In this document: positions 1-64,000 of the stretch, piece after piece
How the letters are laid out: each line of letters starts with the position of its first letter
How positions within the stretch are numbered: the first letter of the stretch is position 1
Assembly (NCBI GenBank): GCA_002245135.1
Contig: NGBS01000002.1
Coordinates: 124,001 to 188,000, forward strand
Direction of reading: 5' to 3'
Length of the DNA stretch: 64,000 nt
DNA from: Proteromonas lacertae
Taxonomy: Eukaryota
Notes under the pieces: generated by a model
The model's input: the letters and a program-made list of their open reading frames with translations, nothing else
What the model was told of the DNA's origin: nothing
The model's database searches: none
Position numbers and translations under genes: made by a program

Positions 1-3000
1 TGAAATTCTATTGTTATTTATATAAACATGAATTCTTCTAACTCCTCTTATTACATCTTCATCATTCTTATTATAATTCCATATCTTTAAACCAGTTAAT
101 TTTTCATTTTTATCTAACTCTACATCTATTTTTATTGTTTTATTCCTATGATAATTAGTTAACCACATGTTTCTTTCATCACATGTTAAGTTATTTCCAT
201 TTAGAATATTATCTATTGTACTTTTATGATTGTTCATATAGTTATTTAATTCATTGGTTTCATCATATTTTAATTGATTTTTATTCACTGTAATTGAATT
301 CATACTTGTACCAACTAAGAAACTAATCCCAGTTAGACCAATATACTCATAATCCCCCCAATTCTCTAATAATTCTATTGTCACTTTATTACCACTATAA
401 TCATGTAATGCTTTCAATGATTGGTTCATTATAACTGGCTTTGGTGGTTGTATATTATTATTATTATCTTTTGATTTTATATCAATATCATCTTCTTCAG
501 GTATTTCAAACAAATCAGAGGCTTGAGTTAATAGAGGTGATGGTGTGGTATGTTTTTGGTTTAATAGTGTATTAGATACTGAAGTCATTGGTCTACCATC
601 TTTAGTATATACTCCATTAGATGATAAATTTATATTCTTAGGTAAAATATTATTATTACTTCTTCCTATTTCTCTTTTACGTGATAAATTATGTCCTTCT
701 GTAGTGAGTGGTCTGTTTTCTTCAAACTGTTGTAATGCTTCTTTTCTAAATGAATATGTAATATCTTCACTCTCTAATAAAGCTGTATCATTCACTTCTA
801 ATTTTGTTAATATATTCTCATCAACTGTAAATAGTATAATTTCACTACATTCTTCTATATTACTCATAATACCAGGAGCTTTTCTAATTTCACCTTCAAA
901 TATCAACTTTTCTTCATCATTAATATATATTTTACAATGTTTAACACCTCTATAGCTATATGTTCTACTCTTATTATAATTCCATATCCTTATCATTGAT
1001 ATTTTAGTTGGTTCATCAAGTGTAATAATGATATAATTCTCTTTACCAGGATTGTATGGAGCTAGCCAAATATGCAAATCATCTGAAGTGAAATTTACTT
1101 TATCTAATAAGTTAGTTACAACACGTGGATCTCGACCATAATCACATAATACATTGATATCACTTGGAACAGCTTTAATATTATGTTTAGGATTATCAAA
1201 TTCAATTAATTCACCTTTATCATTGTAGATTTGTATTCCATTTAATCCAATATAATTCATATCACCCCATGTTTCATTAAATATGAGTTTAATATTCTTA
1301 GCTAATGGTAATATTGGTATTTTTAAGAAATTAGATGAATCATTATTAGATGTAGGATATGCATTTGTATTATTAATTGGTTTGGAAGATTGTTGTTGTT
1401 GATACATTTGTTGTTGATTTTGTGGATTGGCAAAATAAGAAAGAATATCTCTATCAAGAGAATTAGACATATGAAATAATAGAGTATTATCTTTATTAGT
1501 TATTGATAGAGATGTAGAGGAGGAAGATTCTGTTGCTTTTGATGGTGTTTCTATGAGTGAATCATTCTGAGGCATTAGTCTACTTCTATTAGTCATATTG
1601 AAGTTATGCAAAGATTGAAATGTCTTATTCAAATCTTCATCAGTTTGTTTGACTTTTCTTTCTTCTAAAATCTTTGAATAGTCAGGTAATGGAGTTAATC
1701 TTTCTTCAGTAATACTATCTAAATTATTACTATTATTATTATTATTATTAATCTTTGCAGGATTACTATTAACGACAGTGATATTGGTAGTTGGAGGTGA
1801 TAAGATTGGATTTTTTAATTGGAATGGATTACTTGGTAATGATGAATTAGCAGTATTTGTAGCAGTGGTGTTATTCACATTATGAGATGATGGTAATGAT
1901 GATATAGGCTTTGGTGATATTTTACTATTCTTATTATTAATATCCAGTATTGGATCTGGAGTTTGATTGGTTTGAGGTGTTCTTAGTCTAATTGATGCTC
2001 TCTTCTTTCTTTTATTAGGAGATATTGACCAAGGTGTTTTATGAAAATCATTACTTGATAGATTACTGGTTAAAGTCTCATTGTTAATAGTAAATGAAGG
2101 TAAATCAGATGATTCACTTGTATCTATTTTCATTTCTTCTTGTTTGTTATTATTTGATGTTGTTATTGATCTTCTTGTTGTTGGAGGATTGGGTGAAGGT
2201 GAAGGAGAACGTGATGAAGTGGTAGGTCGAAGTGGAAATCCTTTTAATGGTTTAATTTCAACATCTTTAATACCAGTAGATGAAGTAGTTGTTTTAGGTT
2301 TGATTGACCTGTAGAAGGTGGTGTTGTGTATTGTATTGAAGTAGAATTCTCAAATGATAAAGTATCATTCATATTTGAATCAATAGGAGATTTATACTTA
2401 CTACCTGTCATTATTCTAGCAGTAACAGGAGGTTGTGGTTCTTCCAATGATTTCTGTAATTGAATAATAGTTGAGAAGTTATAATTCTGTAATCCAGTGC
2501 CTTTATCAATTATACCTTTCCATAGTAATTCATTATTATAATATATTTCACTATCTCTTACACAAATATCACTCATTTCTAAACTATGATTATAATTCCA
2601 TATTATTATCTTAGATAATGGTGTATTAATAGTTGATGAGATTAAGATAACTATATCAATTGGATTTTTATTATCAAAATTGCATTTCCACATATATTGA
2701 TCCTTTGTTGTGTTGTTAACTCCATTTATTAAATGACATAAGTTTTTATGGTTTAATAATAGTTTATTGTTGTTACATTTAAGTGATATATCATTTGATT
2801 TTATATCAATTGGCTTGAAGTTATTATCATATATTTCAATTCCACTAAGACCAATTTCATTTTTAAAGTCATTGTAATTACTTAATAACCGTATCCTTAA
2901 TTCATTCTATTAATTGTTAAATAAATACGTAATAATACACTCTCAGTTATTTTTTGTTTGATTGGAGCAGATATACGAGACAATGATTGTTGAATTAAAT

Positions 3001-3395
3001 TGATATTATTGGTAAGAGATTTATCTTTAGTTGAAGAACTTAAGGCAATATTGTCTGTATCTTTGAATGTATCAATTAAACCCAGCAATTGTTGTCTTTT
3101 ATTTGGTTCTAATTCTAAAATTTTCTCTATCAATTCCTAAGAACATTTGTTATTTATATGGCTATACTTTCATATCTCCCTTTGCATGTAAGAGTGTATT
3201 CATTGTAGAGCTCAAATTCTATAAATTAAAATATTACAAAATTACCAATGAAGAATCTAAGGTTGGTTTCTAGGAAATAAATCACCAATAACATACTGTA
3301 GGAGGATCTTCAAAATCATCCTCAAACTCATCTTCGAAATCATCATCGAACTCATCAAAATCGCCATTGTCATTGTTGTTTTTAGATGAAGACAT
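1..3395 (-). CDS. Katanin-interacting protein KATNIP/KIAA0556-like (DUF4457 repeats); 3' end runs off the window; one frameshift near 2310
   Basis: ATG at 3395 (MSSSKNNNDNGDFDEF), four ~30-nt GT-AG introns at 3298-2905, then repeated motifs (N/W)GDxxxIGL(T/S/N)GI, IRIWNYNKSR...RGVK, DPRVVTNLLDKVNFTSDDLHIWLAPY typical of KATNIP. Frame changes near 2310 with no obvious short intron. Confidence 0.8.
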
Positions 3396-3889
3396 ACAAA
3401 TAAATATTTATGCAGATTTAAATTTGAATCTGTTTCAAAAAATAATTCCGTTTCATTATTCTTTCATTACCATTTATTTATAGATCATAGGGAATTGAAT
3501 AGATAATAATAATATGATAAGATAGATGAGTAAGTAATTGATCATTTTCAACCCTTAAAATCACTTTATTAAGTGTCTCAATTTATACACAATACAAGTT
3601 ACACACAGATTTAACACATTTTTAAATAGTATATTCAATAATAAAATAGATTCCACAATTTTCTAAGAAAGTGGGATTAGAACAGAATGTCATAGAATAT
3701 TAAAGAATAGTCTTGGTATGAGTTAAATAGAAACAAGCAAACATCTTTTGTTAAAATCGAAATTTTAAAAATTTTAATTTGACACAAAAAATTTAAAAAA
3801 ACAAAATTTTGATAAAATTTTTATCGGTTACAAAAAAACACTAAAAATTCTATTCAGTTCTTTTCATTGTATTAAAGAAAATCAGCTTT

Positions 3890-5017
3890 ATGAGCACTTC
3901 AGTCACTAAGATATCAAACAACAGGGGTAACTCACCCATTAAAAAGCCTTACACTGTTTACATACAACATCAGATGATCGGTAAGGGTGGATTTGGAGAA
4001 GTTTATGATGTAACAGAGAAAGAAAGTGGTGAACACTTCGCTTTGAAATGCTGTAGCCATATATTTGATCATCCACACACAACTCACGAGATCTTAAGAG
4101 AGTTGCTATTTGGAAGGTTGTTAAACAACCCATATGTGATGTCAATTAAAGAGATATTGGTACCAGCATCTTTATCCCAATTCAACACAATTTGGTTCAT
4201 CACCGACAAAATGAAGTTCGATATGCGAAGGATGTTTATTAATAACACATCCTACACATTATCAAACGTGAAATATATTATGTTTCAATTATTTCAAGGT
4301 GTAGATTACCTTCATCGTGCAGGAATCATCCATAGGGATTTAAAACCAGAGAATATTTTATTCAGTGATGATAACAATTTTTCTCTAAAGATAGGTGATT
4401 TTGGTTTAGCTTGTATCCCAAGATCTAATAAGAAATTAACAACCTACACAGTTACAAGATGGTACAGAGCTCCAGAGCTACTACTAGAGTGTAACTATGA
4501 TAATTCAATTGATATGTGGTCTTTAGGTTGTATATTAGCTGAATTATTGTTGAATGGACATGTTTTATTCAAAGGCAAGAATCAATATCAGCAATTAGAG
4601 ATGATAATATCACTACTAGGAACACCCATAGAAGGAGAAGATGATGAAGATGAAGGAGGATCGTGGATAACTAATTCATGTGCAAAGAGATCGTTAATAA
4701 AGAAATTTGGAAATAGAAAAGGTAATTGGAATGATGTATTTAAAGGATGCAATGAAGAAGCAGTTGATTTGCTCCTTCATTTATTAAGATGGAATCCAAA
4801 CGAGAGATATACTGCTGAAGAAGCTTTAAAACATCCATTCTTCAATGATATTATGAGTACCTATGGTGAATTAATTCCAGAAAGCGTATTATATCCTAAG
4901 GAAGTGAAAAAGATTGATTTTGGTTATGATGAAAGCGCTTTATTTGATTACCAATTACAATCCAAGATTGTTGATGAAATAAAGTATTATCATCCCTATT
5001 TAGATGCTTCTACTTAG
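3890..5017 (+). CDS. MAP kinase-like CMGC Ser/Thr kinase, intronless, TTY activation motif
   Basis: 375-aa ORF with GKGGFG, ALK, HRDLKPEN, DFG, LTTYTVTRWYRAPELLL, DMWSLGCI. Confidence 0.92.
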   Translation: MSTSVTKISNNRGNSPIKKPYTVYIQHQMIGKGGFGEVYDVTEKESGEHFALKCCSHIFDHPHTTHEILRELLFGRLLNNPYVMSIKEILVPASLSQFNTIWFITDKMKFDMRRMFINNTSYTLSNVKYIMFQLFQGVDYLHRAGIIHRDLKPENILFSDDNNFSLKIGDFGLACIPRSNKKLTTYTVTRWYRAPELLLECNYDNSIDMWSLGCILAELLLNGHVLFKGKNQYQQLEMIISLLGTPIEGEDDEDEGGSWITNSCAKRSLIKKFGNRKGNWNDVFKGCNEEAVDLLLHLLRWNPNERYTAEEALKHPFFNDIMSTYGELIPESVLYPKEVKKIDFGYDESALFDYQLQSKIVDEIKYYHPYLDAST

Positions 5018-5301
5018 ATTACGTTAGTTACAAAACGTATTTATATTTTGTACTTACAGTGTTCTAATCTAAATTATATATACCTATCGTTTTTTTCAAT
5101 CAAAAATTCAGTTATATTATACATATATATTTTTCTACTTATAAATTGTTGTATTGGGTTAGTTTATTAAATATACACATTGAGCTCATGCAATTAATAT
5201 AATACATATAAAGAGATTGTAGAGAGTAAATTGTAAGTTTGAAAAATGAAATACCGATATGACCACGATCTGAGTTATATTTGAAATTCGTTTTATTAGT
5301 T

Positions 5302-8300
5302 ATGGATAGAATAGCATATGTTATAATATTATTAATTATATTTCCATATATATTAGCTCAACCAGTTTTGCATGTTGGATATATTTCGGTAGATGAAGGT
5401 TCTGGTCCATCATCTGATTCTGTCTTTGATGATTTTAAGTCTCAAATAGATACAATATATCCAGGAAAAGTTAATTTTACTCGAGAAGAAATAATAGACA
5501 CCGGTGATAACTATGACACATTTTTGAAAAGATTCTCAGATAAGAATATATCTAACATATTCTCAGCAGTTTCTTTTAAGAATATGACAAAATTAGATGA
5601 AAGTTTGCACAAAAATGATTTGTTATTATGGACGTTAATTCCAAAACAACCAGAAGTATGTTATACCAACATTTATTCTTATATATCATTATTAAAATAT
5701 TATGAAAGATGTATGTATTATATTTTATTTATGTTTATTAATAGTAATTACCTATTACAGTGAAGAGAATCCAATCGCTATTATATATGAAGAGAATAAT
5801 TGGTTTAGTAGTATAGTAAAAGTGATTAAAAAATACGTTGATATATTAGGTGTAGATATACAGACTCCACATCCGTATATCTCAGGTAAAATGATTTCTT
5901 TTTCTTTTGAATATAATACTACATCAGCTTCAAATCTTGCTACTTGGGTTGATTTATTAGGAAATAATTTTGTAATATTATTAGCTGTAGGAAATGCATA
6001 ATTTACAAGCTATATTGACAGAATTAGACAGCGCAAGTTCAATTAGTAGCGATGAAGTAGTGTTATTAGAAAATGAAGATGTAAATTATTATGATTTGGC
6101 TGTTGTTCCAAGTCTACCAATTACTAATTTTGATTTGTATATTGTTAGCGTATACAATCAAACACAAACTGCTGCAGATATTTATGACTTAAGCAAAGTT
6201 ACAAATAAAGCAAATATAGTAAAAGTTATCAAATTGTATATATATATATATCACTTTTTATATCTTTATATTCTTTAATAGATGTACATTGTTCAAAGTT
6301 TTGTATTTTTCATTCAATAGAAGTCAATCTTCAACAGTAAAAAATGTATTATATGCAGTAAATAATCGAAGAGTACCAATTAATGGTAGAAACATACTGA
6401 TATCCTATTCACATATTATTCCTGCTCCATTATTTATATCAAAATATGATAAAGCCATTCCTTCAGATTCAAATGTTGTTAGAGTATTAGAAATTGATGA
6501 TTATTTTCTATATTCTGACATTATGGGCAGACCACAATTAACATGTTATTATACAACAGCATTTGAAGTGCCAAGACCAATGGAGATTGTTGCATTTATA
6601 CATTACTTAAGTAATAATGAACAAAAGAGATTTTAAACAATACAAAGATAATGTTGTTAATGAAATGAAGAATGAAAGATTGATCATTAGAAGCAGAGTT
6701 ATTGGCTTTGAAATCAGTAGAACAACAACCAAAACTACCTAATAATCTATCGATTAACACCCTTAATAATTGATGGTTCTAGAGGTATACAAACAGTTAT
6801 GGCATATATACAAGCATATACTCGAGCAGGATTACTTCATTATATATTTACAACATATGATAATGAAGATAGAGAGAATTTGTTAAGTTATATAAGGAAT
6901 AGTGGAATTATGGATATCGAAATAGTGTCAATGAAACATTTAACAGGTTTAGAATGTGTTGAGAATTCTATTTTCTCAGGAATATCAGCTCCAGCTAAAT
7001 TTGATATTTCTTATAGTTGGTATTTAAGAGATTCTGATTTACCAATTACAATTATTGGTAGCAATCATAAATATGGTAAAATGACTTCTAATTATTTCTA
7101 TAATCAGTTTTACAATTATGGATATGATATGGATAAGATATCTATATATCAAATGAAAGATAATTCATTATCTGAAGGTTTTAATGCTGTTAGTAAGATT
7201 CGTTCATTTTTATTTGATCGTATAAATACTATATTTTTAATATATTTTATAATTAGCATCTGTAAATACATCCACAAGTGAAGGTCCATATGGATATGCA
7301 ATTATTTGTTTAGAAGAAGGGTATTTAGATCCTTTAATAAAAGCTTACAGAACTTTGAAGTTAAATAAAAAATTCTATCAATTAATAATATTGGAATATG
7401 ATGAATTTTATCCATATGATAATGACGATGGTGATTATATATATTTTAGTGTTAAGGACCAACATACTGTTATTACTCCATTGGTGATGGGTATTCAAAT
7501 GTATGGAAGACATCTTGTAACACAGTTATCTACTGCAACAGTAGTTGGTTATTATGGTGTAATGTTTTTAGTACAATCTATCAGATCTGCAATGTCTACA
7601 TCATTTGGTGATATCAGGAAAATGTTTTTGAATGTTCATATTCCTGCGTCTGGTGGTGCAATTTCATTATCAAGAAGTGGTTATACATATATGAAATTGA
7701 ATGTTGTAAAAGTATTTCTATATTATTAGTATTTATTGTTATTATTTAATAGAGAATTGGAGAAAAGTTATATGAATATCCACATACAGCTCATGGTTCA
7801 TTTCAAGTATATATATTCAAAGATGAAGATTCTGCATACTGTGATCTTAGTAATTATTGTATATCATATATATAACATATTATTATTATTATTATATAGA
7901 TATAAAAGGTAATGAATTATTTAATGATATAAAGAAATATACTCTAGTTGGTTTATATCCAACAGATCTGTATGACAAGATATATATGAGAGATATTACT
8001 GAACTAACAATTGTTGCTTGTGATATGATCAATGCATATGGTGGTGCACTAAATGGATTAATTATACCATCTTTTGTGAGATATAAAAAGAATATAATGG
8101 AAGTTGATGAGATAATAAAAGAATATTTAGTAGATATATCGACGATTGGTTTTATTGGATTATTAACAAGAGAAGAAAGAGAATATCTTAATCCATCTTT
8201 AATTAGATATGATAAAGTATTACTTTTACCATTCCCATTTGAAGGTAATTCATGTGAAGATAATACTTTAGTTATATCATTTTTTCTATTTATAATATCT

Positions 8301-11300
8301 ATTGTTTTCTTAATTTGATGTTTACTATGCCAGAGTTGCTGATAATAGCCTTTATATTGCATTAGATTTTATGTTTTTAGAGTCAACCAATTGTGCTGTT
8401 TATTATGCTAATAATTCGTATATAGATATAAATTGTATTGTTAATAATCAATAGAATTGCTGTAACTTTAATTGATTATATTGAAGCTCATTTGCAGAAA
8501 CGTAATTATGGAAATGAATGTACTTACATTCCATATTCTAGTGAAACATCCATTGATAATTTGACAGAAACATGTGAAGGTTATAATGATACAGGTGGAG
8601 GTTTTATATTTACTATATTAAATGATGATTTATATGATATGATTGATAGATTACCAATAGAATGTAAAAACCCAAAGATAAAGTTTTATCATTATTATTT
8701 CTCACCTAGAGATATACCAATAGGCAGATATAAGAATGTAACTAATTTAGATGGCCATATTGTTGTAGGATCTTATTTCCATTATGTAGAATCAAAGAAA
8801 GCAAAGATAGTAGAAGCGAATATTGTGCAAACTATTGGCTTACCTGAAATACTAATGCAGGAAGATTTCTTATCCATTTATGAGATTATTTCTATCTATG
8901 GTAAAGCTATGACAGGAGAAAGGATCACTTTCAGCATTATCAGTATTAAATTACTTCAAAAATCTAAGAGTTGATACATCAGAAGCTGATGATATAGTTG
9001 TTTCAAATTCTAGATATTTTTCTAAAGGTTTTTACTTAGGACAAATTGTATGTAATGGTAATGAATGTGATGTTAAAGAGTATAGAACTTTACCAACTCC
9101 AGTATTAAGTAATGCATTTAACTCTGATGTATTTATTGTTAATTATATATATATATATATATATGAATAGATGAAAGAAGGTGAGGATTTAGTATGTAAT
9201 TTCTATGCATCTAGCAATGATATAAAAGGAATGTCAGTTCCATTGCATTTTGGTGTAATTTTTGATGATCCAAAGAATGAATATAACCAGAGAATAATGT
9301 TGGAATTTACATGGTTAGAATCATATTTTAGAGATGCTGGATTATTTGATGGAAGATTGATTGTATAATTCTTAATATTATCTATTTATATAAATAGATA
9401 ACTCATACATTCAAATGTCCAACTACTAGTGAATTACTGGATGAAATGGTTGAAAGCATAAGAAAATATGAAATAAAGGTTTTCATTGGTGGTTGTAATA
9501 CAGACACTATTGACACGTTTGCTAAAAATGACACTTTGAAAAATACAATATTGTTTTATACTGACTTAAACACTGGTAGTATATGTAAATCAAACGTTAT
9601 ATTTGTGTGTCCAACTCCATATCAATTCATTTCAAATACGATGAATTATTTGTTAATTAGACAAGGTAATAATATCGCATTATTCTATGATTCTAGTTCT
9701 AGAATCAAAGTTTATGCGGATATAGTTTTAAATTCGATAGAATCACTGAATTTGAACTTAGTATATAATGGTGATATTAATGATAAGGATTATGTCAAAG
9801 TGGTAGAAAAAGGCATTCAACTGATCAATACATTAGAAATGAATACTCTTTATGTTATTAATTTATTAGAAAACAGGAGCAGCTGATTATTTCTATCAAT
9901 ATTATCACGATTTTTTTAAAGGTGAAATACCAATTCCTGTATATTCATTAATGTCATATTTTGCCAAAATTGATCCTTCAATTACTGCAAATCATTATGT
10001 TATATCTAATAAACTATTCCCAACCAATGATAATGGTTTAATTGAAAAATTACAACATTTCTTTGGTGATGAATATATATTTAATGGATTTGAAATTAAT
10101 TATTTAATGCCGTTTTACTTATTAGCTGAAGCTATTAAAGATACGTTGAAAATGACAGCTGAAAGTATTTTGCATGATGTATATTATGGTGAATATGATA
10201 CTCCATTTAATAAGCTATTTGTTACACCAGATAATACTATTTCTCATTTCATTGCTGTTATTAAAAAAGATGGAGATAATAATCTAAATTCAACTGGAAA
10301 TGTAATTATGAAGTTTTATGAAGGAAATGTGTATAATGAAAAGTATTATGATTCTATTTTGTATGGTTGTAACTGGAGATCATCAAGGACTGAATCATAT
10401 TTAAAATCAACTGTTGGAATTGGTATATTATTATCTTTAAGTGGTCAATTTATGCCACAAGACAAGGAGCTATTAACTTCTTATTTATTAGCTGTTTCAC
10501 TAATTAACTGTGAATATAATGGTGTGAGAGGATTAACAGTTAATCCAATAATAAAAGATATAAAATCAAATAAAAATGAAATTGAACCATTGTTGAATGA
10601 ATTTAAGAATGCTGGTGTATATATCATATTTGGATTAACCAGTTCTGAACTTAGAGTAGTTGCTAAACCATTTATTGAAGCTAATAATATGCTATTATTC
10701 TATGCGCATGATTATGAAGGTTTAGAATGTAGTAAAAATATTGTATATATTGGTTTACCTGCTACAGCTAATGAATATTATCCATATTATATCTTAACAG
10801 ATCAAATTAAGAACAAAATTAATGTAGTTATTGTATATACAGAAACAGATACTATCAATCGAATGAGAAGAGTAGTAACAGCAGCATTAAACAAATATGA
10901 TATAGTAGTAACAAAAAATATACCAACAAAATATGGTTTAAAGAATTACGCATATATAATCAATCAATTATTACAATATGCTGTTCCTTCTTGTATAGTA
11001 GTGACATTATTAGAAGGACCAAACATAATGAATTTTTATAACTTGACTTATGGAATTCCAGTTCATTTATATGCAATTGGATTAGACAAAAGTCTTATAA
11101 CAATTGAGAATTACAAGTTATTTAGAGGACATCATATTATTACAGCTGAATCAAGTATAGATAATCAAATGAGTAAATTAATTGAGATGTATAGACGAGC
11201 TTTATTTCCATATGCTGATACAGTGTCTCAGAATATGTTGTATTCTATTACATCTGTTTTAGTATGGAGAGCTGCTTTAGAAGCAAAGAAATCAGTTACT

Positions 11301-14300
11301 GTTGATAATATACTAACAGCACTGTATAATCTAGATGTAGAAACCCCAATGGGTTTGTTGAATATAAATTCAAATCATCATTTGAATATTCCAAGATTGA
11401 TATTAACTGTAAAAGTAGTATATGGTGAATATCAGATTGTAGAAGAATATAGAAGTAAAAATGTAAGACCAAATCCATGGAAATCACCATTAATAGATGA
11501 AAAGATATATTATTGTAAATGGGAAGGAGTTAATGATGAAGATAAAGTATTAGAACTACAGTATAATGCTAATGTGTTATTATCTAAATCTGAGCCAATG
11601 TTCTTAGATATTTTAAGTGGAGCTGTAACTGCATATGCTCATATAAGTGAAACAGGTGGATTGTTAGGACATGAACTCAATTTTGTATTATTCTTATATG
11701 ATGATGATGACAGTGAATTGTATGATAAATTATATGACTTTTTGAGTAAACCAATGAGATTATTCTTATTTGGTTGTACAACTCCAAATTGTGCCAATTT
11801 AATAAAGTCAATATTACCAGTAACAAAATCATTCATATTTTACCCATTACCATCAAAAGGTGAAGAATGTAGTTTATTCCAGTTAACCATTGGTCCATTA
11901 CCCAATCAGATTGTAGAATCTACAATCAACTTCATTACAAGCCAAGAATCTAAACATAATGTGATTATATTATTCTCACCAGATGATAAATGGGATGTAT
12001 ATAGAGATGTATTCATCAATAGTATACCATCACAATTAGACCTTAAGAATGTATATGAATTTGGAGATTATGATTTTTTTTCTTATTCTGATTATGAGAA
12101 AGTATGGAAAGATTTAGGTGATGGAGGTGTAATAATTAGTTTTTTATCTGAAAGACCAATGTTATCATTCGTAGAAGTAATGAGTCAAAATGCACATAAC
12201 TTTAAAATATTTGATATTATAACAATAAGAGTTTCACCAACTACCATATTTTCACAGTTTTACTCTGAATTATTACCTTTGTATTATCCAACTGGACTTG
12301 ATTTACCTGTTAAAGATGATCCATTAATTCAAATATTAACTACTGATGTATATAAATATAGTGGTGTAGATTATACGACTGATGTTACTGTTACATCAGC
12401 AATATGTGTAGAAGCATTAGGTAAAATTGTAAGATCTGGAGGTACAAATGATGTGCAGGAATTAAAGAAGATTATATTTAACACTCCATTAACAGATGAT
12501 GGAAAGAATTACATTGATTATAGTTTCTATTCAGTCAGAAATATTTATATGTATAATTATACTGGTTCTTCAGCTTCAGTAGCAAAAGTACTGATAAAAG
12601 CAATACCACAACCATTCAATTGGTTAGCTGAAGGAAATAAAGGTAAAATGTGTGATGTTAGAAACGTTGATATGTTTGGAAATGGCAATCCAATTTATAA
12701 GAAAGATGTAATGAAGATATTATTTGTAGTATCTGAAACTGGCGCTGATAGATTTAATTACAGAGGAATGTCTGCATCCTTCCAAGAAGCAATTAACCAA
12801 ATCAACAAAATGGATGGTGTAAGAGATAAAACATTAGAATATGAAACAATAGATGATGAATCAGAATCAACTAAATGTGCTGATATAATAAAGTCTAAAG
12901 TAATGACAGGAAAATTTGAAGCTGTATTTACAACAGGTGATGCTCAATGTATGGATTTAATATTAGAAACAGTGAATCAATATAATATTAAAGTATTCCA
13001 AATAGGAATGTTTGGAGGAGAATCTTGTGAGAATAATATTATACATATTGGTATTGATCCATCCCAAATGGAGTTGTTTATTGAAAGATTATTGAATAAA
13101 GGTATTAGATCTTATGCTATAGTTGGTGTATCAACAACTACAAGTATTAGATTCACTAATTATGCAGAAAGATTTATTAATTATTTGCATGGTGATATGA
13201 TGTATACAATATCATTAGATATTGGTGTTACTAATTTAGATAGCACTGCTTCCTCTATAGTTTCAAGATTACCAAATGGCGGTGCAATTTTATACTTTGG
13301 TACTGCTTCATTACACATTCTACTATCTCGATCATTGAAAAAAGTTGGTAAGAATTTGGATAAGATTTCATTTGTTTCATTTTCAACAGCAGAAGAAGTT
13401 TCTTCTCAAGGAGATATATTAAAATTCTTTTCAGTAATGCATTATTTCAATTCTATTCAAACTGAAGCAAATGATGCATTTATTGATCATTTGAAATCAC
13501 CATTACCATCAGATACAGTTCCAAATCATCTACATGAAGCTATTTATACAACTTTGTTTATGTGGAGAGAAGCAGCAAATAGTCAACCAGATGTTCCAAT
13601 GTCTGAATTGAATTATTATAATCAAGTATTTGGTACAACTGTTGGTACAATGGAAATAGCTACTAATAATATAGTTAAAAGGAAGGTGTATATTGCTGTT
13701 TATGATGGTAATAATAAAGAAGGTAAATTTAGTATATATTCTGTGGATGATATAATAAGACCAAAAGTATGGCAGAAGTTTATTAATTCTGGCATATATG
13801 AATGTGATTTATCCAATCCAGAAATTGGTTCACAATATAAACATTCTAGTAATAAAATAGCAGTAATGGCATCTTTGACTGGTGTTGATGAATTAAAAGG
13901 AAGAGAATTAGTATCAGCAACATTATTAGCAGTAGATGAGTTGAACAATGATGGTGGATTGATAGGTGAAATGATAGAAGTGGAAGTGGTGGATATAAAA
14001 TCAGATCTTAAAGCGTTAGAAAGAATAAGTAAAGAAACAGCAGCATTGAAAGCAGTAACAGCAGCATTTGGTGCAAATTGGGATGATGAATATAAAATAA
14101 TTGAGCCATACTTTTCACAAGTGGATAAACTGTATTTCTTCCCAGGTGTATCTACAGGTGAGTTATGCCATCAATATGGTATAGTTACTGGTTCAACAAT
14201 GAATCAAATTATAGCTGAAACTAAAGCTGTTTTGACTCAGAGAGATGTTGATTATATTGTGATGTATAGTGATTATTCATTCTGCATAAATGCATTGCAT

Positions 14301-17052
14301 TTATTAGAATCATTGTTTGACACTTTATTGATCAGTTATAAATCAATTTTACTAACAGATTCAAATATAAGCGAAGTAACTGAACAAGTGTATAAAGATT
14401 TTCCAGATGGTGCTTATATATTAGATATAAGTTCAGGTTATACATCCATAGAATTTGCTGAAGCTTGTATTGAAAATCAATTAATATATCCAAAGTTCAT
14501 GTTTTACCACTTTTTAATGGATGAATTTACAATAAATACACATTTAAAAGCATTTGAAAGACATATATTATTCTCCTCTTGGTCGATCTGCTCTAGGTAC
14601 AAATCCATTAAGACAATACGAAAAGAGTAGAGAATTCTATCAAAAATTCATAAAGAAATATGGTGATACAATAATAGTAACAAGTGCAGCTGAAGCAATT
14701 TATGTAGCAATAAAACTATGGGCTTTTGGTGTAAGAGAAGCATTTTCCTACGATGGTAAAGTAGTAAGAGATGGAATGGCTGGAGTAAGACAACAAATAG
14801 CTGGTGGTTATGTAAGATTAGAAACAAATAACATGTTATCCAGGAAATTATATGCTTTTACAGTAATAAATGGTAAAATTGAAGTTACAAATAGTCCAAG
14901 TGGTTTATTATATCCTGATGCATTTAGTAGATGGGTATATGAGAATGAAGGTAAAGATTGTGATTGGTTAAATAAGAATGGTATGTTTTATAGAGATAAA
15001 ATGATTAAATTTGGTGTAATTCTAGAAGATGATTTTGAAGCTAGGAATGATGTATATAATGCTTGGTTTGCCATTGATTTAGCAGTTCGAACATTGAATG
15101 ATGCAGGTGGAATAAATGGTTACTTTATTGTGGTTGAATCTAGGATTGTGAAGAATAATGAAATTTTTAATACATCTTTGGAATTAATGAGTAGTAAGAA
15201 TTACACTGTTATTTTTGGTTGTTTATCCGAAGAATGTCGTGATATAGTTTCACCATTAGCTGTTACATATAAGAAATTATTCTTTTTCCTAGGTGATAAT
15301 ACTGGTGAAAGTTTTTCAATTTATACAATTCAAATAGGTTCAACCATACATCAAAAAATGTTAATATCATTGAAATATACACAAAAATTCTATAAGAATT
15401 ATTACATACTAAGTGATAATACTTTAAGTGATTTATATTATAAAATACCGCAACAGATGGTTAGTGAATTGCCAAATTCAGTTTTATTAGGTACAAAAAT
15501 ACTTCATAGTGATTTAGATGCAACTTCATTCTTTTATAACATATATAAAATGGATCGTGACATAGATCATTTGATTATATTTACAGCAATTTCAACTAAG
15601 TATATTGGTAAATGTTTAGATTTATATAATCAATACAATTTATTATCAAGAAGAGTGTATTTTATATTTGTTAAATACAATCATTATACATTTGAAATAT
15701 TTGATTTATCAAAATTATCTGGTAGTTTTATACCATTGCCATACTATCAGAATATAGATACAACTACAAACACTGCTTTTGTAAAGAATGCTGAAGATAT
15801 ATACTCTGATAATTTCTATTTATCATCAATCTATGAAACTACTTATGATACAATAACCATCTACAAAGAAGCAGTTTTAATAGCAAAGGCATATGCTGCT
15901 GGGGAAGAATGGCCTTCTACTGATTATATTAGATTATCATTGATTAATTTAAGATATCAATCACCATCAGGTTATATAACAATATTGAATAACAATTATG
16001 CAAAGAGACCAATGTATTTAATGTTAATACTTGGTCAATCTTCATTTTTACAAATACATCCTGAATTAGGTTATTCTGAAGAATGTGAACCAAATCCTTA
16101 TATTAATGGGACTCCAGCAGGATATGAAAATACAAAGTATATCGAAATCATTGAAAGAGATTTAGTAATCAATTACATATGTTTTACACTTGGAGGTATT
16201 AATATCATCATTGTCTGTATTTGCTTCTATTTCACTGTAAAATACAGAAAAGTCAGAATTATTCATTGTTTATCAGTCAGTTATCATTATTGGTTCTTAT
16301 TAGGATGTTTGGCTTGTATAATGTCAATAATGACAATGGCAATTACACCATCACCAACATCTATTATCTGTAGGACAAGAGTGGTATTTATGCCATTCGC
16401 TTTAACTCTTTTAACATCAGCAATGTGTTATAAGACTATTGTATATAGATCAGTGAAGAGGAAGAGAGTTCATAAGATTAGAATTCAAGCTTGGAAGTTA
16501 GTAAGATGGTTTATAATTACATATATTATACCTTTTATATTGACAATATTATATTTATCAGTTAGTGGTAGTGAATATAATGAAGAGATTGATATAAATA
16601 AGTCATCTTATTTAGTTACTAAAGTATATAAGACATGTACTAGTAATGATACATGGATAGCCGTATTTGCATTTTACTTTGGTATTTATTTATTCTTTAC
16701 AACATTTATGGGAATTTTGACTAGAAAAGTTGCTAATGAATTTTATGATTCTTATATTTTATGTGTTTCCTCTGCTTTTACATTCATTTTAGGATTTGTA
16801 TTATTTGCATTGGATTATGTTATTGGTGAAGATATTAATTCGAAATTAGTTTTAAGAGGCGTTGGATATCAGTTAATTGTTTTGGCAGTTATATTATTAC
16901 AGTATGTACCGAAGTTTATTGTGAAAGTAACGAATGAAGAAGCTTTAGATGAAACTGATTCTATTATTCGAGATGTAGATAGAAGTTCAGTAACTTCTAT
17001 GTCAAGAACAACAATGAGTATGACAAAGACATCAACTAGAACTCATCAATAG
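5302..17052 (+). CDS. Giant class C GPCR-like receptor: signal peptide + ~9 tandem type-1 periplasmic-binding (Venus flytrap, UrtA/AmiC-like) domains + 7TM; frameshifted in this assembly
   Basis: Signal peptide MDRIAYVIILLIIFPYILAQ. About 9 short introns at 5711-9397. Repeats of ~370-390 aa with G(I/V)LxSLxG...LAVxxINxxGG...FG...L(F)Y...EGxECSxN, each ending P(W/F)...CxW/L. Terminal 7 hydrophobic helices (~16160-16925) with class C-like C..R, KT, TRKVxxEFxDS and YVPKF. Confidence 0.85.
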
Positions 17053-17183
17053 TTATAGAATATTATTATTTTATTTACTATTATTATATTGAATTGTTTT
17101 AAAGGTGATTAAATCAAAAATAATGTTTAGAAAAATAGATTCGTTTCAACTTAAAAAATTGAATCTTTTTTATTAATTATCTC

Positions 17184-18356
17184 ATGAAACAAATCTTTAT
17201 TTTATATTTTAGTTTTACTATTGTATTAGGCTGTTATAAATTTTGTAATGGTAATGGTAAATGTGGAGCTAAGGACAAGTGTGACTGTTATATTGGTTGG
17301 GGAGGAGCAGATTGTTCTTTAAGTATTTAATATAATTTATTAATTTTCATACTAGGAGCTTGTCCTTATGGTGAAGCTTTAATTGATATACCTTTGGGAG
17401 ATTTGAATCATGATGGAGATGTGGATGATAAAGCTGTTAAAACTGATTTTAGGCCAAAATATGGAATGACTGAGAATTTAAAAGGCTATGTAACAAAATC
17501 CAGAGCACATCGTTATGCTGAGTGCTCTAACACTGGAACATGTAATAGAAAAACTGGTGAATGTGAATGCTTCAATGGCTATGAAGGTAGTGCTTGTCAA
17601 CGTCGTCAATGCCCATCAAAAGTTGCTGGTGTGAGTTGTAGTGGACATGGCATTTGTATGAGTAGTACAGCATATGCTAAAGAGCAAGGAAGTACTTATT
17701 ATGGTTGGGAATTGGATAAATTCTTAATGTGTAAATGTGATGATGGCTATGAAGGAGTTGATTGTAGTTTGAGACAATGTCCTTATGGATTTGATCCTGT
17801 GTTATATAGTGGTACAACAATGAAGTATGTGATTGAAGGTGAAAATATAAAGAAGTTTACAAATTCAATTAGTTTTTATTTTCAAATAGATTATGATGGT
17901 AGAACATACAATACTCCAGTAGTATTTCCTTTAGAACCAGCTATTATGTGTCCTGGATGGAATAAAGATATATCCGCTGTTGCAATGTATCAAGAAGAAA
18001 TTAAAATAGCATTACAATCAACATTTCCATTAAGCCAATCAAGAGTATTAATATCATGTTCAACTGATACTACACCTACATTAAAGCAAATAGAGATTAT
18101 TGTTGATTCTATAGATCCAAGATTATTCATTAAATCTACTCTCCAAGCTGTTCAGGATAATGGTCATAATCTATTTGATAAAAAAATCAATGGACAAATA
18201 TTTAACAAAGGAAGTGAAATTACTAACTTAAAGAATGTCAATATCCCTACACTTTGTTCAAGTCGTGGTTTATGTGATCAATCTACAGGATTATGTAATT
18301 GCTTTCAAGGATATTACGGTTATACATGTGAGGTGAAATTAGCAGTTCAGAGTTAA
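17184..18356 (+). CDS. Secreted Cys-rich EGF-repeat protein, stramenopile mastigoneme (Sig1/Ocm1)-like
   Basis: ATG 17184 with signal peptide (MKQIFILYFSFTIVLG), intron 17323-17355, EGF motifs CNGNGKC, DCSLRACP, DIPLGDLNHDG, AHRYAECSNTGTCNRKTGECECFNGYEGSAC, CPYGFDP, terminal CSSRGLCDQSTGLCNCFQGY. Confidence 0.8.
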
Positions 18357-18462
18357 TTAGTGTTTTTATTTATGTATATATATACTATTATAATCTTTAT
18401 TTTATTAACAATAAACAACAAATTAATAAAATATATAATTTTCCATAATATTTCTTTTATTT

Positions 18463-19844
18463 TTAATAATTATACTCTCTTGCTGTTAATATCTGTTTAG
18501 CAAAACCAGCAAACTCTTGAGGTGTACTTGCTTTCTTACAAAATGGATGTTCTAATAAATCAGCACAACTAGCACGTTCTTTAGGCTATTTATAATAATA
18601 ATATTATTATATTATATTATATTATATATATATACATCAGTTTTCAATGCTTTAGCTAAGAAATCATTAAATTCATCTGACCAACTACTTGGATCCTTCG
18701 GAGTTGGGCTACTTTCAGATATAATCTTCAATAATGCTTGCATAATAGGTAAATCAATCCATGGTGGTTCTCCATCTGCCATCTCTAGTGCTGTTATACC
18801 CATAGACCAAACATCAACTTCACTTCCATATTCATTACCTCTAATCAACTCAGGAGCCATCCAATAAGGTGTACCAACGACAGATTTACGTTTATCATGT
18901 TCTTGTGTCAAACCTACAGCAAATCCAAAATCAGCAATTTTCACTCTACCATTCGTATCTACCAATATATTATCACTCTTTATATCACGATGTAATCTAT
19001 GATGTGAATGCATCTCTGCTAAAGCACTGCATAACTCTCTACATACATACGCGATATGTTCTTCAGGGAAAATGATTCCTGGTCCTAATATATCAGTTAG
19101 CGGACCACCAGTCATTAATTCCATTACAATATATAGTCTATTATCCCATATGAAATATTCATAAACTCTTACAATACTTTCATGTTTACAACTACTCTGT
19201 ACGACAATCTCATTCTTAATTGCGTCCATTTCTGAGATTGGACAGCATTTAATGGCTCTTTTACTACCATCTGCTTTACAGATTGCTTCATAGACTTGTC
19301 CTGATGCACCTTCGCCTATTTTGTCTAGTAATTGATATGTAATTTCTGGATTTCTTTCTTGGAACACTACTTTATCTGCAGTTATTTCTTCATCTTCCTT
19401 CTTTTTAATTGGCTGAACTGCTTCTGGTACAGCTCTGTTAGGACCTTGTGTTTGGAACTTCAATACATCTAATACTTCCTGCGGATGTTCTTGAATTTGT
19501 TGTTTTGTTATATTAGAAGATTGCAATAAAGCCATCCATTCTGGAGGTAAATTATCAAAACCGAAAGGATTATCTGGATTTACAGTAACATGTACTTTTC
19601 TTACAAAGCAAGTAGGTTTTGAGATTTTAGAATCAGAAGAGGATGATGCTATTTGGGTTGATTTCTTAAGTTCTGGTGGTAGAGAGTGTTCTGCTTGAAT
19701 TGTTGCATTCTTTTTTAGATGATCTGGTAGTTGATCATATATTTCTTTAGGTATATTCTAATGAAATGAAATAAAGTAAATTTATACTTGAAGACTGTTA
19801 TCAATATGAAAAACTCGCTTAAAACCAGTGACGTTGCTACTCAT
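18463..19844 (-). CDS. PAK/STE20 family kinase with CRIB/PBD region
   Basis: ATG 19844, introns 19787-19758 and ~18634-18586; ISKPTCFVRKVHV...LPPEW CRIB/autoinhibitory region; GEGASG, HRDIKSDN, DFG, SVVGTPYWMAPE; stop at 18463. Confidence 0.92.
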
Positions 19845-20125
19845 CTTATTATTGTTTATAATTTATGTTTACCTAAAATAAATCTCTACAGGATCCAAGT
19901 TAAATCGAATATAAAAAAATTAAAATTCTACCTTGACTGTATTATATAAGAATTAAATTCAAGATAAGCCTATGTTATTTGTAACGCATATTTTTTATGA
20001 ACTTCAAAAAATTCTTTTTTCTCTAAATCTCTAAACTAACAAACATAGATCATACAGTAAATGGAGATTTGTTATTTATGATAAATAATGGTCAATACAA
20101 GAAGGTATTATGTAAAGAAATGTAT

Positions 20126-20825
20126 TTATTCACAGTTCTTTACTTCTAAATCAACAATTTTATCCCAGTTTTCTCCCCAAAACTCTTTCAATACAGTTTT
20201 GTAGATTATCTTGAACCAAGGAGAAATTTTATCTGTAGAATCCTTCATAAGCTAGAATATACATCACATAGATATAAATATACATTGTCTAATTCTTCTT
20301 CAGTATAAAATTTTAATTCAGATATCTCATCTTTGTTATAACCTGAATAATCTTCTTCAATATCAATATTGCTGAATATAATATGGTCACATTCATGCTC
20401 TCCATATTCTTCATTATCACACTGAGCTTTATATAGGAATTTTCTAACAGTGATAAAATCCACATCTTTACAGTCTAAATTAATTTCATATTTTATTCTT
20501 CTTATTGCAGCATCTCTATCACTTTCTCCTTGTTTCTGATGACTACAACAAAAATTAGTTAAATATCCTGGAAAAGTTGGTTTAGTTTCTGATCTTCTTT
20601 GTAAAACTATTTTACCACTTTTATTCTTGCATATAACACTAAAGGCTCTGTGTAACATATGATCTGATTGTATATTTGACCAAGTATGACCTAAACAACA
20701 TCAAGAAGGAGAATACATTGCTTCTTTATTATTAATTCACCAGTTTCTTTATCGTTATTATCAACAATTACACATTTGTCATTCAATAAAAAGTAATCTT
20801 GAGCGTTTACTTCTGGTTGTGACAT
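20126..20825 (-). CDS. IDI1: Isopentenyl-diphosphate delta-isomerase (type 1, Nudix fold)
   Basis: LHRAFSV, LQRRSxxKxTFPG, TNxCCSH, GEHExDHI, SPWF motifs; two short introns. Confidence 0.92.
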
Positions 20826-20995
20826 TTTGAAAAAACTAGATATATTGAATAAAGAATAGCTATGTCAAAATGAATAAATATGTAAATACGAGTTTTGTTT
20901 TAAGAAATAAAAAAATGATCTTCGAGTCAAAAGCTTGTTCATTTTTGAATGTAAAATTGACAAAAAACCAAAACAATTCAGTAAATGACAATAAT

Positions 20996-22387
20996 TTATA
21001 TTTCACTCCATTCACTAATTTCATTAGGTGGCATAGCTCTAGGCAAAGAAGTTAGTCTATTTCTAATTTGAGGTGCATTCTTATCACCTCTAACGATTTG
21101 ACTTTCAGTAGGTAATAAAGAGAATGGCATTACTTCATCCTTCATATTATCAAAGTGTAATAGAAACACAGTTATATCATCAATGACTCTTTCATGTTCT
21201 TCCCATTTCTCTTTACCATAACTAACTACACTCTCAGTTACAGTTTCTAATAATTCATAATTATTCATACTATCAACCACTAACTTCTCTAAATCAACTC
21301 TTGTTGTACATTCAAATAATCCATTACTTCCCATCAAAAGATATGGTATTTGTTCATTCAATTCAATTTCACCAGTTACTGGCTCACAAATTACACCATA
21401 ATCTTTAACGCATATGTCACCAACAGATCTAGATATTGATAAACCTGGCATATATAATTTTGGAACATAAACACGAGGTTTTTGATAATCTATTATTTCA
21501 CCATGTTTGGCTAATATTCTTTGTTTTTCTTCATCTATATTACAAGTATGAAGTGGACTTAATTGGATTAAATATGTATTGTCTGTTGATTGAGTACTTG
21601 TAGCCATATACAAACGACTATATATACATCATAAAAATAATTACAATAAATAAATATAAATAAATAAATATATATATATATACCAATCTCCTATTGATGC
21701 ATAATATAACATTTCTTGTTTTATGTATATAATTATTAAACTAGCACCACTACAATAACAATCTATCATTGTATCATTTATTAAATCTTTATTTATTAGT
21801 TGTATTGTATTATATAATCCACTTTTTATATCAACTGTTCCTGCATTTACTTCTTTTGGTAAATATTTTTGTATTAATTCTTTTACTTGTTCTGCTACTG
21901 TACCTCCTCTACTTCCATGACCATCTATTATTGCTGCACAAAACTATATATATATATATATGAAATTATGATAATTATACACTATCACTACATTTATTCA
22001 CTGGATCATATACCAAAACAGAATCTTGACACATTGTTCCAGCCTTTAAAGGATCATCGCCAGATAACATCTATTTAAAGAAGTAGAATAAAACAAATAC
22101 TGAATAAGCCCAGTCCAAATGTAGATATCTTCCCCTACCAGCAAAACTAGTAATATCACATTGCGATACAGGATTTCTATTGACTATAAAAACTAATATA
22201 TACGGATGTTTCTTAATTAATCTTCTTTTATCAGCCACTGATCCTTCTTTTGATATTTTCTCTATATCAGCACGAGTCATTGGATGAGTCATTGTCAAAC
22301 ACCTTCGTATATCATGTCTTATAATTCTTTCCTAAAAATAAAGCATAGTTGAAATACCAAATCTGGCTGACTCATTTTTGCTCCCAT
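20996..22387 (-). CDS. PP2C/PPM-family protein phosphatase, probably N-myristoylated
   Basis: Starts MGAKMSQP; DGHG, GAS, SIGD.RL, GLSISRSVGD, DDIT motifs across ~5 short introns; the usual DGL motif reads NGL. Confidence 0.85.
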
Positions 22388-22620
22388 TTTTAACTAAATT
22401 AAGCAACAGCGTTTTATAAAATCTATTAAAAAATGAAAAATATAACTTCAAAAAACGAATATATTTTCAATATTTTCTGTTTGATTTATACACCTGCTTT
22501 ATATCTATAATTAACATCATATTTTACAAATACAACTAAACATAAAAATAATAAAACTAAATAAAAAGATTCTTAAACACAATCTAAACAAAATTTCTAT
22601 AACTAAACAGCAACTATTGA

Positions 22621-23788
22621 TTATTGAGGTGGTGGTGGTGGTTCATCACTTTGTTGTTGTTGTTGAGAAGTTTGAGGTGATTTTAAATGAACACTATTAT
22701 TGAAATCTAAATCAGGATTAGGAGTATGCATGTCACTTTCTTTTACTGTAGTTCCTATTCTTGGTGTGACTTTAATATCACCATCTTCAGGATCAGGGAT
22801 TTTCTTAACTTCATCTTCTTTTTTTTCTTCAATTACTGTATTTTCAACTACAGTTGTCTCATTTACTGTTGTTTCGTTGTTATTAATGTTATTATCTTCA
22901 TCATCTATTACATATTCACTATCACCTTCATCGTCCTCATCATTACCTCCATTTCTTTCATAGAAATTATACACATCATTTTGGTTTAATAACTCTTTGT
23001 ATGAAGGAGATGGTTCAAATGGTAATTTTACTGGTCTTACTATTTACGTATATATATAGATATTACAAAATGAATAAATATACATTGTCTTCTCACTGCA
23101 TATAATTCTTTTAATAATGTCTTAAATGATTTGGTTATATTCACATCTGTTTTTGCTGAACATAATACATATCTAATTCCCCTCTTATTGTTTCTTTGAA
23201 TCCATGTTGGAATTATTTCATTCTATTTATTATTAATTATATTATTATAAATAGTATAATATATACAGCACGTTTTTGTTTATTTTTCGAAGCTAAGTCT
23301 ATTTTATTCACAAGAATCAAAATAGGATAAATAATATTCTGATAATTCTAAAAAATGATAAGAAATAAGGATAATACTGGAACGTTCTTTTGTCTATATT
23401 TCACTATTTGATTATATAATGTATCTATATGAGATAAAAGTTTTTTATCTGTAATTTCAACCACTATTACAGCTCCATGTGATTTTTCTAAAGCAAAATC
23501 AGTCATATCAACTAATGGTTTTCCTGGACAATCCCAAAACTATAAATAGCATTTTCATAACAATACTTCGTATGTACAAAGAGGCATTTCTGATAATTTC
23601 ATTGAAATAGTTGCAAGTTTTACTATTACATTAAAAATAAAAAATAAAAGCGATATACTACTATTTTGTACAACATAATCTGTTGGGAGGGTATTGGTTA
23701 TCAATCTCTCCAATATTGTCGATTTTCCACAACCAAATGGGCCTAACACTGGTACTTTAAATAATAAATTAATTATATCCTCTGACAT
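22621..23788 (-). CDS. Divergent Rab-like small GTPase with acidic/Pro-rich tail and no C-terminal Cys
   Basis: GPFGCGKS (G1), WDCPG (G3), NKIDL (G4), SAK (G5) across several short introns; tail ends ...EPPPPPQ. Confidence 0.75.
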
Positions 23789-24463
23789 CTTTTTATTTCT
23801 TCAATTTTCGGTAAAAATAAAAAAAAACAATTAAAAACGGCTATTTATTCATTTTCTAAAATAAAACTTATATAAAGGCTAATTACTCTTTAAAAATGAA
23901 TATGCATATAGTTGATTAGAAAATGAAATACATATAAGTATTTTAATTAATTAAATGTCAGGAAATATAGGAGTAGATATTTACAGTAAAGAAGAAATAG
24001 TAATATAAAAAATATACATTATTTAATACTTTATATATTGATTTAACTGGAGATATAAAAAAAACTAGATTTAATACTGAAAAATGGTACTTTTTAAAGA
24101 ATATAGAAATTTATTTAGAAAAAGTTACTATATTAGATCTTTTTCAACTAATTGTAATTCATAATGCTTAAATCTTTAATTAGTAACATATATAACAAAA
24201 TTTCATAATATATCATTCTAAAAGTGAAATATTACAGATTAAAAGAAAGGAGATAATGTATAATTCTTATTTTTGTTATTACAATCACACAAATAACTAG
24301 TGAAATTATTATCATTAAAAATAGATTATTGTATGTTTTCTGGATACAGTATTTTGCAATAACAATTCAATCCTTATCACTCAACTTTGCGGAGCCAAAG
24401 TTTTGTAACGAATATTTGCAAATAAGAAGTTTTCATATATACTATACATAATTAATAATAATT

Positions 24464-25071
24464 CTGTTGTGCGCCGTTGAGCTAAATGCGCCGTTGAGCG
24501 TTAAGAAGACTTTTTTCAATTCTAATATCATAAACGTAACCTCTGGCCCTTCAATATTACTAATCAACACTTTGTTTTCCAAAATAGTTACGTTGGCCTA
24601 ATATCGTATAGTCGTGTTTAAGTTCCTGTACTGGAAACACTTTTTATTTTTATATTATTTTAAAAGCTTATAACAATAGTAGACATCGGGATGAAGGTTT
24701 CAAATAGAAAAGGAATACCTACTTATTGCATTTACCTGCTTAAAATTTATTTTGAAAAAACAGGCTTGAATGAGGCTTGAATAGATTTTTTATTTTCGTT
24801 TTTAAGTGTCTTAACAACTACAAAATGTGTGATTTAATTGCTTAAACTAATGTATTTTTAACTCTAGTAGTGATTGAAGCAAAAAAAATAAAAATAAAAT
24901 TATAATTGTTTTCAATATGTTGGCATAAATTTAAAAAATTTATCACAGATGTAGGTCATATGACAAACTAACTATATATTTGTTAATAACTCTTTATAAC
25001 TAAGATAAAAATGATATTAGTTTGTTTTAAAAGTAATTGCATGATGAGAGCGTCTCAACGGCGCACAACAG
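24464..25071. mobile_element. MITE-like non-autonomous element, 608 bp, with perfect 18-bp terminal inverted repeats
   Basis: CTGTTGTGCGCCGTTGAG at 24464-24481 and its exact reverse complement at 25054-25071; subterminal repeat TGCGCCGTTGAGC again at 24487-24499; GC-rich ends in AT-rich DNA; no clean TSD. Confidence 0.7.
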
Positions 25072-25074
25072 TAG

Positions 25075-25480
25075 CCATCACATCACAACAAATACTAACT
25101 GTCAACTATGATTTTACATTATTTTTTACATTTAATAATTTAAATGATAGTATATTAATTGATTTTTTGATTGATGAAAATGGTGTTAATTCTACTCCAT
25201 CATATGAAATTTGAATAGGTAAATGTATAATACTTTCTCTATTTAAATCCTTAGTAAGAAGGATGTTATAATTATCGGATGATTTGAATGATTTTTATCT
25301 ATCATTATTATTTACAATTGGATATTTTTCTATTAACTGAGGAATTGGTTTTTGTAGAAACTCACAATATTGTAAAGAGTTAATACCTTTTCTCCTTCCA
25401 CTTTTATTTTCATATTAAATTGAATGAGTTATTAAATATATATGTTGTATTTCCTTTATCCACATTTGCAGTTGGATTAG
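25075..25480 (-). pseudogene. Possible decayed DDE transposase fragment (CACTA/Plavaka-like)
   Basis: Stop-interrupted frame reads ...QYCEFLQKPIPQLIEKYP...IHLPIQISYDGVELTPFSSIKKSINILSFKLLNV, resembling the first catalytic DG region of CMC-superfamily transposases. Confidence 0.3.
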
Positions 25481-25659
25481 TCATGTGACTAAAATTCAAT
25501 TTAATACGCTTGTTATCATGAGAATAATCATAATCTTTATTTTAAGAGTAATTAGTCTCTATTCTCTCTATTTTTCACTCAAAAACAAAACAAAACAATT
25601 AAAAGCTTGATTTAAATAAAAAAGCTTGAGCTAAATTCAAATTTAAAAATTGAATATCA

Positions 25660-27093
25660 ATGCAATCAGAAGGTATATTACTTCACTTTATATAATTTGA
25701 ATAGATCCGATTAGAAAAAGGTTGGAAGAATGGAAGAAACGAAAAGAGGAAAGTCAATCTGTATTTTTATTATTTATAATGTTTAGAAGCAAATGAACAA
25801 AACAATTCAATCAAAGCCACCACTGGCTTTTAATAGATCTAAAACTCCAGTTGCTCCCAAACCTAGAAACTCATTTTCTACTCCTTCTACTAATAGTTCA
25901 TATTCAACTCTTTTAAATCGTAGTAGAACTCCTGTTCAACAAGGATCAACATCTAAACAATCATCAACAACCAACTTAACACTTCGCTCAAAATCTACAA
26001 CAATGTCAAGACAATCATTAAATAAATTACCTCCTAAAATATCAGTCACAAAATCAACTACACTAAATTCATCTAAACAACAACAACCAGGAAATACTCT
26101 ATATCGTTCATCTTCTCCATCTCTGTCAATTCGAAGAAACCAATCAACAAAACCATCCAATACATTACAAACACCATCCTCAAATTATAAAAAACCTTCA
26201 CTCTCTAAGACAACGAAGATTAGATCATCTTCTCCAAGTACAAGGATGAGTATAAGAAATAGAAGTAGAACTCCATCTAGATCATTATCACCATCACAGA
26301 GGAAAAGTCCCTTAGTAACACCAAAATCAAAACAATTGTCAAATTATATAAACTCTGATATACCAATCGATTTTAAATTAAGTTGTTTAAATGATGAAGT
26401 ATTGGAGTGTTATATTAATAATACAAGTGATGAAGATAAAGATATGATAATAAATATATTATATAATGAATATATACAATGGAATTATATAAATTGTATG
26501 TTTAATAATAATATAAAAGTAGAAAAAGAAAAAATTGAAGTATATATATTATATATTTTTAATCATTATGAATAGAATTTATTCTGTAATGTATATCGAG
26601 AAAATGAAAGAAGAAAGATGAAATATTATCAAACATTAATTACATATAACAAATATAAATTAATATCAATATATAATGAAATAATTAATAATACAAACAC
26701 AGATTTATCATCACTAATGAAGTATTATAATGATTTTAAAGTATAATAAATATTTATATATTTTAGAGTAAATTTCAATATATTATGAAAGAAGTATATA
26801 ATAGTTGCAATTATTTACCATTAAGAAACATAGAATATGATGAAAGTGGTTTATTAAAAGAATTAGATGAATGTTATACATTATGTTTAACACTTGATAA
26901 TTGTTTTGTAGTATATTTGAATGATGTAGGAGAATTAAATAAAAATATAATCAATCTAAAGAATGAATTGTTGAATATAAGTATAAAGATGAAAAGTATA
27001 AATGAAGAGTTGATAAATATGAGTGATATGGAAATGATAGAAAGAAGTATAAAAGTAAATCAGATAGAAGAGAATAATATAATAAATATTTAA
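25660..27093 (+). CDS. Augmin subunit HAUS8/QWRF-family-like microtubule protein
   Basis: ATG 25660, four short introns; basic Ser/Thr/Arg-rich N-terminus, then LYNEYIQWNYINC (QWRF-like motif) and a coiled-coil C-terminus. Confidence 0.55.
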
Positions 27094-27127
27094 TTCCATT
27101 TTATTTCTTTTTTTTAATACAACACAA

Positions 27128-28068
27128 TTAATCAAGTATAATTATATGAATATTATTCTGAGTTTGGAAAAATCTGATATATTTATAATGTTGGAGATCT
27201 TCTTGTGAAATTCTATCTAATTTTATTTTTCCAATTGATGAGAATGTTTGTAAAAATGATTCTCACCAACTGGCAATATATCCATTAATAATTTTCTACA
27301 GAATATTTATTTGCTGGTTTTTCATTCCAACCTCGAGGAATCCATGAATTATGAAATAAATAAGATCTATTCATCATTAATAAATAGCTATTATATACGT
27401 AAAGATTCCAATAAATAAAGCAACAACAATATCAATTGAATAATGACGACGACAACATAATAAATTGGGAATTAATATTGATAAATAAACTATCATTATT
27501 ATCCATCCAGTTCTTCGATCTATTTTATAAAAACTATTAATAAAATAATACATTTCTTTGGTAATGCCATTGTAAAGCAATATAACCATACATATGCACC
27601 AGCAATATGACCACTAAATATTAAATCACCACAATTTCGACTCATTCCATATAACGGAGATATATGACCTAATATATCATATATACTACTAGTAACAGGT
27701 AATTCAGTTGAACCAATTCTACAATGAATAGCTGGACCAGGCAAAGAAGTCCAAAATGTAGTAATTACTCTCAAATAATATACTATAGAAGTTAATCGAC
27801 TTTTAAGAGGTTTAGTAAGTTCCACAATTTCATCTATCATTCTTTCAATGCATAACAATAAAAGACTAACAAATTCACCTATCACTCCTCATCCTCTCAA
27901 TCTTTTTACATCATTTACTAATAGTGGAATATTTCGATATATACGTTATATAATACCGTTTAATATTACAGCGATTATTCTTATCAATGGCAATTTGTCA
28001 ATTAAGAAAGAAATACATCATAAAATACATAAATAATATTTATATACTTGTTATAATTATCCCATTCA
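27128..28068 (-). pseudogene. Sphingomyelin/IPC synthase (SMS family) gene with in-frame stops and frameshifts
   Basis: LRVITTFWTSLPGPAIHC, CGDLIFSGH, RRHYSIDIVVA catalytic motifs intact; 5' part has in-frame TAA/TGA (~27947, ~27890) and no proper acceptor for the first intron; frame change near 27260. Confidence 0.7.
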
Positions 28069-28151
28069 TTATATTCAGTGATTTTAAAATTTGGGATAAT
28101 TATTAAAATATATTCGTTATTTTTACAGTATAGTTTTTTCGATTTTTCTTA

Positions 28152-31100
28152 ATGACTGAATATATTTCAACAAAAATTCCACTTTCAGAAGCTCGATGTG
28201 AGAGTGCTACATATGTATTACATATTTATATTATTATTAGTTTTCATCCATTACTAATTTTGAAGTAGATTTTATAGACAAGTATTGTAGAAGATATATT
28301 ACTGATAATTACATCAGTTTTTCTACTATGAAACATAAAAGAAGTCTTGCTGAAATTCCATCAAAAGAAAGAACAAAAGAGGTATATATACAATATTTAA
28401 TTATTGATTATAGCATCTTCAACAATGGTTTTATCCAGTCATACATGCTTTATATAGTTTACATGAGAATGGGCTTTGTCACACTAGTGTAAAAGCCACA
28501 AACATATTTGAGAGTGAAAATGGTTATATTCTATCTGATGTGGGTAAATATTACTTTTACAACAACAAAAATCTCAAAGAGAAAGGATTTAAAATACCAG
28601 AAGAAATGATAGAAAGAAAAAATGTTTGTTTTGAATATAAGAAAGATAATGAGATGTTGGGAAAGTTATTAGAAGAATATATTATTTATAGTGTAATAGA
28701 AAATATAGAAGATTATAATGGAATAATAAAAGAGTTAAAAGAGAGTGAAAATGATTTAGATTTATTGAATTTATTACATAAATACCAATCAATATTTCCA
28801 AAACCATCTATCAATATTGAAACAATCTTAAGAAAAGAGTTCTACATATTGGGATATTTCCAATATTCTATGATAGATATATCAATATCAAAATATGTAG
28901 AAATTGTAAAAAGTGAGATTGATGAAGAAGTTAAGTATTATTTGAGTGTTTGTTTATTAAATTCCATTTCAATGAGTATATAATAATATATGGAATTATA
29001 TATTGAATATAGATGAAGAAAAAAGAATAGAAATAAGTTATGAAGAGTTTGTTGAGTTGAAAGATTTATTCTATGAAGAGATTAAAAGAAGTAACAAGAA
29101 AAGATCAAACGAATTAACAACTCCAATAAAAAGAGAAATATTTGAAGAAGTATTTAAGAATAGAAATACTGAAGAGATTAATCTGAGGTTTAGTATATTT
29201 TTTATTATTGTTTTATCAATATTAGAAATCCCAACTCTTTCAAAATATGAATGTGTTTTATTTTCAATAATATTAAGTTGTTTTGAAAATGTGAAAATAC
29301 TAAATATTGGTGCAAATTATATTAATGTGATAAATGTAAGTCATATAATTCAAGGAATTCGACACTTTAGTCAATTGACAGAGTTGGTAGTGAGTAGTAT
29401 AATGTTTATATTATTATCAAATAGGTATGTCATTTACATACACATCATTAACTATTTTATCTGATATAGTTAAAAATAATCAACATTTGGAGTATTTGAA
29501 TATGAGATGTATAAGAAATTATTATTATTACTTTTTGCCAATCAAAAAATGGGAAGATGGAATAAAACTGGTTTTAGAAAATTGTCCCAATCTGATATAT
29601 TTGAATATTAAATGTATAATAATCAATATATTCTTTATTTAGATAATCTTTTATCCCATTTAGATGAATCATTAGGTATTTTAGATGCAATCAAAAGAAT
29701 GACCAATTTAAAAAAGTTAAATTTCAATTGTATTTTGATATAACATTATAAATAGGTAATTATTTTGGTGTTTCAGATGAATATGATTGCAGTATAATGT
29801 ATGATGAATTTATAGAAATAAATGGATATATTTTGAATGTGAATGATATTAACAATCGAAATATTATGATAAATACTGGTAAATATTTAAATGGAATAAT
29901 TGAAAGATTATTCAACTTAAAAATTCTCAAATTGAAATGTATTTATTATCTGTTTGTAATAGGTAAATAGCTTGTGCAATAACTGATCATATAATGATAG
30001 AAATATGTAAATCATTGAATCAGTTATCTCAATTAGAAGAATTAAATTTAGAAGGAAATAAATTAACTGAAAAATCGATGTATAAATTAGGAGAATGTAT
30101 TTATGAAATGAAAGAATTAAGATTATTAAATATTAGCAGTATTTATATAATAAATGAATATTATATAGATAATGAAATAAATAGTTATGGAATATATCTT
30201 CTTTTCCAAAATCTTGAAAGTGAAATAATCCTGCAAAACTTAAATGAAATAATTATTAATAACAATCTGATTCAGTGCGAGGGTTTTTATCATTTTCTGT
30301 TTTTAATAAGAAAACTCAAATCAGTAACTAAATTAAATCTAAATATGAAGTGTAATTTAGTTAAAAACAATGAAGAAGAAATGGTTCTATTTAAAGAATC
30401 AATGAAATATTTGAAAGAACTTACCAATATAGAAGAATTAAAAATTTCAAGTATAATTCTATTATAATATGTGTATTAGACACACCATTAGGTGATTCTG
30501 GAATTGAAATATTATCTAGCGTATTGAAATATTTACCAAAATTAAAATCACTTGATTTTTCTTGTATGATTAAGAATTATTTATAATAGATTTACTGATA
30601 AAAACAAAAGGGATATATGTTTTGATGGATGAAATAAACAAAAACTGTAAAAGTATAGAATCTTTAATGATAGAAGGAAATACATTATGTAATGAATCAG
30701 CTATAGAAGTGAGTAGATTTCTATTATCAAATACTCAACTAAAGAAAATCAGTCTATCATGTATAAATATATAATGCATATATTTAATAGGCAAAAATTT
30801 GAATGTGCTCCATAATTATATTGTTGCAGAAGGGTTTAAGAATATATTCAATCTTGAAGAATTGTCAATAGATAATATAAAATACTCGCCAAATGCTCTA
30901 AATACTCTTTTCACTTATTTAAAACAAAATAAAATGATGAAAAGATTAACAATTAAATGTATTAATATTAAATTTAATTGAATAGGTTGTGATTTTGATA
31001 GAAGCATGATAATAAAGTTTGTAGAATTATTAAAGCAATTTAATAATTTAGAAGAACTTATTCTTCAAAATTGTGATATTGATTCAGATTTGATGTTTTC

Positions 31101-31687
31101 TCTAAATGACGGTTTGATGAATCTTCACAAATTAAAAATATTAGATTTATCAGGTATTGTTTTATTTCTATATTTTAGATAATCATATAGATTCAGATGG
31201 AATTTATATTTTGTGCAGATGTTTTGATTCACTTCAAAGTCTATATACATTGAGGTTAGAGTATAATGTTTTCAGATTTGATGGAATAAAGATTCTTTGT
31301 AATAATCTACAAAGATTACCATATTTAAGTAATCTTCACACTTTAGGAAATAATTTTGGCGAAGAAGGACTGATTGAACTTCTAGATGTTGTTGAAATTA
31401 ATCCAAGAAAAGTAATTCAAAACTATCATGAACGATTATGCATTACTTTTCTTCCAGAAAAACTTGATAAAGTAGTGTATTTAGTTCACGGAGTTGATAG
31501 AGGAAGAAAAGCATGGTATTATTTAGAAGTGGAAAGAAATATGTATCATATTTTTTTAACTGCTACAAATAGTAATACTATTAACTTAGATAATTATGGC
31601 AAAGTGATATATTCTGCTTATGGTGATAATCCTCCTCAACATATCAAAGATAAAGTATATCAAGATTATCCATATGTTTATGAGTAG
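28152..31687 (+). CDS. Degenerate kinase-like domain + RI/NLRC3-type LRR array + C-terminal GxDRGRxAWYY domain
   Basis: N-term LHENGLCHTSVKATNIF...ILSDVG (degenerate catalytic loop/DFG); many LxxLxLxxN repeats split by phase-1 introns; C-term VYLVHGVDRGRKAWYYLEV...LDNYGKVIYSAYGDNPP. Confidence 0.75.
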
Positions 31688-32229
31688 AATATGTTATTTA
31701 ACAAATACATTCTAAACTAACCATTAATTTTACTCATTGAGGATGATTTGTGTAATAGAATTATTCCATAAGTTAATAATAACTATAGTGATATATTGAC
31801 TTATAGTTCTAGGATATAAATAATATAATCACTTCATATATAACTAAGTTTATGCAATTTGTTGCGTTATCGCGTATGTAATAAAAAGTTCTTTCTTTCA
31901 ACTATATGTATAACCAAATATTATATGAATGAAACAATCAATTTATTTTTGTTGAACAGGTGTATATTATTGAACTTTACATTATGAATCCCACGAGTTT
32001 TATACTATAACTATACATATAACTATTTTGTTAGTAGACAAACACTTATTTATTATAATACATTTATTCATCAGCAAAAATGAACATATATGTTTGCGAC
32101 AAAGAGTGATATGTAACCAATGGTTAATACAATTCAAATTAGCGATATAAAGCAAATTATTGTGAAATAGCTGTTTGAATAATTTTTGAATTTTTAAATT
32201 TCATTTTTGATTTTCTTATCTAAAAGTAG

Positions 32230-35200
32230 ATGTCTCAGCAAGGAGAGCAGAGAAGTATAAATGTAGCAGTGAGAATGAGGTGTTTAAATCAGAAGGAGGT
32301 ATATATTTTATTGAATTACGAGAAATAGATACAAAAAGGTGATACCTATTCATGGCTATGTGATCTTGAAACAAATACTGTTACATCTGTTTGTACTAAG
32401 GATTGCAATAACTTAACATCATATCCTGTTGGTATATTATATTACTGTTTATAGAAATATATAGATCATGTATTTGATGAAAAGCATACGTCAGAAGATG
32501 TATATAAAGCTATAGGTGAGCCAATTATTAACGATGTACTTCAAGGTATAAATGGCACAATATTTGCCTATGGTCAAACATCATCTGGCAAAACATACAC
32601 AATTCGTGGAACATTGGAACATCCAGGAATTCTATATTTATCATCTAAAGACATTTTTGACAAAATCAGGAAAGCATCAGATAGAGACTTTATCATAAAA
32701 GTGTCTTATATTGAAATATACAATGAAACATTAAAAGATTTATTAGATCCAGATAGACCTCCACAGATCAGAGAACATATCGAAAAAGGTGTATATTTAG
32801 ACTGTACAGATTATACAATTACAGACATGAAGCAAATTGATAATTTAATCCAACTGGGTGAAAGTAATCGACATATTGGAGCAACTAAAATGAATGAAAG
32901 AAGTAGTAGATCTCATACCATCTTTCGTATTGAAATAGAAAGTAAATCTCAGGATTTAGATGATGATAGAACACTAGGTGCAATTTTGAATATAGTTGAT
33001 TTAGCAGGTAGTGAAAATGCCAAAAATACTGAGGCTAAAGGTGATAGACTAGTTGAAGCAGGTTGTATTAATAAATCACTATCCACATTAAGTTTAGTTA
33101 TCAGTCAATTAGCTTCAAATAGTGTTGGTCATATTAACTTTAGAGATAGTAAATTGACTAGATTATTACAACCATCGTTAAATGGTAATACTCGTACTTC
33201 TATTATTGCATGTATTAGTCCAGCAAGTAGTAATCGAATGGAGAGTGAAGGAACATTGAAATTTGCATGTAGAGCAAAGAATATTGTGACTGTAGTTAAA
33301 CAGAATAGTGGTTATAGTGATAATATTAAAGATATTGCTTTATTAAAGAGAGAAAAGTATGATTTGAAGTTACAGATAGCTGAATATGTTAGTTCAATAA
33401 ATGATTTGAATGATAAGATAACTAAATATGAGGAAATTGATAGATTATATAATAATATACTGGAATATATATCTAAGAATTATGAGCCAAGAATATTACA
33501 ATATATTGAGAATATAAGTGATGATATTGTTGTGGAAGAAAATGAAAACGCAAATATTATTGTATAAATATTAATATATTGATTATTATAATGCTATTGT
33601 AATAGAAATTAAAACAAATTGATGGAATAATCAATTACTTATTGAAAGTTCAAAAAGACAAAGAAAATGAGTTTAATAAAACATCTGACAACTTAATATC
33701 AATGTTACAGAAAAATACAGATGAATTGACACAATTTAAACAACAATATACAAGTGTATTATTATTATTATATTATTTTATTTTTATTAATAAATAGTTG
33801 GATTTAAAATACAAAGGATTAACTCAACAATATAAACAATCACAAGAAAAAATAAATGAATTACAAAACCATTTAAATGAGAATGAAAAACAAATCAAAA
33901 ATCAATCTGACACAATAACTCAGCAGAAGAATATGATAGTAGAATATAACAGCAACATTGACAAACTGAATAATACAATTACAGATACTAATAATAAGTT
34001 AAACCAATTAACAGAGAATCATTTACAATTAGAATCAGATAATGATAATAAAAAGAAGATTATCGTTGAATTAAATCAAGAAATTGGTAATATAAAGAAT
34101 GAGAATGTAAAGAAAGAGAATCAAATAACTGAACTTCAAACAGAAATAGAGACTATTCAACAAACTAAAGATACATTAGACAAAGAAAAGTTGAATATTT
34201 TGAATGAAATAACTGCTGTAAAAGTAGAAATCACTAAGAAAGATAACATTATTAGTAATTTACAGAATGAATTGAGTGAAATGAGTAGTAAAAATGAACA
34301 ATTATCAAATCAATTGGAAGAATTGAAGATAAAGAATAAGAATCTTGAAACAGAGTTTAGTGATAAGAAGAATGAGTATGAAAATCTTATTATCACATTA
34401 AAGAATGATTTACATCAAATACAGAATGAAAAAACACAAATAAACAATCAGAATGAACAATATAAAGAAGAAATAGATAAAATGAATATTAAAATTAATC
34501 AATTAGATGATAAAATAGCTGGATTAAATGAAGATTGTAATAACTACCAACAAGAGATAACTGAATTAAAAGAATTGAATGAAAAGAACCAAAATGAATA
34601 CATAAAGAAAGAAAATGACTTAAATGAAGAGAAACAATACTTATTAGTGAATTTAGAGCAAATAATTGAAGAGAAATCAGTTCTTAAACAAAAATATACA
34701 AACAACCAAACACAAAGTGAAAGTAGAATTAACAAATTAGACAATGAAAAGAATAATTTATTAGATACAATCCAAACAATGAAAAGTGATTATGAATATG
34801 AAAGAAATCAAAGACAAGCTGAGTTTGAGAATATAAAATCACAATTTGAATCAGAAATTAGCTCTAAGAATAAAACTATTAATGAATTAGAAAGTCATAA
34901 TAACCAAATACAAGAGAAATTAATAGAAACTGAAAATAATATGAATAGATTGAGAGATGAATCAGAAGATACAATAAATCAATTAAAACAGAATATAAAA
35001 GAATTAGATGAGGCAATTGAGTTAGGTAAAGAAGAAAATGAAATGAGAATATATGAATTAACCAATGAGAAAATAGAAAAGATGAATGAAATATCTTTAT
35101 TACAATCATCGCTGGAGAATTTGAAACAGATTCAAAACCAACTTAATGAAGATAATAACCATAATAAGAATATGATAAATCAGTTAAACGTAGAAATGAA

Positions 35201-38200
35201 TAAGAATAAAGAAGAATATAATGCCAATATAAACACTATCCAAAGTCAATATAATGAATTGAATAATCAATTGCAAACACTTATAGTAGAAAAATCACAA
35301 TTGAATGATTCATTAGTAGAATTACAATCTCAATATAGTAGTTTAAATGATGATTATAATAGAATGAAAGAAGATAATGATGAAATGAATGAGCAAATAC
35401 AAAATTATAACAATGAATTAGATCAATTAACAATTATATATGATAATAAAGATGTAAAGCATAATGAAATGATAGAAGAGAAGAATGGTGAGATTGAAAA
35501 GTATCAGTCGAATATTGAGTTATTAACTACACAAAAAGAAGAATTAGAGAATAGAATTAATGAAATGATTAACCAGAATAATGAACTAAGTAATAAGTGC
35601 ATTGAATATGATTTAAAGATACAACAACTTAATGAGAGTCATAGTAAAGAAATGAATGAATTGAATGAGAAGAATAACACTATAACACAAGAAAGAGATT
35701 CTATTCATAGTAATTATGAAGATTTAAAGGTTAAATATAATGAATTAGAGAATAAATTCAACGAGTTACAAAGCAATTCTGAAGTATTAAATGAGAATAT
35801 AAAGTCAAAAAATGAACAAATTAAACAATTAAATAATACAGTTGAAGAATTGAGACTTGAAATTTCAAATCTCAACCAAACAATTGAAGTAAAAACAAAT
35901 GAATATAATAAATCCATACAACAATTAGAACAGGAAATGAATGAGTTAAAATCACAATATGAATCAGACTTAAACTCAAAATTACAATTAATATCAGAGT
36001 TAGAAGAAAAGAAAATGAATTTAGATAATCAACTGCATGAAAATGTGACAGAATTGAATGAATTAAAAGATGAATATAATGCCAAAGTGAATATATGGAA
36101 TGAATCTGAGATAAATTACAATAAACTATTATTTGATAATGGTGAAACAATCTCAAACATGAGAAATGAAATAGCTGAAAAAGAGAATAATATTCAAATA
36201 ATTAGTGGTGAAAAAGATGAATTGAATAATCAATTACAACAAGCAAAAGATGAAATTACCAAATTGCAGTCTAATATTAGTGAATTATTAAGTAATAAGA
36301 GTTATATAGAGACTTATACATCTAAAACAATTGGATCATTACAAAACCAAGTGAATGAATTGAATAATGAAATATCATCAAACTTATCTATTATTAATGA
36401 TTTACAAACACACTCAAATGAATTAAATGAAAAAATAAAACAAGAAAATAGTGAGAAAATGAATATTAGCAATGAATATGAGAGTTTTAAACAACAAAGT
36501 GAAGAATTGATATCTCATTTAAAGAATGAACAGAATGAATTAAATAATCAATTACAGTCTAAAGAGACAGAAATACAACAATTAAGAAATGAAATTGAGA
36601 AAGTAAAGGAAGCTAATGAGTTAAATGACAATAATAGAAATAAAGAATATAAAGATTATCAAATGGAAATGGAAAGTATGATATCCAATCTAAACATAGA
36701 AACAGAACAATTAAAGAAAGAAATTGAAAGTAAAGAATCTTCAATTAATGAGTTAAAGTTGACTATTAATGAATTAGAATCAACACTAAACAAAGAAAGA
36801 GAAGAAAATGATAAGAAAATAAATAATATGACTGAAGAAAATAACAAAAATATTCAATTATTAGAAAATACTAATAAAGAATATACGATATATAAGAATG
36901 AAGTAGAAATGAAAATATCCGAATTATCCAATCAAATCGAAGAATTGCAGCTAAATATAAAACATTTAGATTGTGAAAAACAATGTAATATAAACGAAAA
37001 TGAAATAGCTAAAAAAGAAATTGTTAGAATTCAAAACGAGAATGAGATGAAAATAAAGGAATTAATGGATGAAATAAGTGAAAAAGAAGAAGAAACTACC
37101 TTACTAACATCATCAATAAATGAGTTAAAAGATGTACAAAATAAATATAATGAATTAACTGAAGAAAACAATAGAAATATTGAGAAAATATATGAATTAG
37201 AAAATAGAATTTCAACTAATGAAAGTGAATATAACAAAGAGAAAATAGAGTTTGAAATACAAATAAAAGAACTGAACTTTGATTTACTGAAGGAAATAGA
37301 AAGTAAATCAGATTTAAATATGAAACTAAGTGAATTAGAAAACAATTCAAAACAAATAATAGAAGAAAAAGTGTCATTACAAAATGAAATACTCAAACTT
37401 CAACAACAGAATCAAAGTGAAATATCCAATCAACAAAGTGAATATAATAAAACAATTGAAGATTTAAAGAATGAATTAAATGAAAAAGAACAATCTGTTA
37501 ATGATACAAATATCAAATTATTAGAAAAAGAAAGACAAATAAATGAATATGAAATGAATATTGAAACTATGAGTGAAGAGTTAGAAACATTAAAGAAAGA
37601 AATAAAAAGAAAACAGAATCAATTAAATAATGTTGAATCAGATTTAACAGAAAGATATAATATATTAAAACAGAATAATGAGAAATATGAATTACAAATT
37701 AAAGAATATGAAAATGAGAAAATGTTATTAGAATCTAATATCAATGACTTAACTCAACAAGTTAAGAATATGACTAAACTTAATGATAAGATTGTTTTAT
37801 TATCAAATGAGAATAATGAATTGAAACAAAAGGTTGAAATAGACGAAAGTGAGATAGAATCATTAAAGAATAAATACAAAAATTATGAGATAATTAATAA
37901 TGAAAATAATAAGAAAAATGAAAAGATCGAATTATTATCAAAGGAATTAACTAAAGTACAATTTGAATATAACAATATATTAAGCCAATATAACAATCAA
38001 AATGAATTATTACAAAAGATGAGAAATGATAAAGACTCATTAAAGAAGAATAGCAATGAATTAATTCAACAATATCAATTGTTAGTAGATAGTAATAATC
38101 TATTAACAGATAAAGTGAATAAATACGAAACAACTATTCAAGAACAGAATGAAATGATTAAAACAATAAAATCAAAAATAGAATTATTAGAGAATAATAA

Positions 38201-39212
38201 TGACATTCTAACTAAAGATAATGAAAAAATGAAAAATGATGTAATGAATGGAAATATAGTAATTGAAGGACAAAACAAACAAATAACTGAATTAGAGAAT
38301 GAGATAAATGAAAAGAAAGAATATTTGAAGAGTAAATGTGAAGAAGTTGATAAAATAACACAACTTAAAAACTCATTACAAAAAGATCTAAACAAATTAA
38401 AAGATAGATTAAATGAATATGATATATCAATAGAAAAGAAAGATAAAAACATCAAAGAATTAAATATAAAAGTAACTTCAACAATGAGTGAATTAGCAAA
38501 GTGTAAGATTGAATTAAATGATAAAATAAGTGAAGTATCAAATTATAAACAAAACATAAATGATTATTTATTAACTATTAAAAAGAGAGAAACAGAATTA
38601 AAACAATACCAATCATTATATAATGAAGATAAAGTATTAAAACAGCAAATACAACAATTGAAGAGTGAAGTAGAAGAATTAAGACATGATAATGAGATAT
38701 TAAGTCAAAATCAAAAGATTGATCAAGTCAGTAAGAATTTATATGACAGTGTTAAAGCTAATTTGGATATATATGAAAAGAGATGTAATGAATATGAAGT
38801 AGAGATTAATAAATTAAAACAAGAAAAGGAAAGATTAGAAGATTTGAAAATAAAAGGATTTAAAGCCTTAGATGAGTTAAAGAAAGAAGGATTAAAGAAT
38901 AAACAATTAGTACAGCAATTAACTGAAGAAAAACAACAGTATGAAACTAAATGTAAGAAGTATAAAGAGAATCAAGTCGTATTTAATGCAATGAAAAAAC
39001 AATATGAAAAGATAAAGAGTGAATATGATTTGTATAAAGACGAGAATGTTAAACATAAGAGAAAGATTTGCGAATTAGAAAAATCACTTGAAAATAAGAC
39101 ATTCTTAGATCCTGTAGTGAATAGATTAGAAGAAGAAATAAATACATTAAACAAACAAGTAAAAAGATATAAAATAATGAATATTGGAGATAAAGAGAAT
39201 ATGGTGAATTAA
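32230..39212 (+). CDS. Kinesin-7 (CENP-E-like) motor with ~1800-aa coiled-coil tail
   Basis: INVAVRMR, IFAYGQTSSGKT, NERSSRSH, VDLAGSE, FRDSKLTRLLQPSL; four short introns; a final 5.4-kb exon of heptad repeats. Confidence 0.9.
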
Positions 39213-39342
39213 GATTCTTAATTTATTATTATTATTATTACATCCTTTAAATGTTTTGATGTTCTTTTCTTTTGAGTTTTTCAAAAATGTCAAACATCAA
39301 GCTTTTTCAAATTATTTGTTTTTCTTTTTTTATGATTTTGTA

Positions 39343-40489
39343 ATGAATTCGATAATTCTATTAGCTGCATTATTAGTATCTGGAGTTACAACGACAATAT
39401 TAACACAGTATCTTTGCTATTATGGTTTAACTGGTATATTAACAAAATTTCTACAATAACAGATCAAAAGTCACTTATAATTCCAATAATCACATACATT
39501 GGTATGATGTGTGTTACTTTTCTGCCGAAATCTTGGTTTAGTGAAAGAAAAGAAATATCACACTTACCACATACGCATGATGAGTATATCACTATTAAAA
39601 TCACTACTAATAGCAGAGATCCTTTCACATTATCCAAAATCAGACCAAATTTATTTTCTACTCCACATGGCTGTATAATCTTAACTGGACTGTTTGATTT
39701 TCTTGGAACTACGTTTTGCACAGTAGGGTATAGTATTCGAGATATAATATATGAATAGGATAAGTTTATCTGGAAGTGGAATATATCAAGTAATATTTTC
39801 ATCTGTCACTATATGGTCAGCTGTGCTTGGTCGAATATTTTTACACCGATATTTAAACACTAGACAATGGTTGGCAATAGTATTCGTCACTTTTGGTTTA
39901 TATATAAGTACACAAGGTGATTCAAATAAAGCATTAACCTCCAATACATTGTTAGGCATATTATCATCCTTATTTGGAACAATATTATTTGCAGGAAGTT
40001 ATATATTAGGTGATTATTTACAAACAAATTGTAATATAAGTCCTAGAGATATATGTATTAGAGTAGGTTCATATTATACATTAGCAATCATGCTTTATAT
40101 ATTATTTTACACTGTACCCAACTTCAAATCATTAGTATATGATAAAGTGATTATATCTAATGGTAAATTACCTATGATTGTGTTTGTATATATTTTAACT
40201 ATTATATCACAAACTGTACATGGTTTTGCTTATTTTTCCTGTCTTGGTAATGTAGGAGCTGTGTCTACTGGAACTGTATCTGGATTAAGAGCCATTGTTG
40301 TGTTTTTCTTAAGTTCTTACTTGTTTTGTTCGTATATATAACATATAGATTTATTTATAATAATATAGAAGACAAGCTAGTCAGTGTTTGACAATATATA
40401 AAGAAATATCTAGTTTTATGGTATTAAGTGGAGTTGGATATTATATTTATGAAAGTTCCAGGGTTAAGCCAATGAAAACTATATCTTAG
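39343..40489 (+). CDS. DMT/nucleotide-sugar transporter (SLC35-like) membrane protein
   Basis: About 10 hydrophobic segments; GSGIYQVIFSSVTIWSAVLGRIFLHRYL..QW motif; three short introns. Confidence 0.8.
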
Positions 40490-40634
40490 ATTCTTTAATT
40501 AGATTAATGACTAATCTTTTTACAGTAATTATGTTGTTGATGTTGTGTGGTGTAAAAAAATGGTTAAGGAAAGTTTGTCTCTTCGAGCCTATTCAACTGA
40601 AATTTGAATTTTTTTTATTCTTTCAAGATTAAAT

Positions 40635-41108
40635 ATGGACAAGAAAAGAACTCCTCCTAAATATCCGACACATTTGCATCCAATTAATCTAGAATCTAAT
40701 CCCAGGCAAGAAGAATATAATGAATGTGTTAGAGAGAGACCAAAATGTTCGATATTCTCCACAGCTAGTTTCAGCACACCAAGAAATCCATTTCAAGTGA
40801 GGTTTATACCACATACAGATCCTACTTTAGATCCGACAGAAGGATCAGTTGCTAGTCAGAATATTATACACTCTCCACAACAAGATTTATTATCACCAAC
40901 ATCTCCAAAATCATTTTCGTTTTCTGAACCACCCAGTCCAAATTTATCATTAAGCAACAGTAGTGAATCAATATATTCAGTACCTCCACATCCACATCCA
41001 CCAATATCACCTCCATCAGCTGGTTCTACTCCCTTTTCTATGTATAGACATAGGAAATATGTTTCAAAATCTGCAACTTCATTATCAAGAAAGTATAACT
41101 TTTCATAA
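40635..41108 (+). CDS. Ser/Pro-rich hypothetical protein (3' end uncertain, may splice)
   Basis: 157-aa ORF with genic composition, preceded by a TTTGAA/TTCAA-type element. Confidence 0.55.
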   Translation: MDKKRTPPKYPTHLHPINLESNPRQEEYNECVRERPKCSIFSTASFSTPRNPFQVRFIPHTDPTLDPTEGSVASQNIIHSPQQDLLSPTSPKSFSFSEPPSPNLSLSNSSESIYSVPPHPHPPISPPSAGSTPFSMYRHRKYVSKSATSLSRKYNFS

Positions 41109-41348
41109 CAGTACAATGTTATACGTTTAGTGATAATATAACAAAAAATTTACATATAGTGTATAGAATAGGTTTATAGTTAAATCATTATAATTTTAAG
41201 TATTTTACTTCTTTATTCTGTGTTTTGGATAATTAAAATTAGTTAATCACAAGTAAATAGTTAGTTTTCAATGGATTTAGCCATTTTATAATCGTTTTTA
41301 ATGTTCAAGCTTTTTTGTTAGGTTTGATTGAAAATCATTTAATTTCAA

Positions 41349-44257
41349 ATGGTATAATGCATTATATTTAATTTTAATAGTCGTACGAGGTGAACAATCC
41401 TGATAATGTTTATTTGAGTGAAACTGAGATTGAGAGAAGAAAGAGATGGAGAGAAGCTGAAAGAAGGAAGTTATCGCAAATTGCTCAATATAATATATTA
41501 GGTAATGGCAGTCCAGAACGATCAAACAATGGTGGATATAGACCACCTTTGTATAATTCTTCAGAACCACCAGTACCTCAATATCAAAATAATCCTCCTT
41601 CTAATTACCCTAATTATAATGATCGTAATGTTTATTCACCTTCTAGAGATATGAGAAGACCATCTAACTATAATGAGCCAATTTCATCTTATCCAATAGA
41701 TAATTATGGTATTTCATCTTTACCATCGAATTATAACAATAACAATAATCCAATATATGATGATAATAGAGGATATTCTTCATTAAATCGTCCATCTGTA
41801 GGAAGTCCATATTCAAGAAATGCTAATCCAAATATAAATCGTCCTACTCCTATATCACCCAATAGATTTTCACCATTACAAAATGATCCACCTAATCAAC
41901 AACAACCATCATATCAACAACAACAACAACAACAACAACAACAACCATTAGGTTCAGGAAGATCAGGTCAAACTCCAACTAGTTACACTAGATATAGAAT
42001 AGATAGATTACGTCCAGAAGAAAGAGAAGCATTATTAGAAAAACAACAAAAACAAAAACAACTCGCTGATGTATTACAACAACAAATGGAAGAAAATAAA
42101 AGAAAAAAAGAAGAAGAAAAGAGAAAGAAGATAGAAGAAGATCGATTGTATAATTTAGAAATGCAAAGACAAGCTGAAGAAGATAGATTAAGAATGGAAG
42201 AAGAAAAGAGACAACAAGAAATGAAAGATCAACAGTTTAAAAGGCAAAAAAATATTCAATTACAACAACAACAACAACAACAACAACAACAGAAAAATGA
42301 TATATATAATGATAATCAATACCAACCACCACCACTACAGCAGCAGATATCTGATAGAGGAAATATCTCTTATAATCAAGACATCAACCAAAACAATACA
42401 TCTTTTTCACCAACACGAAGGAATTTAGATTATATACCATCACCAACTGCTAATAGAATGATACAACAACAACCACAGCCACAACAACCGATACAATATC
42501 AGAGTGATCTTTATCCACCATCTAATAATGACAATATTCAATCAAATCTTTATCCACCTCCTCAAGTATATAATTCTCCACCTCAACAACAACAACAAGC
42601 ATTAGCAGCAGGATTAATACCTCCACCACAAATGGGATTACAAAATGGTATTGCTGGTTCTGCTCCTGGTTATTATATGAATCCAATGATGTATGCAGCA
42701 GCTGCTAATAATTTCCTTTACCCTGCACAAATGATATTAGAAAATAACAAAATAATCGAAGAATTAAAACAAAAACAATCACATGAAAAAGAAATTATGG
42801 AAATAGTAAAAAAACAAACTGAATTGATAATGCAATTACAGAAGAAGACAGAATTAGAAGTAAAAAGACATTCTTATGAAGATGATGATAATCCAAAGAA
42901 TCTGAGTGATTCATATATTCCAAATATAGTGGAGCAACAACAACAAAAACAATTACAGCAACTACAACAAGAACACCAACGATTACTATCGCAACAGCAA
43001 GACCAAAAACAATCATTTTCTCCTAAAAGATCAATTCATCAAAGTGAATTACCCTCTGAATTATTTAAAACACCACCAGCTACACCATCATTGAATAAAA
43101 GTAAGAATAATCAAAGTCTAAAAACATTACAACAACAGATAATGGAAGAAGAAGAAGAAAAAGAAGAGCCAATTAATACAAATCTTGAATTACCACCTTC
43201 AAATTATGATAATAATAATGATAAAACACTTCATAGAGCTCAATCTCCAATATTATCACCAAAAGGTAAAAATAATCAAATATTGCAATCATATTCTACT
43301 GTTATTCAAACTACAGATTCACCTGCTTTATTCACTGGTTCTAGACCACCTACCTCAAATGTATACTTATATATATATTAATTATATTTAGAAATTTGAA
43401 CAAAGTCTATCCAATTTTAGTGAGTTAAAACCAGTAACTCCAATGACAAATTTAAGACCAAATATAATGGGAAGAACAATACAACAGCAAAGATTACAAT
43501 CACATTTAATACCAATTGAAGAACAATCATTAGCAGGAGAATCAAAATTCAATCCCTCAGAAACATCAGTAGGTGAAAGTTCATTAATAGGAAGCAGTGA
43601 ATTCCAAGAACTAATAGAAGAAGCTGAAGAAATATATAATAAAACAAAAACCAACAGTAAAATCTCTCCAATTAATTCAGCTCCATCACACTCTACTTTA
43701 CTATATAATAATTCATTTAAGTCCTCTCATAGTAAAGCCAACATATTAACACCCAATACACTTCGTGAGAATGGCAAGACATTATTATCTCCTCCTCGAA
43801 TATATGATAATAAGAATGATGATGATAATGATGATGATGATAGTGATTTTAGCAGTGATTTTGAAGATATGGATCCTATCTCAAGAGTATATATATTTAT
43901 ATATAATTATTATTTATAGACATTAACATTCAAAATGCCAAAAGTCAAATCACCTGCTAGTAATTCATCAACTATCAAAATCAATACATTAAAACCTGAA
44001 GAAAAAGTGAAAGTATTTCAAGAACCATCACATTCATGTATATATATATTATTAATAATAATTGTTATAGTTTTATCACCTCATCCTAAAAAGCCAAAGA
44101 CTCCTCAAAATGATAGTAATTCTCCGAAGTATTTCAAGACAATGACAGACAAAATGACAATTACTGGTGAATTTAGAAGTCCTAAGTTTAAATGTATGAT
44201 TATTATTATGTTTTATAATTATATATAGCTCCAAGAAGACCAAATAGTATAATGTGA
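41349..44257 (+). CDS. Gln/Pro-rich disordered protein with CCDC66/CSPP1-like charged coiled coil
   Basis: ATG-only first exon (41349-41351), intron to 41380, then SYEVNNPD...; LQQQMEENKRKKEEEKRKKIEED segment; polyQ tracts; four further short introns; stop 44257. Confidence 0.65.
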
Positions 44258-44362
44258 TTTAGTTAATTTAACCGTTTATTATGTAACTGTATTTTTTTAC
44301 TTTAATTTCTTATTTGTATTATATAATAATAAACAATAATTTAAAAAAACTCTAAAATTTAA

Positions 44363-45359
44363 TCATTTAACAAATTTACTTGAACATTCTTCTTTTTACT
44401 TTATTAATATAGTCAGTTAATGATCTATAATGAGCTTTATCATCACTACTTGTCATTTTATGTTTTTCAAACACAATTTCAGGCATATCGACTAAAGATT
44501 TCTTTGCTTCAGTAGTAATATATTCATCAGGTTCCATTTGGAACTCTTCAACTTCAACAAAATTAGATAAAGCTTCAACACCATCACGAATATAAGAATC
44601 ACTCTAAAAACTAAAAAATGATAAAAATACTAGTAAATCATGGTATTGAACTAAGAATAATATTAAATTACTAAGTAATTCATTCTCTTTAATACAAGGC
44701 ATAATGTCACTAGCAATCAATCTATCAACATTACTTGAAATACTCTTTAAATAGGATAATATCATAGCAGGTTGATATCCTTCTATTTTATCAACAAGTG
44801 GTGTAGATTTAGAGGAGGCTAATACATCTTTCAATACAGTTCCAATATAATTAATTAATAAATATTTATCAGTGGTCTGTAACGCTTCAGTATGTTGCCA
44901 TAAGTTGTTTAATATAATTCCCATGTGAATTTCAAATCTATTGAAGTTATTCTCAGGATCTTTTGGAACTGAATTTTGTTGTTTATAATCCCAATAATTT
45001 ACTAATAAACGAAGACATAAGTTCATTTTACCATCTTCGAGAATATATCGTAAAGCAGCTTCTTCACAATCCCATAAGGTTGCATCTTTGTTTTCTTTTG
45101 GGAATGAACGTTCCTATGTGATAAATAAATATAATCAGGATATATAGATACAGTTGTAGAGATGTTTGAAATACGTACAATTGCATCAACCATAGCAACC
45201 CACTTATCAGTTCCAACTTCACTAAATTCCTATAAATTATTGCATATTTGGTTATACTAAGCCTTTTATATGAGCTCTCAAATCGAGCATTAAACGTTTG
45301 GTCAAAGACTCAAGATCATCCACATCTGAGCCATTAACATATTTACCAACTCTAGACAT
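44363..45359 (-). CDS. Conserved-looking helical protein, weakly ZMYND10 N-terminal-like (no MYND finger)
   Basis: Three introns; EVGTDKW...LRYILEDGKMNLCLR...ILNNLWQHTEALQTTD..LLINY; stop 44363. Gene model is solid, family assignment weak. Confidence 0.6.
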
Positions 45360-45624
45360 AAGTCGCTCTTTTTAATATCAAATAAAAAATTGTATAGATA
45401 TTAAGATCGATTTGAAAAATGATTGAGAAAAACGATGATTGAATTTTTCTCAAAAATTTTCGATAACCCAAAAATTTAAAAAGATGTTGTGTTTTAACTG
45501 TATAATATACAACAAAAACATGTGTTTATAAAATAATATGGTATTATTTTCTGACTTTAAATTGTATTATTTAAAACCATATAGTTTATGACTAATCTGT
45601 CTAAATTGTTATATCTTCTTATCT

Positions 45625-47322
45625 TTATACCCAGCATGCACCCAACAAGTGGAAGAATGCAACTAGGAAAGGTATATACACAGGAGTAATATTATCTTTA
45701 ACTGCAACAAATACTCCTAATAGAATGAACAAAATGAAGTTCACTACACAAAATACTCTATAACCAACAGAATCTAGCAATTTACACCTACAACTAATAC
45801 AAGCTTCCATAAACTCAATGATGATACCTAATAATGCGAATGCCATAGTTACACCAAGTTGATTAAAGTCAGTAGTATTGTAGTCTGTGTCATCATTCAT
45901 TATCTCACCAACACCAATCAATATAACAAATGCTAAACCAACAAAACATAAAAGTGGTCTCAATATATTGCAGCAACATGTACAACATCTATTACATTTC
46001 ATTACACCTGCATATTTATAAACTTTCTTTGGTGGTCTTTTATAGTGCTTCTTCTTCCTCTTTTTCTTCTTATCAATTGGTTCTTGTACTGGTTGTGGTG
46101 GTGATGATGGTATTTCTTCAATTTCGTCAATATTCTTAGATGGTGGTTCTTCTACTACTGTCTTTTGTATATGAACTCCAGCTACTTGTCCATCATCTTC
46201 AATGGGTATTTCTACATCAGATTCTTCTTTTTCTTTCTCAGGAGGTCTAACTTCTTCTTCTTTTGGTGGTTGTTCTTCTTCTACTTGAATTATTACTTTA
46301 TCAGTTGGTGAAGATGGTGATAAATTACTTTGATTACTGCTATTACCTCTACCTATTATAGATTGAGGATTATTGTAATATAAATCCAACCATGAAGTCT
46401 TATAAATCAATACTTCATTGATTTTTACTTTAATATCATTGATAGTAATATATTCACTATCTTTTTCATCATTTCCTTGAGATAAATACTCAGCTACATC
46501 ACTTCGTCTTGCATATAATATATCATTATCACTACCACATATTTCATCACTATGTAAAATACATTTCTTCTCCAATATCATTGGATGTAGCATTGTTGTC
46601 CATACAATTAACTTTGATCTTTCTGCTTGTGTTAAATTATAATCTCTATATTTAATATATCTACCTAAATTGGTTCTTTTCTTGGACAAATGTAAGATAT
46701 TATCTATACAGAATAAATAGTACATTAATTTGGCATGCAAGTTATTTGGTATTGAATCGATTGTAGGTTCTATTCCTTTTAATACTTCATCTTCATCCTC
46801 TTCTTCTTCTATTTCTATTTCATCTAGATTTGCTACATCTGGTTTTTCTTTTACATCGATTACTACTTGCTTTGGCTTTTGTTCTACTGCTTTTCGTACT
46901 GGAGCTGGAGGTGGTAATTGAACTTCAACTGGTTTTGCTTCTTCTTTTTTAGGTGGTTCATCCTCTTTTGGTTTTTCTTCTGGCTTAGCTTCTTCTATAG
47001 GTTTAGATTTTGGTTCAACCTCTTGTTTTACTGGTTCTTGCTTTGCTTCAGACTTTGATTGTAATTCCACTAGTTCTTCTTCAGCTTCCGGCTCTGGTTC
47101 TAGCGGAAGTGGATTTTCATCCTCCAAATGTGGTGCTCCTGGAATAGATTGTTCTTTAGGTGAAACGGGCTTTTGAGCTGGTGACAATGTAGGTTTTTTA
47201 ACATCCTTTTCCTCAACTATCGGAGATAAACTTGGTACTTTATCTTGTTCACCATTGTCAATCTCAGGTTTTGCTTGGGGTGTTAACATTGGGGTATTTC
47301 CATCACCAGTTTCTTGAGACAT
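45625..47322 (-). CDS. Family member 1: acidic/Pro-rich N-terminus + KLMYY domain + Cys-rich segment + 4TM
   Basis: Intronless; IPNNLHAKLMYYLFCID...LHPMILEKKC...IYKTSWLDLYYNNP; CNRCCTCCCN followed by four hydrophobic helices. Confidence 0.8.
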   Translation of the reverse strand: MSQETGDGNTPMLTPQAKPEIDNGEQDKVPSLSPIVEEKDVKKPTLSPAQKPVSPKEQSIPGAPHLEDENPLPLEPEPEAEEELVELQSKSEAKQEPVKQEVEPKSKPIEEAKPEEKPKEDEPPKKEEAKPVEVQLPPPAPVRKAVEQKPKQVVIDVKEKPDVANLDEIEIEEEEDEDEVLKGIEPTIDSIPNNLHAKLMYYLFCIDNILHLSKKRTNLGRYIKYRDYNLTQAERSKLIVWTTMLHPMILEKKCILHSDEICGSDNDILYARRSDVAEYLSQGNDEKDSEYITINDIKVKINEVLIYKTSWLDLYYNNPQSIIGRGNSSNQSNLSPSSPTDKVIIQVEEEQPPKEEEVRPPEKEKEESDVEIPIEDDGQVAGVHIQKTVVEEPPSKNIDEIEEIPSSPPQPVQEPIDKKKKRKKKHYKRPPKKVYKYAGVMKCNRCCTCCCNILRPLLCFVGLAFVILIGVGEIMNDDTDYNTTDFNQLGVTMAFALLGIIIEFMEACISCRCKLLDSVGYRVFCVVNFILFILLGVFVAVKDNITPVYIPFLVAFFHLLGACWV

Positions 47323-47529
47323 TTCGTGTATACAACTACGAAATTTTTGGTGATGATTATAATTTGTCCGTTTCAATTTTTTAACTGTAACAGACAAATA
47401 CTTTTTTTTCATTAACATTACAACCAAACTCAAAATACATACAATAATTAAATAAATATATATGTAAAGATTGCTGTGGTTGTGTATGATCTTTATACTG
47501 TAAATGATTAATTTAATTGACTGTCTCTT

Positions 47530-48760
47530 TTATGTATTCTGTATTCTTTTTCTCCAAAAGAATATATGCATAAAATGAAAAACACATGGGATTGCTGTAA
47601 ACCAAGCTATAACTGTATATTTATAACATGCTGCAAAAACACAGAAAGAAGCATAAAATAAACACATTCCAAATGAAGCACACCTCCATTTGCCATAATT
47701 TATATTCTTGTTTCTAATAAATCTAATTAATTCTACAAACTCCATTATTACACCAATAGAAAAGAATACTATTGCTATTATACCTACCATTTTGATTTGA
47801 TCAACTACAAGTGATATAATACAACAGATATTCAACACAATTATCAAAAACAACACTGAACACATCTATATGCAGTATATAAATAATATAAAAACATACA
47901 TAAACCCTAATACACATTCTATTAGCAAAGAAACAAAGCCAATGAGCTTGTTTATTTTTAATATATTCATAAACTTCATCACTATCATCATTATACAAAT
48001 ACTCCTTTGAACCATTTTCATAGCAATTACCTCTACTATAACGCTTACTTTTCTGTTTCTTTTTCCTTGGTTTTGAGAGATCTCTTATGTTTATTTTCAG
48101 TGAAGGAGACATATCATTTGTATTTATATTTTCATTAATGAATTTTGAATTAGTTAGATGAGATTCTAATATTTCAGATTGTTGCGATGATGTTGAATGT
48201 ATTTGGATCTCTGTTTCATCAATCAAATTGCTTTTGAGTGAAGATGTTTTTTCTATTGGATTTATATCAGATTCTAATTGTGATATTCTATTTGGATGAT
48301 TTGATTGTTGATTTAAAAATTGTAATAACAGTTCATATGGTTCATGATAATAGTATATAATCCATGACGATTTATAAGTCATTATATTTACCAATTCTAT
48401 GTGTAAGTTCAATACATCTATGAATTGTGGAGGATGAAGAATGTTCTCAACATCTGAAACATGGTAGAAATTATTTGGATAACTCATACACAGTGCTTCA
48501 TTGTGAAATATACATTTTTCATCCAGTTTCAAAGGAGACAATATTTCACAAAAATGACACAAATTTGCTTTCTCTTCTCTATTCAAATCATAGTTGTTAT
48601 AATCAATGATTCTTCTTAGTTTTGGTACTTTGATAGACAGGTTTAAAAGACAATCAACACAATAACAATAAAACATTAACTTAGCATTTGGATCATTAGG
48701 TATAACTATATATTAATAAGATTCACAAAGTATACCCTGATTTGAACTTTGAAGAGACAT
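47530..48760 (-). CDS. Family member 2: KLMFY domain + linker + 4TM
   Basis: ATG 48760, 30-nt intron, IPNDPNAKLMFYCYCVD...LSPLKLDEKC...TYKSSWIIYYYHEP; a second intron near 47870-47905 joins the 4TM exon. Confidence 0.8.
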
Positions 48761-48867
48761 TTATTAAACACAAAATTACAATTTCAAAAAGAAAAAAATT
48801 CATTCGTTTCAGAGAGGTTTTGTTTAAAAAACACAAGAGACAAAACACATAAACATACAATCTATTA

Positions 48868-49866
48868 CTATTTACAGCAAAATAACAGTAGAAAATGAAA
48901 AATTCCTATTATAGCAGAGTATGATCTGAAAAAGCTAAATGTTAAATAAGATTTACTTCTAACCACTGATGAATATAATAATATCATTCCATACACAACA
49001 ACCAATATTACTGATGATATTTTATTTCTTGGAATCAAAGAAAAACGCAAATTCAACAACTCCATAAAAACTGCAAATATTGATAGGAATATCAACAGCA
49101 AAGTCTCTTGATTAAATGAAAAAATAAAGGACAATATTAATCCACACATATTCAGGATAAATGCACTAAAACTAATCAATTTGATTAAAAAATCTATTTT
49201 TCTTGAATAATATTCACAACTGAAACAAAACTTATATGAATCACTCATTTCAGGATGTATTAATTGAATATACCATGCCATTTCAACTCTACGTATTTCC
49301 ATGTTACCTATATTTCTCAATAAATTTGCATCTCGATCTTCTAGATGTAAAACTTCTTGAAATAATGGTTGAATTGATAATATCATTTCAATTATTCTAT
49401 TTCTTTGTATGTCGTTTAAATCATTTATTATTGAATTAATAGGATCAATATAATAATATTCAAGCCATTGATGAGATGGATAAAATAGCACTTTAACTGG
49501 ATGAACTGTTTCACCACCTAAATCAAAATCATTTGCGTTTATTAAATTACGATCAATTTCACTTAGTTTATATAAAGTTGCTTTATTACCTCTACATTTA
49601 TTTGGATATTGGAGAATACATTTACCATCTAAATAATTAGGACAAACAATTCCTGCAAATACTAGCAATGCTGATTGATCTTCAAAATTCAATTCTGGAT
49701 TCTCATACAGTACAAACCTTCTTAACTTTGGATGTGAATGGGTTAAAAGAATAGTTTCATTTATTGATTTAAAATAGTACATTAATTTACTCCAGGAATT
49801 ATTGAATTGTTCATCCATATTTTCACTGGAAATACTCCTTAACAATAATGCTTCTCTATCACTCAT
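48868..49866 (-). CDS. Family member 3: KLMYY domain + 4TM
   Basis: SWSKLMYYFKSIN...VCPNYLDGKC...WLEYYYIDP; C-terminal hydrophobic helices; ends FCCK. Confidence 0.8.
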   Translation of the reverse strand: MSDREALLLRSISSENMDEQFNNSWSKLMYYFKSINETILLTHSHPKLRRFVLYENPELNFEDQSALLVFAGIVCPNYLDGKCILQYPNKCRGNKATLYKLSEIDRNLINANDFDLGGETVHPVKVLFYPSHQWLEYYYIDPINSIINDLNDIQRNRIIEMILSIQPLFQEVLHLEDRDANLLRNIGNMEIRRVEMAWYIQLIHPEMSDSYKFCFSCEYYSRKIDFLIKLISFSAFILNMCGLILSFIFSFNQETLLLIFLSIFAVFMELLNLRFSLIPRNKISSVILVVVYGMILLYSSVVRSKSYLTFSFFRSYSAIIGIFHFLLLFCCK

Positions 49867-49918
49867 TTATCAATTATTACATAAAGAGTCGTTTCATAAT
49901 TCAAAATTTAAAAATTGA
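49867..49918. promoter_or_regulatory. 52-bp bidirectional promoter between divergent start codons
   Basis: ATGs at 49866 (-) and 49919 (+); contains AATTCAAAATTTAAAAATTGAA, nearly identical to 25634-25655 upstream of ATG 25660. Confidence 0.5.
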
Positions 49919-51165
49919 ATGTTTGAAAGAGAGAGTAGAAGACTATATAGTAATGATATTGCTCTAGAGAGTGCTCCAGAGTATGATCTACTTGTACGAG
50001 GAAGCCAGTATTCTATTTCAACCATTTATTTGTAATAGTGCTGGGAAAGAATTAGATCCACCAATAAATAATATTAAACAAATTAATAAACGTGTTCTAG
50101 TATGATAATCGTTAATAATTGCTTTTAGAATTGTATTGGGAGTAAATATTCAAGAAGCTTACAAGTATTCAAACAATATGATGATGATGATGATGGAATA
50201 CTGACACCAGATCAATTTCATTATAGTTTGATCGTGTTAGGTCAAAAGTTAGCAATTAGTGATGCAGAACAACTATACACTGATATTTTAGATAAAACTC
50301 AAAGAACTAAACTAGATTATGGTCTACTACTGGATATGGCGGAGAAAGAAGCAGAAAAAAATAAAGAAAATAGGAATAAAGAAAACTCAATAGAAAATAG
50401 TGTATTATTCAACTCTTTTTATTTTATTATATTTAGACTGCAGTCTTTGTACAAGGTAAAATGAGGAAATCAGCTTCACTAACAAGTCTCAAAGGTTTAA
50501 GTGTAGATAAATCTCACAGGAAAAGGACCAATAGTTTTTCTTCATTACAATCAGCTAAATCAACAATAGATAAAGGAAGTAAATATGAATCAAGAGAAGC
50601 AGATACATTTGAAGAACGTATAATATATTATTATTATTATTATTATATAGCTACATTAAAATTTTTACAACGGACAGCCACATTTCAATTCAGTAATGAA
50701 TATGATTTAGATGAATTTAAAGAAAAAATAGAAAACTATACAAAAGATGTTCGAGAGCATGATATTAAACATAATAGAATAGAATTAATATATCATCAAT
50801 TAATAGTGAGTGTAGAAGATAAGTTGTTCTCGTTTTATTTACTATTGGCATTTAAATTGGCGAAGAAAGGGAAGAGAGTTGTTCCAGATAAAACAACAAG
50901 AAAAATAGAAAGTCGGGAATTGAGTATATATAATGTATATATTGTAGATGATGTGAATTGTTTTGATAAATACTGGTTTCATGAACTGGAACATATTTTA
51001 GAACCGTATAATTGTGAAAAACGTATAATTATATATATTCTGTTTACTTATACTATATATATATATATTTATAGCATATATATATGTACAATATCCAACA
51101 GAACTAAATCAATCACATTATTTCCCAACCAAGAAATAGTTTTTAATTGTCTTTTTCTTATATAA
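49919..51165 (+). CDS. EF-hand-containing hypothetical protein
   Basis: ATG 49919; five short introns; VFKQYDDDDDGILTPDQF EF-hand loop. Confidence 0.65.
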
Positions 51166-51310
51166 TTGTTAAAACTATTAAATTTGATTAATTTTTACGT
51201 GTAATAACATCTGTTTGTTTGATATGGTTATATAAACAGTGTAAATTGACATTGAAAACATTAAGTAACGTATCTATTTTATTATTGAAATAATTTTTAG
51301 TTTTTTTCAT

Positions 51311-52852
51311 ATGTCGTTTTCTTCTCAGGGTAACAACTATGAAGATATTCTGACTGATGAATCATCAGTACCAGATACACCAATGTCTCACCTTATGTTT
51401 TATTTCTACTGTGTGGATAAACTGACAAATCTGTCAGAGAATAATGCTCAGTTAAAACGAGTAATAGATTATAAAAATGATAATTTAACTCCCAACGAGT
51501 TAGAAGTGCTATTAGTCTTCTGTACACAACTTGATCCTGATTCTTTAGAAGGGAAGTGTCTTGTTAAGAACGATGAATTGTGTGGTGATAAGAACTTCAA
51601 AGTACTTAAAATAGAAGATATACCAGAAGGTGCTGTAAAAACTGAAGAATTTTTCATTGCTGGTCAAAGAGTGAAATGTGATAGAGTAATAGTCTACAAG
51701 AAGAGTTGGATCAAAACCCACTTCTACGAACCTTGGATGAAAGTAGTTGTTCCAGATAAACAATCACAAAAATATAAAGATGAGAAAGAAGAAGATAATG
51801 ATAATAATGATGATGATAATCGTGTGTTATTACCAGCTGCTTCACCTAAAGATAACAATAATAATGAGGGTGGCAAAGTAGTTGTTGTAGAAGGATCTAA
51901 AATAAGAGTAGAAGAAGGTGATAAAGTGATTATACCAACTGAATTACCTCCTAAAGAAGAAAGCATTATTAAACCATCATCACCATCCATGGATGAAATT
52001 AGACCAGCAGTAATAATTACTGATAATAATGATGATCAGAAACCTCGAGGAAGAGTTAACTCAGTAAAAATACCACTTTTAGCTGAAGATGAAGTTGAAA
52101 ACCCACCTTTAAGAGTGAAATCAACACCAATTCAACCAGTAAACACTGATAGTAGTATTCCAACATCATCAACATATAATCCATCAAATATTGAAACTAA
52201 ACCAATATCTAAACATTTTACAATTCCATCCAATAATAATAATATTAATAATAAACCATTAATACCAATGTATTTGAGACCAGCAGCTGCAGCTCATACT
52301 ACAAAAGTTGATACTAATTCAAATGATGTTCATATTATTATTAATCAACCACCACAATCAAAAGAACAACAAAAACCAAAGAAAGTTCCACCACCAAGTA
52401 ATTATAAGAATAGACCAAAAGGTGTATTTAAGTATAATTGGTGTGGTTGTATTGAAATATCGAAGGGTATAACCTATTGTATTGATTGTGTTCGAAATCT
52501 ACTAACATTTGCTGTTTTATTGGTGTTTATAGCTTTGCTTGCAATGAAATTTATTAATTATTTAGATTATAATAGTCAATTGTTACAGAAATATGCTATT
52601 ATAGCCATGTTTAGTAGTTTAAGTTTGTCTTTTGAATTTATTGAACTATGTATTAATTGTTGTACAGTGAAATCGTTGAATTATATGGGATATAGACTAT
52701 ATAGCCTATTTATAGCCATTTATTATGTATTAATTAGTGTATATACTGCAAATACTGATATTTCTTTACCATTCTACTGCTTTATTGTTATGGCGCTTAT
52801 TCATTTATTTGGAAGTTGCTGGAGAGTTAGTAAAGAAGAAAGTAGATTTTAA
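51311..52852 (+). CDS. Family member 4: HLMFY domain + disordered linker + Cys-rich segment + 4TM
   Basis: Intronless 513 aa; VPDTPMSHLMFYFYCVD...LDPDSLEGKC...VYKKSWIKTHFYEP; C-terminal TM block closely similar to that of 58176-59594. Confidence 0.85.
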   Translation: MSFSSQGNNYEDILTDESSVPDTPMSHLMFYFYCVDKLTNLSENNAQLKRVIDYKNDNLTPNELEVLLVFCTQLDPDSLEGKCLVKNDELCGDKNFKVLKIEDIPEGAVKTEEFFIAGQRVKCDRVIVYKKSWIKTHFYEPWMKVVVPDKQSQKYKDEKEEDNDNNDDDNRVLLPAASPKDNNNNEGGKVVVVEGSKIRVEEGDKVIIPTELPPKEESIIKPSSPSMDEIRPAVIITDNNDDQKPRGRVNSVKIPLLAEDEVENPPLRVKSTPIQPVNTDSSIPTSSTYNPSNIETKPISKHFTIPSNNNNINNKPLIPMYLRPAAAAHTTKVDTNSNDVHIIINQPPQSKEQQKPKKVPPPSNYKNRPKGVFKYNWCGCIEISKGITYCIDCVRNLLTFAVLLVFIALLAMKFINYLDYNSQLLQKYAIIAMFSSLSLSFEFIELCINCCTVKSLNYMGYRLYSLFIAIYYVLISVYTANTDISLPFYCFIVMALIHLFGSCWRVSKEESRF

Positions 52853-53039
52853 TTAATTATTTTTATACTCATTTCATTTATTGTACAAGTTTTATTTTTG
52901 TGTGCGCTAAATGAATTACATATTTTATTAACAACATAAATATATTGTTCATCGAAAGAATACTACTAGTAATTGTCATTTATTTTCAAGCTTTATATGT
53001 TTGATTTTTTTCAGTTTAAATTCTTTAATTTAAAACCCA

Positions 53040-56000
53040 ATGGCTTTAAGAGCTCATAATAGAGTTAATTCTCACCTAAACAAAAAATTATCACGATCTC
53101 AATCACTAAGTAGCCAAATAAGAAGATATCCAACACTTGATCGTAAATTAGACAGTGTATTGATTAATATTTCTATTCATAGATATCTTTGGAATATCCA
53201 GTATTTGTTTCAAGAGTAAAAGATTTGAAAGAGAAAAAAGAAAAAATGAATGTATATAGAATCATTCTTATGAATAGCCAACTCAACCAAAAAGTTATTT
53301 CACACCTGAGCAAGATATAGATGAATTTATTGAAGAGAAAGCAAGAAAATTAGATTCAAATTACTCTTCTTCAAAGTCTAACCTTTCTACGCCTACTAAA
53401 CCTCACAGATCAAGAACTAAATCAAAGCCAAAACCACAAACAATGCCAAAATCTGCTAAAGAATTTATCGAATTATATGAACCAGTTGCTTGTTTAACTC
53501 CTCAAAGTAGAAGAAGGATGAATGTGAATATCAAAAAAGCATTTACATTAAATGGAAATATGAACGATGATATAGGTAGAAGAAAGTCTTTTTTAAACTC
53601 ACCATATTTATTGAATTCAGCAAGAAGTAGTTTATCAGTCTCTTCTGTAGACACTCCCTTAACATCAAGAACATCATTAATATCACCAAGTTCTACCAGA
53701 AAACACACAAAATCAACTTTCAACTTTGATAATATTAAAAAAGATGATGATGATGAGAAACTTGAACATATTGAAACAGATGTTGATGTAATGGTAAAGA
53801 AATATGTTGAAACTCCACTTTATGATAAAATAGCAATAAAAAGAGATGATTTTAATTTGAATTCTGAAGCTATTTGGACTAGAAGTGATGAAGTAGCGTA
53901 TATATATATATATATATATATTATAATATTGTATTATAAGTATAATATAAATGATAACATTATGTAATGTCATTGTTTCTTAATTCTAGTGAGTTTTTAG
54001 ATTTGCATCATAAGGAAATTACTGAAATTAGAAAGAAAATTGATGAAAAGAAGTTTATTAAAGAGAAAGACATTGAAAATAATATGAATAATAAAAGAGA
54101 TATAAATATAAAAGTAATTGAAGATGGATATGGAATAAGATTACATGAAGAAGTAAGAAGAAGAAAGAGTTTAAGTATTTATTTAATTTCTTTTTATTGT
54201 TTAATTAGTTGAGAATGATATAAATGACCTTATTTATATGCCTGCAGGTTTATATCCAAATTGTGCAACAGATAAGAATAGAGAAAGAATATTAAGTGGA
54301 AAAGAAAGAGATTTGGCTTTGAATAAAGTATCTGGTGAAATAATGGATAGATATAAAAACAGAATAGATGCATTTATAAAAGCAAGAAAAGATTATAAAT
54401 CGAGATTAATATTAGAAGAAACGAGAAAAAGAGATAAAATAAATGAGAGATTAAGACAGAGAAGACTGTTGGAAGAAAGAAAAACTGATTTCTATTATAA
54501 AGTAGAGAAAATGAGAAAATATTTACAGAATTTGGAATATAGAAAAATGATAAGATCGAAAATGCAAAAGGATAATAAAAACTATACATATTCAGTAAAG
54601 TTAAATACAATTCCTAAAACATACCAAAAAACATTTGATAAGTTTGAAAATAGTATGAAATATTTCAACAAAGATGATATGCAAAACAATCGAAATGTGA
54701 ATTCGAGAAGAATAATGGAAAGAAGTAGAAATTATATAAATAATATAAAGAATGGGTATGGAGGTGGGAATAAAAAAGTAAAAGAGAGTAAAATGACTAG
54801 AAATAATAAGATAGTTGTTATTCAAGTATTGATTATATATTTATTTATATTGTATTAGAATGCTTTAAGAAGTTATATTTGTCGTTTATATACAAGAGCT
54901 TTAAGTTATTTATATGATACAAGCCATATTATTAGAATATTAGAAACATATGATGATAAAAAAGATGGATATTTGGATGAAATAGGATTAGTTTCTTTTT
55001 GTCAATTATGTAAATTCAATGACAAAGTTACAGTATAAATCATTAGTTTTTTTATTCTGTTTTAGAGTGATAATCTAATACTTCTTTATAATGATAAAAA
55101 GCATATTGAAGATTTAAACATTAACCCAATTAATACAACCAATGGAAAGCCAGTAATATTTGTAAAAATAACAGATGTAATTAATTGGTATATAAGAAAC
55201 AAGCCAAGATTCAGTGGATTGAATATTATAGAAATGATGAAGATTGTTAATGTATTTGTATTATGGTTATTATGTTAATAGATTGCTAGAAATATTAAGA
55301 GTAGAGAAGTGCTTATATTAAATGATATGAAAAAGGATAATGATGATGAAAATGGTGATAATAATGATAATGATAAAGAAAATAATGAAAATAAAGAATC
55401 AGAGGAGAACAAAAATAGAAATAGAAATAGAATATTGTTATTAAGTGATGATCCAAGAATATTATTAAGAGAAGAATGCAATCAGTTTGTCAGATCAAGA
55501 AAGGAATCTAATAAAGACTATTATAAGAATAAATGTATATAATATTTATTTATCTTATTCTATTTCTTAATAGCTGATTTAGATAAACTGAAAGAATCAT
55601 TACCTGAAAAAGAAAGAGACATTTTAACAAAAGGATTAACAGAGTATAAAATAGTAATTATTCTATATTTTTTTGTTAGAGAGAATATTGTTAAGCATCC
55701 AAAAGTACAATCAGTAGAAATACATCGAAATGTAATTAACTGTTTAAAATCTGCAACAAATGAGTTAGATAGATTGTCAAATAAACTGAATGAGATTGAA
55801 ATAGAAAAATTAGAGAAGAAAAAGAAGTATGTAAATTCTATGAGAGATGAACCATCTCCAAAACCTGTAGAAAAGAAAAAAGATAAGATAAAACATGAAA
55901 AAGTAATTCAACCGTTATTAACTACTAGTTATGGATGGCCAGCAGATAGAGATGATTGTTCACTATATCATTATCCAAAAGAAAATATACCAATTGTTAA

Positions 56001-56330
56001 AGTATGTTAATTGTATTTTTATTTTCTATTTAGAAGCCAGATATGCCTGTTTACAGTGAGAAACCAGCAATAAGACCCTTAAAAAAGAAGAAGAAGAACT
56101 TATCAGATGATAGTACAGTTAGTATAAAGAAAATGAGTATTTTAGAAGAACAAACCAGAGTAAAGAATAATGTCGAGTTTATAAGCCAGAATGAAAAATA
56201 TAACTACAAAGAAATAAAAGAGATAAAAGAAAGAATAAACAAAGAAAATGAATGTGAAAATTTGATTGATAGAATATGGGAAAATCCTGATGAATTTTTG
56301 AAAACTCAAAAGAAAATAGAATCTAAATAA
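53040..56330 (+). CDS. Large basic, low-complexity coiled-coil protein with a possible EF-hand (multi-exon)
   Basis: ATG 53040; about ten GT-AG introns link the ORF fragments; ETYDDKKDGYLDEIGL EF-like loop. Confidence 0.6.
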
Positions 56331-56426
56331 TTTAACATATTTATTTCATTTAGTTTTGAATGATGATTAATTTAAAATCGGTTTGATCGATAATCGAGTA
56401 ATAATCGATAAATACTCGATTTTAAA

Positions 56427-56990
56427 ATGACTGAAATGATGGAAGCTGTTAATCTACAAAAGTATAAACGTTTTCAGACTGTGTCTATATTTATTCTTTT
56501 TGGATTGGGTTGCATCTGGCATGATTTATTAGACAGATTGGGCAATTATTATTTGTTTGCATTATTTTGCCCAATAAATGAGAGTGTATGGGAGCATGGG
56601 AAGATTGTATTTTATCCGTTAATGATTTGGTCAGTAGTGGAGTATCTATATTTAAAACCTTCAAATTTAAGTTATTTTCTATTAGTAAAATGCTATTCAA
56701 TGTTTTATGCTGTTTTATTAGAATATGCATATTATTATACATATACAGGAATGTTAGGTCATGGTATTTTAATAGTGGATATACTAGATGTATTAGTTTG
56801 TATGATTTATGCATGCCATTTGAGTTGTGAATGTTATACACATAAATTATCTTCATTTCAATCCAAAATGTGTTTCATTTGTGTTATACTATTACATGTT
56901 ATGTATTGTTCATTCACATTTTATCAACCTCATATTCCTTTTTTCTATTGTACGATAACAAAGCGATATGGATCAGATTTAAAATACTAA
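56427..56990 (+). CDS. DUF6512-like bacterial-type membrane protein, intronless
   Basis: GxIWH...LFCPINESVWEHGKIVFYP...YYTYTGMLG...VDI...FTFYQPHIPFF, matching the Firmicutes pattern as I recall it (PVNESxWEHxKL). Confidence 0.75.
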   Translation: MTEMMEAVNLQKYKRFQTVSIFILFGLGCIWHDLLDRLGNYYLFALFCPINESVWEHGKIVFYPLMIWSVVEYLYLKPSNLSYFLLVKCYSMFYAVLLEYAYYYTYTGMLGHGILIVDILDVLVCMIYACHLSCECYTHKLSSFQSKMCFICVILLHVMYCSFTFYQPHIPFFYCTITKRYGSDLKY

Positions 56991-57224
56991 CAAATTTATA
57001 ATTCTATATTTATTATCAATTTATAACCATATTTATCCATTAAATATGTTAATGAATTAATTTTGTGTGTAACATGTTTTGTTTGTTGTTAAATGATGAA
57101 AAACATTTCAAAATACACAAATCAGAATCAAACTTATATTTAAAATTTTCATTTTTTAAAGTATTTACATAAATACTACATCTTTTATTTACCTATTATT
57201 TATTAAGTAACTTGTTTTTTTTTT

Positions 57225-57956
57225 ATGGATAATCTAAACACAGATTATTCAAAACTAATGGAATATTTGAGTGTTGTAGATAGAACTCTAAATTTATCAG
57301 AAAAACTTCCAGAAATAAATAGATTGGTCCAGTTTAATAAATCGATGTTAATGCCTTCAGATAGAAGAAATTTGCTTATGTATTCAAAATTGTTGAGACC
57401 TGATGTTTTAGAGAAGAAATGTATATACTGCATGGATTTACCACCCAAAATAAACTACAAATTTGTTGAAAAAGAGACTATAAAAGAAACAGATTTTAAG
57501 CCAACACCTATTCATATCTTTGGAAAGTCATATCCTGTTCAAAAAGTCTGTGTATATGAAAGAACATGGTTAGAGGAGTATTATTATAATTCTTTCAACA
57601 CTGTTTCAAATTCTATACTTAAAGAAGAAAAAAGTTCTCATGAATTAAATGATAGAGAAGATAATGATCGATTGATTAACCTATTAGAAGAAAAGGAAAA
57701 GAAGAATAAAGAAATTAAAGATAAACTATATGAATACTTTAAACAACAAGAAGAAGAAGGTGATAATATTGAAAATGAAGATACATATTCCAAACATTCA
57801 GATATAGAAGTCCAACAAAGTGATAAAAAATCTGAAATATCTGAAGAACCAAAGCAAAGTGAAGAAAACCACTTAAAAATAATTATAGACACACCAAAAG
57901 ATCATAGCAACAAAAAATCAAAGCGTTGTTGCCGTTGTTGTTGTAATCTTTTATAA
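57225..57956 (+). CDS. Family member 5: KLMEY domain, no TM, polybasic Cys-rich CaaX-like end
   Basis: YSKLMEYLSVVD...LRPDVLEKKC...VYERTWLEEYYYN; ends KKSKRCCRCCCNLL*. Confidence 0.8.
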   Translation: MDNLNTDYSKLMEYLSVVDRTLNLSEKLPEINRLVQFNKSMLMPSDRRNLLMYSKLLRPDVLEKKCIYCMDLPPKINYKFVEKETIKETDFKPTPIHIFGKSYPVQKVCVYERTWLEEYYYNSFNTVSNSILKEEKSSHELNDREDNDRLINLLEEKEKKNKEIKDKLYEYFKQQEEEGDNIENEDTYSKHSDIEVQQSDKKSEISEEPKQSEENHLKIIIDTPKDHSNKKSKRCCRCCCNLL

Positions 57957-57999
57957 TTTATCTATTTTTCTATTATTTATCCATTATTGTATTAATAAT

Positions 58000-58007
58000 T
58001 GTTTGTT
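58000..58007 (+). promoter_or_regulatory. TGTTTGTT candidate 3'-end processing element
   Basis: 43 nt after stop 57956; the same 8-mer lies at 51212, 57080 (+) and 20045-20038 (-), each on the sense strand after a stop. Confidence 0.45.
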
Positions 58008-58175
58008 ATAAATAATGTTTACTTTAAATATCTATATAAATCACTGAAAACACTCATAAAACAAAATATTCATCAAACAAAAAATTACATCCGTTATATT
58101 TTTCTTTTTGTTTTCTTTCATTTTTTATTTAAACTAACCAGCCAATATTTATTTGTAATATAGTTTTATTAACAA

Positions 58176-59594
58176 ATGGAAGAATTAAACGAATGTTATA
58201 GTAAACTGATGGAGTATGTCTACTGTATAGATAGATGTTTAAATCTGTCAGCAAACAATAAAAAATTAGCTAGATTATCACAATATAAAAATCCTAATAT
58301 AAATGAAATGGATCATCGAAATTTAATCATAGTGTGTAGAGATTTAAATCCTTTGACTCTAGAAGGGAAATGTTTGTTAGAAACTTCAAATTCTAAAATT
58401 ACTAAATATACTTTTAAAAAACCTCAAGAAGTGAAAGATGATATGTTTAGAGGTACACCAGTTAATTATGTAGGTAATAGTTATGAAGTAAAAGAAGTGT
58501 GTTTGTACAATCAAAAATGGCTTAAAGAGTATTACACTAATCCCTACGAACTTTTATCTAAAGCAGGAACAAAAAAAGAAGATCAAATAGAATTAATAGA
58601 AAAGCAAAAGTTAAAGAAAGAGAAAAGAGAAGTAAGAAAAACAGGAAAAGCTCCAGTAAAAGGTTCTCCACTAGTTGTCAAAACAAATGGAGTAAAGAAT
58701 CATAGTAATCCATCCAGTAATGTATCAACACCTGCATTTTGTAAAAGAAATAAAAAGAATGAAAATAATACATCAACACCAGATAGAAAGAAACAATTAC
58801 AACATGAACAACAACAACAACAACAAAAGCAAGATCTACCATCACCAAATTGTACACCCAATTCAACACCAATTATTCTTCCAAGAAAGACAGTTTTACA
58901 ATCACAACATACTCCTGTTAGTGTAGTACAAATGGATAAGAAAGGATTACCAGTTACTGTTACTAGAACACCAATGCAACAACCACAAGTAGTAGTAGTT
59001 ACACCAACTAAACAATATACTCAACAACCACCTTTACAACAACAACAATATAATAATAATAATTTCAGAGTATTAACAACAGCTGAACCAATAGTAACAC
59101 CAACATCAAAGAAATATAATAATAATAAAGAAAAAACAAAATCAAAGTTAGTTATTGATATAAAAGAACCAGAAAAGAAAGAGAAATTTGTATGGTGTTG
59201 TTGTGAAGAAAGTAAAGGAACAGCTTGTTGTTATGACTTTGCAAGAAATGTAATAACATTTTGTTTATTAATAGTATTTCTAACTATGTTAACTCTACGA
59301 TTTGTGAAATATATGAATTATTCTAGTAGTTTATTACAGAAATATGCAATTGTTGCTATGTTTAGTTTATTAGGAATTGTGATAGAAATATTGGAAATGT
59401 GTATTAATTGCTGTAAAATACAATCACTTCATTATATGGGTTATAGAATATATAGCGGTGTTATATCATTGTATTATATATTAATTGCTATTTATACATT
59501 GAAATGTGATTCTTCATTACCATATATGTGTTTTTTCTGTATGGCATTTGTTCATTTGTTTGGAATGTGCTGGAAAAAACCATCAGAGAAGTAG
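58176..59594 (+). CDS. Family member 6: KLMEY domain + Q/P-rich linker + Cys-rich segment + 4TM
   Basis: YSKLMEYVYCID...LNPLTLEGKC...YNQKWLKEYYTNP; WCCCEESKGTACC; LLQKYAIVAMFS...YMGYR TM block. Confidence 0.85.
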   Translation: MEELNECYSKLMEYVYCIDRCLNLSANNKKLARLSQYKNPNINEMDHRNLIIVCRDLNPLTLEGKCLLETSNSKITKYTFKKPQEVKDDMFRGTPVNYVGNSYEVKEVCLYNQKWLKEYYTNPYELLSKAGTKKEDQIELIEKQKLKKEKREVRKTGKAPVKGSPLVVKTNGVKNHSNPSSNVSTPAFCKRNKKNENNTSTPDRKKQLQHEQQQQQQKQDLPSPNCTPNSTPIILPRKTVLQSQHTPVSVVQMDKKGLPVTVTRTPMQQPQVVVVTPTKQYTQQPPLQQQQYNNNNFRVLTTAEPIVTPTSKKYNNNKEKTKSKLVIDIKEPEKKEKFVWCCCEESKGTACCYDFARNVITFCLLIVFLTMLTLRFVKYMNYSSSLLQKYAIVAMFSLLGIVIEILEMCINCCKIQSLHYMGYRIYSGVISLYYILIAIYTLKCDSSLPYMCFFCMAFVHLFGMCWKKPSEK

Positions 59595-59791
59595 TTATTT
59601 ATTAGTTTTATATTGTCTTATAATTATTCTATATTTTATATACTCTATACATATATATTTTGTTATGATTTTTGAATTGGATTAACAAAACACAAAAAAA
59701 AATGTCATAATAAAATAACAGCACTTATTAACGAACACATGATATTATATATGATTATATAAATATTTTTATTAAATAACAAAACACATTT

Positions 59792-61172
59792 CTATTTCAT
59801 CACATTTTCATCCTTACACTTTTTCATATGCTTCAACACGACTTTCAATGATTTACCTGGCCTACTACAGTATCTGCATTGAAAAAATGGAGGATTTGCT
59901 TCAACATATCTTTTAGTATGAAATAATATTAAATTATATTCTATTAGATGTTGATAAATTAGCCTAATTGCTTCATTACAACAAAAACCACACTTTTGCT
60001 TAATATATCTCACTATCTATTACAAAAATAAAAACTCAAATATTAAAATACTTTACTAATATAGCCAGAGCATTCGTATTCATTTATACGATCTATTTTT
60101 ATTATAATAATATATATATATATATATATATTGATACTTTCATCATACCACTGTACAAATGAATCAAATAATATTTTATTTTTACCTGTTGGATCTACCA
60201 TCTCATAATCCAATATTAATTGCTCATCAGTGATTGGTTCATTTAAAATATCTTTTACTAATATTCTAAACTCATCTCTAGTTAAATATTGTTTTTGACC
60301 ACCATCGCATAATCTGTATAAATATTTTAATCCTTTTTTATATACAGAATCACTTTTTCTTTCTTCCAGAATCTTCTTTATCTTCTTTAATGACTTATTC
60401 TTCTCGTATAGCATTAATCTTTTGAATGATAATTTATATATTATAAATGGATCTGAATGATATGCTATATATTTTATTTCATCCAACATTATATTTAATG
60501 CTTCCTATATATTAATAAATAAATATATATATATATAGTTAATATACAAGTCTTCTTTCTTCTTCTCTTTCTAATTCTTTTACACATTTCCAACTACGGT
60601 ATACTTTCTGTATCTTTGTAGCAGATTGTATTTGTAATACATCTAATCGATTCTCACCTAGTTCAATTGTTGCAGCTTCTTCTTTTATCACTAAATATTC
60701 TCTTAATGTTGGTATTTTAACTTCATGTGAATTGTGTCTATCTCCAAATAAAGCACCTCTTTCTAATGTGATAGAATCATCCAATGAATGCAGTTGAGAA
60801 AATGCTTTATTTTTACTTAGAGGAGTGTATAGACTTGGGATTAAAGGATCTTGAAAGGATCTATTTGTTTTACATTCAGATTCTATATTCACTTGAATAT
60901 CTAAAGATGGTATTGCAACTCTTGGAGTAGAGAAACATGTTGGAAGGGAAATGTGTCTTAAAGCAATCTATGAATTAACAACAATTAAAATACTCTTTCT
61001 GAATTTATACTTTTGCCTGATTTCTCGATGATCTAAAGTGTATTATATATCAAAAAATGCGAATACAAATGAATGAGATTTATCAGGATCAGATAAATCA
61101 ACTATCCATAGAATATTAATTAAATATACGGAATGGATGAACTTTTTTTCTTCCAATCACTTGTTTTAGCAT
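59792..61172 (-). CDS. IQ-motif + EF-hand pair + C-terminal Cys/His zinc-finger-like protein
   Basis: SATKIQKVYRSW (IQ), CDGGQKQYLTRDEF and VDPTGKNKILFDSF (EF), CGFC..HLIEY and CRYC..KHMKKC; about five introns. Confidence 0.7.
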
Positions 61173-61298
61173 AAATGATAGAATTTCATAGAAATAAAAC
61201 GATTCATTTTTGAAACGAATAGTATTTCATTTATGAAATTTTATGTGTTTGATAGCAGCAATAACAATTTAAACAATAGAATAATATAAGTATAAACA

Positions 61299-62297
61299 TT
61301 ATATATCGTTTTCACTATCTGCAGCTTCAGATGAATCATCTTCTTCTCCTGCAGCTTCTGTTTTTTCACCAATTTCTATTTCACTATTAGTAGTCATTAA
61401 AATAATTTCATATCCTTTCCATGATAAGAGAATAGATCTTGCTCTTTCAAAAGAAATCCACAAAGCTGGTCCTTGTCCTCTTAAAGACGTAAGAATTTGT
61501 CTTTCTGGATATTCTCTATCTATATAACTATATTAAATAAAAGCAAATACAAGCATATATCAATGTATAATGATTTGTCAAATGAAACAACAGAATCACA
61601 TCTTCCATTAAAAAGTATTAAAATATCATTAAGAAAAATGACATTAATAATTATTGGAGGGAATAAAAATGATATCTTTGTTAAAAAATTCCACTGATTA
61701 TCAAGCATTACATCTGTATCACTTTTCTTCACTTTTCCAGTAGATGTAATGTATTTACTTATTCCCATAAAATGGATACTTCTTATAGAACAATGATAAG
61801 CCAAATTAAGATGAAGAATAGCAGCATGTATACCCCAATTACCAAAATAACCTGTACTATGTTTGTATATCAATCTTTCATATCCTTTATAAATACGAAA
61901 GTATTTTGATATTAATACCATTAACACTTTCTTTTGATTTACTCTATATATAATAATAATTATTATTATTATATATATATATATATACGTTAAATATTCT
62001 TGTTTATTACTTGAAGTACTATCAACAGATTCAATAGATTTTTTAACTGGAATATTTTCATTTTTTACTTTTTCAGTTGGATTACAATTTATTTCTGTTG
62101 TTTCTGTAGGTTTTGTTACTATTTCATCTATTGTTTCTTCATTATTATTTCCTGTTTTATTTGTATCATTCTCCACTAAAACATCTTGTTCATTATTATT
62201 AACTTCAATTGGAGGTGGAGGTTCTAAATATTGTGATAAAATATTACTACATATTGCTTTGATTATTTTGGAAGATAATTCACAAAATACTTTACTC

Positions 62298-62329
<32 letters not shown>

Positions 62330-62619
62330 TATATTATATATATACATTATCTTTACAATAATTCCTTATTTCATTTTCAATATTTGATAATATTTTGGGA
62401 GATAACATTTTGTATATGAAATTCTGTTTTTCGGTAAGTTGATTCATTAATATTATTTCATAGATATCCAATATATCTTTAGGATGTAACGCATCTATTT
62501 ATTGTTATTAATTTTATATTTGTATATATAATATACTTGATTCATATTTTGATATTTTATTAAAAGAGTTATAAATTGATGCAATTGTTGCAGCTGCACA
62601 TGATGGTCCACTCTATTAA

Positions 62620-62654
<35 letters not shown>

Positions 62655-63239
62655 TTGACCTACCCAACTTTTTAATAATTGAATATTATATTTAGGATGA
62701 ATATTCTCACTGTGACCACATATACATATATTTGGATTATATTCATTTGGAGTATAATAGCAACAAACACAACCACCATCAGGAGGAATTATACGACTAT
62801 CTATACCTTTATCATAAGGAATTTCATAACACTGATTTGTCTAAGTATATAATATGTTTAATAATACATGACATGAAAGAGGATGATGACAATAACACAT
62901 GTAAGTATCAAATTCTGCTTGAGATGGAATTTTACATTCACAAAATTGGCATTTTATGCCATACACTAAATGTGGTGGTTTTACTCTTTTTTGGTCGGTT
63001 GTTATAACTGGATCTTCCTCTACATCATCTGCTGTTAATAAAGCATCTTGTTTACTACTACCATTTGTATTTTCATTAGTATTTGTTTGATTCACTTCAG
63101 ATGAATCATTTTGAGTAGGATTAGCAGATTTATTTGATTGAGCAACCTTTTTCTTTATTTTCTTCTTTATTTTCTTCTTCTTGAACATGTCAGAGTAGTC
63201 CATTAACAAATCTTCTTCTTCGACATTGTTTTCATCCAT
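61299..63239 (-). CDS. Hypothetical protein with papain/C39-like QxGPSCAAA motif
   Basis: Spliced WVGQ|SGPSCAAATIASIYN, STGYFGNWGI, ILTSLRGQGPALWISFERAR..LLSWKGY; several TA-rich introns. Confidence 0.55.
62624..62652. repeat. (TA)n microsatellite inside an intron
   Basis: Direct TA run; similar runs in introns at ~9145, ~53898, ~60110 and ~61972. Confidence 0.9.
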
Positions 63240-63346
63240 AGTTTTGAATTTTTAAAAACTGTTTCAAAAAATATAGTGAGTTTCAATTTCAGTCAAAAAA
63301 CTCAACAACTACAACTACATTTACAAAAATTTAATAAAATTATTTT

Positions 63347-64000
63347 ATGGTGCTAGATACTAAATTGAAAAGCAATATGAAGAGTTTTTCAAACACATAC
63401 AAAAGAAATAAAGGTATTTTATAATTGTTTTGAATAATAGGAGTTACAATTGGTTGGATTATTATTTATGTGGCTATATTAGGATTAGTATATCATTTTA
63501 CAATTCGTTTTACCTCTTATTATTACACTTAATCGCAATTACTTACTTTACGATATTGATAGGGTGGGATACATTCTTCATAAAAATACTTAAAAACAAA
63601 GAGTATGGTTATCTCAACGAAATATTGTTAATGGGTATAATATCTGTTGTTTCAACTGGTTATCTATACCAATATGCTCCATGTTCAGAACAAGTGCTTC
63701 TACATTTTTATTTACTTCTTTTTTCAACGTATAATATTAATAGAATAAAAATCATAATAAAATTAATATAGATGTGTGAATGGAATATCTTCTGCTTATT
63801 GTTCATATTTACACAAACCTAATAAAACTCTATTTGATATTGGTTTTTGGTTATTTCCAGAAATATCTCGTGATTCATGGTTTTTCTATATTGGTGATAT
63901 AATGGATGTAATATTAGTATTTTCGTTAATTACAATATTTGTATTTTTATCTCCTGAAAGTCGATTAAGTTTCTTTTGCAGTTCAATTCGTTTAACTTCT
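63347..64000 (+). CDS. 5' part of an IPC synthase/SMS-like membrane protein (runs off window; one frameshift near 63500)
   Basis: After an intron at ~63729-63771 reads YLHKPNKTLFDIGFWLFPE, like the plant IPCS HxPGPTLxDLGFxLLPE motif; upstream TM segments. Confidence 0.55.

What the first reader, a model, noticed from the sequence alone, without database searches (positions are those of the whole stretch)
5302..17052. Giant class C GPCR with about nine tandem Venus-flytrap domains
Seen: after removing introns and bridging frameshifts, one ~3800-aa protein with a signal peptide, nine repeats (approximately 5360-6560, 6580-7850, 7930-9200, 9240-10375, 10410-11520, 11560-12655, 12710-13810, 13850-14970, 15000-16110) and a terminal 7TM with class C hallmarks (TRKVxxEFxDS, YVPKF), with no Cys-rich domain. 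Known: animal mGluR/GABA-B/T1R receptors carry one flytrap per chain. Inference: a beads-on-a-string multi-ligand nutrient sensor, or a long stalk reaching through a surface coat, in a probable gut protist. I do not recognise this architecture as described.
Basis: partly seen in the sequence, partly recalled or inferred. Interest (0 to 1): 0.92.

Follow-up and report, generated by a model that had tools for sequence, protein, structure and literature searches.

The report
Nine-flytrap receptor built from urea binders
This gene of a likely gut protist, broken in this sequence by six or seven one-base shifts, encodes a glutamate-receptor-like seven-helix membrane protein topped by nine clam-shell domains most like bacterial urea-binding proteins instead of the usual one, and distant relatives with the same nine-domain plan keep the urea-binding residues, so the family likely began as a multi-site urea sensor.

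Summary
Observation confirmed. The model (5302-17052) gives about 3,795 aa: signal peptide, nine flytrap repeats and a class C 7TM. It needs nine introns and 6-7 frameshifts, all +1. All nine repeats match a profile built from relatives only. The repeats resemble bacterial UrtA urea-binding proteins more than animal flytraps (Z 41 vs 31).

This is a family: 33 of 150 hits have five or more repeats. P0002, P0182 and P0183 are unbroken proteins with nine repeats plus 7TM. Shorter arrays occur in Capsaspora and a chytrid. Those three keep all eight UrtA urea-pocket residues in 5-8 repeats, never in the one next to the membrane. The window's repeats keep 0-3; only repeat 5 has a pocket conserved among its relatives. 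AlphaFold predicts packed repeats (pTM 0.77), not loose beads.

Best reading: a rigid flytrap array, ancestrally a multi-site urea sensor, here retuned to another small ligand. This copy is either mis-assembled (about 60%) or a young pseudogene. Ligand and G-protein coupling are untested. Eight literature searches and three scan look-ups found no description.

The parts
5302..17052 (+). Whole gene model, about 3,795 aa, 9 introns, 6-7 +1 frameshifts
   Evidence: an independent codon-usage gene model gives the same ends
5302..5358 (+). Signal-peptide-like hydrophobic N-terminus
   Evidence: only hydrophobic segment before the 7TM
5338..6582 (+). Flytrap repeat 1 (most diverged; introns 5711-5744 and 6236-6281; break near 5993)
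   Evidence: E 2.6e-9; 40.5 bits vs at most 1.1 in shuffles
6583..7919 (+). Repeat 2 (breaks near 6619, 6689, 6750; introns 7220-7256, 7712-7752, 7859-7899)
   Evidence: E 4.9e-17
7938..9227 (+). Repeat 3 (introns 8274-8325, 8418-8454, 9138-9170; break near 8915)
   Evidence: E 5.4e-36
8274..8325 (+). Candidate AT-AC (U12-like) intron, 52 nt
   Evidence: keeps the frame where no GT-AG intron was found; splicing not shown
9234..10403 (+). Repeat 4 (intron 9363-9397; break near 9869)
   Evidence: E 2.4e-29
10404..11588 (+). Repeat 5: most UrtA-like; the only repeat with a pocket conserved among relatives (S-Y-D-E)
   Evidence: TIGR03407 E 1e-28
11589..12683 (+). Repeat 6
12696..13844 (+). Repeat 7
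   Evidence: TIGR03407 E 1e-24; UrtA structures E 3e-14
13845..14988 (+). Repeat 8 (break near 14583)
   Evidence: five of five relatives aligned have one codon at the break
14989..16134 (+). Repeat 9, next to the membrane
   Evidence: Z 41.0 to UrtA 8hic, rmsd 3.3 A over 368 residues
16165..16920 (+). Class C seven-helix domain
   Evidence: 7tm_3 E 2.7e-20; GABA-B best in PDB; seven helices in the model; motifs
16921..17052 (+). 43-aa cytoplasmic tail, 16 Ser/Thr

Best explanation
The gene encodes a class C-type seven-helix protein carrying nine tandem UrtA-like flytrap domains, which are predicted to pack into one rigid array and which likely sense a small nitrogen-containing molecule and would pass the signal through the last repeat to the helices. 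Shown: the architecture, the UrtA fold, unbroken nine-repeat relatives, and intact urea-pocket residues in most of their repeats but never in the one next to the membrane. Predicted: tight packing of repeat on repeat and of repeat 9 on the 7TM. Inferred: the ancestor was a multi-site urea receptor whose binding repeats close on urea, while the pocket-less last repeat couples that movement to the 7TM, much as the non-binding GABA-B2 flytrap does (recalled). In this AT-rich lineage the family expanded and lost the urea pocket. Repeat 5, which keeps a variant pocket, is the likely main binding site for another small amine, amide or amino acid, and the other repeats likely serve as frame and relay. 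The +1 breaks are more likely sequence errors (about 60%) than decay.
For: Architecture. Family: of the 150 listed hits, 33 have 5 or more repeats and 21 have 2 or more repeats plus a whole or partial 7TM. Of 22 long hits that I chose for Pfam, 16 have 2 or more Peripla_BP_5 stretches plus a 7tm_3 hit. Nine repeats plus 7TM in one unbroken protein: P0002, P0182 (repeat 8 has an insert), P0183; P0030 has a signal peptide and nine repeats, ending inside the ninth. UrtA type: (Z 41 for UrtA, about 31 for the GABA-B flytrap). The eight pocket residues (PMC10392092) are all kept in 5 of 9, 8 of 9 and 7 of 9 repeats of P0002, P0182 and P0183; their last repeats keep 1-2. In P0071 and P0044 too the last repeat keeps 1. 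Repeat 5 across AT-rich relatives: S 10/20, Y 17/20, D 14/20, E 14/20; no other repeat shows such a set. Each window repeat best matches the same position in six AT-rich relatives in 32 of 39 cases, while the window's own repeats score at most 35 bits to each other. Packing: pTM 0.77, pLDDT 88.1 for repeats 5-7; pTM 0.83, pLDDT 92.3 for end of repeat 8 + repeat 9 + 7TM; linkers 15-16 aa in all 14 junctions, of 24, that the pattern caught. 7TM motifs kept. Breaks are all +1 with no nonsense codon, though 6-7% of substitutions here would make one.
Against: No ligand, transcript or G-protein data. The window's repeats keep only 0-3 of 8 pocket residues, and repeat 5 lacks the W, Y190 and N246 equivalents, so it may bind nothing. 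The conserved repeat-5 residues sit on one lobe only and could be structural. pTM is model confidence; I had no coordinates or PAE, only 3 of 9 repeats were folded together, and the alignment may mis-register repeats. How closure of repeat 5 would reach the membrane four repeats away is not shown. The breaks cluster in this gene: 21 of 25 gene models in the window have none, which fits a young pseudogene. Window repeats do not match P0002, P0182 or P0183 by position (2/9, 1/9, 0/9), and the 7TM tree does not resolve one origin of the nine-repeat plan.
Confidence: 0.5

Rival explanations
1. In this lineage the array is a rigid stalk or contact sensor: the pockets are vestigial, and the far end touches host mucus, bacteria or other cells and signals mechanically through the 7TM.
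For: All nine repeats have lost the urea pocket. Pocket columns of repeats 6-9 are mostly no more conserved than average among relatives. Packing is predicted rigid. Repeat 1 is the most diverged and has 6 N-glycosylation motifs.
Against: Repeat 5 keeps S-Y-D-E at pocket positions, at the 80th-98th percentile of column conservation. Distant nine-repeat relatives have intact pockets, so nine repeats did not arise as a pocket-less spacer.
Confidence: 0.2
2. Each repeat has its own ligand and the receptor sums many nutrient signals.
For: Repeats are position-specific and very different from each other; all keep the flytrap fold where modelled.
Against: Position-specific pockets should be conserved among relatives, and only repeat 5's is. 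Caveat: those relatives are probably paralogues that may differ in ligand.
Confidence: 0.17
3. This copy is a recently inactivated pseudogene of a large receptor family; the architecture is real but works only in relatives.
For: 6-7 frameshifts in 11.7 kb against none in 21 of 25 window gene models. Many related receptors exist in the lineage, so loss of one may be tolerated.
Against: All breaks are +1 and there is no nonsense codon. A second gene in the first 15 kb (KATNIP-like) also shows an apparent shift, which fits a low-accuracy stretch of assembly. The modelled parts fold with high confidence.
Confidence: 0.3
4. The +1 breaks are real and are read through by programmed ribosomal frameshifting.
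For: All breaks go the same way; two lie just before a TAA.
Against: No shared motif at the sites; most are not at stops; five of five aligned relatives have a plain codon at the 14583 site; other window genes lack such shifts.
Confidence: 0.04

Closest known systems
GABA-B receptor (class C GPCR without Cys-rich domain)
   Same: Class C 7TM; flytrap joined to TM1 by a short linker; top Foldseek match over flytrap + 7TM (E 2e-25) and top sequence match for the 7TM; a non-binding flytrap has a precedent in GABA-B2 (recalled).
   Different: Nine flytraps per chain, not one; UrtA type, not ANF type; predicted flytrap-to-7TM orientation differs (rmsd about 25 A); short 43-aa tail.
UrtA, urea-binding protein of bacterial ABC transporters (TIGR03407; PDB 8hic, 7s6e, 7s6f, 8tg1); AmiC
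   Same: Fold (TM-score 0.85-0.88 on the target, rmsd 2.5-2.9 A), 19-24% identity, the two Cys motifs of the cyanobacterial type.
   Different: Repeated nine times and fused to a 7TM; far below the family cut-off (100 vs 493 bits); urea pocket lost in the window's repeats.
Protist and fungal class C GPCRs with recruited solute-binding domains (PMC3251606, PMC5168858, PMC3971589)
   Same: Bacterial-type binding domain fused to 7tm_3; long N-termini, up to 1,667 aa in PMC3251606.
   Different: The passages seen name BMP, OpuAC, SBP_bac_1, LysR and ANF domains, not tandem UrtA arrays; the N-terminus here is about 3,500 aa.
Capsaspora owczarzaki CAOG_05347 (P0059) and Phlyctochytrium bullatum HDU96_010091 (P0071)
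   Same: Several UrtA-like repeats plus a 7TM in one chain.
   Different: 2 repeats in P0071, 3-5 detected in P0059 depending on the profile; held in databases as hypothetical or under an automatic GPCR family 3 name.

Membership tests
Class C GPCR | 7tm_3 domain with seven helices | tested here: met
   73.6 bits vs cut-off 33.5; seven helices in the model
Class C GPCR | TM3 and ECL2 cysteines, TM3 Lys, TM6 acidic residue, PK motif at TM7 | tested here: met
   C, C, K, D, P, K in the window; among 43 rows C 43, C 42, K 39, E or D 43, P 25, K 35. Motif roles recalled.
Class C GPCR | Bilobed type I periplasmic-binding extracellular domain | tested here: met
Class C GPCR (animal type) | One ANF-type flytrap per chain | tested here: not met
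   nine repeats, closer to UrtA than to the GABA-B flytrap
mGluR/CaSR/T1R subgroup | Nine-cysteine domain between flytrap and 7TM | tested here: not met
   no NCD3G hit at E 0.1; repeat 9 runs straight into TM1
Class C GPCR | Obligate dimer | not testable with these tools
   needs biochemistry or cryo-EM
Class C GPCR | Couples to heterotrimeric G protein | not testable with these tools
   no whole genome is held for this window; no assay
UrtA urea-binding proteins | TIGR03407 score above the cut-off | tested here: not met
   best repeat 100.3 vs 492.75 bits
UrtA urea-binding proteins | Eight conserved pocket residues (W120, S122, Y141, Q144, E146, Y190, N246, S274) | tested here: not met
   0-3 of 8 in the window's repeats; 8 of 8 in 20 of 27 repeats of P0002, P0182 and P0183
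UrtA urea-binding proteins | UrtA fold | tested here: met

The most novel reading that the evidence does not exclude
An old, undescribed family of giant eukaryotic receptors stacks nine bacterial-type urea-binding domains into one rigid array on a class C 7TM. In its conserved members it is a GPCR for urea with up to eight sites and a dedicated pocket-less coupling repeat. In a gut-protist lineage it has expanded into dozens of diverged receptors, forming a main chemosensory repertoire that signals by passing domain closure along the array.
Probability: 0.4. Interest if true: 0.88.

Novelty: new variant of a known kind. Interest (0 to 1): 0.74.

Why it matters
Class C receptors are understood as one flytrap per chain working in dimers. 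A conserved nine-flytrap chain needs another way to couple binding to the helices, and is a direct cryo-EM and pharmacology target. The relatives with intact pockets predict a specific, cheap-to-test ligand, urea; I recall no GPCR for it. Published Blastocystis genomes are described as having lost many signalling genes (PMC12129017). A large diverged receptor family in an AT-rich, probably related gut lineage would be a candidate for how such protists sense the gut. Tandem urea-binding arrays on a 7TM are also natural biosensor scaffolds.

Tried and rejected
Whole genome: none held, so G-alpha/beta and paralogues could not be checked. Sequencing runs: none was listed; this is no evidence either way. 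A word-indexed search for longer relatives of the last ORF found none; the index-free search then found many. A metagenome scan with P0183 found no relative. A scan with repeat 8, meant to find an independent assembly across the 14583 break, gave one unrelated bacterial single-domain locus, L001. A homodimer prediction for repeat 9 gave no answer (score 0.00, alignment not used); it is not used as evidence. Atlas searches returned only single-flytrap class C clusters and bacterial binding proteins; a blank there shows nothing about novelty. Scan look-ups showed one unrelated viral flytrap note. Rejected: several independent genes (no internal hydrophobic segment, breaks fall inside repeats, unbroken relatives exist); recent tandem amplification (window repeats are barely alike); long introns that absorb the breaks near 5993 and 9869 (proposed by the gene model, but they would cut conserved strands); membership in UrtA. 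Of 30 cluster look-ups, only P0059, P0071 and P0184 named an organism. The organism of the window was not identified.
Full report
OBSERVATION. The window is AT-rich (22-31% GC) eukaryotic DNA with short introns. From ATG 5302 to the stop at 17050-17052, nine introns and seven breaks read as X give one 3,795-aa reading with no other stop. A codon-usage gene model found the same ends. Eight introns are GT-AG (33-46 nt) and one is a candidate AT-AC intron (8274-8325). All introns lie in the first 4.1 kb. All seven breaks are +1; the one near 6619 may be a 37-nt intron instead. The core needs no joining: ORF 9870-14630 has four Peripla_BP_5 stretches, and ORF 14548-17052 has Peripla_BP_5 and 7tm_3 above cut-off. 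A profile from relatives only finds nine domains. The two weakest score far above 200 shuffles each and above their reversed sequences. The only hydrophobic segments are the N-terminus and the 7TM.

THE REPEATS. They are UrtA-like. Repeats 5 and 7 hit urea-binding proteins first in the PDB. Repeats 5-9 match TIGR03407 at E 1e-28 to 4e-9, far below its cut-off. Models rank UrtA first: TM-score 0.85-0.88 on the target, and Z 41.0 with rmsd 3.3 A over 368 residues, against Z about 31 for the GABA-B flytrap. The 7TM matches GABA-B weakly by sequence (E 0.002) and strongly by fold (E 2e-25), though flytrap and 7TM are oriented differently (rmsd about 25 A). Class C motifs are kept. So this is a class C 7TM with a flytrap likely recruited separately from the animal one (inference).

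THE FAMILY. An index-free search gave 307 proteins at E 0.001 or better and listed 150. Of these 150, 33 have five or more repeats and 21 have two or more repeats plus a whole or partial 7TM. Pfam agrees for 16 of 22 long hits that I picked. P0002 (3,745 aa, first repeat cut short) has nine Peripla_BP_5 stretches and 7tm_3. Searching with it gave P0182 and P0183; both have a hydrophobic N-terminus, nine repeats and a 7TM. P0030 has a hydrophobic N-terminus and nine repeats and ends inside the ninth. Named members are Capsaspora CAOG_05347, the chytrid Phlyctochytrium HDU96_010091, and a Pfiesteria protein with repeat pairs but no 7tm_3. Most others are unnamed Logan records. Many of those start or stop at shared positions, as expected of ORFs cut at introns (inference). 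In the 7TM tree the window groups with P0001, P0005 and P0016 (100/99) inside a weakly supported group of 17 AT-rich rows (91/73); deeper branches are open. With repeats numbered from the 7TM end, window repeats best match the same position in six AT-rich relatives in 32 of 39 cases, but in only 3 of 27 for P0002, P0182 and P0183. A quick repeat tree (SH-aLRT only, many long branches) shows positional clades in the AT-rich group. It also pairs r4-r4 and r5-r5 of P0002/P0183 and r2-r2 of P0182/P0183 (96-98), but some starred pairs are off-position (P0002 r6 with P0183 r8). One old nine-repeat ancestor is plausible, not shown.

POCKETS. PMC10392092 (passages) names eight conserved UrtA residues around urea. 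All eight are kept in 5 of 9 repeats of P0002, 8 of 9 of P0182 and 7 of 9 of P0183. Their last repeats keep 1-2, as do the last repeats of P0071 and P0044. Window repeats keep 0-3 in two separate alignments. I compared 34 anchored AT-rich rows, the window's model among them, after dropping two unanchored ones. Only repeat 5 has a set of conserved pocket residues (S 10/20, Y 17/20, D 14/20 in place of Q, E 14/20); its second-lobe positions are not conserved.

SHAPE. Repeats 5-7 fold with pLDDT 88.1 and pTM 0.77. The end of repeat 8 with repeat 9 and the 7TM folds with 92.3 and 0.83. Three freely moving equal domains would give a pTM near 0.4 (my reasoning from how the score is built), so fixed packing is predicted. 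In the three conserved relatives, all 14 of 24 junctions caught by the pattern have 15-16-aa linkers. No coordinates or PAE were available.

THE BREAKS. For a sequence error: all are +1, there is no nonsense codon although 6-7% of substitutions would make one, five of five aligned relatives have one codon at the 14583 site, and a KATNIP-like gene nearby also shows an apparent shift. For decay: 21 of 25 gene models in the window have no shift; the other four are this gene, two antisense shadows and one spurious call. I put error at about 60%, young pseudogene 30%, recoding under 5%.

ORGANISM. The neighbouring PAK kinase has stramenopiles among its best named hits; named Blastocystis strains are only 45-48% identical, and an unnamed Logan cluster is 97% identical over half its length. 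PMC5608401 (passages) reports AT-AC introns in Blastocystis and, among stramenopiles, otherwise only in oomycetes. PMC12129017 (passages) reports low-GC Blastocystis with longer, variable introns. A Blastocystis-related gut stramenopile is therefore likely but not shown; the KATNIP-like gene, ciliary by my recall, would be odd for Blastocystis itself.

MECHANISM. See Best explanation. The weakest step is how a distal repeat moves the 7TM. It would need a rigid relay, a curl back towards the membrane, or a dimer partner; none is shown.

LITERATURE. Eight searches listed no paper on tandem-flytrap or UrtA-type GPCRs. PMC3251606 (passages and section 20; figure not seen) lists other binding domains and N-termini up to 1,667 aa, which may be the Capsaspora protein. 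PMC5168858 (passages) covers gut-fungal class C receptors. PMC3971589 (passages) refers to species-specific architectures in its supplementary figure S3, which I did not see and which could show the Capsaspora array. PMC12716839 has none of six terms searched in its main text. Subscription journals are largely not covered.

VERDICT. Real, and part of a family that appears undescribed: a new variant of class C GPCR. Interest 0.74, held down by the untested ligand and coupling and by the broken state of this copy.

Noticed in passing
window 2906-1 (-), near 2295: KATNIP-like gene (DUF4457) with an apparent -1 frameshift and no obvious GT-AG intron: a second broken gene in the first 15 kb.
   Followed up: partly
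window 8274-8325 (+): Candidate U12-like AT-AC intron of 52 nt with a branch-point-like stretch; keeps the frame of repeat 3.
   Followed up: partly
window 19844-18463 (-): PAK kinase; a 97%-identical Logan relative (P0211) appears to have an intron in the kinase domain that the window copy lacks, suggesting recent intron loss or gain.
   Followed up: partly
window 9398-17052 (+): The 3' 7.6 kb of the receptor has no intron, while many relatives' ORFs end at shared points in repeat 9 or the 7TM; could reflect 3'-biased intron loss.
   Followed up: no
P0063 and P0184: Pairs of one pocket-bearing and one degenerate UrtA repeat also occur without 7tm_3: before a membrane helix and a glutaminase domain (P0063), and with Cys-rich repeats in a Pfiesteria protein (P0184). 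The pair may be a reusable sensing module.
   Followed up: partly
window 3890-5017 (+) and 17184-18356 (+): Flanking genes: an intact protein kinase and a secreted teneurin-like EGF-repeat protein. No evidence of a functional link.
   Followed up: no
window 32230-39212 (+): Kinesin motor ORF followed by a 1,804-aa coiled-coil ORF, modelled as one gene.
   Followed up: no
window 56412-56990 (+): DUF6512 protein (E 1e-27); not examined.
   Followed up: no

What the first reader, a model, noticed from the sequence alone, without database searches (positions are those of the whole stretch)
10410..16110. Receptor ectodomain repeats look like bacterial UrtA/AmiC (urea/amide-binding) proteins
Repeat 5 reads VGIGILLSLSG...LLAVSLIN...PIIKDIKS...IFGLTSSELRVVAKPFIEANNMLLFYAHDYEGLECSKNIVYIG. 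This tracks the UrtA consensus as I recall it (VGILHSLSG..LAIEEIN..FGCWTSASRK..LLxYPVQYEGxExSxNIxYxG); GPLPNQ in repeat 6 matches GAAPNQ. The repeat-ending PxPW...CxW also resembles the UrtA C-terminal tail. Inference: a laterally acquired ABC substrate-binding gene fused to a eukaryotic 7TM and then amplified, i.e. an independent origin of a flytrap GPCR that may sense urea or amides.
Basis: partly seen in the sequence, partly recalled or inferred. Interest (0 to 1): 0.78.

Follow-up and report, generated by a model that had tools for sequence, protein, structure and literature searches.

The report
GPCR with nine bacterial urea-binder domains
This gene, likely from a flagellated protist, joins nine tandem domains related to bacterial urea-binding proteins to a GPCR-type seven-helix membrane domain; its own copies lack the urea-gripping residues and likely bind something else, while relatives in other eukaryotes keep them and are predicted to be urea receptors.

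Summary
Observation confirmed. The gene at 5302-17052 (+) models to 3813 aa: signal peptide, nine tandem UrtA/AmiC-family (PF13433) domains, then 7tm_3. Repeat 5 scores 117 bits on PF13433 against 12 on ANF_receptor; its PDB hits are UrtA and AmiC. The fusion is not private to this lineage: relatives with 2-10 such domains plus 7tm_3 include a chytrid protein and unnamed metagenome proteins; a dinoflagellate carries the domains on another membrane module. Eukaryotic repeats form one clade (100/97) next to cyanobacterial-type UrtA (98/96), but the donor is sensitive to rooting. Urea sensing is not supported here: all nine repeats keep 0-1 of 5 key urea residues, whereas 24 of 36 repeats in the less diverged relatives keep 5 of 5. 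Repeat 5 alone has a conserved, acidified pocket, pointing to a cationic ligand. Eight reading-frame breaks may be sequence errors or decay. Other bacterial binding domains on 7tm_3 are in print; this UrtA-derived tandem family was not found in my searches.

The parts
5302..17052 (+). Whole gene model, 3813 aa, 8 short introns in my model and 8 reading-frame breaks
   Evidence: Codon-model parse and hand-adjusted model without in-frame stops; collinear over residues 62-3276 with the unbroken relative P0010 at 20% identity
5302..5358 (+). Predicted signal peptide
   Evidence: Hydrophobic N-terminus (hydropathy 2.3); no signal-peptide predictor was run
5488..6463 (+). Repeat 1, very diverged UrtA-like domain
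   Evidence: 20 bits on own family profile; no Pfam hit for its pieces
6662..7917 (+). Repeat 2
   Evidence: 61 bits
7953..9216 (+). Repeat 3
   Evidence: 105 bits
9336..10389 (+). Repeat 4
   Evidence: 87 bits; 41% identical to P0003 repeat
10386..11544 (+). Repeat 5, the only repeat with a family-conserved pocket (acidic residues at the UrtA Gln144 and Asn246 positions)
   Evidence: PF13433 117.5 bits; model pLDDT 89.7; pocket counts
11598..12663 (+). Repeat 6
   Evidence: PF13433 36.3 bits
12687..13854 (+). Repeat 7; its tail closely resembles the Synechococcus UrtA tail
   Evidence: PF13433 85.7 bits; alignment to 7S6E
13824..14977 (+). Repeat 8, with a one-base frame break near 14583
   Evidence: Five close relatives read through this site without a gap
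14977..16102 (+). Repeat 9, membrane-proximal, pocket and cysteine pair both lost
16177..16930 (+). Seven-helix class C (7tm_3) domain, then a Ser/Thr-rich tail to 17052
   Evidence: PF00003 73.6 bits over cut-off 33.5; best PDB hits GABA-B1/B2 at about 20 bits

Best explanation
The gene encodes nine tandem UrtA-family binding domains fused to a class C seven-helix domain, and it likely acts as a cell-surface GPCR-type receptor whose ligand is predicted to be a small cation or amine bound in repeat 5 rather than urea. Shown: the architecture, the UrtA ancestry, the loss of the urea residues and the conserved acidic pocket of repeat 5. Inferred: a bacterial UrtA domain, probably of cyanobacterial type, entered eukaryotes once and became a reusable receptor ectodomain; in the less diverged relatives the distal repeats still close on urea while the membrane-proximal repeat has lost its pocket and serves as the stalk that passes the movement to the helices; a cysteine pair pins each repeat's tail and stiffens the chain. 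In this lineage the array was fixed early, most pockets drifted, and repeat 5 swapped two amide side chains for acids and lost the tyrosine that binds the urea oxygen, which would suit a charged urea look-alike such as a guanidinium group. G-protein coupling, dimer formation and expression are untested.
For: Architecture. Chimera: in P0001 and P0104 mGluR/GABA-B chains match only the 7TM region while the repeats match UrtA best (388 and 327 bits; AmiC 161 and 109). Profiles built from diverged repeats alone score every named bacterial UrtA above the AmiC-like rows, and both above LivJ/LivK, in 7 of 7 position classes, the archaeal UrtA being the exception. Mixture-model tree of 44 rows: 23 eukaryotic repeats 100/97, with 4 cyanobacterial-type rows 98/96; same topology without the tail columns, 92 and 93; AU test against placing the diverged repeats with AmiC-like and archaeal rows p=0.036. 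Pocket: urea residues from PMC10392092; window 0-1 of 5 in 9 of 9 repeats, relatives 5 of 5 in 24 of 36; the last repeat is degenerate in 6 of 6 less diverged proteins that reach a membrane domain (P0001, P0095, P0104, P0178, P0179, P0180). Repeat 5 class: Tyr141 13 of 14, Asp at 144 10 of 14, Glu146 12 of 14, Ser122 9 of 14, Glu/Asp at 246 9 of 14. Cysteine pair: both present in 69 of 83 eukaryotic repeats, both absent in 7, one only in 7. 7TM keeps the TM3 Lys, the TM3/loop-2 cysteines, an acidic residue before TM6 and the TM7 PK motif aligned to GABA-B1 (their roles are recalled).
Against: No ligand or signalling data. Eight frame breaks in this copy. FastTree on all 269 domains placed the diverged repeats outside the UrtA clade with other long branches. 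Adding three giant-virus homologues lowered the eukaryotic clade to 89 and, as rooted, put it beside all bacterial UrtA rather than beside cyanobacteria. The 7TM domains do not show one fusion: window versus P0001 54-58 bits, window versus chytrid P0104 below zero, P0001 versus human GABA-B2 65 bits. Pocket assignment rests on alignments at about 22-26% identity. Bacterial rows came from the best 150 of 771 hits to repeat 5 plus 16 named rows, so the true donor group may be unsampled. Cysteine counts are not independent of kinship.
Confidence: 0.55

Rival explanations
1. This receptor itself senses urea or short amides.
For: Clear UrtA ancestry; repeat 5 keeps Ser122, Tyr141 and Glu146; Asp and Glu can still accept hydrogen bonds from urea's amino groups (inference).
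Against: Trp120, Gln144, Tyr190 and Asn246 are all changed in repeat 5, and each single change strongly reduced or abolished urea binding in UrtA (PMC10392092); no repeat keeps more than 1 of 5.
Confidence: 0.1
2. The ectodomain is now mostly structural: a long rigid stalk or adhesion/mechanical sensor in which no small-molecule pocket matters.
For: Pocket positions vary freely in position classes 4, 6, 7, 8 and 9 while the fold cysteine is kept; repeats are only about 18-28% identical to each other yet their order is kept (73 of 85 relative domains best match the expected window repeat, hand count).
Against: Repeat 5 has a family-conserved pocket-lining motif.
Confidence: 0.2
3. This copy is a decaying pseudogene of a functional family.
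For: Eight breaks in 11.7 kb, more than in any other gene the same parse found in the window.
Against: No in-frame stop in the model; the parse calls all eight as one-base gains, a one-sided pattern more like read errors (the one at 8316 may instead be an intron with damaged ends); a conserved ciliary gene in the window also has a break; relatives read through the sites at 9875 and 14583.
Confidence: 0.15

Closest known systems
UrtA, urea-binding subunit of the UrtABCDE ABC importer (TIGR03407, PF13433; PDB 8HIC, 7S6E, 7S6F, 8TG1)
   Same: Fold (Foldseek ranks 1-6, TM about 0.81), sequence family, and a cysteine-bearing C-terminal tail shared with cyanobacterial-type UrtA.
   Different: Nine copies in one eukaryotic, intron-bearing gene fused to 7tm_3; each repeat far below the UrtA cut-off (100 versus 492.75 bits for r5); urea residues lost; no urt transporter gene among the window ORFs scanned.
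Class C GPCRs (mGluR, GABA-B, CaSR) with an ANF_receptor flytrap
   Same: 7tm_3 domain with GABA-B as nearest solved relative; a type I binding-protein fold outside the cell; no cysteine-rich NCD3G linker, as in GABA-B.
   Different: Ectodomain from the UrtA subfamily, not ANF_receptor; nine lobed domains in series instead of one.
Non-animal class C receptors with other bacterial-type binding domains: Bmp (Dictyostelium Grl, Allomyces), OpuAC, SBP_bac_1, LysR_substrate, PBP_like_2 (PMC3251606; PMC10445921; PMC3971589, whose supplement also lists a pooled 'Peripla_BP//7tm_3' architecture)
   Same: 7tm_3 recruiting a periplasmic-binding-protein ectodomain other than ANF_receptor.
   Different: The passages read name no UrtA/PF13433 domain, tandem array, donor group or urea pocket; N-termini there reach 1667 residues, here about 3500.
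AmiC, amide receptor of the Pseudomonas amidase operon (PDB 1PEA, 1QNL)
   Same: Same Pfam family, used as a sensor and not for transport.
   Different: More distant than UrtA by PDB score (40 versus 63-78 bits), by class profiles and in the tree.

Membership tests
UrtA/AmiC family (PF13433) | Score above the Pfam cut-off of 27 bits | tested here: met
   r5-r9 score 36-118 bits; the unjoined pieces of r1-r4 fall below it
UrtA proper (TIGR03407) | Score above 492.75 bits per domain | tested here: not met
   r5 100 bits, r7 87 bits
UrtA proper (TIGR03407) | Urea pocket Trp120, Ser122, Gln144, Tyr190, Asn246 | tested here: not met
   0-1 of 5 in 9 of 9 repeats
UrtA proper (TIGR03407) | Free or lipid-anchored subunit encoded with urtBCDE | tested here: not met
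   Fused to 7tm_3; neighbours are a protein kinase and an EGF-repeat gene
Class C GPCR | 7tm_3 domain above cut-off | tested here: met
   73.6 bits versus 33.5; six hydropathy peaks over 1.8 in that region, TM3 falling under the threshold
Class C GPCR | Extracellular binding-protein (flytrap) fold after a signal peptide | tested here: met
   Model and fold search (the alignment behind the model was rich in UrtA-like rows); hydrophobic N-terminus
Class C GPCR | G-protein coupling and dimer formation | not testable with these tools
   No genome held, so even the presence of G-alpha genes is unknown
ANF_receptor-type class C (mGluR/GABA-B like) | Ectodomain belongs to ANF_receptor (PF01094) | tested here: not met
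   11.8-16.3 bits or no hit, below the cut-off of 25.4; GABA-B and mGluR chains first appear at Foldseek rank 42 and 44
ANF_receptor-type class C (mGluR/GABA-B like) | Repeats group with ANF flytraps in a tree | not testable with these tools
   No ANF_receptor ectodomain was available as a stored protein

The most novel reading that the evidence does not exclude
A cyanobacterial-type UrtA entered eukaryotes once and founded an undescribed family of class C GPCRs with up to ten flytraps in series, spread over fungi, alveolates and stramenopile-like protists; members with intact pockets are true urea-sensing GPCRs, and this lineage retuned one repeat to a cationic urea look-alike such as guanidinium.
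Probability: 0.3. Interest if true: 0.85.

Novelty: new variant of a known kind. Interest (0 to 1): 0.66.

Why it matters
The mGluR/GABA-B flytrap is too diverged from bacterial binding proteins to trace. Here the same kind of capture is readable: relatives have repeats 38-52% identical to cyanobacterial UrtA with the urea pocket intact, and the window shows a later, retuned stage. That gives a predicted ligand for orphan protist and fungal class C receptors, a possible urea-sensing GPCR (I recall none described; my searches are listed in the full report), and a natural test of whether a chain of flytraps can drive one seven-helix domain and how many of them are needed.

Tried and rejected
No genome held. 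Sequencing runs: none was listed, so expression and the frame breaks could not be checked with reads. Word-based protein searches with repeat 5 found nothing at near or longer lengths; the longer range stops at 2000 aa. Exact look-up of the neighbouring kinase: not in the collection. Single-sequence fold failed (pLDDT 31.9). Metagenome contig scans with the close-relative alignment and with P0095 confirmed 0 of 595 and 0 of 55 stretches; viral scan with P0144 0 of 2. The Atlas search with the C-terminal ORF returned ordinary 7tm_3/ANF clusters; it covers only clusters of 50 or more. A first cysteine count was void because the fast alignment misplaced the tail column; one search replaces it. 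Position-by-position correspondence between the window's nine repeats and the nine of P0001 or P0179 was sought and not found. Stop-triggered programmed frameshifting was rejected for the 14583 site, where relatives place the shift about 45 bases before the stop. Blastocystis as host seemed unlikely: the window has a ciliary DUF4457 gene and a Sig2-like EGF gene, and Blastocystis lost nearly all cilia genes (PMC12129017, passages). The wide VIA-align search was not obtained. No complex prediction was sent.
Full report
Setting. The window is AT-rich (GC 22-31% in 2-kb blocks) with short GT-AG introns of about 26-67 bases in a codon-model parse. It holds a ciliary DUF4457 gene and, next to the receptor, an EGF-repeat gene whose nearest Atlas clusters are Sig2-like proteins, commonest in oomycetes. 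A flagellated stramenopile is my inference; no genome is held.

The gene. A model from the ATG at 5302 to the stop at 17052 gives 3813 residues without an in-frame stop: a hydrophobic N-terminus, nine domains of about 390 residues, and a seven-helix domain. The large ORF scores E 7.9e-86 on PF13433, 7.3e-75 on TIGR03407 and 1e-7 on ANF_receptor; the C-terminal ORF carries 7tm_3 at E 2.7e-20. All 6 PDB sequences matched by the large ORF are UrtA-type or AmiC proteins. A model of repeat 5 from a 51-row alignment (pLDDT 89.7) finds UrtA at Foldseek ranks 1-6, AmiC at 7-10 and GABA-B/mGluR from rank 42; the alignment was rich in UrtA-like rows, so this is not independent.

Frame breaks. The parse needs eight one-base gains in this gene and few elsewhere. 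The one near 8316 may be an intron with damaged ends (the modelled residues there are implausibly hydrophobic). Five close relatives read through the site at 14583 without a gap, and P0003 and P0009 read across 9875. The ciliary gene has one break too. One-sided gains without stops favour read errors, but no run was listed to test this.

Relatives. A search of 1.84 billion representatives with repeat 5 gave 771 hits, of which 150 were listed. I scanned 87 of the 150 with Pfam: 9 carry PF13433 plus 7tm_3 (P0001, 6, 8, 12, 24, 29, 42, 95, 104; P0042 under the 7tm_3 cut-off, cut short). Many others are bacterial signalling proteins with one such domain. A search with P0001 among proteins of 2059-6554 aa added P0178, P0179 and P0180. 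Two groups appear. Twenty diverged proteins follow the window's repeat order (73 of 85 domains best match the expected repeat; hand count, offsets chosen after seeing the table); six of them are 33-42% identical to the window, and the nine looked up are known only from Logan assemblies. The second group is far less diverged: P0001, P0178, P0179 (9-10 domains plus 7tm_3), P0095 (3), P0104 (2; Phlyctochytrium bullatum, KAJ3101170.1) and P0180 (4 domains with Ephrin_rec_like repeats and no 7tm_3 hit; EukProt Pfiesteria piscicida). Their intact repeats are 38-52% identical to cyanobacterial UrtA. In P0001 and P0104, solved mGluR and GABA-B chains match only the 7TM part and the repeats match UrtA. 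The host taxa of P0001, P0095, P0178 and P0179 are unknown, and contamination of the two named records is not excluded.

Ancestry. FastTree on 269 domains put 27 of the 36 less diverged repeats in one clade (97) beside cyanobacterial UrtA (P0041 clusters with Alkalinema, P0144 with Synechococcus), but drew the window's repeats to the base with other long branches. With a mixture model on 44 chosen rows (12 diverged, 11 less diverged, 21 prokaryotic; LivJ/LivK and r1-r4, r9 left out), all 23 eukaryotic repeats form one clade (100/97) joined to four cyanobacterial-type rows (98/96; two of the four are unnamed). Dropping the tail columns keeps this (92, 93). An AU test rejects, narrowly, the diverged repeats sitting with AmiC-like and archaeal rows (p 0.036). 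Profiles built only from diverged repeats rank less diverged eukaryotic repeats and cyanobacterial-type UrtA at the top in classes 4, 6, 7 and 8, with mixed tops in 3, 5 and 9. Against this, adding three viral-collection homologues (L018-L020) left the eukaryotic clade at 89 and moved the root so that it lies beside all bacterial UrtA. So UrtA ancestry and a single eukaryotic clade are well supported; a cyanobacterial donor is about even odds. The 7TM scores do not establish a single fusion, and P0180 shows the domain on another membrane module.

Ligand. In Prochlorococcus UrtA, Ser122, Gln144, Tyr190 and Asn246 bind urea and Trp120 is required (PMC10392092, results section read). Mapped by alignment, 24 of 36 less diverged repeats keep 5 of 5; the window's nine keep 0 (six) or 1 (three); 38 domains from eight diverged relatives keep at most 3. 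The last repeat before the membrane is degenerate in 6 of 6 less diverged proteins that reach it. Among position classes 4-9, only class 5 has a conserved pocket: Tyr141 13 of 14, Asp at 144 10 of 14, Glu146 12 of 14, Ser122 9 of 14, Glu or Asp at 246 9 of 14, Tyr190 absent from the top residues. Two amide-to-acid changes and loss of the oxygen-binding tyrosine suggest a cationic ligand; this is inference. A cysteine after the pocket motif and one in the tail are both present in 69 of 83 eukaryotic repeats, both absent in 7, suggesting a disulfide; the paper does not mention one.

Mechanism. Shown: architecture, ancestry, pocket states. Inferred: binding closes a repeat, the movement passes through tail-pinned neighbours to a pocket-less proximal repeat and on to the helices, as in GABA-B, which also lacks a cysteine-rich linker (recalled). 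How repeat 5, four domains from the membrane, could signal is the weakest step; a folded-back ectodomain or a dimer would be needed.

What is in print. Class C receptors outside animals carry Bmp, OpuAC, SBP_bac_1, LysR_substrate and PBP_like_2 domains (PMC3251606, passages; PMC10445921, passages; PMC3971589, passages and supplement search, which lists a pooled Peripla_BP//7tm_3 architecture; its supplement file 1 was not searched and the figure itself was not seen). An Entamoeba flytrap protein without 7TM is proposed to be of bacterial origin (PMC12965686, passages). PMC12716839 had no 'peripla', 'venus' or 'urea' in main text and none of the three terms in its one supplement. Searches for a description of this family found none in the listings. 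The library lacks most subscription journals. Earlier scan notes held nothing on this family; two on giant-virus UrtA led to the viral check.

Verdict. Observation confirmed; interpretation partly supported. A new variant of a known kind, interest 0.66: the stronger lead is the family, whose intact members give a direct test for a urea-sensing GPCR.

Noticed in passing
window 1-3376, - strand: DUF4457 (KATNIP-like, name recalled) ciliary gene with one frame break near 2300; runs off the window start.
   Followed up: partly
window 17184-18356, + strand: EGF-repeat gene nearest to Sig2-like clusters, commonest in oomycetes; resembles flagellar-hair proteins (recalled).
   Followed up: partly
window 3890-5017 (+) and 18465-19844 (-): A MAPK/CDK-type kinase directly upstream of the receptor and a PBD-bearing (PAK-like) kinase downstream.
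   Followed up: no
window 56412-56990, + strand: ORF matching DUF6512 (E 1.2e-27), a family I recall as bacterial; possible further lateral transfer.
   Followed up: no
window 32230-39212, + strand: Kinesin gene with a coiled-coil tail of about 1800 residues in one unbroken exon.
   Followed up: no
L018 3641-5266 and L019 3848-5251: Viral-collection contigs encode membrane-tethered UrtA homologues next to a small membrane-protein gene; L018 has the same cysteine-bearing tail as the eukaryotic repeats. Their place in the tree is unresolved.
   Followed up: partly
P0180: Dinoflagellate protein with intact and degenerate UrtA domains in pairs, Ephrin_rec_like repeats and a multi-pass membrane region without a 7tm_3 hit: a second receptor type using the same module.
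   Followed up: partly
P0007, P0016, P0017, P0035, P0101: Bacterial-looking proteins with an UrtA-like domain at each end, two of them with HEAT repeats between.
   Followed up: no
L001 217-1416: Treponema plasmid UrtA-like gene directly after an adenylate/guanylate cyclase gene.
   Followed up: no
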